DNA from: Bacillota bacterium
GTDB lineage: Bacteria > Bacillota > Bacilli > Paenibacillales > UBA4045
Assembly (NCBI GenBank): GCA_023441055.1
Contig: JAEZQY010000018.1
Coordinates: 8,164-72,163 of the forward strand
DNA length: 64,000 nt
Direction of reading: 5' to 3'
A model generated the notes under the pieces. That model made no database searches and was not told the origin of the DNA. It worked only from the letters and a program-made list of their open reading frames with translations. Positions 1-64,000 of this stretch are shown here, one piece after another. Numbering within the stretch: position 1 is the first letter of the stretch; every line of letters begins with the position of its first letter. The translations under genes were made by a program, and so were the position numbers.

Positions 1-26
1 AATTAACCCCGTAAGGTGAATGTAAC

Positions 27-470
27 TTGAAGATAAGATTAGGAACTAAGGATGACTGGGCGATTTTAGCGGATATATGGCTTAGGGTATCATTAAAGGC
101 GCACGATTTCGTAGATGCTTCATACTGGATGTCGAGGAGAGACGAACTGGAAGTGAAATATCTCCCTCTATCACAGACGTATGTATGTATAGATGATGAA
201 GAGATCATTGGTTTTATTTCAATGGTTGATGATTATTTGGCTGCTTTATTCATTGATGAAGCTTATCAAGGTAAAGGATATGGCGCTGCTCTGGTAGAGT
301 ACGTCAAGCGAAATAGAAGGTCTATTATGTTAAAGGTCTTTATGAATAATAAGTCGGCCTATCAATTTTACTTGAAGCAGGGATTTATTGTTGAACAGGA
401 GTTAGTCGATCAGGAGACGAATGAGGGCGAGTATGTGATGGTTTGGAACCGGATGGAGTGGATAAAATAA
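27..470 (+). CDS. GNAT family N-acetyltransferase
   Basis: 147-aa ORF. The acetyl-CoA binding motif region is 'FIDEAYQGKGYGAALVEYV', followed by 'AYQFYLKQGF', which is typical of the GNAT fold. The start is TTG. Confidence 0.85.
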   Translation: MKIRLGTKDDWAILADIWLRVSLKAHDFVDASYWMSRRDELEVKYLPLSQTYVCIDDEEIIGFISMVDDYLAALFIDEAYQGKGYGAALVEYVKRNRRSIMLKVFMNNKSAYQFYLKQGFIVEQELVDQETNEGEYVMVWNRMEWIK

Positions 471-598
471 AGCTTCTGATCTTACTCTTACCCGTCTGCA
501 TACAGAATAGTACAAATGGTTAAAGTAAAGCATGGTTCTATTGATAACTAAGCTGAGAATTGGCATGGAGAACGCAGACGAAAAACAGGAGTTGATGA

Positions 599-847
599 AT
601 GTTGTCAGAAAATAAAGAAATGAGCCCGGTCTCCGGTGAAATAGTGGAGGATGATGGGGTATATTCAAATGAATGGGGTCGGGAAGAGCTATTGAAGCGT
701 GGAGATCGATTTCCTAGTGATCTGATGATGGGGAACACAACTTGGGAACTAACTGAGCTCCCTTCTGAAGAACAGCAAGAAAAATTAGATGATCCCAGCA
801 AGGATAAAAGAGATAAACATCTCCACATCAGGAGAGACGCTAAATAG
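599..847 (+). CDS. hypothetical small acidic protein
   Basis: 82-aa ORF with no recognisable domain. The start is ambiguous (alternative ATG near 621). It is followed by a hairpin. Confidence 0.3.
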   Translation: MLSENKEMSPVSGEIVEDDGVYSNEWGREELLKRGDRFPSDLMMGNTTWELTELPSEEQQEKLDDPSKDKRDKHLHIRRDAK

Positions 848-896
848 TAGTACAGAATTTACAGGGTTTTCAACAGTGGAGCCTCGCCTCCACCAT

Positions 897-926
897 GGGG
901 CTATCATCCGGCTAGGATGGTAGCCC
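897..926. terminator. stem-loop between convergent genes
   Basis: 'ggggctatcatcc' / 'ggatggtagccc' form an imperfect inverted repeat between the 599..847 ORF (+) and the HxlR gene (-). Confidence 0.4.
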
Positions 927-953
927 TAAGTATATGTTTTACGTGTGAAGTCC

Positions 954-1277
954 TCATCGTTCTACTTCTAACCAGGTTTGCGACCATTGTTCAATATCTC
1001 TGATGATCGGTTCGAAAGCTAAACCTTTATTCGTTAACGAATATTCAATTCGTACAGGTGTCTCCGGATAAATTTCCCGCTTCACAATACCTTCGTTTTC
1101 TAAATCCTTTAACCTCTCCGAGAGGACCTTTCCACTTATTCCAATTGCTGATTCAATATTGCAAAACCGCTGTGGCCCGGACAATAGCTGATAAATGATC
1201 ATACCGGTCCATCGTTGGCCTATTAATTGCATGGCTCTTTCAAATCTTGGGCAAATTAAGTGTTCCAAACGAATCAC
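954..1277 (-). CDS. HxlR family transcriptional regulator
   Basis: 107 aa. 'CPRFERAMQLIGQRWTGMIIYQL...RFCNIESAI..ISGKVLSERLKDLENEGIVKREIYPETPVRIEYSLTNKG' is the canonical HxlR winged helix. Confidence 0.9.
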   Translation of the reverse strand: MIRLEHLICPRFERAMQLIGQRWTGMIIYQLLSGPQRFCNIESAIGISGKVLSERLKDLENEGIVKREIYPETPVRIEYSLTNKGLAFEPIIRDIEQWSQTWLEVER

Positions 1278-1334
1278 TCCTTCCTCTTTTCATAGTATAT
1301 CACACTCAATAAGTAAACTCATTACTTTCCAGCA

Positions 1335-1372
1335 ATAACTAACTTGACATTAGTAAGTTATGAAAATATAAT
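1335..1372 (+). promoter_or_regulatory. sigmaA-type promoter with overlapping inverted repeat (candidate HxlR operator)
   Basis: TTGACA (1344..1349), a 17-nt spacer and TATAAT (1367..1372). The -35 box is bracketed by 'ataactaact' (1335..1344) and 'agtaagttat' (1352..1361), a 9/10 inverted repeat. Confidence 0.55.
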
Positions 1373-1462
1373 TACTTACGTAAAGTTACTAACTGATAAA
1401 TCGATATTAAGTCAGATCTAGTCGGTTAGAAACAACCATCATGAAGAAGGAGTGCAAGGGAT

Positions 1463-1882
1463 ATGATAAGCAAAGAGGAATGGGGTTCGTTACTGTTAAG
1501 AGTATTTCTCGGGATCACATTCTTGGTACACGGTATTGACAAATTTCAAGGCGGCATTTCGAATACGGCTGGCTTTTTTGAAAGCTTGGGTCTTCCAGGC
1601 TTCTCGGCTTACATTGTTGCCTTAATTGAGCTTATAGGCGGTATCGCTTTGATATTGGGGCTTGGAACAAGGGTTGTGGCTGGTTTGTTGGTTATTATTC
1701 TGGCTGTGGCGACAATGAAGGTGAAACTCGCGGTCGGATTCCTTGGGAACGGGCAAATGGCGGGTTATGAACTTGATCTAGCTCTATTAGTGATAGCTGT
1801 TTATCTCGCATTGAAGGGCAGAACCTTGTGGGCTGTAGATAATATCCTGTTCCGTCCAAAGCATGATAATAAGGGAATGTAA
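1463..1882 (+). CDS. DoxX family membrane protein
   Basis: 139 aa with four hydrophobic segments. 'LLLRVFLGITFLVHGIDKF' matches the DoxX N-terminal signature. Confidence 0.85.
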   Translation: MISKEEWGSLLLRVFLGITFLVHGIDKFQGGISNTAGFFESLGLPGFSAYIVALIELIGGIALILGLGTRVVAGLLVIILAVATMKVKLAVGFLGNGQMAGYELDLALLVIAVYLALKGRTLWAVDNILFRPKHDNKGM

Positions 1883-2919
1883 TGGAGATCGGTATCTATA
1901 CCTTGGCAGACATAGGTCCAGATCCTCACACCGGAACAACGGTGAGTGCACAGCAACGAATAATGGCGATTATTGAAGCGGCCAAACTCGCTGATGAAGC
2001 TGGACTTGATGTCTTTGGGGTGGGTGAACACCATCGGTTGGATTACGCTGTATCCGCGACACCAGTGGTATTAGCAGCTATTAGCCAGAATACCAAACGA
2101 ATCAAACTGACAAGCGCAACCACAGTGTTAAGCACAGTCGATCCCGTTCGCCTGTTTGAGGACTTTGCCACATTGGATCTGCTCTCGGATGGGCGCGCAG
2201 AAATCATCGCGGGTCGAGGGGCGTTCGTGGAGTCGTACCCTCTATTTGGTTACGACACCCAAAATTATGACGAGTTGTTCGCGGAACATCTGGACTTATT
2301 CTTAACCCTTAGCAAGAAGGAAAAGATTACATGGAGCGGTCAATTTCGCTCTCCGCTGAGGAACGTTGAAGTGTCCCCACGCCCTGTACAGCAGCAGTTA
2401 CCCCTATGGGTTGGTGTTGGGGGCACGCTGGAAAGCGCAGCCCGTGCAGGACGTCTAGGTGTTGGGATGGCTATCGCGATGTTAGGCGGCGATCCGAAAC
2501 GGTTCATGCCTCTGGTGGAAGCATACCGTCATGCAGGTATTAAGGCGGGGCATGAACGGCAAGACCTCAAATTAGGTGTTACGGGTCATGGGTACATCTC
2601 CAGGACCACTCAACAAGCCAAGGATGAATACTATCCGTATTATTCAAATTATTGGTCATATGTAAATCGGCAGCGAGGGATGGCATTCAAGATGACACGT
2701 GCTGATTTTGAATATATGTCGGGACCGGACACGGCTTTGTTCGTAGGCAGTCCGCAACAGATCGTAGAGAAGATCCTTCGTCAATATGAGCTGTTCGGGC
2801 ATCAGCGTTTCATTGTTCAGATTGACATCGGCGGTTTACCGTTCGATAAAGTTGCTGAAGGCATTGAGCTGATAGCGACAGAGGTAGCGCCAATCGTTCG
2901 GAAAGCAACGAGTAAGTAA
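1882..2919 (+). CDS. LLM-class (luciferase-like) flavin-dependent oxidoreductase
   Basis: 345 aa with 'GLDVFGVGEHH', 'DLLSDGRAEIIAGRG' and 'FGHQRFIVQIDIGGLP'. The start overlaps the DoxX stop (TAATG). It is a paralogue of 24623..25678. Confidence 0.9.
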   Translation: MEIGIYTLADIGPDPHTGTTVSAQQRIMAIIEAAKLADEAGLDVFGVGEHHRLDYAVSATPVVLAAISQNTKRIKLTSATTVLSTVDPVRLFEDFATLDLLSDGRAEIIAGRGAFVESYPLFGYDTQNYDELFAEHLDLFLTLSKKEKITWSGQFRSPLRNVEVSPRPVQQQLPLWVGVGGTLESAARAGRLGVGMAIAMLGGDPKRFMPLVEAYRHAGIKAGHERQDLKLGVTGHGYISRTTQQAKDEYYPYYSNYWSYVNRQRGMAFKMTRADFEYMSGPDTALFVGSPQQIVEKILRQYELFGHQRFIVQIDIGGLPFDKVAEGIELIATEVAPIVRKATSK

Positions 2920-2997
2920 GTTCATTTAATAAAGGCGGTGCGATTTATGGGTTTACTAGACAAACTATTCGGCAGAACAGTCAAGGAGGAAAAGACA

Positions 2998-3540
2998 ATG
3001 ACAAAACTAAATATCGGTATTATTTTAGGAAGCACACGTGAAGGACGAGTTAGCCCGCAAGTAGGAGAATGGGTGAAAAAAATAGCTGACCTGCGCGAGG
3101 ACGCTAATTATGAGATTGTAGATATTGCTGATTTTAAATTACCATTCTTAGGCACGACCGATGGCTCAGAGCCGGGAATCGCTGCTTGGAATCAAAAGCT
3201 GGCAGAATTAGATGGTTTTGTATTCATTGTTCAAGAATACAACCACAGCATTACAGGCGCTTTGAAGAATGCACTGGATTTCGCACGAGAAGTATGGAAT
3301 AACAAGGCGGCTGGGATCGTAAGCTATGGCTCTACAGGTGGTGCTCGCGCTGCTGAGCATCTGCGGGGGATCATGGGTGAATTGTTGATTGCAGATGTTC
3401 GTGTTCATCCGACATTGTCCTTGTTCACAGACTTTGAAGACGGTGCTATCTTCAAACCGCAGGATCTGCATCAGAATAATGTGAATGAAATGCTTGATCA
3501 AGTTATAGCGTGGAGCGGCGCGTTAAAGACATTAAGATAA
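2998..3540 (+). CDS. NADPH-dependent FMN reductase
   Basis: 'LNIGIILGSTREGRVS' and 'FVFIVQEYNHSITGALKNALD' are FMN_red family motifs. I chose the ATG at 2998, behind the AAGGAGG site, rather than the track start at 2938. Confidence 0.85.
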   Translation: MTKLNIGIILGSTREGRVSPQVGEWVKKIADLREDANYEIVDIADFKLPFLGTTDGSEPGIAAWNQKLAELDGFVFIVQEYNHSITGALKNALDFAREVWNNKAAGIVSYGSTGGARAAEHLRGIMGELLIADVRVHPTLSLFTDFEDGAIFKPQDLHQNNVNEMLDQVIAWSGALKTLR

Positions 3541-3558
3541 TAAACGAACTGCATCCCA

Positions 3559-3588
3559 CCCCTGACCAGCTCGCGGTCAGGGGTTTTC
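3559..3588 (+). terminator. rho-independent terminator
   Basis: 'cccctgacc'-loop-'ggtcagggg' followed by TTTT, immediately after the FMN reductase stop. Confidence 0.7.
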
Positions 3589-3677
3589 TACGCGAGCAAA
3601 GACTGCTGTCCTTATTTGTGGTAATATATTAAAATTTAGGATATGATTGTGCTAGTTCGAAGTATGTTGATGAAGGG

Positions 3678-4949
3678 TTGAATATTTTGAATGTTGTGAA
3701 GGAATTGTTACTTCAGCAATTTTTCGCCCTGATGCCGTTTGTCATGTATAACATCTATTATCGGGATAAGATGCAGAATTACGATCGAAAATTTATCATC
3801 ATCACCAGCGTAATTTGTCTGTTCCTTTCAATGACTTTTGGGACAGGTATCATTACTGGTTTCTTCTATGATAGCAGATTTGTTATCCTATTTTTCGGAC
3901 TCATTTTTGGTGGATTGCAGACTGGATTTATTCTTCTCTTTGAATTCGTACTTTACCGTATTTATTTAGGTGGAGATGGAACATGGCCCTCGATGATAAC
4001 GATGTCTATTGCGTTTCCATTGTCTATTCTTCTATATAAATTGTATCTGAATGTCCAACGGAAATCGCTGATTATTCTCATGGCCGGCTTTATTATCTCC
4101 ATCATCCCATTAGCTACCATATATATTCGTAATCCCGTGGACGTTACATCACATCTTGTGTTTCATACTTTTGCGATTCCTATTCAAAATGCTATTGGCA
4201 TTTGGATGCTAGTTCCTCTATTTCAAAGGGCGGTTTCGAATAAGGAGTTATTTATTATCTATGCCAAAAACGAAAAAATGGAAGCGATCAGTCATGTTGC
4301 GGCTTCGCTAGTTCATGAAGTGCGAAATCCGTTAACAACGGTGAAAGGCTTTCTGCAATTGATCCGTAAAAACCCAATGGAAAGGAATAAAGTAGAGGGC
4401 TATATCGACATATGTACGGAGGAGATTCAGCGCACAGAAAGCATACTTTCCGAATATCTATCCATATCAAAACCGAACGCTGAAAAGCAGGAAACAGTTG
4501 ATTTATACAATCAAATGCAAGCCGTCATAGAAGTGATGAAGCCTTATGCGAATATGTACAGTGTCGAATTGGTTATGAATAAAGCAATGGGGCCGATTCA
4601 TATTCTGGCGAATCAGGATAAAATGAAGCAGTTCCTTGTTAATTTTATTAAAAATGCGATCGAAGCTTGCTCCAATGTTCCTAGTGGCGAGGTAAGCCTT
4701 CGACTTGAAGTCTGTGCTGGGAAGGCTCTACTTACGATAAAAGACAACGGGGTCGGGATGAGTCAGGAACAAGTCAAACGCTTGGGATCGATCTATTTCT
4801 CGACAAAAACAAATGGCACGGGATTAGGACTAACATTCTCTTACCAGGTCATTCACGAATTAGGTGGATCGGTATCTGTACATAGCATTCCACAGGTTGG
4901 AACCCAATTTACCATCAAATTACCAATCCTTAAGAGGAATACATGTTGA
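3678..4949 (+). CDS. orphan membrane sensor histidine kinase (sporulation-kinase-like)
   Basis: About 200 aa of polytopic N-terminus. The H-box is 'SLVHEVRNPLTTVKGFLQL', and HATPase motifs include 'NAIEA', 'DNGVGM' and 'GTGLGL'. No response regulator is adjacent. Confidence 0.8.
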   Translation: MNILNVVKELLLQQFFALMPFVMYNIYYRDKMQNYDRKFIIITSVICLFLSMTFGTGIITGFFYDSRFVILFFGLIFGGLQTGFILLFEFVLYRIYLGGDGTWPSMITMSIAFPLSILLYKLYLNVQRKSLIILMAGFIISIIPLATIYIRNPVDVTSHLVFHTFAIPIQNAIGIWMLVPLFQRAVSNKELFIIYAKNEKMEAISHVAASLVHEVRNPLTTVKGFLQLIRKNPMERNKVEGYIDICTEEIQRTESILSEYLSISKPNAEKQETVDLYNQMQAVIEVMKPYANMYSVELVMNKAMGPIHILANQDKMKQFLVNFIKNAIEACSNVPSGEVSLRLEVCAGKALLTIKDNGVGMSQEQVKRLGSIYFSTKTNGTGLGLTFSYQVIHELGGSVSVHSIPQVGTQFTIKLPILKRNTC

Positions 4950-5002
4950 CACTAGCCGTAACAAAAGCTATATATTAGTGTACTCTAAAAGAGGGATTTG
5001 CA

Positions 5003-5125
5003 GTGAAAACGAAACAGCGCATCTTACATACTACTGTCCAACTGTTCAATGAATCCGGGACGGGGAAAACTTCGACAAATCACATCGCGCCCATTCACTC
5101 GGGATCAGCTGATCATCGGTGGTGA
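5003..5125 (+). pseudogene. TetR-family regulator N-terminal remnant
   Basis: The GTG-initiated frame reads 'VKTKQRILHTTVQLFNESGTGKTSTNHIA', a TetR HTH helix 1-3 pattern. It then diverges and stops after 40 codons, and runs into the next gene. Confidence 0.5.
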
Positions 5126-5166
5126 TAGGATTAACCATGGGCACATATGGAATAAGGAGTGATCTT

Positions 5167-7344
5167 ATGCGTAAACAATGGACAGCAGCATGGATTCAAG
5201 ATCCGCAGTTCGCGAGTCAGAAGCCTCTTAGTATGTTGCATAAGGAGCTTGAACCGGTCAAGCATGAACATCCGGAGTATTTGCGAAATCGACATCATCT
5301 TTTCCGTAAGACCTTCGAGCTCTCAGAGCTGCCCAATCAAGCACTACTTGAGCTGACGGCAGATGATTATTACAAGCTCTATATCAATGGTTCATTCGTA
5401 TCGCAAGGACCTGCACAAGGCTATCCGTATCATTATTACTATAATCGGCTGGATATTCGATCCTATCTGCAGGAAGGGCTGAATGTTCTAGCTGTTCATG
5501 TCTATTATCATGGGTCCGTGAATCGGTCCTATAACAGCGGGGATTTACGGCAGGGGCTCATTGCAGAGCTTAAGTGGGACGATTGTGTTCAAATCCGAAC
5601 CGATCATTCCTGGCGAGCAGTGGAAACCAAAGCCTACGGGCAAGGAGCGGCGATCGGTTACGAGACGCAGTATCTAGAAATGATAGACAGCCGGCTTGCG
5701 CACAAGGGCTGGACGCTGCCGGATTACGATGATACCCAGTGGGAATGGGCTGTGCCTCGGCAAACTATCGATTATACATTCGCTCTCCAGCCCACGCCCC
5801 CTTTGAGCGTCTATGAGGTTCAGCCAGCCAGCGTTCGGAGGCTGTCTTCCGGACATTATCTCATTGATTTCGGAACGGAGCTGACAGGACAATTCACCAT
5901 GCAAGCAAGCGGACGCGCAGGGCAGCAAATTGAGATCCTATGCGGCGAGGAATTGCATCCGAACGGTTTAAACGTGAGGTATGAGATGCGGTGTAACTGC
6001 ACCTATAAGGAATTGTGGACCTTGTCGGGAGAGGCAGGCGAGTCGCCTGATTTTTATGATTATAAAGCGTTTCGTTATGTCGAAGTAATAGGACCCGATG
6101 ACGCGATTCTACCAGAACGCTTTGGAGCGATTGTACGCCATTATCCGATGGATCAAGATCAATGTCAATTTCAGAGCAGTGACACCATATTGAATCAGAT
6201 ATGGGAGATATGCAAGAGCGGCGTTCAATACGGCTCGCAAGAGAATTATGTCGATTGTCCGTCGCGTGAGAAAGGTCAGTATTTGGGTGATAACACCGTG
6301 ATCGGTCATTCGCATTTGTATCTTAGCGGAGATGTACGACTATTCAAGAAAGCCATAGCGGATTTCGCTTTGAGTGCTAGAGCTTGTCCGGGCTTGCTTG
6401 CGGTTGCTCCCGGGAATTTCATGCAGGAGATCGCCGATTTCTCGCTGCAGTGGCCGATGCAGCTCTGGCAATACTATACGTACAGCGGAGACTTGGACTT
6501 TCTGCGCCGTATGGCGCCTATTGCCGAGGGGATACTCGCGTATTTCCAAAGGTATGAAAATGAACATGGGCTGCTGGAGCATGTTATGGAGAAGTGGAAC
6601 CTCGTGGATTGGCCGGATAACCTGAGAGACGGCTATGATTTTCCGCTGACTAGACCGGTTGGAGAAGGCTGCCACAATGTGATCAATGCCTGGTATTATG
6701 GCTGCCTAGAAACGGTAAATCAGATAAGGGAGACCCTTGGGCAAGCCCCTGCAGACCTCTCTCTTGTGAGGGCAGCATTTTTAGATGCATTCTATAATGA
6801 GGCTGCGAAGCTGTTCGTAGATGCTGTGGGCTCCAGCCACTCGGCATTGCATGCGAATGTCCTGCCGCTATTGTTCGGGCTTGCACCGAAGGAATCTATC
6901 CCAGAAATTGTGAGCATGATTCGCAAGAAACGGCTTAGCTGCGGTGTGTACTTTGCCTATTTTGTGCTCAAAGCACTGGCTAAGGTGAAGGAGCATGGGC
7001 TTATCTATGAGCTTATTCGCTGTGAGGATGAGCGTTCATGGGTGAACATGCTACGCGAGGGCGCGACAACCTGTTTCGAGGCTTGGGGGAAGGATCAGAA
7101 GTGGAATACCAGCCTGTGCCATCCATGGGCAAGCGCGCCGATTCCGTTATTGGTTGAGGAGATCATCGGGCTGAAGCCGGGCGAGCCAGGGTGGAAGAAG
7201 ATCATATTTAAGCCCCGCATACCTGAGGGTCTCAGTTCTATGCACTTCGAAATGAATGTGCCTACCGGACGAATAAAAGTGAAGGTTGAAGCGGGTATAT
7301 GCACGATTGAAGCACCTGAGGGTGTGGTTGTTGTCAGAGAATAA
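5167..7344 (+). CDS. GH78-like alpha-L-rhamnosidase family protein
   Basis: About 725 aa. The N-terminus 'WTAAWIQDP' and 'ADDYYKLYINGSFVSQGP...YYHGSVNRSYNSGD' match the rhamnosidase N-domain, and the C-terminal (alpha/alpha)6 region includes 'DCPSREKGQYLGD'. Start chosen at the ATG at 5167, behind AAGGAG. Confidence 0.75.
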   Translation: MRKQWTAAWIQDPQFASQKPLSMLHKELEPVKHEHPEYLRNRHHLFRKTFELSELPNQALLELTADDYYKLYINGSFVSQGPAQGYPYHYYYNRLDIRSYLQEGLNVLAVHVYYHGSVNRSYNSGDLRQGLIAELKWDDCVQIRTDHSWRAVETKAYGQGAAIGYETQYLEMIDSRLAHKGWTLPDYDDTQWEWAVPRQTIDYTFALQPTPPLSVYEVQPASVRRLSSGHYLIDFGTELTGQFTMQASGRAGQQIEILCGEELHPNGLNVRYEMRCNCTYKELWTLSGEAGESPDFYDYKAFRYVEVIGPDDAILPERFGAIVRHYPMDQDQCQFQSSDTILNQIWEICKSGVQYGSQENYVDCPSREKGQYLGDNTVIGHSHLYLSGDVRLFKKAIADFALSARACPGLLAVAPGNFMQEIADFSLQWPMQLWQYYTYSGDLDFLRRMAPIAEGILAYFQRYENEHGLLEHVMEKWNLVDWPDNLRDGYDFPLTRPVGEGCHNVINAWYYGCLETVNQIRETLGQAPADLSLVRAAFLDAFYNEAAKLFVDAVGSSHSALHANVLPLLFGLAPKESIPEIVSMIRKKRLSCGVYFAYFVLKALAKVKEHGLIYELIRCEDERSWVNMLREGATTCFEAWGKDQKWNTSLCHPWASAPIPLLVEEIIGLKPGEPGWKKIIFKPRIPEGLSSMHFEMNVPTGRIKVKVEAGICTIEAPEGVVVVRE

Positions 7345-7411
7345 TGGGATGGACCAATGCATCGTAAGATTGGACGCGTCCTTGGTTAATCTCTTCGCCT
7401 CCACCAATACC

Positions 7412-7447
7412 ATGTGAAACCCGACCGCGTGAGGTCGGGTTTCACAT
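7412..7447. terminator. bidirectional stem-loop between convergent genes
   Basis: 'atgtgaaacccgacc' / 'ggtcgggtttcacat' form a perfect 15-bp stem. There is no strong T-tract. Confidence 0.5.
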
Positions 7448-7498
7448 GCGAGGAAATGATTCTGGTAGCGTAACTATCGGAAAGCGGCAATTATACTA

Positions 7499-8149
7499 TT
7501 ATGTTCCCTGGAAATTCGGATTTTTGTGTAGGGACAGGCTGAAGATACCTTGCTTTACCCAACTGCCAATTTGGACTGTACGTTGTGCTTGATATTTGAC
7601 TGCCTCTTGCACGTCTTCTACCATATTGCCATTATGATCGACAGTAACACTTGTTCCATATGGGTTTCCTCCTGCGGCAAATAGTTTAGGATCTGTGTAT
7701 CCAGGTGCGGCAATGATCGCTCCCCAATGGAACATTGAGGTGTATAGGGATAAGATTGTGGCTTCTTGCCCGCCGTGTGGATTTTGTGCCGATGCCATAG
7801 CACTTACAACCTTATTTGATGTCTTGCCTTGAAACCATAGGCCTCCTGTGGTATCGAGAAATTGTTGCATCTGGGATGGTATATTGCCAAATCTTGTAGG
7901 AGTGCTGAAGATGATCGCATCGGCCCATTCAATATCTCGCAATGTAACCTCAGGTACGTTCCGAGTCAACTCTAAAAAAGCCTTCCAAGATGGTTTTTGT
8001 TCAATTACTGCTTGTGGTGCAGTTTCCGGAACCTTTAATAATCTAACATCTGCACCAACAGCTTGTGCGCCTACAGATGCCCACTTGGCTAATTGATAAT
8101 TCGTTCCGTTTGCACTGTAGTAAATAATAGCTGTTCTAATTTTTTTCAC
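7499..8149 (-). CDS. wrbA: NAD(P)H:quinone oxidoreductase, type IV (WrbA-like flavodoxin fold)
   Basis: 'IIYYSANGTNYQLAKW', 'DAIIFSTPTRFGN' and 'GGQEATILSLYTSMFHWGAII' match the WrbA family pattern. Confidence 0.8.
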   Translation of the reverse strand: MKKIRTAIIYYSANGTNYQLAKWASVGAQAVGADVRLLKVPETAPQAVIEQKPSWKAFLELTRNVPEVTLRDIEWADAIIFSTPTRFGNIPSQMQQFLDTTGGLWFQGKTSNKVVSAMASAQNPHGGQEATILSLYTSMFHWGAIIAAPGYTDPKLFAAGGNPYGTSVTVDHNGNMVEDVQEAVKYQAQRTVQIGSWVKQGIFSLSLHKNPNFQGT

Positions 8150-8264
8150 ACCAAACTCCTCCTAGAATAGATTCTTTATACTTACTTTGGATTATTATAG
8201 GTGATATAATAAGATGTAAAAAGTACGCACATTAAAGTGGTGTGGTATGTGAAATGATACTATT

Positions 8265-8621
8265 ATGCGGGGATTGGTGTTAATGGGGAAAACCAATAAT
8301 CGATGTATAGGTGCATATTCTGCCTTAGAAATTGTAAGCGGTAAATGGAAGCCTAAGGTTTTATTTCAACTGTCACAAAACGAGTCTTTACGCTTTAATG
8401 AATTGAGAAAAGTTATCCCCGAAGTAACTCAAAAGATGCTGACTTCTCATTTGAGAGAACTTGAACGCAATAATATTGTACATCGTAAAATATATGCTGA
8501 AGTACCGCCAAGGGTTGAGTACTCACTTACGGAGTATGGGCGAAGTATCCTACCGATATTGGACTCTCTTCAAGAATGGGGGATGAAGCATCTGGAACAA
8601 TTGGATGAGAAAACAACCTAG
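8265..8621 (+). CDS. HxlR family transcriptional regulator
   Basis: 'ALEIVSGKWKPKVLFQL...LRFNELRKVIPEVTQKMLTSHLRELERNNIVHRKIYAEVPPRVEYSLTEYG'. It is divergent from wrbA. The start could instead be the ATG at 8283. Confidence 0.9.
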   Translation: MRGLVLMGKTNNRCIGAYSALEIVSGKWKPKVLFQLSQNESLRFNELRKVIPEVTQKMLTSHLRELERNNIVHRKIYAEVPPRVEYSLTEYGRSILPILDSLQEWGMKHLEQLDEKTT

Positions 8622-8713
8622 TCGAGGGAAGATAACAAGGGCGGTAAGAGAAATGTGACGAATACTCGATATAAGAATATAGGTTCAAGTCATAAACACA
8701 ACGGTGATAACAG

Positions 8714-9436
8714 TTGATCCATGATAATAGGAATGCTCAACAGGCTCAGTCACTGCCTGATTATGCTCGCCGAGTGATTGCAAAAATTCGTGACTATTAT
8801 GGGTCGCGCGGGGATATGGTGTGGGAGGTGCAGACGGATGAACCCATGATTGCACTCACATTCGACGATGGCCCAGACCCCGTTCAAACGTTGAAGGTAT
8901 TAGATGTACTATCTGCTTATCAAGCCAAAGCAACGTTTTTCGTGGTAGGGGAACAGGCAGATCTCTATCCGGAAGTATTACGGAGAACAGCGGAGCAAGG
9001 CCACGAACTTGCCAATCACACGTATACGCATCTGCCCATCAGTGGTGGGTACTTGTCGACAAGTGTGCTAGAAGACGAGATCGTGAGGACCGAGCAAGCG
9101 ATAAGGATGGCCACTGGAGAGCGCCCGCGATTATTCCGCCCGCCAGGGGGCTATTGCGATGTTCAGGCAGTGAGAACGATCATTGATCATAACTATAAGA
9201 TAATCTTGTGGTCTCACCATCAGGATCCCGAAGATTGGAAGAAGCCTGGTGTGGGTAAGATTGTGAATAAAGTGCTAGAACATGCACGTAACGGGGATAT
9301 CATCCTGCTCCATGATCGAGGTGAAGGTGCTGATCAGACTGTGGAGGCGCTCGAGCACATATTGCCTGCATTAGCAGAGCGAGGCTTTCGCTTTGTTACT
9401 GTGTCTGAGCTTCTGCAGCATCAACGATACATTTGA
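8714..9436 (+). CDS. polysaccharide deacetylase (CE4 / NodB homology domain)
   Basis: 'ALTFDDGPDP', 'ATFFVVG', 'HELANHTYTH' and 'LFRPPGG' are CE4 catalytic motifs. Confidence 0.85.
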   Translation: MIHDNRNAQQAQSLPDYARRVIAKIRDYYGSRGDMVWEVQTDEPMIALTFDDGPDPVQTLKVLDVLSAYQAKATFFVVGEQADLYPEVLRRTAEQGHELANHTYTHLPISGGYLSTSVLEDEIVRTEQAIRMATGERPRLFRPPGGYCDVQAVRTIIDHNYKIILWSHHQDPEDWKKPGVGKIVNKVLEHARNGDIILLHDRGEGADQTVEALEHILPALAERGFRFVTVSELLQHQRYI

Positions 9437-9447
9437 ATGCTCTGGCC

Positions 9448-9489
9448 CCCACATCCGCTGCTGATACAGCAGCGGATGTGGGTTTTTTT
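9448..9489 (+). terminator. rho-independent terminator
   Basis: A 16-bp perfect stem, 'cccacatccgctgctg'/'cagcagcggatgtggg', with a 3-nt loop followed by T7. Confidence 0.85.
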
Positions 9490-9490
9490 A

Positions 9491-9519
9491 TTGATTAAAG
9501 TAGTATATTGTTGGATAAT
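9491..9519 (+). promoter_or_regulatory. candidate sigmaA promoter of the 9587..15486 operon
   Basis: TTGATT (9491..9496), a 17-nt spacer and GATAAT (9514..9519), directly after the upstream terminator. Confidence 0.45.
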
Positions 9520-9586
9520 GTCAAATATGATAGATGGCATGATTGTGGAATACGACTAGCGCACGAGAAATGGGGTAAGGTGCGAT

Positions 9587-10744
9587 ATGGATGTTGATAT
9601 AGAAAAAGAGTTGCAGCGGCAGCTGATTGTTCCGCGCGAGCAAAGGCTGCTGTCGCTATTGTTCAAGGAACATGTAAGTAAAGAGGACGTTGAGCACCAG
9701 CTTCAAGGCTTGCATATCGATACGGAAAATCATTATTATTTGCTGATGCTGGCTCGTTTAGGTTTCGAGCGGAATTGGGTGGGGTTCCCTGAACATGTGA
9801 TCCCGCAATTGAAAGGGATTTATCGCTATTATCAGGCTCAGAATGCACTGCTGCTCCAGATGTTAATGAAGACGATCAAACAGTTGAATGAGGAACAGAT
9901 CACCCCGTTACTGATCAAGGGTGTCGCGATGCGTCTGCACTATGCCCCTGGGGTAGCCAGAATCATGGATGATGCAGACATTGTGATAGAGGGTAAGCAG
10001 TATGATAAGGCTATGTCCATTGTGCAAGGAATGGGTGCGGCGTATGTGGGCTATGCGAAGCATTCCAGCACTTACAAGCTAGGTCATGCGGAGTTCGATC
10101 TCCATCATGTTATTTATAAAAATCATAATGAAAAGGGCAGTGATATCTGGCGTCAAGTCGAACGGATTGAGGTGAACGGATGTCACTTTAACTTATTGTC
10201 GCCGATCGATATGTTCATCCATGTATTGGATACACAATCACGAGACATATTTCTGAATGAGCATATGAATCGCCGCATGAAATGGCTGTTCGATGCGAAA
10301 ATGGTGCTGAATCGGATGCCGGATAAGGATTGGGCCGCCATCGCTAAGCGAGCGCACGAATTGCATTGCAATTATCGGGTGTGCCTGATGATGAAACTGT
10401 TCGCAGCTTGTTTTCCAGAAGACATTTCGTTAGCGGATGTAGAAGCTTTATTTACAGTGGATCAAGGATATGCCAGGTGGCTGCAGGATGCTGTGAATTA
10501 TCGTGAGACGATCGTGCAATATGTAAAGGAACGGAATGTGTACGTATATAAATTCATCACGCCAAGGGTGTTTAAATTAAGGGTCAAATATAATCCGCTC
10601 TGGAAGGAATACAACTATCAGGCTCATGAATTAAAGAGATTAAGTCCGGGAATGAGCTATATCAGATATGTGGTGGAGCATTATCAACTCCATCAACCAC
10701 GGCAATTTTTCAAGAGAATTGTTTTGCGGTTACGCTTTCGTTAA
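9587..10744 (+). CDS. uncharacterised nucleotidyltransferase family protein (NTP_transf_5-like)
   Basis: 385 aa. 'LLIKGVAMRLHYAPGVARIMDDADIVI' fits the KG..(x)..R..D.D core of the family that accompanies HprK-like kinases in RiPP clusters. The assignment is by motif recall only. Confidence 0.65.
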   Translation: MDVDIEKELQRQLIVPREQRLLSLLFKEHVSKEDVEHQLQGLHIDTENHYYLLMLARLGFERNWVGFPEHVIPQLKGIYRYYQAQNALLLQMLMKTIKQLNEEQITPLLIKGVAMRLHYAPGVARIMDDADIVIEGKQYDKAMSIVQGMGAAYVGYAKHSSTYKLGHAEFDLHHVIYKNHNEKGSDIWRQVERIEVNGCHFNLLSPIDMFIHVLDTQSRDIFLNEHMNRRMKWLFDAKMVLNRMPDKDWAAIAKRAHELHCNYRVCLMMKLFAACFPEDISLADVEALFTVDQGYARWLQDAVNYRETIVQYVKERNVYVYKFITPRVFKLRVKYNPLWKEYNYQAHELKRLSPGMSYIRYVVEHYQLHQPRQFFKRIVLRLRFR

Positions 10745-10781
10745 TGGACACAGATTTCATACTAGAAAGTGAGATTAATCG

Positions 10782-11819
10782 ATGAGTAGTGAAAATACTA
10801 CAGTCTCCACATTTTTGGAAAGTGTGAACAATCGTATAGTAAAGAAGAATGGAGCTCTCTACGAGAGCTGGCAAGTCTCGCTAGCAGGCAAGGTTGTTGA
10901 AATTCGGTATTGGAATGAGTTGGAGGTGTCATTCATAAAAGCATCTCTTCTGGGAAGAGGGCTTCCAAAGGAGAAGTATACCGTACCGGATACGGTGGTC
11001 TGGTGTTATACGGATGATGTTAACGTCTATATTCCTGATTTGCTGCGCAATCAGCCGCTGCCCGAGGGTGCATTAACCGATGTCTATCAGGGCAGGGATG
11101 CAACGGGCTGTATGAAGGTCACGAGAAGCATTGGGATGACAGGCGGCGACTTCGCGCGAAGGACGTATTATTTCTGCAGACATGCAGGCACTTCTTACGA
11201 TGACTTTATGCTGGGGCACCCGCTATTACAGTTTTTTTATTTCTGGACCGAGCAGGAGAACTTATTGCTTCTTCATTCTGCTGCAGTTGGGATTAACCAT
11301 AAAGGGGTGTTGATTAGCGCGCGTGGAGGTTCCGGAAAGTCGACATTGTCGGTAAGCTGCTTGCTTGAGGGGTTAGCGTTTGTAGGTGACGATTATATTC
11401 TGATGAGCGGAGCAGGAGAACGCCATGCACTCCCGCTATATACAATGGTTGGCTTAAATCAGGATATGATTCAGCTGTTAAAGCCGGATATGCCCGTTGT
11501 TAAGACGGAGGAGAAGCGAAATAACAAGCAGTTCTTTGATGCAACAGCCTATCCGTTTGAAGAACAGTTACCGATTAAAGCGATCCTATATCCCCAAGTT
11601 ACGGAGCAGAGTGAACCAACTATAACGCCGACAGACCGAGGTCCGGTATTAGTCAAATTGGTTCATTCCAGCGCGAGTCAAATTGGTGGACGGCGAGATA
11701 CGCAATTGGTGAAGAGAATGATGGATCGATTGAAGGATTTACCTGTTTATCAGTTTAATCTTAGTAAAGACCTTAAGAAAAATGTAAACGTACTAAAACA
11801 CTTCGTGGAGGGACTTTAA
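10782..11819 (+). CDS. HPr-kinase-related P-loop kinase
   Basis: 345 aa. 'HSAAVGINHKGVLISARGGSGKSTLSVSCLLEGLAFVGDDYILM' resembles the HprK/P C-terminal catalytic core (Walker A followed by 'gDD'). Confidence 0.7.
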   Translation: MSSENTTVSTFLESVNNRIVKKNGALYESWQVSLAGKVVEIRYWNELEVSFIKASLLGRGLPKEKYTVPDTVVWCYTDDVNVYIPDLLRNQPLPEGALTDVYQGRDATGCMKVTRSIGMTGGDFARRTYYFCRHAGTSYDDFMLGHPLLQFFYFWTEQENLLLLHSAAVGINHKGVLISARGGSGKSTLSVSCLLEGLAFVGDDYILMSGAGERHALPLYTMVGLNQDMIQLLKPDMPVVKTEEKRNNKQFFDATAYPFEEQLPIKAILYPQVTEQSEPTITPTDRGPVLVKLVHSSASQIGGRRDTQLVKRMMDRLKDLPVYQFNLSKDLKKNVNVLKHFVEGL

Positions 11820-11821
11820 GC

Positions 11822-12241
11822 ATGTATACATTAAACGAAGAAAAGATGTTCTATGATATTGCTGACGGACAAGCCATCGTTATTAATTTTGTTACAGGCA
11901 TGTATTACGGAACCAATGAGCTCGGATCGAAGGTGCTAGATGCGTTATTACAAGGAAAGGCGCCAGCGCACATTGTTGCGGCAATCAAGTGTAATGAAAA
12001 CTGTGTGGCGGACATTGATCAGCGTGTAGAGCAGTTTATTGCCGTTCTTACGTATAAGGAAATATTAATTCTCAATGATCAACCGTACAGCGAGGAAGGA
12101 CTGGACAATGTTGTCGTAGCTGATGGCGATTATAGCCTTGAGCTGAATGAGTTCGCGGAGGTTCAAGATCTTCTGCTGGCAGACCCGGTCCATGATGTGG
12201 AAGAAGCGGTCGGATGGCCTAAGCTCAAAGAAGAGGCTTGA
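11822..12241 (+). CDS. PqqD-family (RRE-like) peptide-binding protein with acidic C-terminal extension
   Basis: The first ~85 aa, 'FYDIADGQAIVINFVTGMYYGTNELGSKVLDALLQG', look like PqqD. The last ~50 aa are rich in D/E. The start lies 2 nt after the upstream stop. Confidence 0.65.
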   Translation: MYTLNEEKMFYDIADGQAIVINFVTGMYYGTNELGSKVLDALLQGKAPAHIVAAIKCNENCVADIDQRVEQFIAVLTYKEILILNDQPYSEEGLDNVVVADGDYSLELNEFAEVQDLLLADPVHDVEEAVGWPKLKEEA

Positions 12242-12245
12242 ACCA

Positions 12246-12911
12246 GTGAAGCTATCCATTATTATGCCCGTATATAATGCGGCGGCTTATTTGGTAGAAG
12301 CGGTGGAATCGATATGGAACCAAACCTGGAATGGATCGAGGGAGATTATTATTGTGGATGACCAATCTGAGGATCATTCCCTCTCCATCGCCGAGCGTTT
12401 GGGTGATGCTGTGGTCTCGGTGGTGCATGGCGGCGCAGCAAAGGCAAGGAACGTTGGACTGCACATGGCTAGCGGGCAATTCGTGTTTTTTATGGATGCA
12501 GATGATGTACTATGGCAGGATGCGTTGGAGAAGCTTTTCCATGCAATGGAAGTAGACGAACGTTGTGAGATTGTGTATGGGAAGGCAGAGGACTTTATTT
12601 CGCCGGAGTTACCGGATGACGAGCAGCGGAGACTGAAGGCCAGAGAATCCGGTTACGGCGGTGTTCTGCCGGGATGTGCGCTTATCAGGAGATCGCTCTT
12701 CGATCGGAGCGGTGCCTTCGATGAGAAGCTTTCAAGCGGAGAAACGGTAGATTGGATGATGAGGGTAAAGGAAATAGGCGCCGTGGTCCGGGAGATTAAT
12801 CAAGTAACCTTAAGACGACGCCTTCATATGACCAATACCGGACGTCTGAAGCGTGGCGAGGAAATGAAAAATTATGCAGCTATTCTAAGGAAAAGGATGT
12901 CGAAGGAATGA
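12246..12911 (+). CDS. family 2 glycosyltransferase
   Basis: 'LSIIMPVYNAAAYLVEAVESIWNQTW...IIIVDDQSED...FMDADD'. I chose the GTG at 12246, just after the PqqD stop. The track start at 12147 overlaps the PqqD gene in another frame. Confidence 0.85.
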   Translation: MKLSIIMPVYNAAAYLVEAVESIWNQTWNGSREIIIVDDQSEDHSLSIAERLGDAVVSVVHGGAAKARNVGLHMASGQFVFFMDADDVLWQDALEKLFHAMEVDERCEIVYGKAEDFISPELPDDEQRRLKARESGYGGVLPGCALIRRSLFDRSGAFDEKLSSGETVDWMMRVKEIGAVVREINQVTLRRRLHMTNTGRLKRGEEMKNYAAILRKRMSKE

Positions 12912-13765
12912 GGCCTTTAGTATCGATCATCTCGCCCGTATACAATGCCATGCCTTACCTGAACACCTTCTTAGATTCGGTAGAAAGCCAAACCTATGCG
13001 CCATTGGAGCTTATCGTAGTAGATGACGGGTCTATGGATGATTCCTTGGCGGTCCTCACCGAGCGAGCGGCTGGGCTAGAAGCAAAAGGAATATCGGTGC
13101 AGGTGTTATCTCAGCAGCATGCAGGTCAGGTGGCTGCAGTTAATGTGGCATTGCCGAGGGTTCGCGGCGAGCTGTTAACCTGGTGCGATGCGGATGACTA
13201 CTGGATGAAGGACAGTATTGAGAAGATGGCGGAATGTCTGCTTGCTCATCGCGATATCCATATCGTGCGTACGAACGGCATCATCGAGGATAATACAGAG
13301 AACCCGATCACGTTTAGAGAAAAGGAAAAACAACCGTTCTTGTCAGATATCTTTTACGACTTGCTGCATGAGCGCATCTTGGAGCTTGCCGGCCGATTTA
13401 TGGTGCGTACCGAAGCGTTGTTCTCCTGTTATCCGAACCGTCAGATTCCTAAGTCGCCAGTGGATCAAAACCCGCAGCTTCTGCTTCCAGTCGCAAGCCG
13501 AAGCAAGTGTGCTTATATCGACGAGGAGCTGCATGTATATTGCAGAAGAAGCAGCGGTCATTCCAGCACGAGGCGCAGCTTTACCGAGATGATGCAACGG
13601 GTTGAAGATATCAAGCAGCTTTATTTAAGTATTTTGCCCCATTGTGACTGTGACCAAGACTATTATCGCCAAGAAGTGGATCATATCGTGGCTAAATGCA
13701 AGAAGAATGTCATGCTTACTGCTGCTATGGCAGCAAGAAAGGGAACGAGTACAAAGCTGTCATGA
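12908..13765 (+). CDS. family 2 glycosyltransferase
   Basis: 'VSIISPVYNAMPYLNTFLDSVESQTY..LELIVVDDGSMDDS...WCDADD'. ATGA overlap with the upstream gene. Confidence 0.85.
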   Translation: MRPLVSIISPVYNAMPYLNTFLDSVESQTYAPLELIVVDDGSMDDSLAVLTERAAGLEAKGISVQVLSQQHAGQVAAVNVALPRVRGELLTWCDADDYWMKDSIEKMAECLLAHRDIHIVRTNGIIEDNTENPITFREKEKQPFLSDIFYDLLHERILELAGRFMVRTEALFSCYPNRQIPKSPVDQNPQLLLPVASRSKCAYIDEELHVYCRRSSGHSSTRRSFTEMMQRVEDIKQLYLSILPHCDCDQDYYRQEVDHIVAKCKKNVMLTAAMAARKGTSTKLS

Positions 13766-15486
13766 AACGATCAATCGGAGCAAACGTCCATACATTGTGG
13801 AGCTTATTTAGTCGAAGGCGGCAATTTCAATTATGTGTACTGGTGCTTTTCTATGTGATCGGCGCCGTATTAGAAACCGCGAGCATTTCACTTATTTTCC
13901 CTTTTGTTTCGGTCATTTTAGACGGGGACAATGAGAGTATGAGGAAGGCTGTTTTTTTGGCGGGAATGGTTTTGCTTTGTTTTCTCGTCAAGAACCTATT
14001 CTTGTATGGGTTAGGCATCATTAAACGCAAATTTATCATGACCAATTATCGGGATACGAGCAAGGCGCTGCTTCGCACATATTTGGGTCAAGATTATCAA
14101 TCGTTCACAAATGAGGATTCGTCTGTAGTTATTAATAACGTTAACAAGTATACGAGCTCGATCTTCTTGAGCATCCAGAATATGCTGGAGTTCCTTGCAG
14201 AAACACTGGTTATTCTGATGCTATTGGCTTACATGTTCGTCTTGAATGTGGAGATATCGGCGGCTATGCTTCTCCTATACGTGCTTATTATGGTCCTGTT
14301 TCATCGGTATATTTATATGAAAGTGCGAGAGATCGGGAGACACTCCAATCACAGCTTCGATCGAATGAGTGCTGTTACAAGAGAAGCCATTACGGGAATT
14401 AAGGAAGTCAAGCTGTATAACGCCAAGAAAGCCGTAGATCAACTCTATGGAGGGCATATTGAGGTAAATGCAGACTTAGAAGTAAAGCAGACGGTTTATT
14501 CCACGTTGCCTCGATATCTGATTGAATTGATTACGGTAGCTTCTATGTTGCTAGTGTTCTTGGCTACTATGGCCACGAATGGCTCATCAGCGGACGTGAT
14601 GTCGAAGATGACGATTCTAGCGTTGATATTAATTCGAGTTATGCCAGGCGTTACGAGAATCAATGGCTATTTATCTTCTCTGTATGCCAATTCTGCGGTG
14701 CTGGATCGAATGGATGGCGATTTCTTCGAGATGGTTCGGGGAATCCTTAGGGAAGATAACAGAAGCAGGTTGTATGACGCCAATCAGCAAGATCATGATG
14801 GACGAGGCACAGTGAGGTTTGAACCAGGCAGCAAGCTTGTATGCAGAGATCTGTCTTTCTCCTATGAGAATGGAAAAGAAGTTTTGTGTAAAGTGAACTT
14901 AGAGATTCCATGCGGAGCGATCGTTGGGCTAAAGGGTCCATCTGGAATAGGCAAGAGTACTCTGTTACATGTGTTGACGGGGCTGCTGCTGCCAAGTGAA
15001 GGATCAATCTATGTGGAGCGCGCAGATGGAACGAAGGAACAATTAAACGAGAACAAGCTTCACGCAGGTTATCTGCCGCAAAGCGTATTTATGCTCAATG
15101 CTACTTTGAAGGAGAATATAGCTTTCTTCCGCGACTATGTGCCAGAAAAATTGAAGCATGCGATATCGGTAGCGCAAATAACAGATATGATGGCAGGACT
15201 CCGGCTTGGTGAGGATACCCATCTAGGTGAAAACGGAATCTTCCTATCCGGTGGACAGTGTCAACGTGTCGGTTTGGCGAGAGCGGTGTACGATTGTCCG
15301 GATCTGCTGGTGCTCGACGAGGGGACATCTGCACTGGACGAAGGTCTTGAAGAAGAAGTGATGAGAGCGGTGATGGGATTGAAAAATCAGACTGTTATCA
15401 TTGCCTCGCATCGAGAATCGACTCTAAAGCATTGTGACTTTGTGTATGAATTGGCTGCCCAATCAAGCCATACTAGAGCTGAATAA
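13762..15486 (+). CDS. ABC exporter, fused permease/ATPase (no peptidase domain)
   Basis: Six-TM N-terminal half. Walker A is 'GPSGIGKST', the signature is 'LSGGQCQR' and Walker B is 'LLVLDEGTSALD'. The ATG at 13762 overlaps the upstream stop (ATGA). Confidence 0.9.
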   Translation: MKRSIGANVHTLWSLFSRRRQFQLCVLVLFYVIGAVLETASISLIFPFVSVILDGDNESMRKAVFLAGMVLLCFLVKNLFLYGLGIIKRKFIMTNYRDTSKALLRTYLGQDYQSFTNEDSSVVINNVNKYTSSIFLSIQNMLEFLAETLVILMLLAYMFVLNVEISAAMLLLYVLIMVLFHRYIYMKVREIGRHSNHSFDRMSAVTREAITGIKEVKLYNAKKAVDQLYGGHIEVNADLEVKQTVYSTLPRYLIELITVASMLLVFLATMATNGSSADVMSKMTILALILIRVMPGVTRINGYLSSLYANSAVLDRMDGDFFEMVRGILREDNRSRLYDANQQDHDGRGTVRFEPGSKLVCRDLSFSYENGKEVLCKVNLEIPCGAIVGLKGPSGIGKSTLLHVLTGLLLPSEGSIYVERADGTKEQLNENKLHAGYLPQSVFMLNATLKENIAFFRDYVPEKLKHAISVAQITDMMAGLRLGEDTHLGENGIFLSGGQCQRVGLARAVYDCPDLLVLDEGTSALDEGLEEEVMRAVMGLKNQTVIIASHRESTLKHCDFVYELAAQSSHTRAE

Positions 15487-15551
15487 CTCTTATACGCAAC
15501 ATATAGTACAATAGAATGGTGTTTTCCATTGAATGAAGGGTGTGGGTAATT

Positions 15552-17426
15552 ATGCATAACGATTTGACATCCTTGCTACTAGTTGTTGCACTAGCCTTCA
15601 TAGTCCCAATAGTGCTCCAATATTTTAATTTGCGTGTCATTCCTGTTGTTGTCGCAGAAATCTTCGTAGGTTTAATTATTGGAAATTCTGGTTTTGATCT
15701 TATTCGGCCAGATGGATGGGTGACTCAATTATCCACACTGGGTCTCATTTTCCTCATGTTCTTGAGCGGACTTGAAATGGATGTTTCGCTCTTTAAACCG
15801 AAGAAGAGGCCCAAAGAAATTCTTGACCATTTGTCAGAGGACCACTATAAAGATCAGCTTACGAAGAGAAGACCCCCGAATGCGTTCGCGTTATCGATCA
15901 TTATCTTCATACTGATCATGATTATATCCTATGGCTGCGCATTGCTCTTACAGCAGTTAAACTACGTCTCAGAGCCTTATTTGTTCACGATCATGATTGC
16001 GTCAATTTCCCTAGGTGTGGTCGTGCCAGTACTTAAGGAGAAGAAACTGTTAGATCATGCTTATGGACAAACCTTACTCCTGATCACAATTATTTCCGAT
16101 TTGGTCACGATGATTTTACTCGGTATCTATATTAGCCTACAGGCAGGCAATGCCGACAGCTTATGGCTGCTTGGTTTATTCTTCGTCCTCGTCTTCCTGA
16201 TATATCGGTTCGCTGCTAAGTATGTTCATTCTAAATTTGTTACCAAAATAACTAGCGGAAGCACTGCTCAATTTGGTACACGCGCGATCTTCGCGCTTAT
16301 CCTCATGCTGGTGGTGCTAAGTGAGACGCTGGGAGTGGAAAGTATTCTCGGTGCGTTCCTCGCGGGGGTTATCGTATCCCTCCTGCGGCCTTCGCGAGAG
16401 CTGATCCATCAGCTGGAGTCATTTGGCTACGGATTTCTCATCCCTATATTCTTTATCATGATCGGGGTTGATTTAGACATCCCGGCATTGGTGACGAATT
16501 GGAGAATACTCCTACTCATTCCATTGTTAACGGCGCTCATCTTCGTGGCGCGCTATATTCCAACGCTTCTGATGGGCTTTTGGTTCCACTGGAAATCTGC
16601 CTCCTCCGGCGGCATTCTTATGGGCAGCACATTAAGCCTAGTGATTGCTGCAGCGTCTATCGCGTATGACTTAGACATCATTAGCGCTGATCTACAGGGT
16701 GCTGTCATTCTGGCAAGTGTCATCAGCTGCTTGTTATTCCCTGTTCTATTTAATAAGCAGGTGCCGCGTATTCAAGCTGCGCGTGTGCGCGCATCCTTAA
16801 TTGGGGCCAATCACATTACGCTCCCAGTCTCTCAGGATCTCCAGAAGGACGGTTATGACATAACCATATATAGCGCGGATGCATCGATCGGCGATCAAGC
16901 AATGAAGCATGATTATGGACGATTTCCTCTTGTTGCTGTATCAGATATGAGTGAAGATTCGTTGCTACGAGCAGGTGCGTTTCATACGGATGTCATTGTT
17001 TTCGGTTCGATGGATGAGAAGCATAACGCAGAACTGGCTCGCGCAGCGAAATTGCTGGGACTTGAGAACATTATTGTTCGAGCTGAGAGCCCTGAGCTCA
17101 TTCAATCCCTGCAGGAGGACAAGTTCAATGTATTCTCGACTTTGTTCGCCTCCCGTATGCTATTGAGGGGACTCATTCAATACCCGAGCGCTGTCATGCT
17201 GATGTCACAGGATGATTCCCTGCAGGAAATTAATGTCGATAATCCGAAGTACAATCATGTTCAGCTGAAAGCACTGCCGTTTCTTGGCGATGCCTTAATC
17301 TTACGAATTTATCGAGGAGAGTCGATCATTATTCCGCATGGGGCGACACAGCTGCTTCTTCAAGACCGATTGCTCGTAAGCGGCAGTCCAGAATCCATTC
17401 AAGCACTCAAGGGAGAGTTGGAGTAA
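15552..17426 (+). CDS. cation:proton antiporter (CPA family) with C-terminal regulatory (RCK/TrkA-C-like) region
   Basis: About 400 aa of polytopic Na_H_exchanger-like region, then a soluble tail of about 200 aa. The start could be the GTG at 15540 or the ATG at 15552. Confidence 0.8.
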   Translation: MHNDLTSLLLVVALAFIVPIVLQYFNLRVIPVVVAEIFVGLIIGNSGFDLIRPDGWVTQLSTLGLIFLMFLSGLEMDVSLFKPKKRPKEILDHLSEDHYKDQLTKRRPPNAFALSIIIFILIMIISYGCALLLQQLNYVSEPYLFTIMIASISLGVVVPVLKEKKLLDHAYGQTLLLITIISDLVTMILLGIYISLQAGNADSLWLLGLFFVLVFLIYRFAAKYVHSKFVTKITSGSTAQFGTRAIFALILMLVVLSETLGVESILGAFLAGVIVSLLRPSRELIHQLESFGYGFLIPIFFIMIGVDLDIPALVTNWRILLLIPLLTALIFVARYIPTLLMGFWFHWKSASSGGILMGSTLSLVIAAASIAYDLDIISADLQGAVILASVISCLLFPVLFNKQVPRIQAARVRASLIGANHITLPVSQDLQKDGYDITIYSADASIGDQAMKHDYGRFPLVAVSDMSEDSLLRAGAFHTDVIVFGSMDEKHNAELARAAKLLGLENIIVRAESPELIQSLQEDKFNVFSTLFASRMLLRGLIQYPSAVMLMSQDDSLQEINVDNPKYNHVQLKALPFLGDALILRIYRGESIIIPHGATQLLLQDRLLVSGSPESIQALKGELE

Positions 17427-17445
17427 TGGTATGGACTATCGTCTG

Positions 17446-18861
17446 TTATGAAGGAAGGGTAGAGGAAGTGGGCAAAGTGAACGTGAAAATGGTTTTCTCA
17501 TTCTGTGCACTGTGTACGTCAACCATCCCGTGATGGGCTACCGCTATCTCTCGTACAATGGATAACCCAATTCCCATTCCTTCACCGTTCCGCGCTGCTG
17601 ACCCTCGGTAAAAGCGCTCGAAAATATGCATGATCTGATCTTCGGGTATACCGGGACCGTGGTCCGTAATTCGGACATGCACCCCGTGTTCATCCTTTTC
17701 TAAGGAAACACCAAGATAGTTCCCCGTGCTCCCATAATGAATGGCATTTTCGATTAAGTTTCTAACTGCTCTCTCGAATAAATAGGCATCGACTAATGCG
17801 TAGATCGGTTGATCGGGGATCTGAATATCGAATGCTATTTTCTTCCGTTCTAAAATCGAGACGAAATCGGCGGAAATTTTCCTCAGATGCTCGGTAACAT
17901 TCGATGTATGTAATTCGATATTCCCTTTTCTCGTATCCAAGTTAGAGATCTCTAGCAATTTTTGCAGCAATCTTCCCATGTATTGGGATTGTCTTATTAT
18001 GATCTCTACAAACTTTTTTTCTGCTGTTGCCGTGTCCTCTAATTCTTCATATAACGTTTCGGCATAACCTTGAATCTTCGTCATAGGTGTCCGTAGATCA
18101 TGGGACAAGTTTGCAATTAGTGTTTTCTTATTTCTGTCGAATCCTTGAATTTCCGAGACCTGTTCGTTGATCCGCTCGGACATGGCATTGAAGTGGCTAG
18201 TTAATTGTCCAATTTCATCCGGTGATTGATCCTTAATCGTAATGACCGTTTTTTTTGCATCAATATGATTCATTGCGTTAGTCAGCATTTTGAGTCTATG
18301 GTTCATCCGCAGGACAAATAAAAAGGAGACGATATAGGGCGTCAATAGAAACAAGAGCAAAGGTAATAGGAGTGCTAATGAATCGCTATAATCTCTTATG
18401 TTTAGTTTCACTTGACTGGCTTGCATGGCTTCGACCGGAAGCTCCATGATGATATATTGTGTCTCATGTTCCTTCTCCCATGAGAACGCAAAAGTGATAT
18501 CCAGTCCTGGCATCCAGAAGCGATCGGGTGTATGTATAAACTTAGATGTCATTTCATGAAAGGTATAGCTTTCGGTTCTTCCGTTCGTTGAGTAAATTAT
18601 CGTTCCTTCTGGTGTGACCCAATGCAAATCCAGTTCGGGGTGATCCGATACGGTTTGTTCCAGCAGGTCGAACATCTGTGCCGGACTCACATGGAGTCGC
18701 TCTGCGTCTTCCGCAATCTGCTGACCGAGTGCATTCAGTTCCCTAGGGGCGTAGCCCTTGCTGAATATGTCGCTAATGATTAAAGATAAGGCAATAAAAA
18801 CAACAAGGCCGAGAATGGAAGCTGCAACCATTAATAAACCGAGTTTCGCATTTAACTTCAT
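17446..18861 (-). CDS. sensor histidine kinase (2 TM, HAMP, HisKA, HATPase_c)
   Basis: H-box 'LSHDLRTPMTKIQGY', N-box 'NLIENAIHYG' and G-boxes 'DHGPGIP' and 'GMGIGLSIV'. Confidence 0.9.
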   Translation of the reverse strand: MKLNAKLGLLMVAASILGLVVFIALSLIISDIFSKGYAPRELNALGQQIAEDAERLHVSPAQMFDLLEQTVSDHPELDLHWVTPEGTIIYSTNGRTESYTFHEMTSKFIHTPDRFWMPGLDITFAFSWEKEHETQYIIMELPVEAMQASQVKLNIRDYSDSLALLLPLLLFLLTPYIVSFLFVLRMNHRLKMLTNAMNHIDAKKTVITIKDQSPDEIGQLTSHFNAMSERINEQVSEIQGFDRNKKTLIANLSHDLRTPMTKIQGYAETLYEELEDTATAEKKFVEIIIRQSQYMGRLLQKLLEISNLDTRKGNIELHTSNVTEHLRKISADFVSILERKKIAFDIQIPDQPIYALVDAYLFERAVRNLIENAIHYGSTGNYLGVSLEKDEHGVHVRITDHGPGIPEDQIMHIFERFYRGSAARNGEGMGIGLSIVREIAVAHHGMVDVHSAQNEKTIFTFTLPTSSTLPS

Positions 18862-19547
18862 GAACCTTCACCGATAAATCGATAACCGATTCCCCAGACC
18901 GTTTCAATATGTTGGGGGTTGGATGGATCTTCCTCTAGTTTTTTGCGCAAATGATTAATATACACATTCACCAGATTTGCATCAAATTGATCCAATTTCC
19001 ATACACTCTTGAAAAGCTCTTCCTTCGTATAGACATGGCCTGGTTCTCGCAGGAACAATTCTAGTAAAGCCCCTTCAATTGGTGTCAACGAGACATGGCC
19101 GGCAGGCTTATTCAATCGCAAGGCAGTGACATCATAAGTAAACTCGCCGCAGCTGATTTGGTTATTTTGCCGCAACGGCTTGTACCGACGGAGGTTAGCC
19201 TGGATGCGTGCAATCAGCTCTCTTGGACTGAATGGCTTAGTCACGTAATCATCGGCTCCTAATTCGAGGGTTTCGATCTTACTCTCCTCGAATAGTCTAG
19301 CGCTAAGCACGATGACGGGGATTTCTATCCCTTCTGCTTTTAAGTATGCTAGCAGCTCCTTGCCGTCCAGATCATCCATCATCAAATCCAAAACGATTAG
19401 ATCGATACTATGCTGTTCGAGGAAGCGAATAGCCTCAAGCCCACCCGCCGCTTCGAATGGGATCATGCCGACCTTATGCAGGTGATGGTTGAGAAGTTGA
19501 CGGATTTCTCGATCATCATCGACGACCAGAATACGGTTATTCTCCAT
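18858..19547 (-). CDS. OmpR-family response regulator
   Basis: 'ILVVDDDREI..DLIVLDLMMDDLDG' is the receiver domain. The winged helix is 'LTPIEGALLELFLREPGHVYTKEELF...YINHLRKKLE...IETVWGIGYRF'. Start chosen at the ATG at 19547, behind GGAGG. It overlaps the kinase gene by 4 nt. Confidence 0.9.
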   Translation of the reverse strand: MENNRILVVDDDREIRQLLNHHLHKVGMIPFEAAGGLEAIRFLEQHSIDLIVLDLMMDDLDGKELLAYLKAEGIEIPVIVLSARLFEESKIETLELGADDYVTKPFSPRELIARIQANLRRYKPLRQNNQISCGEFTYDVTALRLNKPAGHVSLTPIEGALLELFLREPGHVYTKEELFKSVWKLDQFDANLVNVYINHLRKKLEEDPSNPQHIETVWGIGYRFIGEGS

Positions 19548-19723
19548 AATAGACCTCCAGCGCCAAGTAGACTTGTACGACTCTATTATACGATACATAT
19601 CTAAATCATGGTTGTTTTACAAAATCCTTTAAGAATTCATTAAGGGTTTCATAGGTTGACTAATGGTAGAATGACAGGAATAGGAGACGTTATTTAGCGA
19701 ACAACCTACTATTTATAGAGGAG

Positions 19724-22700
19724 TTGTCATTAAAAATGGCATATTGTCGGAAAATCCATTCCCACAATGTGAAGTTGGTAGGGATTGTCGGACTGACGGT
19801 TATTCTGTCACTTGTGCTAATGATTCCGGCGCAAGAGGCTTCGGCAGGTGGAGCATGCACGCAAGAGGATATCGACGACGGATGGATTTGTATCTTTGAT
19901 AGAAATGATCTTGAACAAGTTTCGAATGACTTGTCTGGAAAGTATAAACTGGCAAGTGATATCGACTTAGGTCCGGTTTTAAATTGGACGCCGATCGGAA
20001 GTCATCCATCACAACCGTTTACGGGGAAATTCGACGGCAATGGATATGTCATATCCAATATGAATATTTTCGGAAATGATAGTTATAGAGGACTATTCGG
20101 TTATACACAATCTGCGGAAATCAGTAACGTTCGTTTGATCCATGTAAGCATTGATGTGTCTAATGGAGCGAGTTCTGTTGGCGGCCTCATAGGTCGAGCA
20201 AGTTCAGACACGAAGATTGCAAATTCACTGGTTACCGGCAGTATTAAGGCGGTTGGCAGCGGCAGCAAATATGTTGGCGGTCTCATTGGATATGCAACGA
20301 ACACAGAGATAAAAAACGCATCGTTTCATGGCACAGTTGAAGGTGACTCGCTGGTAGGAGGACTGATCGGACTCGGCGTGGCATCAAGTGTGTATGATTC
20401 CCATGCAGCAGGCACGGTCATCGGTGACAGTGTTGTTGGTGGTTTAATCGGGTATTTACAACAAGTAAGCAGCCGAGTTGAACGTTCATATGCTGCCGTG
20501 AATATTGAATTCAAGATGGACTCACCCGAAAACTTTGGTGGTGGTTTTGTGGGTGTATCTATCGACAGTACATATTCATCTAATTTCTGGAACTCCGATC
20601 TGACTTCGACGAACGCCACGGGTGCTGCTGGAAAAAGTACTGCTGAAATGAAAATGACGGCAACCTATTTACCGTCGTGGAATTTTGGTGATCATTGGAA
20701 AATGATTGAGCATGCTTCGTATCCGGTTCCAGTGCATCTGTTCGACGACATTGTACTGAATTCGTTGGTGGTTACGGATGTTACAGATAGTCGAGATGTC
20801 GCGATTGCAATCGATTATGAAGCGGATCAAGGCTATTATCAAATCCCGTTTGTTTATGATACGGATGAGATTAAGCTAAATTTCAATCATTCATCAACAA
20901 GCGAAATCGCGGTTGCATATCGATCTGTTGGCTTTGTTCCAAGTGACGTGTCTGATCACTATCCGGAGTTTACAAGTGCGCCTGCTGGTTGGAATACGGC
21001 TCTTCCTACTACAGTTGGTGCTGATTCGGTCGTAACGATTCCCGTTGATGCTGAGCACACGCAAGTACAGATCGTGGTGCGAGGTCAAGGCAGTGGACCG
21101 GAATCCGTATACAAACTGACCATTGTGCGAGATAACGGGAGTTCTGATTATCCACACCACATTACGACAGCAGAGCAATTAGCCGCTATCGGATCAGGTG
21201 GATACAGCTTGGGTCATCATTATGAGTTGATGGCTGACCTTGATTTGTCGGGGTATGCGAACTGGAACCCGATTGGAGATTTTTACGGGTACTTCGACGG
21301 GAACGATCATGTGATCACGAATTTAACAATCAATAATAACGACTATCAAGGGCTTTTCAGAGAAATTACCACTTCAGGATCGGATATTGGAACCGTCACT
21401 CATTTACATTTGCGAAATGTTGATATTACCGGCAGGGTCTATGTAGGTGGCATTACGGCAAATAACAGCGGTAAGGTGTTGTCTTCGTCCGTTACAGGTA
21501 TTGTGGATGGAAAAGATATTGTCGGTGGAATAGCTGGCCGTCTGCACGGCTCGATTGAACAATCCTATGTCATCGGCGAGATCGTGGGTGCAAATTATGC
21601 AGGAGGACTCGTCGGACAGCTCGTTACGGGCTCGACGATCAATGAATCCTATGCAGCCGTGAACATGACATCAATCCACCCGCATAAATGGATTGGAGGG
21701 TTGATCGGCGGGGGTCCACCCGAAACCATTCTGTATGATATCAATCGTTCCTATTGGGACAATTCTCTACACGAGACATCTGATGCTGGAATCGGGCTTA
21801 ACACGGCGAACATGAAGAAGACAAGCAGCTTTTCGGGTTGGAATTTCAGCACAGACTGGGGTGTAATCGAGAACACGACATACCCGATGCATCGTGTCGG
21901 ATATGAGCAGGTGCTGCTGAACAGCATGCTAATAGACGGCGATCCACTTGCTGGTTTCTCTAGCGGTCAAGGCACTTATACGATATTTAGAGGAAGCGTT
22001 GATCCGATCATGCTGTCTCCGATATTGGCAGCAACTGCTTCGGGATCGACAGTATCTATCGATGACAACAGTGACCTGACAAAGCCTGTCCTATTGTCTT
22101 TGGGTATGAACGAAATCGAGATACAAGTTGATAGTGCCAGCGGAGCATGGACCGGGCTCTATATTCTTCATATATATGTTGATGAGCAAGAACCAGACAT
22201 CGAGATCACTCTTGACCCGAACAGTGTAACCGCAGACGATGTGAAAATCGACGTTAAAGTGGATGGTACAGGCAGCAACATACAGCTCGTAAAATGGGCT
22301 GCAGGCAATCAGAATAAAGCCTACTTTGAGTTATCCGGAACGACGTTAGATGGACCTGATTATTCCTTCACTGTCGGATCCAATAGCGTTTATACCGTTT
22401 ATGCGCGTGACGAGGCAGGCAATGAACGAGTAGAGACCGTTACAATATCCTATATCGTGAAGGATCGCCCGATCATTGGCCTCAATTATGATTCTACGCC
22501 TACGAACGGATCGGTGGCCCTGTCGGTGACAACTGTCGTATATGGCCAGGACGTTGGCAACGCAATCGCAGAATTGCGATGGGCTCCAGGCTCTTTGGCT
22601 GCTGGGTATTTCGCTGGCAGTGCGGGAACGGATGTGATCGACGGACAGTTTCCCGTCACTGAGAATGGCATATATACCGTGTACGCTCTTGATGTGACAG

Positions 22701-24010
22701 GATTGGAAACCGTTGAGACAGTGGATGTGAACTGGATTGTTAAGCAGCCTCCGGTCATCGCGCATGATTATGAGATCACCGCTGCTAGCAGAGCCTCTAT
22801 TACGATTAACGTTACAGCTGCTGTATATGGCTCCGGAGCGGGCAATGGACTTGCTGCACTGAAGTGGGTGAGAGGCGATTATCCCGCCCATGATTTTTCC
22901 AGTGGGAGACTCGGGCAGGATATAACCGCGAGCGGTAGGTTTACAGTCGTCTCCAATGGGAACTATACGATTTATGCTCGGGATACTGCAGGGAATGAGT
23001 CAGCTGCAGCCGTCACCGTGAACAGGATTTCCGATTCGTCCTCCAGCAGTCCGGTGTGCCCTGCGGATGCATGCATTCACCTAGCGCCCGGTGAGGCCAA
23101 GCAGATTGAAGCTGAGGGGCTAATCATGACCATTCCGGCCAACGCTACGAATCAATCTATGACAATCATGCTGAAGAATATTACTTCCCAGTACCCGACG
23201 GAACAATGGATTGGTCAGGTGTATGAGGTGACGAAATCAGTAGCGGGACACTTTCTGAAGCCAGTCACGCTTGAATTCCGCTTCGATCCTGACGCGCTTG
23301 GGGATACCAGCAGACCTGCTATATTCTATTATGACGAGGATCAGGCATTATGGATCGAGCTTGATGGAACCAGAGTGAATAGTATGGATACCGTCCAAGG
23401 CGAAACCAATCACTTTACGAAATTTGCCGTATTAGCTGTACAGGACGAAGCTGCCGAGCCCGGTCTACAAGAGCCGGATGCTGCGTTCTCCGATATGGGT
23501 GGACATTGGGCCAGACCTTTTATTATACGAGCTGTCCGCGAAGGGTTTGTGAACGGATATACGGATGGCACCTTCCGACCGAACCAAGCTGTGACACGTG
23601 CTGAGTTCACGGTTATGATGGCGAGAGCTCTGCGGCTTAACAGTGGAGATGAGGCGGCCTTCAAGGATAAGCATTCGATTCCGGTATGGGCAAGACAAGA
23701 GGCAGCCGCGGCAGTCTCAGCCGGGATATTATCGGGATATGATGATGGTACATTCCGGCCGTATGGCGCGATCAATCGCGCAGAAATGGCTGTTATGGCA
23801 GCCAGAGCAGCAGGGCATACCCCAGACAAGAGTGTAGAAACCCCGTTCGCCGACAACGCAGACATTCCGAATTGGGCGAGACCTTATGTGGCAGCTGCGT
23901 ATGAATCCGGATTAATTGTGGGTAGAGGCGGAAACCAATTTGCTGCGAACGCTTCATTGACCCGGGCAGAAGCTGTTATTATTGTGCTTAGACTTGGAAA
24001 GTTTGTATAA
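19724..24010 (+). CDS. large cell-surface protein: signal peptide, two GLUG-motif modules, three Ig-like repeats, three C-terminal SLH domains
   Basis: Signal peptide ending '..PAQEASA'. There are many 'VGGLIG/ GGLVG' GLUG repeats. The three ~95-aa repeats end in 'YTVYARDEAGNE', 'YTVYALDVTGLE' and 'YTIYARDTAGNE'. SLH motifs include 'FSDMGGHWA..FRPNQAVTRAEF'. Confidence 0.85.
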   Translation: MSLKMAYCRKIHSHNVKLVGIVGLTVILSLVLMIPAQEASAGGACTQEDIDDGWICIFDRNDLEQVSNDLSGKYKLASDIDLGPVLNWTPIGSHPSQPFTGKFDGNGYVISNMNIFGNDSYRGLFGYTQSAEISNVRLIHVSIDVSNGASSVGGLIGRASSDTKIANSLVTGSIKAVGSGSKYVGGLIGYATNTEIKNASFHGTVEGDSLVGGLIGLGVASSVYDSHAAGTVIGDSVVGGLIGYLQQVSSRVERSYAAVNIEFKMDSPENFGGGFVGVSIDSTYSSNFWNSDLTSTNATGAAGKSTAEMKMTATYLPSWNFGDHWKMIEHASYPVPVHLFDDIVLNSLVVTDVTDSRDVAIAIDYEADQGYYQIPFVYDTDEIKLNFNHSSTSEIAVAYRSVGFVPSDVSDHYPEFTSAPAGWNTALPTTVGADSVVTIPVDAEHTQVQIVVRGQGSGPESVYKLTIVRDNGSSDYPHHITTAEQLAAIGSGGYSLGHHYELMADLDLSGYANWNPIGDFYGYFDGNDHVITNLTINNNDYQGLFREITTSGSDIGTVTHLHLRNVDITGRVYVGGITANNSGKVLSSSVTGIVDGKDIVGGIAGRLHGSIEQSYVIGEIVGANYAGGLVGQLVTGSTINESYAAVNMTSIHPHKWIGGLIGGGPPETILYDINRSYWDNSLHETSDAGIGLNTANMKKTSSFSGWNFSTDWGVIENTTYPMHRVGYEQVLLNSMLIDGDPLAGFSSGQGTYTIFRGSVDPIMLSPILAATASGSTVSIDDNSDLTKPVLLSLGMNEIEIQVDSASGAWTGLYILHIYVDEQEPDIEITLDPNSVTADDVKIDVKVDGTGSNIQLVKWAAGNQNKAYFELSGTTLDGPDYSFTVGSNSVYTVYARDEAGNERVETVTISYIVKDRPIIGLNYDSTPTNGSVALSVTTVVYGQDVGNAIAELRWAPGSLAAGYFAGSAGTDVIDGQFPVTENGIYTVYALDVTGLETVETVDVNWIVKQPPVIAHDYEITAASRASITINVTAAVYGSGAGNGLAALKWVRGDYPAHDFSSGRLGQDITASGRFTVVSNGNYTIYARDTAGNESAAAVTVNRISDSSSSSPVCPADACIHLAPGEAKQIEAEGLIMTIPANATNQSMTIMLKNITSQYPTEQWIGQVYEVTKSVAGHFLKPVTLEFRFDPDALGDTSRPAIFYYDEDQALWIELDGTRVNSMDTVQGETNHFTKFAVLAVQDEAAEPGLQEPDAAFSDMGGHWARPFIIRAVREGFVNGYTDGTFRPNQAVTRAEFTVMMARALRLNSGDEAAFKDKHSIPVWARQEAAAAVSAGILSGYDDGTFRPYGAINRAEMAVMAARAAGHTPDKSVETPFADNADIPNWARPYVAAAYESGLIVGRGGNQFAANASLTRAEAVIIVLRLGKFV

Positions 24011-24084
24011 GAGAAAAAAGGCTTGATTTTTTATCAGTTGAGTAGTAAAGTGATAATAGTTCAGTAATTGGGGGGGAAGGTGAA

Positions 24085-24531
24085 ATGAGAAGTACGAATA
24101 CGCTAGGCACTTTAATCTGGTTTCGCTTTCTCCGGTTTACGAATCGCAGCCAACAGATGACCAATGATTTTTTGAAGCGATATGACCTCACTACCGCCCA
24201 ATTTGATGTTCTCATGCAGGTTCGCACGTACCAGCCACTAAACCAGATGGAATTGGCCAAGAAGGTGACGGTGACGGAAGGAGGTATTTCGCGCATGCTG
24301 GCACGATTGGAGAAGGAAGGATATATTACGCGCAAGCAAGGCTGGAAAACGAAGACGATCAGTTTGACGGAAAAAGCAAATATAATAATGGATCAAGCTT
24401 TTCCAGCGCAATTGGCTTTCCAAACCTCCTTCTTCGATGAAGTGCTGTCCAAGGAAGAACAGAAAACGTTGTATTCCCTTGTTTCAAAACTGGAGAAGCA
24501 TAGTCAGACCAAGAGACTCCCTCCAGACTGA
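24085..24531 (+). CDS. MarR family transcriptional regulator
   Basis: '[12 protein letters not shown]...[33 protein letters not shown]' is a MarR winged HTH. Confidence 0.85.
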
Positions 24532-24544
24532 TTTTTTTTGCAGT

Positions 24545-24566
24545 TTCACTTGACTAGTCAAGTGAA
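24545..24566. promoter_or_regulatory. perfect 22-bp palindrome (candidate MarR operator / stem-loop)
   Basis: 'ttcacttgactagtcaagtgaa' is self-complementary over all 22 nt. It lies between the MarR gene and the LLM gene. Confidence 0.45.
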
Positions 24567-24622
24567 CGAGCGAGGACTTGTACCGCAAATTGCTTTGAGA
24601 AAATAATGAGGAGCGTGTAAAC

Positions 24623-25678
24623 ATGGAAAAGTATCGTATCGATAATGCTAAGGGAATGGAGATTGGATTTTATTCAGTAGGCGAACACACGTTAAACCCG
24701 CATACAGGTAATAAGATCAGCACTCAGGAGCGGATACATGAATTGATTGAGGCAAGTAAATTGGCCGAGGAAGCAGGTCTTGATGTATTCGCAGTTGGAG
24801 AACGACATCAGGATGACACTGCAACTCAAGCTCATTCTGTTATTATTAGCGCAATTGCTCAGGCGACGGAAAAGATTAAACTTGCCAGCTCTGCAACGGT
24901 ATTAAGTGTACATGATCCGGTGCGTATCTATGAGGACTTCGCTACGATTGATCTGATCTCGGGCGGTAGAGCTGAAATTATCGCGGGCAGGGGATCAACC
25001 ATAGGGACGTATTACACGCTCGGATATAACGTAAATGATTATGAGCGATTATTTGAGGAGAAATTTGATCTGCTGCTCAAGCTGAACGACGAGGAGCGTG
25101 TTACATGGGAAGGGGAATTTCGCTCACCGCTCAAGGATGCGCATATCATGCCTCGGCCGCTGAATGGTCAGCTTCCAATATGGAGAGCAGTAGGAGGTTC
25201 GCCAGAAAGTGCCATTAAGGCGGGCCTTGCTGGAGTGCCTATGACGCTGGCTACACTTGGTGGTCCTTCACGCAATTTCAAGCCGTCGGTGGACGCATAT
25301 CGACAAGCGGCAGAACATGCCGGCCATGACGCCTCTGCTCTGCCTGTAGCGATGACTGCCATGCTCTATGCCGCAGAAAATTCACAGGATGCGCAGAACG
25401 AGTTTTATCCGCATATCGATCATGTCTTCCGAGTCATGCGCGGTACTTCATTTCCGAAGGAGCGGGTCTTGCAATCGGCTGATGTTGAGGATGCATTGAT
25501 GGTCGGCAGCCCTCAGCTAATTATTGAGAAGATACTTCGGCAGCGCGAATTATTCGGTCATCAACGCGTGCTGCTGCAGATGGATCTTGGGGGCATTCCT
25601 TATGATAAGCTTGCAAGGAGCATTGAGCTTGTCGCTACACAAATCGCGCCTGCCATACGCAAATATACGGCCTCATAA
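24623..25678 (+). CDS. LLM-class flavin-dependent oxidoreductase (paralogue of 1882..2919)
   Basis: 351 aa. It carries the same motifs as the first copy ('GLDVFAVGERH', 'DLISGGRAEIIAGRG', 'FGHQRVLLQMDLGGIP'). Confidence 0.9.
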   Translation: MEKYRIDNAKGMEIGFYSVGEHTLNPHTGNKISTQERIHELIEASKLAEEAGLDVFAVGERHQDDTATQAHSVIISAIAQATEKIKLASSATVLSVHDPVRIYEDFATIDLISGGRAEIIAGRGSTIGTYYTLGYNVNDYERLFEEKFDLLLKLNDEERVTWEGEFRSPLKDAHIMPRPLNGQLPIWRAVGGSPESAIKAGLAGVPMTLATLGGPSRNFKPSVDAYRQAAEHAGHDASALPVAMTAMLYAAENSQDAQNEFYPHIDHVFRVMRGTSFPKERVLQSADVEDALMVGSPQLIIEKILRQRELFGHQRVLLQMDLGGIPYDKLARSIELVATQIAPAIRKYTAS

Positions 25679-25690
25679 ATCTTATTCCCA
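25645..25690 (+). repeat. 46-bp direct repeat, copy 1 (3' end of LLM gene)
   Basis: 'cgcgcctgccatacgcaaatatacggcctcataaatcTtattccca'. It is identical to 29414..29459 at 45 of 46 positions. Confidence 0.9.
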
Positions 25691-26039
25691 ACCATAAAGC
25701 AAGCTTTTCTTGTATCCGACTGCCCCGATGAGGTTGATATCGACAAGGTGAGGAAGTCCACGGTTTACTGATTGCGTCGATCGTTTTATTAGTCATAGGT
25801 CAGTTTGGGGCAGGGCTAGTCGGATGAGTTGCCTATGCAGAACGAAATCCAAAGCCGCCAAAGGCTAGTCCTGTTAACTTCAGACGGCGCAACAACCTTA
25901 ATAATGGAAACCCCGATCACTTGTGGTCGGGGTTTCTGTTGATGCATAGTACTCAACTGCCTGATATGAAGCATTAAGTTTGTTAAAAAGTGAAAGATGT
26001 TAGGGATTGCTCTCATTCTTGAAAACGGTTTTATTCGGT

Positions 26040-26125
26040 TTACGTTCTGGACTATGCACCATTCCGCTTCTGCGCGGGTCGCCGTTGTGTTCGGGAAAAC
26101 AGGTTGTTACCCCTTCCGTTCATTA
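26040..26125 (-). pseudogene. remnant of an SLH-domain C-terminus
   Basis: The minus strand reads 'MNGRGNNLF', then with a frame change 'PNTTATRAEAEW'. This is the G.G.N.F.P....TRAEA pattern seen in the intact SLH domains of this window. It is interrupted by stops and a frameshift. Confidence 0.35.
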
Positions 26126-26427
26126 AGCCCCTGTTGCTCTGTTGCTCCGTGCATCAACATTCTAGTAGAACGACATAAAATATTACGGTGGTTACATTGA
26201 TTTTTTTTCTGCCGTTGTCATAGTAACCGCTCTTATCTTGATCAACAAACCACTCTTAACTGTGCCTTTCGAAGAAGTTCAAATACCCTTGCTCATCGGG
26301 CTCATCGCCTGTGAATTTAGGCGACAACCTCCGTTTTGTTAAGCAACGGATCTCGTGAGCTTGTCAATTTCTTCGAAGAACCTATATAATCGGAGATGAA
26401 TCGCCCTTTTCAGGAGGAAACCTGATC

Positions 26428-27258
26428 ATGACAAAGTCAGTTCTGCACGAATCTTCTGTGATATACGCCAATTACTTCACGCACACGAAGCCCTACTCCG
26501 TCAAGTTTGAAGACGGGCTGAACTTCTACCTGTTCCGGCTTCAGGCAGAAGGGACCTGCCGTGCACTGGTGGCAGGGGAATACGAGACTATCATCCCGGG
26601 CGACCTGCTCATTTATCCGCCTGATCAGCCATATGAACTAGAGGTGCAGCCCCGAACCGCCCCGGAATCAGGTGCAATTGACCCCGTCGGAGACTATTTC
26701 CTGATTGGCAGAGGCGAATGGCTGGACTCATGGTGGAATAACAAAGATTTGCCCACCAAAACGAATATCGGTTTTGACGATACGGTTCTTACCTTATGGA
26801 AGCATATCATCAGCGAAAAGAAAAAAGTAATGCAGAACCAAGAGGAGATCTTGGATTATCTGCTTAGAACGTTTTGTCTGACGCTGGAGGAAGTGATTCA
26901 GGTCAAGCAACGTACCAAGAGAGCGGATATCGCGTACAAGCTTAAGTTATTCATAGAAAATCACGCTCATGAACCTCTCAGTTTGGATAAAATAGCGGCC
27001 TCCGTCGGATTAAGCGTCTCTCGTTGCTCCTATCTGTTCAAAGCCGCGTTCGGCCAATCGCTGTTCGCCTACTGTATTGACGTCAGACTAAAGCTTGCGC
27101 AGCAGCAGGTACTGTACAGCAAACTTACGCTGGAGCAGATTGCCGAGAAGACGGGTTTCCCGAGCTACCCTCATTTCTGCCGCGTGTTCCGTGAGCGATT
27201 CAGATATCCTCCGGGACAATATCGGCGCGAATTCGGATTCGGCTTTCATCCTGATTGA
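26428..27258 (+). CDS. AraC family transcriptional regulator (cupin-like N-domain + HTH_18)
   Basis: The C-terminus, 'LSLDKIAASVGLSVSRCSYLFKAAFGQS...LEQIAEKTGFPSYPHFCRVFRERFRYPPGQYR', is the AraC double HTH. Confidence 0.85.
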   Translation: MTKSVLHESSVIYANYFTHTKPYSVKFEDGLNFYLFRLQAEGTCRALVAGEYETIIPGDLLIYPPDQPYELEVQPRTAPESGAIDPVGDYFLIGRGEWLDSWWNNKDLPTKTNIGFDDTVLTLWKHIISEKKKVMQNQEEILDYLLRTFCLTLEEVIQVKQRTKRADIAYKLKLFIENHAHEPLSLDKIAASVGLSVSRCSYLFKAAFGQSLFAYCIDVRLKLAQQQVLYSKLTLEQIAEKTGFPSYPHFCRVFRERFRYPPGQYRREFGFGFHPD

Positions 27259-27266
27259 TGCAGGCG

Positions 27267-28763
27267 TTAGACTTCTGTGTATAAAACCTGATTATTTTGA
27301 ACGAGTATGGCATGCAACTGATCATACTTAACATTCTGAACGATGCCGTCTACATCAAGCGCCAGTGCGGCTGCGGTCGCAGCCGATTGTCCCAGAATCA
27401 TAAATACGGGCTCCATCCGGATCGAGCCGTAGGCTGCATGGGTAGCGGAGACGCATACCGGTACAATCAGATTGGTGCACTCCGTCCGTTTCGGCACAAT
27501 CGCCCGATAGCTTATCGGATAAGGTGCTGCCAATTTGACATAAAAACCGCCCTCCGTGCTCACATGCCCGTCTTCGTTGACATAGTACTGGGTGTGGTGC
27601 GAGTCCATAGCAAAGGAGCCCATACCTATGGAATCCCGCACCGGGTCTTCAAGTCTGACCACATGCTCCGTCACCACATAATCGCCGATCATTCTGCGGG
27701 ATTCTCTAACGTACAACTGGGGAGTCCAGTGGCCGCTTTCGACAAATTCATCGAGCGGCAGTCCCCAAGGCTTGTAGAATGCCCGAATGTCCTCTGGAAC
27801 TCGCAGGTGATTCTGAATAGTCCAGACATAACCTTGCTGATAGAGGCGATGGGCATTCCGAATTTGCTCCCGAGTATGATAATCCGCCTCCGCGTAGTTA
27901 TGATTCATGCCGTTGTAATCCGTGGAAATGCCGCTGTTGTTATTTGAATCCGTCTTATCCGAGGTTACTCTGTTCAATTTAAAAAACTTCGAACTCTGCC
28001 CTTGCTCAATGGCTCGGAATAGAATTTCATAATCGGCTTCGTTATAGCCTTCGGGTTTTTCAATCTCCAGGCGGTTGTCTGGGTTGTTCGTCAAACACAT
28101 GCGGAAATTATAGGCCTGAAGCTTGTTGTCCCCATCGCCGATGTTGCCGCCGCGGTCCGAATTGACGCGCAAAAGCAAGCCGCTTGAAGGCGCCCCTTTC
28201 ACCACATAAGGGTCGATTCCGCCGGGAAGCTCATTGCCGGGACGAATACCGTTTAAAGTCTCCCCGTATTGTGAATTGGATTCCCGGCCGACAAAATAGG
28301 ATACGCCGGCGTTGCCCATTAGATCCCCTTCATAAGTGGCGTCAATAAACACCCGTCCGCTATAGACGTTCCCGGATTCCAGGCGAATGGAGACGATTGT
28401 TGATCCTTGTTTGAGAACTCCATCCTCCAGCGCAAGTCTCTCCCCGCAGACGACTTCAATGTTGTATTCCACCACCCAATCTTGCAACACTTCGAGCGCT
28501 ACTTTGGGTTCAAAAAGCCAACAAGGCCCTTCTTGTGAATATTTACGGGCTACTCGTTGATAAAAAGCTAAGGCTAAGCCGCCGATCGCTTGTTTCATCC
28601 CCACATCCGTATCTCCAAGTCCTCCGCTGGTTAATCCGCCAATTCGCTGGCTCTGCTCGATCACTATAACGCTTTTACCCATTATTCTGGCCTGAACTGC
28701 CGCCGCAATGCCTGCAGCCGTTCCTCCGTAAATGACAATATCATACTGTTTATCCTGGCTCAT
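27267..28763 (-). CDS. FAD-dependent oxidoreductase (FAD_oxidored / 'xanthan-lyase-annotated' family)
   Basis: The N-terminal Rossmann region is 'YDIVIYGGTAAGIAAAVQARIMGKSVIVIEQSQRIGGLTSGG'. 498 aa. Confidence 0.8.
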   Translation of the reverse strand: MSQDKQYDIVIYGGTAAGIAAAVQARIMGKSVIVIEQSQRIGGLTSGGLGDTDVGMKQAIGGLALAFYQRVARKYSQEGPCWLFEPKVALEVLQDWVVEYNIEVVCGERLALEDGVLKQGSTIVSIRLESGNVYSGRVFIDATYEGDLMGNAGVSYFVGRESNSQYGETLNGIRPGNELPGGIDPYVVKGAPSSGLLLRVNSDRGGNIGDGDNKLQAYNFRMCLTNNPDNRLEIEKPEGYNEADYEILFRAIEQGQSSKFFKLNRVTSDKTDSNNNSGISTDYNGMNHNYAEADYHTREQIRNAHRLYQQGYVWTIQNHLRVPEDIRAFYKPWGLPLDEFVESGHWTPQLYVRESRRMIGDYVVTEHVVRLEDPVRDSIGMGSFAMDSHHTQYYVNEDGHVSTEGGFYVKLAAPYPISYRAIVPKRTECTNLIVPVCVSATHAAYGSIRMEPVFMILGQSAATAAALALDVDGIVQNVKYDQLHAILVQNNQVLYTEV

Positions 28764-29035
28764 TGTACTCCTCCTCCATGATTGTCCTGCTTACAAACGT
28801 TATTATAAACCGGTTTCTGATTGGGTGAGAATGATGGATCTTCCTTTTTCACTTGATCAATCTTACTGTTTTTCGGATTGCCGCCGGAGGGGATCGGGAT
28901 AGTGTAGGACAGTTGAAATTCATGTTCATTTTATATTCCCCTTTTCGTTAAGATAGCTTTATTATAGAAGGGGGAGTGTGACACCCTGTCACGCTCCAAG
29001 CGTGCGCGACAGTTCAGAAGTCGGGAGGAATAGCC

Positions 29036-29146
29036 ATGTGGGAGAGCAATCAGCGAGCGCCGATTCCTTATGAGGAAGAAAGGGAACTGCTTAAACGATA
29101 TAGGGAAGCGAAGAGGACACGGGACAAGGAAGCGAAAGAACAATAG
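29036..29146 (+). CDS. 36-aa highly charged ORF, possibly a sigma-factor N-terminal fragment
   Basis: A GGGAGGA RBS sits 6 nt upstream. 'MWESNQRAPIPYEEERELLKRYREAKRTRDKEAKEQ' resembles the start of sigma-70 region 2 proteins but stops early. Confidence 0.25.
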   Translation: MWESNQRAPIPYEEERELLKRYREAKRTRDKEAKEQ

Positions 29147-29170
29147 ATAAAGGCTTTAATTCGTTAATAT

Positions 29171-29524
29171 GTGTATCATGGGGAGCACTTCAAGATGTCC
29201 GGTTCACCTGATTACAGATCGCTTCGGGAAGTGAAGTTCATGCAGGGCAACGAGTTCCGGACCTATGACCTCGATCTGATCGGAACCTACAACGTAAGGA
29301 TGCTCGTCCATAGTGAAGAGATGCTGGCGCGGCATATGTACTGCGCTGTCACGCCTGAAGGCGCGCGTCACATTGCCCGAAGGAGAGAGGGAGTCACCTA
29401 TGCGTTGTTGTGCCGCGCCTGCCATACGCAAATATACGGCCTCATAAATCCTATTCCCATCAATATTTTGGTGTTGTATGATGAAGTTGCTAATACAGCT
29501 TATGGATCAGAGGAGAGCGATTGA
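29171..29524 (+). CDS. hypothetical ORF, possibly chimeric or non-functional
   Basis: 117 aa with no recognisable domain. Its 3' third reads through repeat copy 2, a duplicated piece of another gene in a different frame. Confidence 0.2.
   Translation: MYHGEHFKMSGSPDYRSLREVKFMQGNEFRTYDLDLIGTYNVRMLVHSEEMLARHMYCAVTPEGARHIARRREGVTYALLCRACHTQIYGLINPIPINILVLYDEVANTAYGSEESD
29414..29459 (+). repeat. 46-bp direct repeat, copy 2
   Basis: 'cgcgcctgccatacgcaaatatacggcctcataaatcCtattccca'. Similarity to copy 1 ends abruptly on both sides. Confidence 0.9.
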
Positions 29525-29601
29525 GATGAGCATGAGGTTGAAGTGGTTACAGTGGACCCTATTTGTTGTATATCTAGTTAACCGGGCTCCGCATAAAGCT
29601 G

Positions 29602-32600
29602 ATGCTTAATAGCAGGAGGATCCGAGTTTCGATAGGGATTGCCATAATCGTTATATTACTATCTTTGTTGATGATGTCCATAATAGGACCGCCTTCCGGC
29701 CGTGCGATGCCTGCTGCGAAGGACGGCGTGCTTGATCTGAGAGGCTGGAGCTTGAATCAGGATGGCGCGGTCAAGCTGAACGGCGCTTGGTCCTTCTATC
29801 CCGAGCAGCTGCTTATACCGGATCGCTCAAGTATGGCAATCGCTGCGGATGAAAGGCTTGCAGAGGTTCCTGGTATATGGACACCTTATGGGATGTCGGG
29901 GCGCGGTTATGCAACGTACCGGCTTAAGGTACTGACATCGGACGATGTCGGTTCGCTTGGCTTGCATATACCGGCGATCGCGCCAGCCTATCACATTTAT
30001 GCAGATGGTAAGTACGTAGCAGGCAATGGGAGAGTTGCTGAGGATAAGCAGGAGGTGGATTCCGCTTACTTGCCGCAAACCGTAACCTTTACCCCCGATT
30101 CCGGTGAGTTCGATATCCTTATTCAGATTGCTAACGAGCTCTACCCGCAAGGGGGCATCTGGTACAGCTTGACGCTTGGTACTGAGCAGGTGATGCTGGC
30201 TCAAGAGCAACGGAGAACCTTCGTGGACATGGCGGTGTTCGGGGGCAGTGCTCTGTTAGGACTATATCAGATAGCGGTATACAGGCTGCGACGCACAGAT
30301 CGATCCACCTTATACTTCGGCATCTGTTGTCTGCTAGGCGCAATCCGCCAATGGGTGGTGGGTGGAGTCTATCTTGCGCACATTTATCCAGCCGTTAATA
30401 TCGAGCTTCTAATCATGCTTGAATATCTGACCTATTACGGCGGGGTCACGATGGCTATGTTGTTCGTCCGAGAGCTGTATCCCAATGAATTCAGCAGTTT
30501 AATAACGAAGCTGCTTGTTGGAGTTGGGGCGATCTTCAGCGTCACCGTATTGGTGCTGCCCACCGAGATTTACACAGGTTTTATCGGCATGTATAAATGG
30601 GTATCGCTAGCTGCACTCATGTATTTGATTTATGGTTTCTCAATTGCGCTGTGGCGCGGTCGAGACGGCGCACTCCTGCAGCTATTGGGCTGGACTGCTT
30701 TCGTAGCTGCAGCCGCCCATGATATTGCATACAGCGAGGGGTGGACGATTGGGCTAGATATGCAGCTTGTTCCTTACGGATTTATCTTCCTCGTGTTTAT
30801 CGAAGCGTTAGAGCTTGCCCGAAGATTCACGAATGCCTACCGGACCATCGGAATGATGTCGGATCAATTACTCGCAATGAGCCGAATGAAGGACGAGTTT
30901 CTTGCCAATACATCACATGAGCTGAAGACACCGCTGCATGGCATACAGAATCTGACCTTGGCCTTGTCTGAGGGCAAGTATGGGTCGCTGAACGACACCC
31001 AGCGGGAGCACCTCACGGTGATTGTTTCGGTGGCAAGGCGCATGTCCAATCTGATTAATGACATTCTCGATTTATCCTTGCTGAAGCATAATGAGATCAG
31101 GCTGCAGCTGCAGAGTGTCGATATTCGAGCTGTTGTATCTGCTCAGGAAGAAGTGTTCCGCCATTATATTGGGACGAAGCCAGTAGGACTTCATATGGTG
31201 TGGCCGGATTCGCTTCCCAATGCCCTTGCTGATGAGAGCCGGTTGCTGCAGATTATGTACAACCTCATTGGAAATGCGATTAAATTTACACAGGAGGGGA
31301 ATGTAACGGTCTCGGCACGATTGGAAGACGCTATGATTCATATAGCCGTTGCGGATACAGGCATCGGAATTCCAGAGGATAAGCTTGATGTGATCTTCCA
31401 ATCCTTCGAGCAGGCAGGAACCTCCGTCGCGAAGGAATATGGAGGAGCGGGACTTGGACTAGGCATCAGCAGACGGCTTGTTGAGCTGCATGGGGGCAAG
31501 CTTACGGTCAGCTCGAAGGAGGGCGAAGGCTCTGTCTTTACCTTCACTGTTCCTGCCGCAGCAGACGACAGCATGGTTAAGAGTGATAGCAGGCTCAAGG
31601 CAGATTACCTGGATAGAGCTGTACATTTACGAACCAACTGGACGGAGCCTGCTGTGACACTTGAACGACAAGGCGAGGAGAAGAAGGGGCAAGTTATTCT
31701 GGCTGTCGATGATGATCCGGTAAATCTGCGGGTGCTCATGTCTGTACTCGCCGACGAGCCTTATGAAGTGATCACAGCTCAGAGCGGGCAGGATGCGCTA
31801 GATATACTGGTCAGCAATGCTGGCAGCATCGGGCTGGTCATTCTGGATGTCATGATGCCAGGATTGTCCGGGTACGAGACTTGCAGACGTATTCGAGAGA
31901 AGTATGCGCTTCCTGAGCTGCCCGTGCTGATGACGACGGTAAGGAGTGAGGCGGAGGACTTAATGCTCGGGTTTGACGCCGGGGCGAATGACTTTCTTAT
32001 AAAGCCTTTTCAACCGCATGAGCTGCGAGCGAGGGCGCGCAGCCTGCTCGAGATGAAACGGTCTGCGGAGGAGGCCATTCATTCGGAGATGGCGTTCTTG
32101 CAGGCGCAGATTAAGCCCCATTTTCTATATAATACGTTGAATACGATCATCTCCCTGTCTATCGATGAGCCCCATACTTCACATGATCTGTTGATCCATC
32201 TTAGCCGCTACCTGCGAGGAAGCTTCGATTTCAAGAACAAACAGAAGCTGGTCCCTCTTCGGAAGGAGCTGGAGCTGGTGGAAGCCTACTGTGAAATTGA
32301 ACGCGCGCGATTCGGAGATAGGCTGCGTATCCGTTATGAAGTAGCGGAGATAACAGGCTGTATGCTTCCTCCGACGACGCTGCAGCCTCTGGTAGAGAAC
32401 GCGATAAGGCACGGGGTGACGAGAAGAGAAGAAGGCGGAACGGTCACCATACAGGTTCGCGCTGAAGGTGCAGATGCCGTTATCTCTGTGGCGGACGATG
32501 GTGTGGGCATGGCGACAGCCACGCAGACAATGCTTACCAAGGAATCCGAAGGTGAGGGCGGCGTCGGTCTGCGGAATATTCACCAGCGCTTGTTGCGGAT

Positions 32601-32700
32601 GTACGGCAGGGGGCTCAGCATTGAGAGCAGTGTCGGGAATGGGACTAAGGTGACCATTCACATACCGCAGGCAATTAGGGAAGAGGAGGTGCCCGGATGA
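29602..32700 (+). CDS. double sensor kinase: 7TMR-DISM sensor, HisKA/HATPase, receiver domain, LytS/YehU-type His_kinase/HATPase
   Basis: 'LDLRGWSL..GAVKLNGAWSFYPEQL' is DISMED2-like and is followed by about 7 TM segments. Kinase 1 has 'NTSHELKTPLHG' and 'GTGIGIP..GGAGLGLGISRRLVELHGG'. The receiver domain has 'ILAVDDDPVN...LDVMMPGLSG...FLIKPF'. Kinase 2 has 'IKPHFLYNTLNTI' and 'LQPLVENAIRHG...GGVGLRNIHQRL'. Confidence 0.9.
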   Translation: MLNSRRIRVSIGIAIIVILLSLLMMSIIGPPSGRAMPAAKDGVLDLRGWSLNQDGAVKLNGAWSFYPEQLLIPDRSSMAIAADERLAEVPGIWTPYGMSGRGYATYRLKVLTSDDVGSLGLHIPAIAPAYHIYADGKYVAGNGRVAEDKQEVDSAYLPQTVTFTPDSGEFDILIQIANELYPQGGIWYSLTLGTEQVMLAQEQRRTFVDMAVFGGSALLGLYQIAVYRLRRTDRSTLYFGICCLLGAIRQWVVGGVYLAHIYPAVNIELLIMLEYLTYYGGVTMAMLFVRELYPNEFSSLITKLLVGVGAIFSVTVLVLPTEIYTGFIGMYKWVSLAALMYLIYGFSIALWRGRDGALLQLLGWTAFVAAAAHDIAYSEGWTIGLDMQLVPYGFIFLVFIEALELARRFTNAYRTIGMMSDQLLAMSRMKDEFLANTSHELKTPLHGIQNLTLALSEGKYGSLNDTQREHLTVIVSVARRMSNLINDILDLSLLKHNEIRLQLQSVDIRAVVSAQEEVFRHYIGTKPVGLHMVWPDSLPNALADESRLLQIMYNLIGNAIKFTQEGNVTVSARLEDAMIHIAVADTGIGIPEDKLDVIFQSFEQAGTSVAKEYGGAGLGLGISRRLVELHGGKLTVSSKEGEGSVFTFTVPAAADDSMVKSDSRLKADYLDRAVHLRTNWTEPAVTLERQGEEKKGQVILAVDDDPVNLRVLMSVLADEPYEVITAQSGQDALDILVSNAGSIGLVILDVMMPGLSGYETCRRIREKYALPELPVLMTTVRSEAEDLMLGFDAGANDFLIKPFQPHELRARARSLLEMKRSAEEAIHSEMAFLQAQIKPHFLYNTLNTIISLSIDEPHTSHDLLIHLSRYLRGSFDFKNKQKLVPLRKELELVEAYCEIERARFGDRLRIRYEVAEITGCMLPPTTLQPLVENAIRHGVTRREEGGTVTIQVRAEGADAVISVADDGVGMATATQTMLTKESEGEGGVGLRNIHQRLLRMYGRGLSIESSVGNGTKVTIHIPQAIREEEVPG

Positions 32701-33830
32701 TTCGAGTTATCGCTGTAGACGATGAACAGCCCGCGCTCAAACGCGTGCAGAAGCTGCTGCAAGCCATGGATGGTGTGCAGATTGACGGTGTGTTCGACAG
32801 CTCCAGACAGGCTCTTGAGTATGCGACTACATCAACAGAACCGATTGACCTTGCGCTTCTCGATATGGAGATGCCCGGACTTAATGGGTTAGAGCTGGCG
32901 GAACGGTTGCGTGAGGTTCGACCGGAAATTCAGATTGCTTTCCTGACGGCTTACGACGAATATGCACGTGACGCCTTCGACGTGGAGGCGATCGATTACC
33001 TGCTTAAGCCGATCATCAGCAATGATCTGGTCAGGACAATCAAGCGAGCTCAGAAGCGCAGTCAACATCCAGAGATCGCTAAGGCGGATTCGGAGCCAAG
33101 GATTGCTGTTCACAGCTTCGGACCCTTCTCTGTCTTCACGGAGCAAGGCGAAGCGGTATGGTTCCGCAATTCCAAGAGCAGGGAGCTGCTCGCGTATTTG
33201 CACTATCATTCAGAGAGGTCGGTTAGTAAATCCCAGATCATGAATGATCTATGGCAGGGTCATGATGTCGAGCGGACACAGGTCAATCTGCATTCAACGG
33301 TCTATCAGCTTAGGAAGGACCTCGAGGCATGCGGGCTGCACGGAATAGTTGATCATTCTAAGACAGCCGGGGGCAGCTACAGCGTGCACTGGAGCACCGA
33401 CGTAGACGATGATGTTGCAGCATACGAGAAAGCCTATCAGCTGTATCGAAGCGACCATTCACTGACGTATGTGCTGCGAGCGATACAGGTATACGGAGAC
33501 GGGTTTCTGGCTGGAAGCGGTTATGCGTGGGCCGCGCCTAGACAGGCTGAGCTTGAGCTTACCTATACAGAGCTGCTAGGGACAATGGTAGACGTCTATG
33601 TCAGGCAGAATCGATGTGAGCTTGCGCTCGGTCCGATGCAGAAGCTGGCGCAGCTGCAACCGCTCGACGAACGAATTCAAGCAAGGATGATCGCTCTGCT
33701 GCTGCTCTTGAAGCGGGATAAAGACGCGCATAGGCAATATAGGAAGGTGCAGGAATCGCTAGGTCGCGGGGAACAATTGATTTTGTTGGAATTTTCGCAC
33801 ATAACTGCAAATCCGGCCTCCTTTTTTTAA
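32697..33830 (+). CDS. response regulator with SARP-type winged helix and BTAD domain
   Basis: The receiver domain is 'IRVIAVDDEQ...LALLDMEMPGLNG...DYLLKP'. The winged helix is 'VHSFGPFSVF..GEAVWFRNSKSRELLAYL...VNLHSTVYQLRKDL'. The C-terminus is helical and BTAD-like. ATGA overlap with the kinase gene. Confidence 0.85.
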   Translation: MIRVIAVDDEQPALKRVQKLLQAMDGVQIDGVFDSSRQALEYATTSTEPIDLALLDMEMPGLNGLELAERLREVRPEIQIAFLTAYDEYARDAFDVEAIDYLLKPIISNDLVRTIKRAQKRSQHPEIAKADSEPRIAVHSFGPFSVFTEQGEAVWFRNSKSRELLAYLHYHSERSVSKSQIMNDLWQGHDVERTQVNLHSTVYQLRKDLEACGLHGIVDHSKTAGGSYSVHWSTDVDDDVAAYEKAYQLYRSDHSLTYVLRAIQVYGDGFLAGSGYAWAAPRQAELELTYTELLGTMVDVYVRQNRCELALGPMQKLAQLQPLDERIQARMIALLLLLKRDKDAHRQYRKVQESLGRGEQLILLEFSHITANPASFF

Positions 33831-33993
33831 CAAGTGAAGCTGCTCTAGTATTATTTTCTGATAAAAACCGACTTTTAATGTTGTAAGCGCTTTCTTTTCA
33901 GTCTGTATATAGTAGCCGTTGGTAAATTAATAGAATAGCCATGACATCGGAGGATAAAGTCCGTGGCGGCGAACATTATCGACAAGAAAGCGA

Positions 33994-36900
33994 GTGAAAT
34001 GTAAGATGTTACGACGGTCCTTCAGAATGTTATTAGCATTAATTCTTATAGCAGGCAGCATTCCAACTTATTTTATGCCAGGGGCTCACTCTGTCCATGC
34101 ATCTGCTGAGCCGATTGCGAACTGGATCGTTACGGGTACGCCGACAGCAGCCACTGTTACAGATATCATCTATGGAAACAATGGTTATGTTGCAGTAAGT
34201 ATTGGCGGAGTTGTAATCCGATCCCCGCTGGGCGACAGCTGGTCGATGGTACAGCCGACTATAAGCAATCTAAATGGCGTTGCATATGGGAACGGCAAAT
34301 ATATTGCTGTGTCGTTATCTGGACAAATTATAACATCAGTAGACGGTGTGAATTGGTCAAGTCAAACCATTCATTCGAGCCATTTCGCAGATATTACATA
34401 TGACAATGGAATGTTCATGATCGTTGGCGACAATGGCGCTGTGTTGACCTCGAGCGATGGTGTCAGCTGGACAGATCGTTCACTGGCTGACGCTCAATTT
34501 CTCTCAAGTGTGGATTATGTGAATGGAGCCTTCTACGTGCAGGGCTTCTATCCCAACACGCTCAGGAGTACCGATAATGGGGTAACTTGGACATCGACGA
34601 ACCTGAATTACTCCAAGCATATGGCATTCGGTAATGGAAAGTATGTCGCGATCGATCAATTCGGCATGTTATGGTCTTCATCGAATGGATCAGATTGGAC
34701 AGCTGGCTTTAGTTATGATGAACAACTGCGTGATATCGAATATGTCGGCGATCGATTTATAGCGGTTGGTCAATCCGGACTGATCGTGACCTCGGGCGAT
34801 GGGGCGAACTGGACGAGGAATACTGCGGTAACCGCGAATGTTCTGAATAGCATCGTCTATCATAATGGGACTTACATGATCGCAGGTGAGGGCGGCACCA
34901 TTGTCCGATCTGCCCCGCTCAGCTTAGTCTATGACGGTAATGGGCACACAGGCGGGAGCGTTCCAGGCGGGAGCTACAACTACAATGCGAGTATCAGCGT
35001 TCCAAGCGGCGGAGATTTGTACAAGACGGGCTATACGTTCGCAGGATGGAATACGGCTGCCGATGGCAATGGGACTCATTATGGCATTGGAGCTTCATTC
35101 CTCACTGGCCTAACGACAGCGGTCCTTTATGCAGAGTGGTCGATCAATCGTTACGAAGTCAACTATGACGGTAATGACCAGACAGAGGGGACTGCGCCTA
35201 TAATCAGCGAACACGACTATCATTCAAGTGTAACTGTGCCAGGCAATCCTGGTCATCTGGCGAAGACTGGCTACACGTTTGCAGGATGGAATACGAGCGC
35301 AGATGGAAGCGGAACGTCTTATACAGAAGACGAAACGTTCACGATGGAAGCTGCGGATATCACGCTGTATGCAGCCTGGGAGCCCAATCGCTACACGGTT
35401 ACCTATGATGGGAATACGAGCACAGGCGGCAGTGTGCCGACTGCCGAATATGATTATCTTACACCTGTCACGGTGCCAGGCAGCGGCAGCCTGACGAAGA
35501 CAGGCTATACGTTCACAGGCTGGAATACACATGCAGACGGCAGCGGTACACGGTATGTTGAAGGGGAGACATTCCCGATGGACGCTGGACATATTACGTT
35601 ATTCGCGCAGTGGTCGCTTGACCGATGGGAACATGTGACGAGCGCTGAGTTCTCCATATGGAATGGGAATATTCAGACATTCGTTGATAATGGCATCCCT
35701 TATGCAGCCTATACAGATAATAATCGACATGCCAGCGTTACAGTTGAGAAATATGTGGATAACCACTGGGAGACCATTGGGAATCCAGGCTTTACAACGA
35801 CATTCATATCTGACATTTCACTATTCGTGTATGATGACGTTCCTTATGTGGCCTATCAAAATAGTGAGCTCGATTTGAAGATTAGCATGATGAAGTTTGA
35901 TGGCTCTAACTGGGTATTCGTGGGTGATCCGGAGATATCAGCAGATGGTGGTGCTAAACCGTCTGTTTATGTATTCGAAGGCATCCCTTATGTCGCATAC
36001 AGGGAATTCAGGTTCGGATTGGGAAGTCTCGTGGTGAAGAAGTATACGGAAGACGGCTGGGAGACGGTAGGAAATACAGATTTTGCAGATCATATAGGAG
36101 AACCAAAGTTGTATATAGACAATGGGACGCCCTACGTCGCATATACGGATATTGATAGAGGGGGCGGGCTCACTGTCATTAAGTATACGAATAACAGCTG
36201 GGACATAATAGGCGGTGTTAGATTCACGCCTGGTTCCAGTAGTCAGATATCGTTATATGTAGATAACGACATCCCTTACGTTATGTTTCGAGATGGAAGC
36301 ATCTCCAATCGGGCTACCGTTATGAAATTTATAGACAGCAGCTGGGAGACGGTAGGCGCCGCAGGATTCTCTGCAGGTCCGGTTGCCGCGACCTCATTAC
36401 TTGTGAGCGACGGGACGCCTTATGTCTCCTATCTAGATGAGAGCTTGTCAAGTCATGCCCTTGTGAAATACTTCAATGGCGCACAATGGGAGACGTTGGG
36501 CAACACCCTGTTATCTAATCATGCGGTATCCCATACTTCGATCCATCAAGATGATGGGATGCCTTATGTTTCGTTTAAGGATGATTACGAAACGGTTGTT
36601 ATGAGATATGCTGTGAATCGTACGCTTACCTACCATGCGAACGGGAGTACGAGCGGCAGTGTACCTGCTGTCAGCAATCATTACCACAAGTCGGTTGTGT
36701 CAGCGAGTGCGAATACAGGCCATCTTCAGAAGGACAACCATATATTCACGGGATGGAATACGGCGCCCGACGGTAGCGGGACGCATTATGATGCGGCTGA
36801 AGCCTTCATATTCGGCGCAACGGATATGACGTTATATGCAGATTGGGAGCTGGTCAGCTACGCGGTTACCTTCAATAGCAATGGCGGCTCGGAGGTAGAC

Positions 36901-39207
36901 GAAAAGACGGTCAGTCATGGCAGCCTCGCAGCAGAGCCGAGCGATCCAGTTAGGACGGGGTATACATTCGAAGGGTGGTATACGGATCAAGATTTTGCTT
37001 CGGAATATGTGTTTAGTGAACCGGTTATGGGCAGCATGACGCTCTATGCGAAATGGGAGATTCAAGCGTATACCTTAAGTTTCGATAGTCGCGGCGGTGC
37101 GGCTGTCGATCAGCAGACGGTCAGTTATGGCGGATTCGCTGCTCGGCCAAGTGACCCTGTCAGGACGGGGTATACGTTCGACGGATGGTATGTGGATCAT
37201 GATTTTGCTTCGGAATATGTATTCACAGCACCGGTCACCAGCAGCATGACGCTGTATGCGAAGTGGGAGACTAATCGATATACGGTGTCCTATCAGGGGA
37301 ACGGAAGCACGGGAGGCAGTGCGCCCAGTACAGAAAGTTATGACTATAACACGCTCGTCACCATTCCGGGGCAGGGCAGTCTTGTGAGAACAGGGTATTC
37401 CTTCGTTGAATGGAATACAGAGTCGGACGGAAGCGGTACGAGCTATACCGAAGGAGATACATTCACGATCGGAGCAGGCCATATCGCGCTGTATGCGAAG
37501 TGGACGATTAACAGTTACAGCGTGGTTTACAACGGCAATGAACATACAGAAGGCAGCGTGCCGGCCGGCAGCAGTCATGTGTACAACACAATCGTTACTG
37601 TCCCGTGGAACACAGGAAACCTGGTTAAGCCGAACTATACGTTCAGTGGTTGGAATACGGAGGCGGACGGCAGTGGGACGACCTATTCCGAAGGGGATAC
37701 GTTCACGATTGGTGAGAGCGGAGTGACGTTGTATGCGTTGTGGACGTTGAACCAATATTCGATTGACTTCAATAGCAACGGCGGGACTGCAATAGACAGT
37801 CAAGTGATCGCCCATGGAGGACATGCCGTTAAGCCAATCGATCCAGTTAAGACGGGGTATACGTTCGATGGCTGGTATACGGAGCAGGATTATGCCTTGG
37901 AATATGGATTTAGTGAACCGATCACGAGCAGCGTGACACTCTATGCGAAGTGGGAGATAAATCGTTATATAGTGTCCTTCCATGGGAACGGAAGCACGGA
38001 AGGCAGTGTGCCCAGCATCAGCTATGATTACGATTCAATGGTCGTTGTGCCGGCCAGCGGCAGTCTGATGAAGTCAGGCTATACATTCGCAGGCTGGAAT
38101 ACGAAGCTTGACGGAAGCGGGGTGTCCTTTCAGCCGGACGATGCGTTCCCCATGGGAATAGGTGACATTGTACTGTACGCGATATGGCTGAATCGTGATG
38201 CGAGTCTGATTGCGCTTAGGTTATCCAGCGGTGCGATAAGTCCCGAGTTTGATTCTGGAACACTAGCCTACGAGGCGAATGTTGGTAATGCGGTTAGTAG
38301 TGTTACTGTTACGGCAACCCCATTAGACTTAGAGGCTACAATGACTGTGAACGGACAATCGCTCATGAACGCACAGGCTAGCGCCGGGATTGGGCTTGCT
38401 GTTGGTGATAACCGGATTATGATCGAGGTTACGGCGCGTGACGGCACGATACAGCAGTATCTAGTAACGGTGAGGCGGGCCGGCAACCTTCCTGAAGACA
38501 ACGGCAATACAGGCGGCAATACAGGCGGCAATACAGGAAATCATGCAGGTGGTGAAAATGGAAATGCCAACGGCGTTGAAAATGAACCCGTCAGCGGAGG
38601 CAACGGTCAGAATGGTAATCCCAACGCTGCAGCAGCACCGAACACGGGAATCCAACTGCCCGATGAAGTGTCGAGTATCAGCTTTAGTGATGTATCCAGC
38701 CATTGGGCTGCGGAACAGATTAAGCTGGCGGTAAGCAAGGGAATTGTATCAGGCTATGGGGACGGATCCTTCCGACCGAATCGAAATACGACACGATCTG
38801 AATTCGCAGTGATGCTGATCCATGCGATCAAGCTGCAAGCAGAAGCGGCTCCACTGACATTCTCAGATTCGAATGAGATCGGACAATGGGCGCAGGAGGC
38901 TGTCGCCAAAGCAGTACGCGCCGGGATCATTAGGGGATTTCAGGGCGGGGACTTCAGGCCGAATGCCGAGATTACACGTGCAGAGATGGTAGCCATGATC
39001 GCAAGTGCATTAGGATTAGATCTAGATGCGAGTGCGTCCACAACATTCGCAGACGATCATCGTATTCCACAATGGGCGAAAGGAGCGGTGAGAGCTGTGC
39101 ATCAGCTTGGCCTAGTAATAGGCAAAGGCTCAAACCAATTTGACCCCCTTGGCAAGACAACTAGAGCGGAAGCTATTACCGTACTTCTGAAAGTAATAGA
39201 GCTATAG
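33994..39207 (+). CDS. giant SLH-anchored surface protein (Asp-box propeller, 10 Listeria-Bacteroides/Flg_new repeats, a 7x 'PYVAY' repeat block, cadherin-like domain, 3 SLH)
   Basis: Asp-box-like motifs include 'SVDGVNWS', 'SSDGVSWT', 'STDNGVTWT', 'SSNGSDWT' and 'SGDGANWT'. There are ten 'GYTF.GWNT..DGSGT.Y....TF......LYA.W' units. 'ASLIALRLSSGAISPEFDSGTLAYEANV' is the cadherin-like beta-sandwich. A 'GNTGGNTGGNTGN' linker follows, and SLH motifs include 'FSDVSSHWA...FRPNRNTTRSEF'. Confidence 0.9.
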   Translation: MKCKMLRRSFRMLLALILIAGSIPTYFMPGAHSVHASAEPIANWIVTGTPTAATVTDIIYGNNGYVAVSIGGVVIRSPLGDSWSMVQPTISNLNGVAYGNGKYIAVSLSGQIITSVDGVNWSSQTIHSSHFADITYDNGMFMIVGDNGAVLTSSDGVSWTDRSLADAQFLSSVDYVNGAFYVQGFYPNTLRSTDNGVTWTSTNLNYSKHMAFGNGKYVAIDQFGMLWSSSNGSDWTAGFSYDEQLRDIEYVGDRFIAVGQSGLIVTSGDGANWTRNTAVTANVLNSIVYHNGTYMIAGEGGTIVRSAPLSLVYDGNGHTGGSVPGGSYNYNASISVPSGGDLYKTGYTFAGWNTAADGNGTHYGIGASFLTGLTTAVLYAEWSINRYEVNYDGNDQTEGTAPIISEHDYHSSVTVPGNPGHLAKTGYTFAGWNTSADGSGTSYTEDETFTMEAADITLYAAWEPNRYTVTYDGNTSTGGSVPTAEYDYLTPVTVPGSGSLTKTGYTFTGWNTHADGSGTRYVEGETFPMDAGHITLFAQWSLDRWEHVTSAEFSIWNGNIQTFVDNGIPYAAYTDNNRHASVTVEKYVDNHWETIGNPGFTTTFISDISLFVYDDVPYVAYQNSELDLKISMMKFDGSNWVFVGDPEISADGGAKPSVYVFEGIPYVAYREFRFGLGSLVVKKYTEDGWETVGNTDFADHIGEPKLYIDNGTPYVAYTDIDRGGGLTVIKYTNNSWDIIGGVRFTPGSSSQISLYVDNDIPYVMFRDGSISNRATVMKFIDSSWETVGAAGFSAGPVAATSLLVSDGTPYVSYLDESLSSHALVKYFNGAQWETLGNTLLSNHAVSHTSIHQDDGMPYVSFKDDYETVVMRYAVNRTLTYHANGSTSGSVPAVSNHYHKSVVSASANTGHLQKDNHIFTGWNTAPDGSGTHYDAAEAFIFGATDMTLYADWELVSYAVTFNSNGGSEVDEKTVSHGSLAAEPSDPVRTGYTFEGWYTDQDFASEYVFSEPVMGSMTLYAKWEIQAYTLSFDSRGGAAVDQQTVSYGGFAARPSDPVRTGYTFDGWYVDHDFASEYVFTAPVTSSMTLYAKWETNRYTVSYQGNGSTGGSAPSTESYDYNTLVTIPGQGSLVRTGYSFVEWNTESDGSGTSYTEGDTFTIGAGHIALYAKWTINSYSVVYNGNEHTEGSVPAGSSHVYNTIVTVPWNTGNLVKPNYTFSGWNTEADGSGTTYSEGDTFTIGESGVTLYALWTLNQYSIDFNSNGGTAIDSQVIAHGGHAVKPIDPVKTGYTFDGWYTEQDYALEYGFSEPITSSVTLYAKWEINRYIVSFHGNGSTEGSVPSISYDYDSMVVVPASGSLMKSGYTFAGWNTKLDGSGVSFQPDDAFPMGIGDIVLYAIWLNRDASLIALRLSSGAISPEFDSGTLAYEANVGNAVSSVTVTATPLDLEATMTVNGQSLMNAQASAGIGLAVGDNRIMIEVTARDGTIQQYLVTVRRAGNLPEDNGNTGGNTGGNTGNHAGGENGNANGVENEPVSGGNGQNGNPNAAAAPNTGIQLPDEVSSISFSDVSSHWAAEQIKLAVSKGIVSGYGDGSFRPNRNTTRSEFAVMLIHAIKLQAEAAPLTFSDSNEIGQWAQEAVAKAVRAGIIRGFQGGDFRPNAEITRAEMVAMIASALGLDLDASASTTFADDHRIPQWAKGAVRAVHQLGLVIGKGSNQFDPLGKTTRAEAITVLLKVIEL

Positions 39208-39220
39208 GGGCGTATGTTCC

Positions 39221-39250
39221 GGGGCATCTGAAAAGGTGCTCCTTTTTTTA
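39221..39250 (+). terminator. rho-independent terminator
   Basis: 'ggggcatc'-tgaaaa-'ggtgctcc' (with G-U pairs) followed by T7. Confidence 0.6.
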
Positions 39251-39281
39251 TTCTTGAAATCATGCATATAAGGTTGTATAG

Positions 39282-39293
39282 TTGATATATCAA
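39282..39293. promoter_or_regulatory. palindromic operator candidate TTGATATATCAA (upstream of GntR gene)
   Basis: Perfect 12-bp palindrome. A near-identical copy lies at 40539..40550. Confidence 0.5.
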
Positions 39294-39319
39294 GTATTAC
39301 AACCGAGAGGAAGTTTGTT

Positions 39320-40462
39320 ATGGATATACCATTATACGAGCAAATATTCAACCATGTATTCAATCAAATAAAAGAGGGCGAATTGAAAGCTGGCGATCGT
39401 GTCCACTCGGAGAAGGAGCTTGCGGATCAGTTCAATGTGAGCCGAATTACCTCGAAGAAGGCATTGGAGCTGTTGTCTCAATACAAGCTAGTCGAGCGCA
39501 TCCAAGGGAAAGGGACGTTCGTGGCTGACAGCTTGCCTGACTTGCAAATCGTTCAAACGGCCTTGCGCTCGGAGGGGACGAATGCGAGCATTCAGAAAGA
39601 CGATGAATGGAAGATGATCGGTGTCATTCTGCCAGACTTCGCCGATTCATTCGGAGCTGATTTGTTAAGGGGCATCGAGGAGGCATGTGCGTTACATCAG
39701 TGTCATATGCTAACCAAGCTGACTTATGATATCCGAGAAGATGAGGCCTCGGCCATCCGCTCGTTCGTGAAGCTGGGTGTGGACGGGATTATCATCTTCC
39801 CTGGACACGGGGAGCATTACAATTCCGAGCTGCTGAGGCTGGTGTTGGATGGATTCCCGATTGTGTTCGTCGATCGTTATCTCAAGGGCATAGCGGCAAG
39901 CGCGGTCTATACAGACAATCGTAAAGCCGCATTCGATCTCGCCAATATGCTGCTGGCAACAGGCAACCGTCCGATCGGGTTTCTATCCGCGCCTGCCGAG
40001 CATACATCAACAATCGAGGATCGACTGCTCGGGTTTATCGATGCATGTCAACAACGGGGGTGGACACCGAAGCCGGAGCACATCATGACGAATTTGTACA
40101 GCTCATTGCCGCAGTCCTTCGACACCTCGAACATCGAGTTGGATATCCAACGTGTCCGCAAGTACGTTGAGATGAATCCCGAGGTAACCGCCATTGTTGC
40201 AGCGGAATACAATTTGGCCTTGGTTCTGCGCGAGGTGCTGCTGTCAATGGGCAAGCGGATTCCGGAGGATTGTCAGATCGCTTGCTTCGATTCTCCAGAT
40301 CAGCCGCTGGGTCATTTTCTATTTACGCATATTCGGCAGAATGAGCGCGAGATGGGGATTAGGGCGTTAGAGATTCTGAGAGCGATGTGGAACAAGGAAG
40401 AGATCAAATTGAATAATATCGTCGCTCACGATATCGTAATAGGCGACTCTACACTTCCGTAG
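39320..40462 (+). CDS. GntR-family regulator with periplasmic-binding-protein (LacI-type) sugar sensor domain
   Basis: The N-terminus, 'PLYEQIFNHV..IKEGELKAGDRVHSEKELADQFNVSRITSKKALELL', is the GntR HTH. The C-terminal 280 aa are Peripla_BP-like. Confidence 0.85.
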   Translation: MDIPLYEQIFNHVFNQIKEGELKAGDRVHSEKELADQFNVSRITSKKALELLSQYKLVERIQGKGTFVADSLPDLQIVQTALRSEGTNASIQKDDEWKMIGVILPDFADSFGADLLRGIEEACALHQCHMLTKLTYDIREDEASAIRSFVKLGVDGIIIFPGHGEHYNSELLRLVLDGFPIVFVDRYLKGIAASAVYTDNRKAAFDLANMLLATGNRPIGFLSAPAEHTSTIEDRLLGFIDACQQRGWTPKPEHIMTNLYSSLPQSFDTSNIELDIQRVRKYVEMNPEVTAIVAAEYNLALVLREVLLSMGKRIPEDCQIACFDSPDQPLGHFLFTHIRQNEREMGIRALEILRAMWNKEEIKLNNIVAHDIVIGDSTLP

Positions 40463-40477
40463 CAAGCGAAGCGACGC

Positions 40478-40506
40478 TGGCTGCCGTTTGACGGCAGCTA
40501 TTTTTG
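40478..40506 (+). terminator. rho-independent terminator
   Basis: 'gctgccg'-tttga-'cggcagc' followed by TATTTTT. Confidence 0.7.
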
Positions 40507-40538
40507 TATACATAAGGAAAATAAATTAATATGACATG

Positions 40539-40567
40539 TTGACATATCAATACAATGATATTAATAT
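40539..40567 (+). promoter_or_regulatory. sigmaA-type promoter with overlapping operator TTGACATATCAA
   Basis: TTGACA (40539..40544), a 17-nt spacer and TAATAT (40562..40567). The 12-mer at 40539..40550 matches the palindrome at 39282..39293 at 11 of 12 positions. Confidence 0.55.
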
Positions 40568-40610
40568 ACTAATTGTAAGCGCTTATTATACAATAACGGA
40601 GGGGTTTCAA

Positions 40611-41930
40611 ATGAAAAGATCGATGACAACCGTTCTAACGATCATGCTGGCGGCCATTCTGATCATCTCAGGCTGCAGCAATAACGGGAACGGAGGAGCT
40701 TCTAATGATCCTGGCGGAACATCCAATTCAACTCCACCTGCTGCTAAAGGATCAGAACCAGTTGAGTTGACATTCTGGGGGGATTGGGGAGGAGAAGGTC
40801 AGAAGCAATTTGAGACAATGGTCGATGCCTTCAATAAATCGCAGGATCGTATCCGAGTGAAGTATGTGCTGCAGCAGGATATGATCACCAAGTTTCTAAC
40901 GGCGGCAACTTCGGGCGGTTCACCCGACATCTTGTTCTGGGACCGCTGGAGAACCTCCCTATATGCGCCTAAGAACGTGCTGCACCCGGTCGATGCCTAT
41001 ATGCAGCGAGATGGCATCAACGCATCGGACTACTACGATGAATCGTTGAAGGAATTATCCTACGATGGCCAATTATACGGGCTTCCTCTGACAGTAGATG
41101 CAAGGGCATTATTTTATAATAAGAAGCTGCTCTCCGATGCGGGTGTCAAGCCGCCGACAACTTGGGACGAACTGGCTGATGCGGCACGCAAGCTAACCGA
41201 ATGGAACGGAGATAAGCTTGAAGTGGCGGGCTTCTCACTAGGCGATGTCGGGCTGTTCAATATGTACCTGCAGCAAGCAGGGGGAACGATGATTACTGCG
41301 GACGGCAAGACGAATTTCAGTAATGAGCAGGGCGTGGCTGTTCTGAATTTCTGGGACAAATTGATGAATGAAGACAAGGTGTATAAGGTCGGCTTCGAGT
41401 CGGGACTCGGAGAAGGGACGGATGCCTTCGTTACAGGTAAGCTGGCGATGCATTACACCGGACCATGGATGCTTAGTACTTATAAGAAATACGGGGCCGA
41501 TCTTGACTTTGGCGTGGCGCCTCCGCCGTCCGGACCTAACGGAGGCAAAGGCAGCGTAATGGGCGGCTTCGGTCTAGTCATACCGGAAGGCTCCAAGCAC
41601 AAGGACGAGGCATGGGAATTCGTCAAATGGTGGATGGCTGATAAGGAGAATATGATGCTATGGGCTCAGACGAGCATGAATATTCCACCCTTCAAGCCAG
41701 CGCTTGAGGATCCGTTCTTCAAGGATGATCCGTTATGGCAGCCGTTCCTGCAGACGCTGGAATTTGCCAAGATTCGTCCACAGCATCCCGGATATTCGGT
41801 CATGGAGGTCGACGGCTTAATGCCGAATCTTCAATTGTTCATGCAAGGCGGGGTAGATGCCGCGGCAACCTTGAAGAAGGCACAGGAGCAGGGTGACCGA
41901 TTGTTGGAGGAGAACGCAGAAGTGAAATAG
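40611..41930 (+). CDS. ABC transporter sugar-binding lipoprotein
   Basis: The lipobox is 'LIISGCSNNG'. It has an SBP_bac_1-like body. Start chosen at the ATG at 40611, behind GGAGGGG, rather than the track start at 40536. Confidence 0.9.
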   Translation: MKRSMTTVLTIMLAAILIISGCSNNGNGGASNDPGGTSNSTPPAAKGSEPVELTFWGDWGGEGQKQFETMVDAFNKSQDRIRVKYVLQQDMITKFLTAATSGGSPDILFWDRWRTSLYAPKNVLHPVDAYMQRDGINASDYYDESLKELSYDGQLYGLPLTVDARALFYNKKLLSDAGVKPPTTWDELADAARKLTEWNGDKLEVAGFSLGDVGLFNMYLQQAGGTMITADGKTNFSNEQGVAVLNFWDKLMNEDKVYKVGFESGLGEGTDAFVTGKLAMHYTGPWMLSTYKKYGADLDFGVAPPPSGPNGGKGSVMGGFGLVIPEGSKHKDEAWEFVKWWMADKENMMLWAQTSMNIPPFKPALEDPFFKDDPLWQPFLQTLEFAKIRPQHPGYSVMEVDGLMPNLQLFMQGGVDAAATLKKAQEQGDRLLEENAEVK

Positions 41931-41942
41931 AAAATCGAATCG

Positions 41943-41965
41943 AGGGAGGCTTCGTCCTCCCTTTA
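41943..41965 (+). terminator. intra-operon stem-loop after the binding-protein gene
   Basis: 'agggagg'-cttcgt-'cctccct' followed by TT. This arrangement is common for differential expression of SBP versus permease genes. Confidence 0.4.
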
Positions 41966-41989
41966 GATTCTCATCAAGGGGATAAGAGG

Positions 41990-43282
41990 ATGGAACAAGA
42001 TTTGAAGATGAAGACTGGTGTGCAGCAGCTCGTCCAAGATGTAGCAGCGCGGATGCCAAACCAGCCACGAGCTGTCGAGATGTTCGAACGTTGCATGCGC
42101 AACACGCTGGATACGACGATCCGAACAATGCCGGACGCAACGACGTTCGTCATTACTGGTGATATCCCCGCAATGTGGCTTAGAGATTCGGCAGCACAAG
42201 TGAGACCATTCTTGCTGGTTGCAGCTGAGGATGATGAAATCTCTGAGATGATCAGGGGTCTGGTCGAACGGCAATTTCGCTATATTCTGTATGATCCTTA
42301 TGCTAACGCCTTTAATGAAACCGATAACGGATGCGGGCATCAGACGGATCTGACCGCGATGAAGCCCGGGATCTGGGAGAGAAAATATGAGGTCGATTCG
42401 CTCTGTTATCCGATCCAGCTCAGCTATCTGCTATGGAAGAACGGCGGGCGTGTGGATCAATTCAACGAAACATTCATCCAAGGTGTACGAAGTATTCTAG
42501 CGCTATGGCGAACCGAACAGCATCATGAAACCTTGTCGCCCTATCGATTCCAGCGAATGGACGGCGCGCCCAGCGATACGCTGCTGCGTGAAGGCAAGGG
42601 AACGCTAACTGGATATACGGGTATGACATGGTCAGGCTTCCGTCCAAGTGATGATGCCTGTCATTACGGCTATCTTATTCCTTCTAATATGTTTGCAGTT
42701 GTCGTGCTGGGATATCTGGCAGAGATCGCAAGTGAAATTCTGAAGGATTCGCAGCTTGAGGAAGAAGCTCTCGCACTCAGAACGGAAATCCGTGCAGGGA
42801 TTGAGCAGCATGGCAAGGTCATACACGCGGAGTATGGCGAGATGTACGCATATGAGACAGATGGATTAGGCGGTACTCTGCTGATGGATGACGCGAATGT
42901 CCCAAGTTTGCTGGCAATGCCTTATCTTGGCTATGGCTCGCAAGACGACCCAGTCTATATGAATACGAGGAACTTTCTGCTTAGTCAAGAGAATCCCTAC
43001 TATTATAAAGGTACTGCTGCAGAGGGGATTGGCAGCCCGCATACGCCTGAACACTATATCTGGCCTATCGCACTGGCAATTCAGGGATTGACCGCGCAAA
43101 CCCGCGACGAGAAGGAGCGGATGCTGGAGCTCATGCTGAATACGGATGCAGGCAAGGGCATGATGCATGAAGGGTTCCATAAGGATAACCCTATGCTCTA
43201 TACCCGTGAATGGTTCTCTTGGGCGAATATGATGTTCTGCGAGCTCGTCCTTGATCTATGCGGGATGAGGGTGCAGATTTAA
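41990..43282 (+). CDS. glycoside hydrolase family 125 (exo-alpha-1,6-mannosidase; DUF1237)
   Basis: 'TFVITGDIPAMWLRDSAAQ' and 'EVDSLCYPIQLSY' are hallmark GH125 motifs. There is no signal peptide. Confidence 0.8.
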   Translation: MEQDLKMKTGVQQLVQDVAARMPNQPRAVEMFERCMRNTLDTTIRTMPDATTFVITGDIPAMWLRDSAAQVRPFLLVAAEDDEISEMIRGLVERQFRYILYDPYANAFNETDNGCGHQTDLTAMKPGIWERKYEVDSLCYPIQLSYLLWKNGGRVDQFNETFIQGVRSILALWRTEQHHETLSPYRFQRMDGAPSDTLLREGKGTLTGYTGMTWSGFRPSDDACHYGYLIPSNMFAVVVLGYLAEIASEILKDSQLEEEALALRTEIRAGIEQHGKVIHAEYGEMYAYETDGLGGTLLMDDANVPSLLAMPYLGYGSQDDPVYMNTRNFLLSQENPYYYKGTAAEGIGSPHTPEHYIWPIALAIQGLTAQTRDEKERMLELMLNTDAGKGMMHEGFHKDNPMLYTREWFSWANMMFCELVLDLCGMRVQI

Positions 43283-43314
43283 GATAAGCGTATGATACAG
43301 AGAGGAGGGATCTC

Positions 43315-44202
43315 TTGCATCAGATTAGTAAGCTTGGCAGACATCAAGCTAGAATGGCCTATCTATTCATCACGCCGACGATGCTGCTCTTTGCTGTATT
43401 TACTATAATTCCAGTCTTCATGGCGCTCTATCTAAGCTTTACGAATTATGATGTGCTCAGCAGGATGGATTGGGTCGGTATAGCGAATTACGAGAGGGTA
43501 TTCCGCGATTCGCTGTTATGGCAGACCTTTAAGAACGTATTCATTTATGCCATTGTTTTCGTGCCGCTGAATATTACATGCTCCTTGCTTATCGCACTTT
43601 TATTGAACCGGATGAGGCCTTTCGTGAAGCTGTTCAGAACGTTGGCCTACTTACCGACTCTGACATCAGCTGTTGCAGCAGCTACTGTATGGTTATGGCT
43701 GCTTCATCCGGAATTCGGGCTCGTTAACGGGATTCTCTCTTATTTTGGAGTGACGGGTCCAGCTTGGCTCGCGCACACTAAGACAGCGATGCTGTCGATC
43801 ATACTCGTTACCCTATGGCAGTCGATCGGAGCGAATATGGTTATCTATCTGGCGGGGCTGCAGAGTGTGCCCGAGTTCTTGTATGAATCCGCCAGATTAG
43901 ACGGCGCGAATAAGCTGGATTGCTTCCGATATATCACCTGGCCTCAGCTGAAGCCGACGACTTTCCTCGTTAGTACGCTTGCGATCATCGGGGCGTTCCA
44001 GCTGTTCGACCAAGCCTTCGTGCTGACCCAGGGCGGTCCGGCGAATGCAACGAAGACACCCGTATATCTGATCTATCAGCAAGGGTTTAATCAGCTTCAG
44101 ATGGGATACGCATCTGCCCAAGCGTTCATCCTGGCGATTGCGATTCTGATCTTCTCTATTATTAACATGAGAGTAACTAAGGCCGAAGAATCTATCCTGT
44201 AA
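43315..44202 (+). CDS. sugar ABC transporter permease
   Basis: Six TM segments. The EAA loop is 'ESARLDGANKLDCFRYITWPQLKP'. Confidence 0.9.
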   Translation: MHQISKLGRHQARMAYLFITPTMLLFAVFTIIPVFMALYLSFTNYDVLSRMDWVGIANYERVFRDSLLWQTFKNVFIYAIVFVPLNITCSLLIALLLNRMRPFVKLFRTLAYLPTLTSAVAAATVWLWLLHPEFGLVNGILSYFGVTGPAWLAHTKTAMLSIILVTLWQSIGANMVIYLAGLQSVPEFLYESARLDGANKLDCFRYITWPQLKPTTFLVSTLAIIGAFQLFDQAFVLTQGGPANATKTPVYLIYQQGFNQLQMGYASAQAFILAIAILIFSIINMRVTKAEESIL

Positions 44203-44214
44203 GAAGGTGATGAG

Positions 44215-45093
44215 ATGAACGAGATAACGATGAGATCGGGCGTTAGAACGGTACTATTTTATACGCTTGCTCTAGCGGTCGCGCTGGTGATGTTCCTGCC
44301 GTTCTATTGGAGCCTGCTCACCTCACTCAAACCGAATGAAGACATCTTCTCGATTCCAATTCGCTGGATTCCAGATGGACTTACATTTGAGCATTATAAG
44401 ACAGCTTTCACAACCGTGCCATTCGCCTTATATTACTGGAATTCATTCTTCCTGGCTACAGCAGGAGTTATGGCTAATCTATTCTTCGGCTCACTCAGCG
44501 GATATGCGTTCGCGAAGCTGAAGTTCAAGCTGAACAAGCCCTTGTTCACCGTACTGCTCGCGGCGATGATGATCCCAGGTGTGGTCACGCTCATTCCCAG
44601 CTTCTTCGTGCTGAAGCATCTTCCGCTTATCGGAGGGAATGATCTGCTGGGCCAAGGGGGCAATGGGCTGCTCAATTCATTCTGGGGCATTATCATTCCC
44701 GGGGCCTCAGGTTCATTCGCCGTATTCTTCATGCGACAATTCTTCCTTAGTCTGCCGAACGACATGATGGAAATGGCGAGAATCGAAGGTGCGGGAGAGT
44801 TCAGAATCTTCTGGCAATTTTACTTGCCGCTCACGAAGCCTGCGCTGGCGACTCTGGGCATCTTCACCTTCCAGGCTGGCTGGAATGCGTTCCTGTGGCC
44901 GATGATCATTCTGAATGATCCAGCCAAGCATACGATTCAGATGGGACTTCAGGCGTTCTCGTACAATTATCAGACCGATTATGGTCCCATGATGGCAGGC
45001 GCGCTGGTCGCTGTTCTGCCGATTCTGATTCTATTTATTTTCCTGCAGAAATATTTCGTTCAAGGCATCGCGTTCAGCGGTGTGAAAGGATAA
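44215..45093 (+). CDS. carbohydrate ABC transporter permease
   Basis: The EAA loop is 'EMARIEGAGEFRIFWQFYLPLTKP'. Confidence 0.9.
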   Translation: MNEITMRSGVRTVLFYTLALAVALVMFLPFYWSLLTSLKPNEDIFSIPIRWIPDGLTFEHYKTAFTTVPFALYYWNSFFLATAGVMANLFFGSLSGYAFAKLKFKLNKPLFTVLLAAMMIPGVVTLIPSFFVLKHLPLIGGNDLLGQGGNGLLNSFWGIIIPGASGSFAVFFMRQFFLSLPNDMMEMARIEGAGEFRIFWQFYLPLTKPALATLGIFTFQAGWNAFLWPMIILNDPAKHTIQMGLQAFSYNYQTDYGPMMAGALVAVLPILILFIFLQKYFVQGIAFSGVKG

Positions 45094-45097
45094 AGCA

Positions 45098-46243
45098 ATG
45101 AGTCGAAAAAAGATAATGGTAGCGAGTGCAGCTGTGATCGTGCTATGCCTTGTGGTTGTCAGTCTGTATATGCGCTCCATTCAGACGGAATCCATGGACT
45201 GGTCCGAAAGGGCGGAGATGGCGCAGGAGGAGCTGCGAGCTTCATTCTGGGATGAGCGACGATTACTGTTTAACAATGCATCGCCTTGTATGCTCCAGCT
45301 ATGCACGGATCCCTTCCATTATTGGTGGCAGGCCCACGGATTGGATGTACTGGTTGACGCGTATGAACGAACCGAGCATCCCGAATACAGAGAACGGATT
45401 GCTTCGATGTATCAAGGAGTTCTAAATCGGAATGCAGGCGTATTCCCTAACCTGTACTACGATGATATGGAATGGATGGCATTGGCGTGGCTGAGAGCGT
45501 ATGACGCGACCGGCGAAGCGGATTACAAGGATGCGGCGCTGACGCTGTGGGCGGATATCTTGACTGGCTGGAACGAATCGATGGGCGGCGGTATCGCTTG
45601 GCGCAAGGAGCAGTTGGACTATAAGAATACGCCTGCGAATGCTCCGGCTGTCATTCTGGCTGCCAGGCTGTACCAGCGCTTCGGCGACCCTGCTGACTTG
45701 GAGTGGGCGATCAATATTTATGATTGGCAGAAGAAAACTTTGGTCGATCCGGAGTCCGGTCTCGTATGGGACGGGATCAATCGGCAAGGCGATGGAGAGA
45801 TCGATAAGGACTGGATCTTCACTTACGGACAGGGCGTCTACATCGGAGCGGGACTCGAGCTTTACCGAGTGACAGACGACAAGTCTTATCTCGAGGACGC
45901 AGCCAGAACCGCTGCTATCATCGAGCATGAGCTGGCCAGCCCCTTCACCGGCATGCTGCCCTCAGAGGGCGGGGATGACGGCGCGCTATTCAAGGGCATT
46001 CTGGTGCGATACCTAGGTGAATTGATCAAGGAAGACCCGGAACGATTCCGCGACTTGACGGAGCTTATGGTGAGTAACGGCGAGAGTCTGTGGGAGTATG
46101 GCAAGCATGCCGAGAAGGCGCTGTTCAGCAATTCATGGGCGCAGACGCCCGATGATGTCGTACAATTGAGCACACAACTAAGTGCGGTTATGCTGCTGGA
46201 GCAGCTAGCCAGCTTCGAGCGGATCGGTGTATTAGTCGAATAG
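45098..46243 (+). CDS. glycoside hydrolase family 76 (endo-alpha-1,6-mannanase), membrane-anchored/secreted copy
   Basis: The N-terminal TM/signal segment is 'IMVASAAVIVLCLVVVSLY'. GH76 motifs include 'YYDDMEWMALAWLRAYDATG' and 'GGGIAWRKEQLDYKNTPANAPAVILAARLY'. Confidence 0.8.
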   Translation: MSRKKIMVASAAVIVLCLVVVSLYMRSIQTESMDWSERAEMAQEELRASFWDERRLLFNNASPCMLQLCTDPFHYWWQAHGLDVLVDAYERTEHPEYRERIASMYQGVLNRNAGVFPNLYYDDMEWMALAWLRAYDATGEADYKDAALTLWADILTGWNESMGGGIAWRKEQLDYKNTPANAPAVILAARLYQRFGDPADLEWAINIYDWQKKTLVDPESGLVWDGINRQGDGEIDKDWIFTYGQGVYIGAGLELYRVTDDKSYLEDAARTAAIIEHELASPFTGMLPSEGGDDGALFKGILVRYLGELIKEDPERFRDLTELMVSNGESLWEYGKHAEKALFSNSWAQTPDDVVQLSTQLSAVMLLEQLASFERIGVLVE

Positions 46244-46263
46244 ACAGAGAAGAAGGTGAGACC

Positions 46264-47328
46264 GTGGAGATCATGGATAGCAGAATTCAGAGCTGGGCAG
46301 AGAGTGCGGAGGAAGCACAACGCACATTGGATGCGAGATACTGGAATCCTTCGCTGAATATGTACGATATCTTAACGCCTTGTCCGAACGGTGACTGTAA
46401 TACGATCTTTCACTATTGGTGGATGGCGCATGCAGTCGAGGCTTTGACGGATGGTTGGGAGCGAACGAGGGATATATTTTACAAGGAGAGGCTTTCTCAG
46501 CTGTATCGCGGATTGCTAGCCAGGAATGACGGCGAATGGCCCAATGCGCTGTACGATGATATGGAATGGATGGCGCTGGCGTGGTTACGGGCGTATGAAG
46601 CGATTGGCGATGAAGCCTATAAGGAAGCGGCGCTCGTGTTGTGGGCGGACATCAAGACGGGTTGGAATGAGCATATGGGCGGGGGCATTGCCTGGCAGAA
46701 ATCCCAGCTGGATTACAAGAATACACCAGCCAATGCGCCTGCGGTTATCCTTGCCGCGCGTCTATACCGCGCATTCGGGGACCAGGATAATCTGCGATGG
46801 GCTAACAAGATCTTCGAATGGCAGAAGCAGACGCTGGTCGATCCGGTCACGGGGTTCGTATGGGACGGGGTTAATCGGCAAGGGGATGGCGTGATTGATA
46901 AGGATTGGAAGTTTACGTACTGCCAAGGCGTGTACATCGGAGCCGCTGTGGAAATGTTCCGTGCAACGGGGGAGCAGGTGTATCTGACAGAAGCAGCCCG
47001 CACATGGGAGGCAGCGCTGGACGAGCTTACGTCGCCAGAGAGTGGGCTGTTCCCAGCGGAAGGACAAGGGGACGGGGGGCTGTTCAAGGGAATATTCGCC
47101 CGTTATGCTGCACAACTTGCCCTTGCCCTTGCGAATAAGGAAGGGGAAGCAATCACAGCGGTGTTGTTGAACAATGCCGCAACGATGTGGAGGTCCGGGC
47201 GCAGCCCGAGGACGGCACTCTTCGGTGCGCATTGGGATCAGCAGCCGAGCGAACCCGTGGACTTGAGTACCCAGTTATGTGGCGTCATTCTACTAGAGGC
47301 GGCGGCGTTGTTGGAAAATAAAGCTTGA
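46264..47328 (+). CDS. glycoside hydrolase family 76, cytoplasmic paralogue
   Basis: It has the same GH76 motifs ('LYDDMEWMALAWLRAYEAIG', 'GGGIAWQKSQLDYKNTPANAPAVILAARLY') but no signal sequence. It is a tandem duplicate of the preceding gene. Confidence 0.8.
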   Translation: MEIMDSRIQSWAESAEEAQRTLDARYWNPSLNMYDILTPCPNGDCNTIFHYWWMAHAVEALTDGWERTRDIFYKERLSQLYRGLLARNDGEWPNALYDDMEWMALAWLRAYEAIGDEAYKEAALVLWADIKTGWNEHMGGGIAWQKSQLDYKNTPANAPAVILAARLYRAFGDQDNLRWANKIFEWQKQTLVDPVTGFVWDGVNRQGDGVIDKDWKFTYCQGVYIGAAVEMFRATGEQVYLTEAARTWEAALDELTSPESGLFPAEGQGDGGLFKGIFARYAAQLALALANKEGEAITAVLLNNAATMWRSGRSPRTALFGAHWDQQPSEPVDLSTQLCGVILLEAAALLENKA

Positions 47329-47333
47329 AAAAC

Positions 47334-47370
47334 GAGAACGTTCTCTTTATTATAAAAGAGAACGTTCTTG
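47334..47370. promoter_or_regulatory. twin palindromes GAGAACGTTCTC / AGAACGTTCT (candidate TetR operators, also hairpin-forming)
   Basis: Two copies of a self-complementary GAACGTTC core, 14 nt apart, between the GH76 stop and the TetR gene start. Confidence 0.5.
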
Positions 47371-47392
47371 TTTTTCAAGGAGGGACTATTTT

Positions 47393-48016
47393 ATGCCAAA
47401 AATAACAGAAGAGAAAAAAGATGAAATCCGAATGTCCATCTTACATACAGCAAGAAAGGTCTTCATTGAGAAGGGGTATGAAGCAGCCTCAATGAAGGAT
47501 ATTGTCACTAGCTCAGGGAGGAGCTTCGGAGGGGTATATCTGTACTTCGCGAACAAGGAAGATGTATTCCTTGAATTGCTTCGTCAACAGTTTGAGATTA
47601 TGGGCTCGCAGCTAGAATCTAGGGTACAGAATAGCGCGTGGAGCGCATTCGTTCATTTCATTGGCGAACAGGAGATCCGGGTTAGAGAGGTGGAGAATGG
47701 ACTAGCCGCTTGTATGTACGAATACTTTATCGTAGGGCGTAGAGAGGAGAGCCGACGCAAGTTGATCGAGGAACGCTATCAGGCGGTGTACGGAAGTGTA
47801 TTAGCTCTAATAAATGATGGCATACAGAGAGAGGAATTTCGCCTGTCACAGCCAGTGGATACGTTTGTTCATTGGCTCATCTCATCCTTAGATGGCATTT
47901 TTCTGGAGAGTATGATCAATGGCTTTGACAATATAGACGCAGCTAAACAATTCGAATTTCTGAAGACGGTTTGCAGATCCATACTGATGGCCAATGAAAG
48001 GGAGGAGAACGTATGA
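47393..48016 (+). CDS. TetR/AcrR family transcriptional regulator
   Basis: 'ILHTARKVFIEKGYEAASMKDIVTSSGRSFGGVYLYFANKEDVF' is the TetR_N HTH. Confidence 0.9.
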   Translation: MPKITEEKKDEIRMSILHTARKVFIEKGYEAASMKDIVTSSGRSFGGVYLYFANKEDVFLELLRQQFEIMGSQLESRVQNSAWSAFVHFIGEQEIRVREVENGLAACMYEYFIVGRREESRRKLIEERYQAVYGSVLALINDGIQREEFRLSQPVDTFVHWLISSLDGIFLESMINGFDNIDAAKQFEFLKTVCRSILMANEREENV

Positions 48017-48897
48017 ATAACGCGGCACAGCAAGTGATACCCATATTTAAAAATGAAGCAGGTGTCCAAAGATTTAACCAAACGTATGATCAGTTGATGT
48101 CACTTTGGCCTTGCCCGTATGAGACAATCGAGATCCGTACGGAATTTGGTTTATGTCATGTCATTGTGAGCGGACCTGAAGACGGGGAAGCCGTGCTCAT
48201 GTTCCATGGGATGACTAGCAACTCAGCGATGTGGTACCCGACGGTGGAGGCGCTGCAACATTGCCGCGTGTATTGTGTAGATACGCCTGGAGACTTCGGC
48301 AAGAGTAAGGTGACGAAGCAGATACGCACAGCTGAAGATGCTGTTCAATGGATGGATCAAGTGATGGATGCGTTAGGGCTTGTGAAGGCGATCTTCATCG
48401 GTCATTCTATGGGCGGATGGCTATGCTCCAACTATGCTGCTAAGCGGCCAGAGCGAATTGAGCGCTTGGTGCTGCTTGCTCCTGTGGCGACATTCCTGCC
48501 GATCCCATTCCTGAAGTTTCTATATAAAATATATCCAGCAATGCTGTGGCCGAGGCCAGCTCGAATACGTAAGGCGTGGGATTGGTTCTGCAGGGAAGGC
48601 TACTCCTTGCCTGCGCCTGTGATGGATCTAGTCATCGCGGCTTATACATTCGGTCGTTCACAGCTTCCTGTTGTTCCTCTTGTTCTAGAGAAGCAGGCAT
48701 GGAGCGGGTTGACCGCCCCTGTCCTATTTCTTGTCGGGGATGAAGAGAAAATATACGATGCAGCAAGAGTAATGGACGTTGTCAGAGAGACGATTCCCCA
48801 TGCAGAGGTCGCTCTGATTAGCGGTGCTGGGCACTGTCTCATTCTGGAGCAGCAAGCTTCGGTTAACGAAGCGATTCAGAGATTTATTGCTCAGTGA
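48013..48897 (+). CDS. alpha/beta hydrolase
   Basis: 'LMFHGMTSNSAMW', the nucleophile elbow 'GHSMGG' and a C-terminal 'GAGHCL'. ATGA overlap with the TetR gene. Confidence 0.85.
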   Translation: MNNAAQQVIPIFKNEAGVQRFNQTYDQLMSLWPCPYETIEIRTEFGLCHVIVSGPEDGEAVLMFHGMTSNSAMWYPTVEALQHCRVYCVDTPGDFGKSKVTKQIRTAEDAVQWMDQVMDALGLVKAIFIGHSMGGWLCSNYAAKRPERIERLVLLAPVATFLPIPFLKFLYKIYPAMLWPRPARIRKAWDWFCREGYSLPAPVMDLVIAAYTFGRSQLPVVPLVLEKQAWSGLTAPVLFLVGDEEKIYDAARVMDVVRETIPHAEVALISGAGHCLILEQQASVNEAIQRFIAQ

Positions 48898-50404
48898 TCG
48901 CTCTAGGAAGTCGTAAGGATGACAGCAACGATAATACCGCAAGGACAATCAGCACGAGGAAGATGGGCTGCATCCCCATGGCAAGCACCTGCCTAAGTAA
49001 GTGAATGCTGGAATCCGACAGCTCCGATAAGGCAGCGGAATGGAATAAGTCATCCATGCTCAGCCCGACAGCCTCGGATTCTGTCCTCTGACCAAGTAGT
49101 ACGGCGACCTTGCTGGATAACATGACGCCTAGCGTGGAAATCCCGATAGCCTGTCCCATCTGGCGCATTAAATTGTTGGACGCGATTGCGCGTCCCCGTT
49201 CCTGCCATTGTACGGAGGATTGAACCGATACGATATGTACGGTGAAGGTAACGCCGAATCCGAACCCCATGATCGTAAGCAGCCCGACTAGGATACCAAG
49301 CGACATACGCAGGTCCTGGAAAATCAATCCGAATGAAGCGATTGCGATCATTATGTGGCCGAGCAGCGAAACGGTACGCATGCCGAATCGCTTGATGAGC
49401 ATCCCTGATGCTCCGGCACTGATCGGCCAAGCAACAGACATCGCCAGAAGTATCAATCCCGAGCCGACCGCGCCGATTCCATGAATTCCCTGCACCCATA
49501 GCGGGATGTAGAAATTGATCGCGACTAAGATGCCATTGAGGAGAAAGTCAGCCGTATTCGGTACGAGAATCGCCGGATTGCGCATAAACCGCAATGGAAT
49601 TAGCGGAGACTGCGAGCGATTGTCGATACGTAGGAATAATAGGAAGCAGATGAACGCAGCGGACAGATAGATCGAGCGCGGTATCGAAGTCCAGCTTGCA
49701 GTGTCGACGTCTGTACCAGCTCCATTCAATCCATACATGAAGCAAGCAATCGCCATAACGAATAATACGATGCTGGGAATGCTAATCGAATGCTGTTGCT
49801 TTCTCTCCGATTCGAAGAAGAACCGCCACATCAAGACGATAGCCAGCAGGCCAATCGGGATGCCCGCGAAGAAGATCCACCGCCAAGATACATAATCGAC
49901 GATCAGGCCGCCGGTGAACGGACTGATCACAGCCGATGCCCCCCAGACCGTACTGATCCAGCCCTGTGCACGAGCGCGAAGCTCAAAGGGATAAATATCC
50001 GCCACGATCGTGAACGTAATCGGTACAATAAAACCCGAGCCTAATCCTTGCAAGGCGCGGAAGAAGATAAGCTGCCCCATAGAGTCGGCAAACCCGCATA
50101 ACAGAGTGCCGAATAAGAATAGCCCGATTCCGATAAGGAGCACCGGCTTGCGGCCGAATCGGTCGGCCAGATTGCCTGAGATTGGGGTAACGATCGCTGT
50201 CGTTAATAAATAGATCGACACAACCCAGCTCATGCTGTCCCATCCGCCCAGCTCACCTACGATTACTGGCAGGGCCGTGTTCAGCACCGTCCCTTCGATC
50301 GCAGTTAGGAAGGTCACGAGCAGGATCGCCGCCATCACCCAACGACGCTTTGTCGTTCTGGGCTCGAGCGGTACAATGAATGACACCCGTTGCGAAGCTC
50401 TCAT
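48884..50404 (-). CDS. MFS transporter (14-TM DHA2/EmrB-like)
   Basis: About 14 hydrophobic segments. Motif A is 'GNLADRFGRKPVLLIG'. The start overlaps the upstream GDPD stop (ATGA). Confidence 0.9.
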   Translation of the reverse strand: MRASQRVSFIVPLEPRTTKRRWVMAAILLVTFLTAIEGTVLNTALPVIVGELGGWDSMSWVVSIYLLTTAIVTPISGNLADRFGRKPVLLIGIGLFLFGTLLCGFADSMGQLIFFRALQGLGSGFIVPITFTIVADIYPFELRARAQGWISTVWGASAVISPFTGGLIVDYVSWRWIFFAGIPIGLLAIVLMWRFFFESERKQQHSISIPSIVLFVMAIACFMYGLNGAGTDVDTASWTSIPRSIYLSAAFICFLLFLRIDNRSQSPLIPLRFMRNPAILVPNTADFLLNGILVAINFYIPLWVQGIHGIGAVGSGLILLAMSVAWPISAGASGMLIKRFGMRTVSLLGHIMIAIASFGLIFQDLRMSLGILVGLLTIMGFGFGVTFTVHIVSVQSSVQWQERGRAIASNNLMRQMGQAIGISTLGVMLSSKVAVLLGQRTESEAVGLSMDDLFHSAALSELSDSSIHLLRQVLAMGMQPIFLVLIVLAVLSLLSSLRLPRAITEQ

Positions 50405-51144
50405 CTAAAACGCTGCAATAACGTATGCATTCTCCCAGGGAAATCGGTGATTAGACCGCTCGCGCCAGCTTGCAGGAGGGACTGCATGACATCCGGCTTG
50501 TTAACGGTGTAAGGGTACACCCGAATCCCTGCTTGTACCGCCTGACGAATCTCGTCTAGGCCGATCAATTGGTGATGGGGATGCAGGGAGAACAACCCAT
50601 CGCCGAATAATTTGGCAAATGCGATATGATCGACTACATCAGCTGTATAACCGACCCCAACGCGGATTTCAGGAATCAGCCTTTTCATCTTGGCCAGCTT
50701 CTTATGCTGGAAGGATGATAAGAATACCGATTCAACCCGATCCCACCGGACCAGCAAATCAACTAAGCGTTCTTCTAATTGCTCCGCCATGCCCTTTAAT
50801 TCGATATTAATGATCGTGCTGGCCGGCAGCTTGGCGAACACTTCCTCGAGTGAAGGCACCCGCTCACCCTCGAATCGTTCATGAAACCATAACCCCGCAT
50901 CGACCTGCTGGATTTCCTTCCATGTCAGATCGGTAATAACGCCCTTACCTGTCGTGGTTCGATCCAGCGTATCATCATGGAACACAATCAGCTCGCCATC
51001 CTTCGATAATACCGCATCTAATTCGATGGCATGAGCTCCTTGCTCGACAGCGAGCAAGAACGAAGCAATGGTATTCTCAGGGGCCTCTCCAGCAGCTCCC
51101 CGATGTCCAATAATCATTGGGTTTGGAAACTCTAGCATAGTCAT
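50401..51144 (-). CDS. glycerophosphodiester phosphodiesterase
   Basis: 'IIGHRGAAGEAPENT', 'IELDAVLSKDGELIVFHDDTLDRTT' and 'INIELK' are GDPD motifs. Start chosen at the ATG at 51144, behind AAGGAGAG. Confidence 0.9.
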   Translation of the reverse strand: MTMLEFPNPMIIGHRGAAGEAPENTIASFLLAVEQGAHAIELDAVLSKDGELIVFHDDTLDRTTTGKGVITDLTWKEIQQVDAGLWFHERFEGERVPSLEEVFAKLPASTIINIELKGMAEQLEERLVDLLVRWDRVESVFLSSFQHKKLAKMKRLIPEIRVGVGYTADVVDHIAFAKLFGDGLFSLHPHHQLIGLDEIRQAVQAGIRVYPYTVNKPDVMQSLLQAGASGLITDFPGRMHTLLQRFR

Positions 51145-51314
51145 CTTCTCTCCTTTACAACTGAATGTACAAGAGCGGACTTTTATCTCGCAATAATCTC
51201 TTATCATTTTTCCTGCGAATAAAGATAAGTGTCCACGATTAAAGATAAAGATTGAAATAATTTTGAACTCTTGCTATCGTTATGTTCACTTACTTCGAGA
51301 GAGTGGTGGACATA

Positions 51315-53576
51315 ATGAAGCGAAAACTGCGAACTTGGCGAATGGGGACGAGGAAGAAACTAGTAGTCATATGGCTGGGCGTCAGCATCATCATCATCTG
51401 TATCATGTTTCTGAGCTTGTATGGAATCGCGAGGAAGAGCGAGCAAGAGCGCACCGCATATCTCAACCAATTGGATCTGCTGTACTTACATAACCAGCTC
51501 GATGCCACTCTTAACTCCCTAAATATGGTAGCGGTCAACCTGTCCGCTAATGAGCGTCTGTCCAACACGATCCCGAATCAGGATGATCGGAATACAACAC
51601 TCGCACTGCAGCAAATTAGAGAAATTGTGCAGGCTTACAAGCATCACACACCGATTCCGTTCGATGTGACAATCATTAGTCGCGAGCGGCAGCTGGCGTT
51701 CACACAATCGGGGAAGCCGTTCTCCTACTTCAATGACATATTGAAGAGAGAGGTTCCAAGAGATGATCAGTTTCTGTTAACAAGCCCATCTCCTTATTCG
51801 GAACGTAATGAGCTGCTGCTGTTTCGTTCGTTGCCACTGGGTTCGTTCTACCTGGATGGTGTATTGGTGCTGCATATTGACCTGTCCGAAATTAAGCGAT
51901 TGATCGAAACTTGGAAGTATGCGCCTCAGCAATCCGTATGGCTGCTGGATCACAAGGGCCGAACGGTAATCGGAACGACGGACGAGTCGAAGGATCCGCT
52001 GCTGCAGCCGGGCTCGGTCTTATATCCATTCTGGAATGAGCCCGGCAACAAGGGCACGGTTCAGTTTCATGATAAGACATATCTGGTTAATTCCGTCCTA
52101 CTGCCTTCTAGTGGATATACGCTAGTCATTCTGAGTCCGATGAACGGATTTGAGGTGATCCTGAGTCCAATCTGGCTAAGTGCTGCTGCGGTAGCTTCGG
52201 GGGCAGCAGTGTTGTTAATCGTAATCGCCTACTTCTATGGGCGCGGGCTTCGCCGCCCGCTGGTCGAGCTGATTCGCAAGTATAGGCTTTCAGATTCCTC
52301 GCAGAGGGATGAGCACTTCATCCTCGACCGTTTTATCGCGCAATTGGTCGGTGATCACAACGAGCTGCAGAGCCAGCTGGATGGTTTTATTCCGGACTTA
52401 AAGCTGAGTACGTTCCAGCATTTACTGTGGGGGGAACTGCCAGAGGCTGAGCTCGTAGAGCGGGTAAAGCGATTGAAGCTTCCATTAACTGGGGATTTAT
52501 TCTATATTGGTGTCGTTACAATCGATGATTACATTCAGTTTCTTGAGCGCTTTCCTGTTAAGAATGAACAGGTGCTTATTCATCACAACTTGCGCAGAGT
52601 GGGGATGGATGTATTCGGAGAGATGGTCGATTGCATATCCTATACGCCAAGACACGGCTTGATCGTACTCATGATCGGTATGAACAGAACAATGGAAAAC
52701 CGCGACAAGGTCATGGCCGCGCTCGCTGATAAATACCGTGACAAGGTTCAGGAGCAATTCCCATTCACAGTCAGCATCGCGATTAGCCGGGGGCGCCCAG
52801 GCTATGCCAGCATGTCGACAAGCTACCAAGAAGCGTCATCCTTGCTCAACTATAAGGTGATTCTCGGCGATAACGTGACGGTGTCCGACCTCGATATCGG
52901 ATCAACGTTCAAGAAACCTACAAGAGAAATAAGCAGCAAGCAGAAGTTAATCGTTCGACTTGTCGTACAGGGTGATCTGGATGGCGCTGCGAGGGAATTG
53001 GACGAGCTCTGTATGGCGATCATGCAGCATTCGTATAAATCCGAATCCATGTTAGGCATTTTCTCTTACTTGCTAGGCGAACTGGAGTACCTATTGCATG
53101 AGATGGATGTCAACATTCACGACCTGTTCCCAGAGGACATCTACTCGACCCTCTACAACAAATCTACTTCCACAGGCGTGAAGGTTTGGCTATCGGAGTC
53201 CGTCTTCCCGACCATCAAGGCGAGTTTAGAGAATGACCTTGATTCCAAGCATAAGCATGTGGTGCATAAAGTGATGTATTATCTACACGACAATTACGAT
53301 ACGGATCTCACTTTACAGCATGTTGCTGATCAATTTGACTTGTCTACCTACCAGCTCAGTCGAATTTTTAAGGAGACAACGGACCAGACATTCAGCGACT
53401 ATCTGATCTCCTACCGGATGAAGAAGGCGATGGAGCTATTGGAGAGTACCGACACTTCAATTAAAGATATTGCTGACAAAATGCGCTATACGAATGTACA
53501 AAACTTCTCTCGAATCTTCAAACAAATAACCGGAGTTCCTCCAGGGGAGTACCGCAAGCAATCGCGTGAATCCTAA
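51315..53576 (+). CDS. membrane-anchored AraC-family one-component regulator (2 TM + extracytoplasmic sensor + AraC HTH)
   Basis: TM1 is 'LVVIWLGVSIIIICIMFLSLY' and TM2 is 'IWLSAAAVASGAAVLLIVIAYFY'. The C-terminal AraC HTH is 'LTLQHVADQFDLSTYQLSRIFKE...IKDIADKMRYTNVQNFSRIFKQITGVPPGEYR'. There is no receiver domain. Confidence 0.8.
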   Translation: MKRKLRTWRMGTRKKLVVIWLGVSIIIICIMFLSLYGIARKSEQERTAYLNQLDLLYLHNQLDATLNSLNMVAVNLSANERLSNTIPNQDDRNTTLALQQIREIVQAYKHHTPIPFDVTIISRERQLAFTQSGKPFSYFNDILKREVPRDDQFLLTSPSPYSERNELLLFRSLPLGSFYLDGVLVLHIDLSEIKRLIETWKYAPQQSVWLLDHKGRTVIGTTDESKDPLLQPGSVLYPFWNEPGNKGTVQFHDKTYLVNSVLLPSSGYTLVILSPMNGFEVILSPIWLSAAAVASGAAVLLIVIAYFYGRGLRRPLVELIRKYRLSDSSQRDEHFILDRFIAQLVGDHNELQSQLDGFIPDLKLSTFQHLLWGELPEAELVERVKRLKLPLTGDLFYIGVVTIDDYIQFLERFPVKNEQVLIHHNLRRVGMDVFGEMVDCISYTPRHGLIVLMIGMNRTMENRDKVMAALADKYRDKVQEQFPFTVSIAISRGRPGYASMSTSYQEASSLLNYKVILGDNVTVSDLDIGSTFKKPTREISSKQKLIVRLVVQGDLDGAARELDELCMAIMQHSYKSESMLGIFSYLLGELEYLLHEMDVNIHDLFPEDIYSTLYNKSTSTGVKVWLSESVFPTIKASLENDLDSKHKHVVHKVMYYLHDNYDTDLTLQHVADQFDLSTYQLSRIFKETTDQTFSDYLISYRMKKAMELLESTDTSIKDIADKMRYTNVQNFSRIFKQITGVPPGEYRKQSRES

Positions 53577-53775
53577 CATTCCGACTAGTGGGTTATCCTT
53601 TTTTGTACTCGGTTTATCTTTAACCGCATCCCTCGCAATAAGTGATTATTGTCATATAAGTGCATCCCGGGCTATCGTTTGGGGCGAGTCCTAAATATGA
53701 GTTGGAGGAGGGTAGTGACTAGCCCTGAATATCTTCTAGCCAATTGTCATTACATCACAGGGGGGTGCACGGTTT

Positions 53776-54663
53776 TTGTCATTGCGGAAACAGAAATGGA
53801 GAGAATCGCTTTACGCTTATGTGTTTTTACTTCCTTCCCTAATCCTGTTCGGCATATTTATTTTCTATCCGATGCTGCGCTCGATTTACTTTAGCTTGCA
53901 CTTGACGAATCCGCGCGGGAAAATCGCCATGTTTGTGGGGTTTGAGAATTTTGTGGATCTCTTCTCACAACCACAATTTTACGGCAGCTTGAAAGTCACC
54001 TTCTTATTCATGTTATTTACTGTACCGACATGTATTGCAATATCCGTTATTATGGCAGCGTTTTCAGGCGGCAAGCAGCGCGGTATGAAAGCCTTCCAGT
54101 GGATTTTTTCCCTGCCGGTTGTTGTATCGGTTGCAACAGGGTCCACTATCTGGCTGTTATTGTACCATCCGAGCATCGGCATGTTTAACTACTTTCTGAG
54201 CTTGCTTGGCTTTGATCCGGTGTTCTGGCTGTCGGATAAAGATTGGGCGTTGATTTCGGTCTCGCTCGTCACCATCTGGATGAATATCGGCTTCGCTTAT
54301 ATCGTCGTACTTGGTGGAATGAAGGGAATCAGTCATGACATCTATGAGAGTGCGATGATTGATGGTTCAGGACCGACTCACTCGTTCTTCCGCATTACAT
54401 TGCCTTTATTGTCGCCGACCTTCTTCTTCCTGACGATCGTCTCGATCATCGGTTCCTTCCAGGCATTCGGGCAAATCTATATTCTAACCCGGGGAGGACC
54501 TTCCCGTTCGACCGATGTAATCGTATTCGACATTTATCAGGAAGCGTTTATTAACTTCCAATTTGGCACCGCCAGTGCGAAGGCGCTCGTGTTGTTTGGG
54601 ATGATCTTGCTGCTGACAATCGTGCAATTTCGATTTGCAGAGAAGAAGGTGCATTATCAATGA
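53776..54663 (+). CDS. sugar/glycerophosphodiester-type ABC transporter permease
   Basis: Six TM segments. The EAA loop is 'ESAMIDGSGPTHSFFRITLPLLSP'. The start is TTG. Confidence 0.9.
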   Translation: MSLRKQKWRESLYAYVFLLPSLILFGIFIFYPMLRSIYFSLHLTNPRGKIAMFVGFENFVDLFSQPQFYGSLKVTFLFMLFTVPTCIAISVIMAAFSGGKQRGMKAFQWIFSLPVVVSVATGSTIWLLLYHPSIGMFNYFLSLLGFDPVFWLSDKDWALISVSLVTIWMNIGFAYIVVLGGMKGISHDIYESAMIDGSGPTHSFFRITLPLLSPTFFFLTIVSIIGSFQAFGQIYILTRGGPSRSTDVIVFDIYQEAFINFQFGTASAKALVLFGMILLLTIVQFRFAEKKVHYQ

Positions 54664-55481
54664 ATCGTTATCTCGTTCATTTCTTTCATTATTTGGCGCT
54701 CGTCATCATTTCGGTCATTATTTTGTATCCGCTTTACTTCGCGGTATCAACAGCGTTTATGACACCGAAGGAGCTGGCAAGCTATCCGACTCCACTATTT
54801 CCGAAGAGCTTGTATGTAGGCAACTTTGTGGACACGATCAAAGCAGTTCCCATCCTGCGCTACATTCTTAACTCATTCATTGTGGCGACGCTAATCATGA
54901 TTGGACAGTTAATCTTCTGTTCCATGGCAGCTTATGCTTTTGCAATTTTACGCTTTCCCGGCAAGGCCGCACTATTCTTATTGTTCCTGTCGACCATGAT
55001 GATCCCCTGGGAAGTGACGATCATTCCGAATTATCTGCTTATTCATTCATGGAATTGGATGGATTCTTACCTGGGATTAACAGTACCTTTTATGGCTAGC
55101 GCATTCGGGGTGTTCTTACTCCGACAGTCGTTCCTTCAACTGCCTACCGAGCTATTCGATGCGGTGAAGATTGATGGCTGCGGGATTGGTCAGACGTTCA
55201 TGAAGCTTGTACTTCCATTATCAAGGCCGATCCTGGCCACACTTGGCATCTACAGCTTCCTCAATGCATGGAATATGTATCTGTGGCCGTTACTCATCAC
55301 GAATACAAATACGATGAGAACCGTTCAAATCGGGATATCCATGCTGCAATGGGAGGAGAACCAATCATGGAACTTAGTCATGACTGGAGTTACGCTTGCT
55401 CTTATTCCTTCCATTCTTCTTCTAGTGTTCGGACTTAAACAATTAGTTGCTGGAATTACGGCAGGAGCATTAAAAGGATAA
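54660..55481 (+). CDS. carbohydrate ABC transporter permease
   Basis: The EAA loop is 'DAVKIDGCGIGQTFMKLVLPLSRP'. ATGA overlap with the upstream gene. Confidence 0.9.
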   Translation: MNRYLVHFFHYLALVIISVIILYPLYFAVSTAFMTPKELASYPTPLFPKSLYVGNFVDTIKAVPILRYILNSFIVATLIMIGQLIFCSMAAYAFAILRFPGKAALFLLFLSTMMIPWEVTIIPNYLLIHSWNWMDSYLGLTVPFMASAFGVFLLRQSFLQLPTELFDAVKIDGCGIGQTFMKLVLPLSRPILATLGIYSFLNAWNMYLWPLLITNTNTMRTVQIGISMLQWEENQSWNLVMTGVTLALIPSILLLVFGLKQLVAGITAGALKG

Positions 55482-55507
55482 CCACGAATATGAGAGGGGT
55501 TTATTAA

Positions 55508-56902
55508 ATGAATATAATATCCATTCGGAAAGTTGGCATTCTGTTCTTGGCTTTAGTTATGATTTTTACGGTAGCATGCAGCAACAACTCCGGCGGCAGC
55601 TCGAACTCGAATAAACCAGCTACCAACAGCGGCAGTCAATCGGGAGGTTCATCCGGGACTTCGAGTGAGCCGATTAAAGTGACATATTGGCACTATATGG
55701 GCGGTGGACTAGGTGAAGCTATCAATACACTAGTTGAAAACTTCAATGCTTCCCGCACAGATATTCAGGTCGAGGCGATCTACCAAGGCACCTATGATGA
55801 AGCGCTGAATAAGATGAAGGCGTCCATGGATTCGAAGTCGGGTCCGACTATTATGCAGGCTAATGACGGCGGTACGCGTTATATGGTTGATTCCGGGGCC
55901 ATTACGCCGATGCAGCACTTCATTGATGCGAACAACTTTGACCTAAGCCAATTCGAAGAGAATATACTCGCATACTACACATTGGACGAGCGGTTGAATT
56001 CGATGCCGTTTAACACCTCCAACCTCATCATGTACTACAACAAGGATATGTTCGCTAATGCGGGGCTTGATCCAGAGAATCCTCCGGTGACGTTCGATGA
56101 GATGAAGGAAGCAGGCCTAGCACTGACTAAGGATGGTGTGACCGGTATTTCATTCGCGATCGAGAGCTGGAACCTGGAGCAGCTTCTTGCTAATCAGGGA
56201 GCGGAGTTCGTTAATAATGGCAACGGGCGCGATGAACCGGCAACGGCGTCAGTCGTCAATAGTGAAGCAGCGATCCAGACGGTTACATGGTGGAAGGATC
56301 TGCTCGATTCGAAGGTCGCTATTAATCTGGGCCGTAAGGCAGATGATGCGAGAAAAGCATTCTCGGCAGAGCAAGTGGCCATCATCTTCTCCACAACCGC
56401 CTCGCTGCGTGCTCTTGTAACCAGCGCAGAAGGGAAATTCGAGGTAGGCACTGCATTCTTGCCGAAGCCGGATAATGCCAAGGATGGAGGAGTTGTGGTG
56501 GGCGGAGGCAGCTTGTACATTCTGAACAATCGTCCGGAAGCCGAACAGAATGCTGCATTCGAATTTATCAAGTTTGTTCTGTCACCTGAACAGCAGGCGA
56601 TTTGGCATGTGAATACGGGCTACTTCCCAGTTACCAAATCCGCATATGACCAGCCTCTAGTTAAGGAAAATATGGAGAATTACCCGCAATTCAAGACAGC
56701 CGTCGATCAGCTGCATGCGACTACATTGAACCGAGCGACCCAAGGAGCTGTGATTGGTGTGTTCCCAGAAGCGCGACAACTGACAGAAATCGCTCTTGAA
56801 GATGCGCTCAGTGGCACTAAGCCAATAAAGGATGCATTGGATCAAGCCGCCAAAGAGATCACCGCAAAAATCGAAGTCTACAATAAAACGGTGCAAAAAT
56901 AA
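55508..56902 (+). CDS. ABC transporter substrate-binding lipoprotein (UgpB-like)
   Basis: The lipobox is 'FTVACSNNSGG', followed by an S/G-rich linker and an SBP_bac_1/8-like body. Confidence 0.9.
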   Translation: MNIISIRKVGILFLALVMIFTVACSNNSGGSSNSNKPATNSGSQSGGSSGTSSEPIKVTYWHYMGGGLGEAINTLVENFNASRTDIQVEAIYQGTYDEALNKMKASMDSKSGPTIMQANDGGTRYMVDSGAITPMQHFIDANNFDLSQFEENILAYYTLDERLNSMPFNTSNLIMYYNKDMFANAGLDPENPPVTFDEMKEAGLALTKDGVTGISFAIESWNLEQLLANQGAEFVNNGNGRDEPATASVVNSEAAIQTVTWWKDLLDSKVAINLGRKADDARKAFSAEQVAIIFSTTASLRALVTSAEGKFEVGTAFLPKPDNAKDGGVVVGGGSLYILNNRPEAEQNAAFEFIKFVLSPEQQAIWHVNTGYFPVTKSAYDQPLVKENMENYPQFKTAVDQLHATTLNRATQGAVIGVFPEARQLTEIALEDALSGTKPIKDALDQAAKEITAKIEVYNKTVQK

Positions 56903-56911
56903 CGAGGCGAC

Positions 56912-57736
56912 ATGAAATTAACATTCTTGGGAAGCGGAGCGGCAGAGGGAATTCCCTCTCCGTTCTGCAATTGTCGCACATGCGATTATGCTAGAGCGGC
57001 CAAGGGACGCAATGTGCGGAGGAGACAGGCCGTCCTGATCAATGATGATCTGATGATTGACTTCGGTCCCGACATCTATATATCCTTAGAGCAGACTGGG
57101 TTGTCTATGATTCCTGTACAATACTTGCTGGTGACTCATAGTCACTCTGATCACTTCTATGCCGGGAATTTAGATTTCCGTCCGCAGGCGTTCCGACGAT
57201 CTACAACACTCCCTGCGCTTAAGCTAATTGGCGGGCCCTCTGTTCAGACCTTGTGGACCATGCATACATCAGGGGATGGAGAGAAGCAAGACATAGTCAG
57301 ACACCCCATTCTGCCAGGAGACCGGCTAAGTCTATCTCCTTATGAGATTCAAGCAATTCAAGCGAGGCATCTTCTGGACATTGGCGATGCGATGAACTAT
57401 ATAATCGAGGATGGCGCTCACAGATTGCTGTATGCGACCGACACCGGGCTGTATGATGAATCATCATGGCAGCATATAGAGAGAGAACGGATGGACATGG
57501 TCGTCATGGAGATGACGTACGGGCTGCAGGCTGGAAGCGAGATTCATCTTGGGATCGGAGAATATATGGAGATGAGACGAAGATTAACCGAGCTTGGTTG
57601 TATCGATGACACTACGCTATGTATCGCTGCACATTTCTCGCATCAAGATACACCGCCTCATGATGAGCTGGAGCAGCAGCTTCTCGAGCACAACATCATA
57701 GCGGCCTATGATGGACTCATTGTGGAAATCGGTTAA
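56912..57736 (+). CDS. MBL-fold metallo-hydrolase (PhnP/PqqB-like phosphodiesterase candidate)
   Basis: The N-terminus is 'FLGSGAAEGIPSPFCNCRTCDYA' (Cys-rich PhnP/PqqB-type motif), and 'THSHSDHF' is the beta-lactamase-fold metal motif. Confidence 0.75.
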   Translation: MKLTFLGSGAAEGIPSPFCNCRTCDYARAAKGRNVRRRQAVLINDDLMIDFGPDIYISLEQTGLSMIPVQYLLVTHSHSDHFYAGNLDFRPQAFRRSTTLPALKLIGGPSVQTLWTMHTSGDGEKQDIVRHPILPGDRLSLSPYEIQAIQARHLLDIGDAMNYIIEDGAHRLLYATDTGLYDESSWQHIERERMDMVVMEMTYGLQAGSEIHLGIGEYMEMRRRLTELGCIDDTTLCIAAHFSHQDTPPHDELEQQLLEHNIIAAYDGLIVEIG

Positions 57737-57739
57737 GCG

Positions 57740-58954
57740 ATGGGAGAAACCTTGCAAGGCGTGAAGAGTGGATCGATTAAGCAAGTCAAGCTGCTTGCCG
57801 TCGTAACGGCAATATGTCTGATGGGCGATTCGATGTTATATATTGCGCTCCCGATATTCTGGGAAGAGGTAGGATTGACCTCCTTATGGGAGGTCGGCCT
57901 ACTTCTGTCGATTAATCGCTTGGTGAGACTGCCCTTAAGTCCGATTGTAGGCTGGTTATATGCGAGGATGAATATCCGTCTAGGACTTCTACTCTCCATT
58001 ACGTTCGCGACGATCTCGACACTATCCTACGGCTTACTTACCGGATTCGCGTGGTGGATCGCCATGCGTTGTCTATGGGGCGTCGCATGGACCTTCCTGC
58101 GCATCGGCGCTTATCTAGCGATCCTGGATTTGTCGGACGACTCGAATCGCGGGAATTATTATGGCACCTATACGGGAATTTATCGATTAGGCAGCTTGTT
58201 CGGTGTGCTCGTCGGTGGAATATTAGCTGACATCTTCGGCTTGCGGCCTGTTGCGATCGTTCTAGGTCTGCTGACGTTCATCTCGGTGCCGATCGTCATG
58301 CTTAACACACCCAAGACCGCTAGGGTGAAGCAGTCCTCCGTAGCAGAGAAGACCAATGTTCGATCAATTCTTGCCTTCGTGCAGGAGAAGCGGGACCTTC
58401 TGTACTTGATTGTTACCGGACTGCTCATCACCATGATCTGTGAAGGCATATTCACTTCTACGCTAAGCCTGCTGATCGAGACGAGTTATTCACCGCTAGT
58501 CTTGTTCGGGGTAACGATCGGTGCATCCAGCGCGGCAGGCTTCCTGCAAGCGATGCGATGGGGGTGGGGGCCGTGGCTCTCTCCTTGGCTCGGCCGTAAA
58601 TTTGATATCTCTACGAATCGGACACGCGTGCTGTGGATTACGTTGATCGTCGTAGCTTTACTATTCATCCTGGTCCCGCTGTCCTTGCCATTGTTGGCCT
58701 GGATCCTCATCATCATCGGGATTATGCTGCTGGCTACCCTGCTGGCGACCCTAATGGACACCTTAGTCACAGCGCAAGCGTCAGCAACGAACAAAGTGCT
58801 GGTCATTACGATGTATACCCTTGCACTGGATATTGGTGCAGCCATCGGCCCGATCGTCGGATTCTCACTTCGTGTCGACATCGTCTATTGGCTATGCGCA
58901 GTCTTGCTAGGCGTCAGTGCGATGTTCTGGTTGAAGCGATCATCCGTGGGATGA
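57740..58954 (+). CDS. MFS transporter (12 TM)
   Basis: 404 aa and hydrophobic throughout. It lies 3 nt downstream of the MBL gene. Confidence 0.85.
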   Translation: MGETLQGVKSGSIKQVKLLAVVTAICLMGDSMLYIALPIFWEEVGLTSLWEVGLLLSINRLVRLPLSPIVGWLYARMNIRLGLLLSITFATISTLSYGLLTGFAWWIAMRCLWGVAWTFLRIGAYLAILDLSDDSNRGNYYGTYTGIYRLGSLFGVLVGGILADIFGLRPVAIVLGLLTFISVPIVMLNTPKTARVKQSSVAEKTNVRSILAFVQEKRDLLYLIVTGLLITMICEGIFTSTLSLLIETSYSPLVLFGVTIGASSAAGFLQAMRWGWGPWLSPWLGRKFDISTNRTRVLWITLIVVALLFILVPLSLPLLAWILIIIGIMLLATLLATLMDTLVTAQASATNKVLVITMYTLALDIGAAIGPIVGFSLRVDIVYWLCAVLLGVSAMFWLKRSSVG

Positions 58955-58980
58955 ATGTCTATTCCAGCAATTCGAATCAA

Positions 58981-59178
58981 TTATCGGATTCGGAACTGGC
59001 AGGTGGATTTCAGGTACTTATCACCATTTTCTAAAGTAACGGACTCTTCTGATTGTGACGCGATCACACCCGAGTATTCTAGCATGATACCTCGTTGAAT
59101 AATCATAACTGGTTTCTTGTTATGAATAACTGCTTGGAATTGTTCGAGAGTATTCAAGGGGAATCCTGATTTAAACAT
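58981..59178 (-). CDS. hypothetical small protein
   Basis: 65-aa ORF convergent with the MFS gene. No recognisable motif. Confidence 0.35.
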   Translation of the reverse strand: MFKSGFPLNTLEQFQAVIHNKKPVMIIQRGIMLEYSGVIASQSEESVTLENGDKYLKSTCQFRIR

Positions 59179-59352
59179 ATTGACACCTCTGATTATCTGT
59201 TATAAGCATTTCACTGGAGTCATATGTGCCATTTTTGAAAGTTGGTAAGGGGAAGTTTCACTGCAGCATTATTGATAAGTATATCGCTATACTTCATGAA
59301 TACAAGTATTTGGTTCGCGCCTGACTATTCAACAGTATGTAGCATGTTCTTT

Positions 59353-59396
59353 AATCTCCACCTAGTGTTTTCGACACTAGGTGGAGATTTTCCTCT
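59353..59396 (+). terminator. strong stem-loop at the left edge of the AT-rich island
   Basis: A 16-bp perfect stem, 'aatctccacctagtgt'/'acactaggtggagatt', with a 5-nt loop, followed by 'ttcctctt'. Confidence 0.55.
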
Positions 59397-59668
59397 TAGC
59401 TCCATTTTACCGTCAATAAATCGACTTATCACTATTTAATCCACAACTCTAATTCTTTAATTTAAGTAAGTTTATGCTTATATAAGCATGATGACTTGAC
59501 TGATCTTCAGAGCATTTTTTATGACGCTATGCTGATAGCAGCGGCTAACATTCGATAACACAAGCAAATCGATATATCAATCCAACAAAAAATAACAAAG
59601 ATCATATAGTGAATAGAATATATGATATAATGTGAGACATGTTGAGTATTGTGAGGTGTGTGTGTCAA

Positions 59669-59858
59669 ATGGCGATTAAAAGTGCACTGTCAACATTATC
59701 GGACGAGAAACGCTACTTGATAAAGGATGTTCATGAGAAGCTATGATTAGCTCGTAATAATGTATCGAATCTATATAATGAAGGGCCACAGGGATAGACC
59801 TGAGACTATCGACAAATTGTGCGATTTATTCAATTGTGATGTCAACGATATTTTATAG
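59669..59858 (+). pseudogene. decayed small XRE/Cro-type HTH regulator (controller-like)
   Basis: It reads 'MAIKSALSTLSDEKRYLIKDVHEKL', then TGA, then 'LARNNVSNLYNEGPQG'. After a +1 shift it continues 'DRPETIDKLCDLFNCDVNDIL*'. That is a ~63-aa HTH protein with one in-frame stop and one frameshift. Confidence 0.6.
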
Positions 59859-59943
59859 AGAGATTAATTTAGTTAACTTTGTACTATTAACTAGGGAATT
59901 TTCTTAGATACGACTATATTTAATACGAAAGAGGTAGACAATA

Positions 59944-61056
59944 TTGAATCGCGAAATCCACAAAGATAATACTATTCCTAAAATCGTTTCTACATTTTCA
60001 GGTTGTGGTGGACTAGATCTAGGTTTTCATTTGGAAGGTTACGAGACAGTATGGGCAAACGATTTTTCTGAGTGGGCGGTGAAATCATTTCAAGAAAACT
60101 TAGGAAATGTTATTGTATACGAGGATATTACCAAAATTGATCCATATAATAATAAAAGCATTCCAGATTGTGATTTGGTCCTAGGGGGATTTCCATGTCA
60201 AGACTTTTCGGTGATATGGAAACAACCTGGTTTGAATGGAAAAAGAGGTGGTCTTTATCGGAATTTCCTTGAATTTGTGGATGCAAAAAAACCAAAGGCT
60301 TTTGTGGCGGAAAATGTTAAGGGACTTTTGACTGCTAATAAGAGAAAAGCAATCGAAACAATGATTAAAGATTTCGAAAGCATTTCACCGGGATATGTAG
60401 TAAAAGTACATTTATATAATTTTGCGGAATATGGCGTTCCTCAATTTAGAGAAAGAGTACTTATCGTTGGGGTTCGAGTAGATACTGGCTTTAATTTCAT
60501 ACATCCTAAACCTACTCATGGTCCCAATTCTAATAAATCATATGTTACTGCAGGAGAGGCACTGATAGGTGTTGAGGATGTTGAGCATAACAATGAGCAA
60601 ATAAATAGTGCAGAGAAGACACGGAAGATGCTAGAGTTGATACCAGAAGGTGGTAACTTTACAGATATCCCGAAAGACCACCCTTTATATGTTAAAGGTA
60701 TGATTAGTCATGTTTACAGAAGGATTAAGCGTGATGAGCCTGCAAAAACCATTATTGCTGCTGGAGGCGGAGGTACATGGGGATATCACTATCCAGAGCC
60801 ACGTTCACTAACCAATAGAGAACGGGCCCGACTGCAATCATTCCCTGATGATTTTAGATTTATTGGAAGTGTTGCTGAGGTCCGGAGGCAAATCGGCAAT
60901 GCAGTGCCTCCTGAAGGAGTCCGGGCACTGGCAAGGAGATTAAAACCGCTCTTTACTGGAGACTACGAGAAGGTTGATCTTTACGAATTACATCGAAACT
61001 TGTCGAAATTGACTGTTAAAGAAAGACTTGAACTTGCTACGAGCGAAATGATATAA
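59944..61056 (+). CDS. DNA (cytosine-5)-methyltransferase
   Basis: Motif I is 'FSGCGGLDLG', IV is 'GGFPCQDFS', VI is 'ENVKGL', VIII is 'QFRERVLIVG', IX is 'RERARLQSFPDDF' and X is 'GNAVPP'. The start is TTG. Confidence 0.95.
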   Translation: MNREIHKDNTIPKIVSTFSGCGGLDLGFHLEGYETVWANDFSEWAVKSFQENLGNVIVYEDITKIDPYNNKSIPDCDLVLGGFPCQDFSVIWKQPGLNGKRGGLYRNFLEFVDAKKPKAFVAENVKGLLTANKRKAIETMIKDFESISPGYVVKVHLYNFAEYGVPQFRERVLIVGVRVDTGFNFIHPKPTHGPNSNKSYVTAGEALIGVEDVEHNNEQINSAEKTRKMLELIPEGGNFTDIPKDHPLYVKGMISHVYRRIKRDEPAKTIIAAGGGGTWGYHYPEPRSLTNRERARLQSFPDDFRFIGSVAEVRRQIGNAVPPEGVRALARRLKPLFTGDYEKVDLYELHRNLSKLTVKERLELATSEMI

Positions 61057-61067
61057 GGAGCTGAACT

Positions 61068-62126
61068 ATGGAGTATTTGTATTCCAATCTGCCGCCACTT
61101 CGAACAAGGGCAAACACGTTTACTGATGCATTTTATTCTTTGCTTCCTAGAACTAAGAGTCTGGATATAGCAGTAGGATATGTCACAGCCGATTCATTAG
61201 TTGAACTAAAAAAGACAATCGAACTAAATAATGTTGAACACATGAATTTAACAATAGGGATGCACTACTTTGAGAAGTTTACAGAAGTAGAGTACAGATC
61301 TGCAATGGATTTAAATAATTTTCTTACCTCAAATAATATTGGCAGTGTTAGATTAGTTACTCCCTTCAAATTTCACGGCAAGCTTTATTCGTATCAAGAC
61401 AATGAGGGGCCGTTTGCGGGTATAATTGGATCAAATAATTTAAGCAGTATTATTGAAAGTAATAGAAGAGTTTATGAAGCTTCATTCTTGGTTGATGATC
61501 GACTTTATGCGACCCAAATGTATGATTTTATTCAAGAATTGAACCAATCGTCTACTGATATTATTGACAATCTAAGTATTAGCGATTTTAAAGAGCAAAA
61601 TCCATTGCTTGAGAATCATGAGCACGTTGAAAAGGTTGGACCTCATGAACTTATCCAACTGCAATCCGGTCTAACGGATATTTCGTTTCATATCCCTATT
61701 AAAGGAGCTGAGATCTCGCCACAAAGTAATTTGAATGTTTTTTTTGGGAAGGGGCGAGAAGGGAAAAATGGTCTTGTAAAGCCACGTCATTGGTATGAAG
61801 CGGAACTCATAGTTCCCAAAATAGTTACAGAACAACCTTTTTATCCTCAAAGTAAAACAGACGAAGCGGTTTTTGGTGTAGTAACTGATGACGGGTGGAA
61901 GTTTAAATGTAAAGTTAGCGGAGACTATAGTAAGAATTTTCGATCGGAAAATGATCTTAAAATTCTTGGGAAGTGGTTAAAGGGCCGTCTTGAAAATAAA
62001 GGTGTATTGCGAGTGGGTGAGCCTGTAACAGAGGATACATTAAGGATGTATGGAAGAGATACATTTACCTTAACTAAAACCAACTATCCTAATTTGTGGT
62101 ATCTTGACTTTGGGGTGAATTCATGA
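61068..62126 (+). CDS. PLD-family restriction nuclease with B3-like DNA-binding C-domain (NgoFVII / R.CglI / R.NgoAVII-like R-protein)
   Basis: There is a single HKD-type motif, 'FHGKLYSY....GIIGSNNLS', in the N-terminal half. The C-terminal half, 'HWYEAELIVP...DDGWKFKCKVSG', is consistent with a B3/EcoRII-N-like fold. Its position between the M and Z1 genes also fits. Confidence 0.75.
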   Translation: MEYLYSNLPPLRTRANTFTDAFYSLLPRTKSLDIAVGYVTADSLVELKKTIELNNVEHMNLTIGMHYFEKFTEVEYRSAMDLNNFLTSNNIGSVRLVTPFKFHGKLYSYQDNEGPFAGIIGSNNLSSIIESNRRVYEASFLVDDRLYATQMYDFIQELNQSSTDIIDNLSISDFKEQNPLLENHEHVEKVGPHELIQLQSGLTDISFHIPIKGAEISPQSNLNVFFGKGREGKNGLVKPRHWYEAELIVPKIVTEQPFYPQSKTDEAVFGVVTDDGWKFKCKVSGDYSKNFRSENDLKILGKWLKGRLENKGVLRVGEPVTEDTLRMYGRDTFTLTKTNYPNLWYLDFGVNS

Positions 62127-64000
62127 GTTATTTAGATAATTACTTTAATATAATCTCTTCAAGGGGAAATTCCGGGTTAGCAGAAGCGATCAAAAAAACA
62201 ACGGATGATATTGTACCTCAATACATAAGAAACTTCTCATTTAAGGATCATGTTGTCAGTTTATTAATGGGCAATGTGCAAAGTGGGAAGACAAGTCATA
62301 TATTTGGAGTGATTTCGGCGGCATCAGATGAGGGTTTTGGTATTTTTGTATTGCTAACTACTGATAACATCTTATTGCAACAGCAAACTATTCATCGTGC
62401 AAAGCAAGATCTTACAACCTTTTGCGTATGCGATGAAAATGATTATCTGAATTTTGTTAGCAATGCGATGCGTAAACCTGTATTGATTATTTTAAAAAAG
62501 AACAGCAGAGTACTCAACCAGTGGAAAAATAATTTTAGCTCAACCAATTTTTGCGCGGGTAACCCTCTCTTTATTATTGATGACGAAGCTGATGCCGCTA
62601 GCTTAAATACGATGATAAATAAAAACAAAAGGAGCACCATAAATAGAATTTTAGAAGAGATTAAAAACACTTCGTCTAGCAGTATTTATGTTCAAGTTAC
62701 TGGAACCCCTCAATCAATATTTCTTCAGACTTTGCAGAGTAATTGGAAACCATATTTTATTTATTACTTCGATCCAGGGAAAGGATATTTAGGTGGTGAC
62801 TTCTTTTTTGGTGATGAAGAGTCGCCATATATACTTTTTACGGATAATGATGAAGCCCAAGAAATCTTAGTTGATGATGAATTCCCTGAGAATGGATTGA
62901 AATTGGCTTTGATTACACATCTTATAACGTCAGCCCACATATTTATCAATGGTGGTAAAGTTAGTAACTTCTTGATTCATCCAAGTGTAAAGACAGATGA
63001 TCATGAAAAGTTTGCCGAGAAGATTGGAGAGTACTTGAATCAAATTAGTAGCTCGATGGATGAAGAGGATGTAATTGAAGCATTTCGGACAGCGTATAAT
63101 AATGTGAAATTTACAAAAAGCGAGATACATCCATTTGGAGACATCATTTCTTTTATAAAAGAATTATTGGAAAATGACAATGTCAATCTATTGGTTATAA
63201 ACTCAAACTCGTCTTATGAAGATAATGTAAAGTATGAATCTGGTGTTAATGTTATTATTGGAGGTAATAGCCTAGGGCGAGGAGTTACCTTTCCTAAATT
63301 ACAGACAATCTATTATTGTCGTGTTTCAAAAACCCCTCAAGCTGATACAATGTGGCAACATTCAAGAATGTTTGGTTATGACAGAGACCCGGAGTTGGTT
63401 CGGGTATTTATGCCACCAATGTTGTATAAGCTTTTTTACGATATTAACACAACGAATAATTCCTTGATAGATCAAATAAAAAAATTTGGCGGTCATAACG
63501 ATATTAAGATTCGTTATCCAAAGGGATTAAATCCGACCAGAAAAAATGTATTAGATAAGAAGGCAATTAACATACTAAGCGGTGGAGTAAATTACTTCCC
63601 CTTTTCCCCAGTAAATATTGAATACGAATCATTGGATGATATGCTGTCTGTGTTTAGGGATGAAAATTATCTTGTCAGTCTCAATGTGTTTGTGAAAATT
63701 TTGAACCTGATTGGTTCTGAATTAACTGATTGGAATAGAAATAACTTTATCGAGATTATTAATTCCTATATCGCAGAAAACCCATTGACACAAGGTAGAT
63801 TAATTGTTCGGAGAGATAGAGATATCACAAAAGGTACCGGAACACTCCTATCACCGAACGATAGGAGATTGGGAATGTCTTTTAGCGATGAAATTGTACT
63901 GACTATGTATAGAGTAACTGGAACGAAAGGATGGGGCGGGAATAGGATCTGGATACCTAATATTAAACTTCCTGACGGTATTATGTACTTTAACGTAAAT
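62123..64000 (+). CDS. DEAD-Z1 helicase-like ATPase (N/H-subunit of CglI/NgoAVII-type systems), 3' end outside window
   Basis: This ORF is not in the supplied track because it has no stop inside the window. The ATG at 62123 overlaps the upstream stop (ATGA). Walker A is 'GNVQSGKTS', the DEAD box is 'IIDDEADAAS', then 'VQVTGTP', and the Z1 signature is 'IIGGNSLGRGVTF'. Confidence 0.8.
   Translation, partial: MSYLDNYFNIISSRGNSGLAEAIKKTTDDIVPQYIRNFSFKDHVVSLLMGNVQSGKTSHIFGVISAASDEGFGIFVLLTTDNILLQQQTIHRAKQDLTTFCVCDENDYLNFVSNAMRKPVLIILKKNSRVLNQWKNNFSSTNFCAGNPLFIIDDEADAASLNTMINKNKRSTINRILEEIKNTSSSSIYVQVTGTPQSIFLQTLQSNWKPYFIYYFDPGKGYLGGDFFFGDEESPYILFTDNDEAQEILVDDEFPENGLKLALITHLITSAHIFINGGKVSNFLIHPSVKTDDHEKFAEKIGEYLNQISSSMDEEDVIEAFRTAYNNVKFTKSEIHPFGDIISFIKELLENDNVNLLVINSNSSYEDNVKYESGVNVIIGGNSLGRGVTFPKLQTIYYCRVSKTPQADTMWQHSRMFGYDRDPELVRVFMPPMLYKLFYDINTTNNSLIDQIKKFGGHNDIKIRYPKGLNPTRKNVLDKKAINILSGGVNYFPFSPVNIEYESLDDMLSVFRDENYLVSLNVFVKILNLIGSELTDWNRNNFIEIINSYIAENPLTQGRLIVRRDRDITKGTGTLLSPNDRRLGMSFSDEIVLTMYRVTGTKGWGGNRIWIPNIKLPDGIMYFNVN

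Follow-up and report, generated by a model that had tools for sequence, protein, structure and literature searches.

In one mechanistically unusual class of R-M systems, a DEAD-Z1 translocase drives a Type IIS-like PLD/B3 nuclease; to our knowledge, biochemical work on this class is limited to CglI, NgoAVII and BceSIV. CglI, from Corynebacterium glutamicum, lies in the CGP3 prophage (PMC4267653), has R and H proteins of 358 and 632 aa, and provides the definitions of the DEAD-Z1 motifs (PMC5861437). NgoAVII, from Neisseria gonorrhoeae, is represented by PDB entries 4RCT, 4RD5 and 4RDM, and for its R protein the roles of the residues of the nuclease active site, of the clamp and of the reading of the central C:G pair have been described (PMC4267654). 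M.CglI and M.NgoAVII were reported to recognise GCSGC and the corresponding R proteins GCCGC (PMC4267653, PMC4267654). BceSIV and Bce14579I of Bacillus cereus, which recognise GCWGC, are counted in this family by PMC4267653: they combine a PLD nuclease and an ATPase, cleave in an NTP-dependent manner and come from a Firmicute host; the class is thus not as little studied in Firmicutes as the initial annotation held. BfiI, a Type IIS enzyme, shares the PLD plus B3-like architecture of R and builds a single PLD active site from a dimer, but it is ATP-independent and acts alone (PMC4267654).

Here we analyse a locus at the end of a 64,000-nucleotide stretch of DNA (the window) that encodes the same three genes as NgoAVII, in the same order and on one strand (Table 1). 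From the protein sequences, we consider it very likely that this cassette is an intact ATP-dependent R-M system of the CglI/NgoAVII type, placed on an acquired island and having the mechanism and specificity predicted below.

Table 1. Features of the island and its left edge, in window positions unless stated otherwise.
Feature	Position	Strand	Remarks
65-aa ORF	58981..59178	-	left edge of AT-rich island; possibly not a real gene
Terminator-like hairpin (candidate), perfect 16-bp inverted repeat, 5-nt loop	59353..59389	+	non-coding left part of island
Decayed HTH_26 (Cro/C1-type) regulator gene	59669..59861	+	one in-frame TGA and one frameshift (three-frame translation)
M, stand-alone C5-cytosine DNA methyltransferase, 370 aa, TTG start	59944..61056	+	PF00145
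R, PLD + B3 nuclease, 352 aa	61068..62126	+	PF09565 + PF20731
H (= N), DEAD-Z1-C helicase-like ATPase/translocase subunit, complete, 626 aa	62123..64000	+	PF10593 Z1
Vsr mismatch endonuclease	L002 13066-13509 (identical contig), outside window	+	downstream of H
Orphan OmpR-type response regulator	outside window, after Vsr	-	island gene

The three proteins and their family

The identity of M as a C5 methyltransferase, as read from its sequence, is certain. It matches PF00145 at 6e-75 over profile positions 2-323 of 324, TIGR00675 (dcm) with 223 bits (cut-off 100.65) and the PADLOC model MTase_II at 3e-117, and the motifs that we checked are all present (FSGCGG 18-23, PCQ 84-86, ENV 123-125, QFRER 167-171, RERARLQ 292-298, GNAV 318-321), in agreement with the intact set reported initially. 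R is the 352-aa protein in which a PLD/HKD nuclease and a B3-like half had been recognised, and both parts were recovered: PF09565 at 1.7e-34 and PF20731 at 1.4e-43, PADLOC REase_II at 6.7e-104 over 1-348, R.NgoAVII (4RCT) at an E value of 3e-81 over residues 4-348, and the B3 domain structures 4RD5/4RDM at 3e-53. Among the residues named in the text of PMC4267654, we compared four of the active site, two clamp lysines and three readers of the central base pair, and all are the same as in NgoAVII. H103, K105, N124 and E137 align with active-site positions 104, 106, 124 and 137 (GSNN at 121-124), K212 and K282 with the clamp lysines K212 and K275, and E244, E246 and R292 with the central C:G readers 241, 243 and R285. 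The C-arm is nearly identical (WKFKCKVSGDYSKNFRSENDL here, WQFQCKTSGDYSKNFRSENDL in NgoAVII), whereas at the tip of the N-arm three charged residues of NgoAVII are replaced (R228 by E, D229 by G and R231 by N), and a 3-residue insertion precedes the tip.

H was thought to be cut by the window edge at 626 aa or more. The length of 626 aa holds, but the gene is complete: its 626 codons contain no stop, and only the TAA falls outside, at the window equivalent of 64001-64003 on identical contigs. The protein matches Z1 (PF10593) at 9e-31 and the PADLOC model Helicase_II ('Type II helicase domain protein') at 2.7e-237, with 787 bits over profile positions 1-619 of 621. Residues 471-621 align with residues 2-164 of the H.CglI C-domain (6F1S) at an E value of 3e-20, a comparison with CglI that covers this domain. 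The diagnostic DEAD-Z1 features are all present. The N-core carries the unusual Q-for-G Walker A variant GNVQSGKT (QSGKT 53-57) and DDEAD (153-157), both identical in N.NgoAVII, and TGTP at 193-196. The H/H motif (H286/H294, eight apart, as H282/H290 in CglI), R386 in GRGVTF (motif V) and QHSR at 412-415 (QxxR motif VI) all align with N.NgoAVII. The Walker A, the DEAD box, the Z1 signature GGNSLGRGVTF (ending at 390) and the ATGA overlap of the H start with the R stop (62123-62126) are thus found where they had been reported.

Every catalytic and family-specific motif that we checked in M, R and H is intact, and these three genes and Vsr are full-length open frames. Global identity to the proteins encoded in the N. 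gonorrhoeae chromosome is 69.6% for M, 44.7% for R and 43.1% for H, and the sizes of R and H are close to those of their CglI counterparts, with the same architecture. Profile, structure-database and pairwise comparisons agree with the initial assignment to the CglI/NgoAVII type, since similarity was found both to the NgoFVII/R.CglI family and to Z1-domain proteins. The genes are tightly packed, with 11 bp between M and R and an overlap of 4 bp between R and H. This M-R-H order, which is also that of the NgoAVII locus, is very stable: among the best 80 of 118 loci (one per species), M adjoins R in 79/79 assessable cases and H adjoins R in 78/78. A scan with a two-peptide pattern found the cassette in at least 118 of 185,579 species genomes, which bears out the view that the class is rare, and the family comprises 1390 clusters at 90% identity among 5.8 billion. 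The close relatives (60-75% identity) are mostly from Clostridia and Bacillota. A classical Type I R-M system was considered and rejected: HsdS, the separate specificity subunit, and HsdM are absent, the methylase is of the C5 rather than the N6-adenine type, and the nuclease is a PLD-type protein on a separate subunit rather than the PD-(D/E)xK nuclease of HsdR.

An AT-rich island and its accessory genes

GC content drops from 0.53 (58500-58999) to 0.36 (59000-59499) and remains between 0.33 and 0.44 up to the window end. The AT-rich character had been noted before, with a start at about 59.4 kb; the GC profile places the onset at ~58.95-59.0 kb, about 400 bp earlier, right behind an MFS gene. 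Two contigs that are 100% identical to window positions 51068-64000 were used for extension past 64000, and they confirm that more island genes lie there. The island totals ~6.9 kb at about 35% GC, ends ~1.85 kb past the window, and is flanked on both sides by DNA with a GC content of about 0.50. It contains, in order, the decayed HTH_26 gene, M, R, H and Vsr, all on the plus strand, and the response-regulator gene on the minus strand. Its right-hand junction was set from composition only, and the left one also from comparison with relatives. The two nearest relatives, whose MFS proteins are 80% and 71% identical, keep synteny as far as the MFS gene; synteny and nucleotide similarity then stop at 58938-58947, and AhpC or IS21 stands in place of the island. 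Related cassettes are found next to recombinases, a relaxase, toxin-antitoxin genes and further defence genes, and some are on plasmids. Because of the low GC, of the loss of synteny and of these mobile settings, we conclude that the island was acquired horizontally by a Paenibacillaceae (Paenibacillus-like) chromosome of about 50% GC. We found no tRNA gene in the window, no direct repeats flanking the island beyond short chance-level pairs, and no Rfam family within the island at E <= 0.1. Unlike the CglI locus, the small island has no phage genes, and host phylum and genomic setting both differ from those of NgoAVII.

The left part of the island is gene-poor, as initially stated, but this part extends over 765 bp (59179-59943) rather than about 500 bp and includes the HTH_26 pseudogene. 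At its edge, the 65-aa ORF lies just beyond the point where the relatives' similarity ends, and the gene calls of the two identical contigs include it. Pfam, NCBIfam and PADLOC gave no family for it, and tblastn found no match either at the syntenic positions of the two nearest relatives or in three cassettes related to this one. The candidate hairpin occupies L002 8286-8322 on the identical contig. Terminator-like sites in the region are as frequent as in shuffles (4 found, 4.2 expected), and promoter-like sites are likewise at the shuffled level (25 found, 28.1 expected). The HTH_26 remnant was recognised by comparison with an intact 67-aa protein whose gene (L004 6625-6828) lies before M in a related cassette. 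tblastn aligns it in two segments, 58% and 52% identical, that are not in the same frame (joint E value 3e-14), the stop falling at the Gly of 'TGLSRN', and its hand-repaired translation matches PF13443 at 1.3e-09. An intact homologue lies 5' of M in 12 of the 73 assessable loci (among the best 80 of 118) and is missing from the other 61, which suggests that the gene is dispensable. Its product might act as an R-M controller (C) protein, a putative role for a gene that is a pseudogene here, and since it is intact in some relatives, regulation may differ between cassettes. No common palindrome or operator, such as the C-box that goes with controller proteins, was seen in the upstream DNA of the 12 relatives with an intact gene, and the palindrome ATGCTTATATAAGCAT of the window (59474-59489) has no counterpart upstream of HTH_26 in relatives.

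Vsr is well supported by TIGR00632 (135.5 bits, cut-off 97.85), PF03852 (4.4e-25) and PADLOC Vsr (6.7e-22). Among the best 80 of 118 loci, it is 3' of H in 37 of 66 assessable cases and 5' of M in six, so that M-R-H-Vsr is a common form of the module in the Clostridia/Bacillota clade, and a small HTH_26 gene sometimes stands in front. The NgoAVII locus differs in having neither Vsr after the motor gene, where hemE is found, nor an HTH gene before M. A related island in Paenibacillus crassostreae has lost Vsr and has IS21 debris beside it; there the response-regulator gene adjoins M-R-H in a split and inverted form. One could imagine that the response regulator puts restriction under environmental two-component control, in place of the decayed HTH_26 protein, but we regard this as very improbable. 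If true, it would explain in molecular terms the 'stress-sensitive restriction' after which, as a phenotype, CglI was originally named.

Target site, mechanism and competing readings

The target sequence had been considered unreadable from the sequence, which is too pessimistic: the core of the target-recognition domain (TRD) of M (aa 226-286) shares 55 of 61 positions (90%) with its counterpart in M.NgoAVII. Together with the conserved central C:G readers of R, this leads us to predict, tentatively, methylation of GCSGC by M and cleavage at GCCGC by R. This assignment is the least certain step of our explanation. The host part of the window has about one GCSGC site per 460 bp, and no avoidance of GCSGC or GCWGC was found in these 58.95 kb (observed/expected 1.05 and 0.99 against a Markov expectation), which speaks neither for nor against it.

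The mechanism is assumed from CglI (PMC5737866, PMC5861437). On the host chromosome, M would methylate GCSGC sites at a cytosine, while R and an H dimer would form an R2H2 complex. Once this complex is bound to a site, its DEAD-Z1 motor would hydrolyse ATP rapidly and translocate on double-stranded DNA, preferentially downstream. Where the moving complex meets one bound to a site, cleavage would follow at a constant distance of ~6-7 nt downstream of the site, and phage or plasmid DNA entering the cell would be destroyed in this way. Vsr would nick T:G mismatches resulting from deamination of 5-methylcytosine, thereby limiting the mutational cost of the methylase. The R2H2 assembly, the NTP-dependent cleavage and the cut at a fixed distance 3' of GCCGC are inferred by analogy with the biochemistry of CglI and NgoAVII.

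Within the same family and mechanism, R could have another specificity, because GCWGC enzymes, BceSIV among them, belong to the family: the target might be GCWGC, or R might recognise GCSGC in a relaxed manner instead of GCCGC in a strand-specific one. Members with GCWGC or GCAGC targets exist, according to PMC4267653 and to the REBASE list quoted in PMC10734518. The altered charges at the N-arm tip would fit such a change, and the authors of the NgoAVII structure state that it is difficult to tell from sequence which bases a B3 domain will contact (PMC4267654). Yet the methylase resembles the GCSGC enzyme M.NgoAVII, in the TRD core and overall. The central C:G readers, which one would expect to be altered in an enzyme for GCWGC, are kept here in a C-arm that is almost that of NgoAVII. 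We thus find a different target unlikely. The cassette could also be a silent or decaying relic on an eroding island, its methylase perhaps active and its restriction unexpressed or non-functional. The HTH_26 pseudogene, the damaged P. crassostreae island and the promoter-like sites, which do not exceed shuffles, could be read in this way. But the HTH_26 gene is missing from most assessable relatives, hence dispensable, M, R, H and Vsr have kept their frames and motifs, and the translational coupling of R and H through ATGA is preserved, all of which makes decay quite improbable.

A last alternative would take H out of the system, either as the Z1 protein of another defence system (e.g., MzaC) or as an unrelated helicase beside a stand-alone, BfiI-like Type IIS nuclease. 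The structural relation of R to BfiI, which needs no ATPase (PMC4267654), makes the second version conceivable, and H does match MzaC of the MZA system in NCBIfam (62 bits) and PADLOC (8e-15). Both matches are restricted to the Z1 core, however, and the former spans ~135 residues and is far under the cut-off of 1500 bits, whereas the CglI-type helicase model is matched end to end and the C-terminal domain aligns with that of H.CglI. Moreover, H is surrounded by M, R and Vsr and not by other Mza genes, which are absent, and R, unlike BfiI, has a DEAD-Z1 motor gene translationally coupled to its own, directly 3' of it in every relative assessed. This reading is effectively refuted.

An intact CglI/NgoAVII-type system thus remains our preferred explanation. 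The cassette would be one more apparently intact representative, in Bacillota, of the PLD/B3 and DEAD-Z1 class, and nothing in it challenges the current understanding of these systems. For the host, the system would bar phage or plasmid DNA carrying unmethylated GCCGC, which matters to anyone transforming the organism.

Constituents of the M-R-H cassette

The cassette encodes a C5 methyltransferase (M), a nuclease with NgoFVII PLD and B3-like domains (R), and a DEAD-Z1 motor (H, also called N). Its initial annotation as a system of the CglI (Corynebacterium glutamicum) and NgoAVII (Neisseria gonorrhoeae) type is supported by profile searches, which recover both the similarity of R to the NgoFVII family and that of H to Z1 proteins. 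M is a full-length enzyme (PF00145, 6e-75; dcm TIGR00675, 223 bits; PADLOC MTase_II, 3e-117), with the recognisable C5 methyltransferase motifs all in position. Residues 4-348 of R align with the sequence of the R.NgoAVII crystal structure (E 3e-81). H matches Pfam Z1, spans profile positions 1-619 of 621 in the PADLOC model of the CglI-type helicase (787 bits), and resembles in residues 471-621 the C-terminal H.CglI domain of known structure (6F1S, E 3e-20). All the DEAD-Z1 motor features defined by Toliusis et al. (PMC5861437) were found in H. In NgoAVII numbering, R keeps 1) the active-site positions H104/K106, 124, and E137; 2) the clamp-phosphate lysines K212/K275; and 3) the readers of the central C:G pair, i.e., positions 241, 243, and R285, the roles of these residues in R.NgoAVII being described in PMC4267654. 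The text of that paper gives D124, D241, and D243; the deposited 4RCT chain and the gonococcal gene (5001-6038 of L090, the N. gonorrhoeae record with the NgoAVII locus) have N124, E241, and E243. The other six R.NgoAVII residues named there agree exactly with the numbering, and positions 124, 241, and 243 are conserved in R whichever residue naming holds.

The ORF listing misses H because, as first noted, its frame runs without a stop to the last base of the window. The gene was also taken to be cut by the window edge, and this was not borne out. On L001 and L002, two public contigs that reproduce all 12,933 bases of window 51068-64000 with 100% identity (locus position + 51067 = window position), H has 626 aa and is followed by a TAA stop at L002 12934-12936 (window-equivalent 64001-64003). 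Extension past 64000 thus recovered the full gene: the window holds all 626 codons of H and lacks just the stop. It also brought to light the further island genes that had been anticipated there, encoding a Vsr mismatch endonuclease (TIGR00632, 135.5 bits for a cut-off of 97.85; PF03852, 4.4e-25) and an OmpR-family response regulator.

Features of the cassette and its island (window coordinates unless stated; positions in H are residues)
Feature	Position	Strand	Details
65-aa ORF	58981-59178	-	very edge of island
Hairpin	59353-59389		perfect 16-bp stem (AATCTCCACCTAGTGT/ACACTAGGTGGAGATT); non-coding left part of island
Palindrome	59474-59489		perfect, 16 bp (ATGCTTATATAAGCAT); non-coding left part of island
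Decayed HTH_26 (Cro/C1-type) regulator gene	59669-59861		upstream of M; in-frame TGA and frameshift
M	59944-61056	+	370 aa; TTG start, AGAGGT before start
R	61068-62126	+	352 aa; stop overlaps start of H (ATGA)
H	62123-64000	+	626 codons, open to last window base
H Walker A	53-57		QSGKT, Q-for-G variant
H DEAD	154-157		
H motif III			TGTP
H H/H pair	H286, H294		8 residues apart
H motif V arginine	R386		
H motif VI	412-415		short QxxR
Vsr endonuclease	L002 13066/13108-13509		downstream of H, outside window
OmpR-family response regulator	L002 13511-14218 (window-equivalent 64578-65285)	-	receiver and Trans_reg_C domains

Proposed mechanism and target specificity

As judged from its sequence, the cassette has every feature that the family mechanism requires. 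By analogy with the characterised systems (PMC4267653, PMC5737866, PMC5861437), an R2H2 complex would bind GCCGC via its B3 domains, and site binding would set off the hydrolysis of ~170 ATP/s by the DEAD-Z1 motor. The complex would then translocate on double-stranded DNA, preferably downstream, until collision with a site-bound complex would switch on the single PLD active site and lead to a cut 6-7 nt downstream of the site. M would shield the host DNA by methylating it, and Vsr would mend deamination damage at the M-methylated cytosines.

The NgoAVII locus used for comparison was taken from a N. gonorrhoeae chromosome mis-filed in a plasmid collection; this record, NZ_CP119142.1 (L090), and NZ_CP119140.1 are 2.17 Mb "plasmid" records, evidently whole chromosomes. 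Global identity with NgoAVII is 69.6% for M, 44.7% for R, and 43.1% for H. Within the variable target-recognition region of M, the core (aa 226-286) is identical to that of M.NgoAVII at 55 of its 61 positions, and the C-arm of R is almost identical to that of R.NgoAVII, whereas the tip of the N-arm differs at three charged positions. The target reported for M.CglI and M.NgoAVII is GCSGC (S, C or G), and that of the R proteins is GCCGC (PMC4267653, PMC4267654, PMC10734518). From these near-identities and the reported targets, we predict that M methylates GCSGC and that R restricts GCCGC, with the caveat that the family, according to PMC4267653, also contains GCWGC enzymes (W, A or T). The host part of the window shows no avoidance of GCSGC (127 sites counted).

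Extent and gene content of the island

The cassette lies, as initially described, in an AT-rich island, with a GC content of 0.33-0.44 from 59000-59499 to the window end. Its onset is not at about 59.4 kb as first placed: the drop in GC starts at ~58955, with values of 0.53 for 58500-58999 and 0.36 for 59000-59499. Beyond the window, the Vsr and response-regulator genes have a GC of 0.29-0.37, and values return to ~0.51 near L002 14800, just ahead of a HI0933-like flavoprotein gene. The island is therefore about 6.9 kb long, from ~58955 to ~1.85 kb past the window end, the right edge being placed by GC content. We picked the two nearest relatives by their versions of the MFS transporter that flanks the island (80% and 71% identical). 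In both, the gene order AraC-ABC transporter-MBL hydrolase-MFS is that of the window, and the DNA aligns at 72-76% nucleotide identity until the MFS gene ends at 58938-58947; past this point they hold unrelated DNA (an AhpC gene or IS21). The cassette thus occupies a variable spot and is missing from the nearest relatives. The conserved sugar-transporter operon on the island's left side includes the MBL-fold hydrolase (56912-57736), which matches PF23023 (Anti-Pycsar Apyc1-like) and Lactamase_B_2; this hydrolase is kept in relatives without the island and is therefore a host gene outside the restriction-modification system. We found no tRNA gene in the window, no direct repeats flanking the island, and no Rfam element within it. 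After these two relatives, the MFS protein has its best named matches in Paenibacillus species, at 51-54%, which points to a sparsely sampled lineage of the Paenibacillaceae as the host. The R protein occurs with identical sequence on five public contigs, L001 and L002 among them, and the exact proteins of the cassette are already present in public assemblies; no R protein more than 73% identical was found in any species-representative genome in our pattern scan of 185,579 genomes.

The stretch upstream of M is coding-poor, as first seen, with no intact ORF of note at 59179-59943, and it contains the decayed HTH_26 gene, which had been overlooked. An intact 67-aa HTH_26 protein, which precedes M in the related locus L004, matches this region in two frames (58% and 52% identity; joint E 3e-14), and the hand-repaired translation matches PF13443 (1.3e-09). 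Intact homologues precede M in 12 of the 73 assessable relatives, which makes this gene an optional accessory; no shared operator was found upstream of it in these 12. The hairpin and the palindrome have no counterparts in related cassettes. For the 65-aa ORF, searches of Pfam, NCBIfam, and PADLOC gave no family, and the compared loci contain no homologue of it; it may be a false call or a genuine small gene of the island. The response-regulator gene (36% GC) is part of the island and neighbours the cassette; its product reaches none of the NCBIfam equivalog cut-offs, and no kinase gene adjoins it. In Paenibacillus crassostreae (L003), a 57%-identical homologue is found directly behind the species' own M-R-H cassette (11349-12053), in opposite orientation, split in two ORFs, and with IS21 IstB fragments behind it. 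Both islands may have come from one low-GC, Paenibacillus-like donor. A regulatory link of the orphan regulator to the cassette is possible, if unsupported. This regulator and the HTH_26 relic are the sole slightly unexpected points of the island.

Distribution of related cassettes

Homologues of R form 1390 clusters at 90% identity (E <= 1e-5), more than 120 of them at 63% identity or above, and named members include P. crassostreae, Clostridium formicaceticum, and [Clostridium] innocuum. The pattern scan confirmed at least 118 loci in the 185,579 species genomes. The system is thus rare, as had been proposed, but its description as little studied in Firmicutes leaves out of account the Bacillus cereus members, which were characterised in 2012 (PMC4267653). 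The best 80 of the 118 loci are mostly from Clostridia and other Bacillota and also include Saccharibacteria, Bacteroidota, Planctomycetota, and one archaeal bin. Among these 80, M is directly ahead of R (79/79 assessable) and H directly after it (78/78), and Vsr follows H in 37, precedes M in 6, and is absent in 23 of the 66 assessable loci. GmrSD/DUF262-type (Type IV restriction-like) genes often lie behind related cassettes, and a HEPN gene does so once (L004 11457-13265; L003 13663-14889; L091, another related locus, 8694-10535), which suggests that M-R-H modules cluster in defence islands; neither type is present in the studied island. The M-R-H system is found in a small fraction of genomes, yet is not unusual for Firmicutes. 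The neighbours of related cassettes include recombinase, relaxase, toxin-antitoxin, GmrSD, and HEPN genes, and some cassettes are plasmid-borne. These genomic settings fit a mobile defence module.
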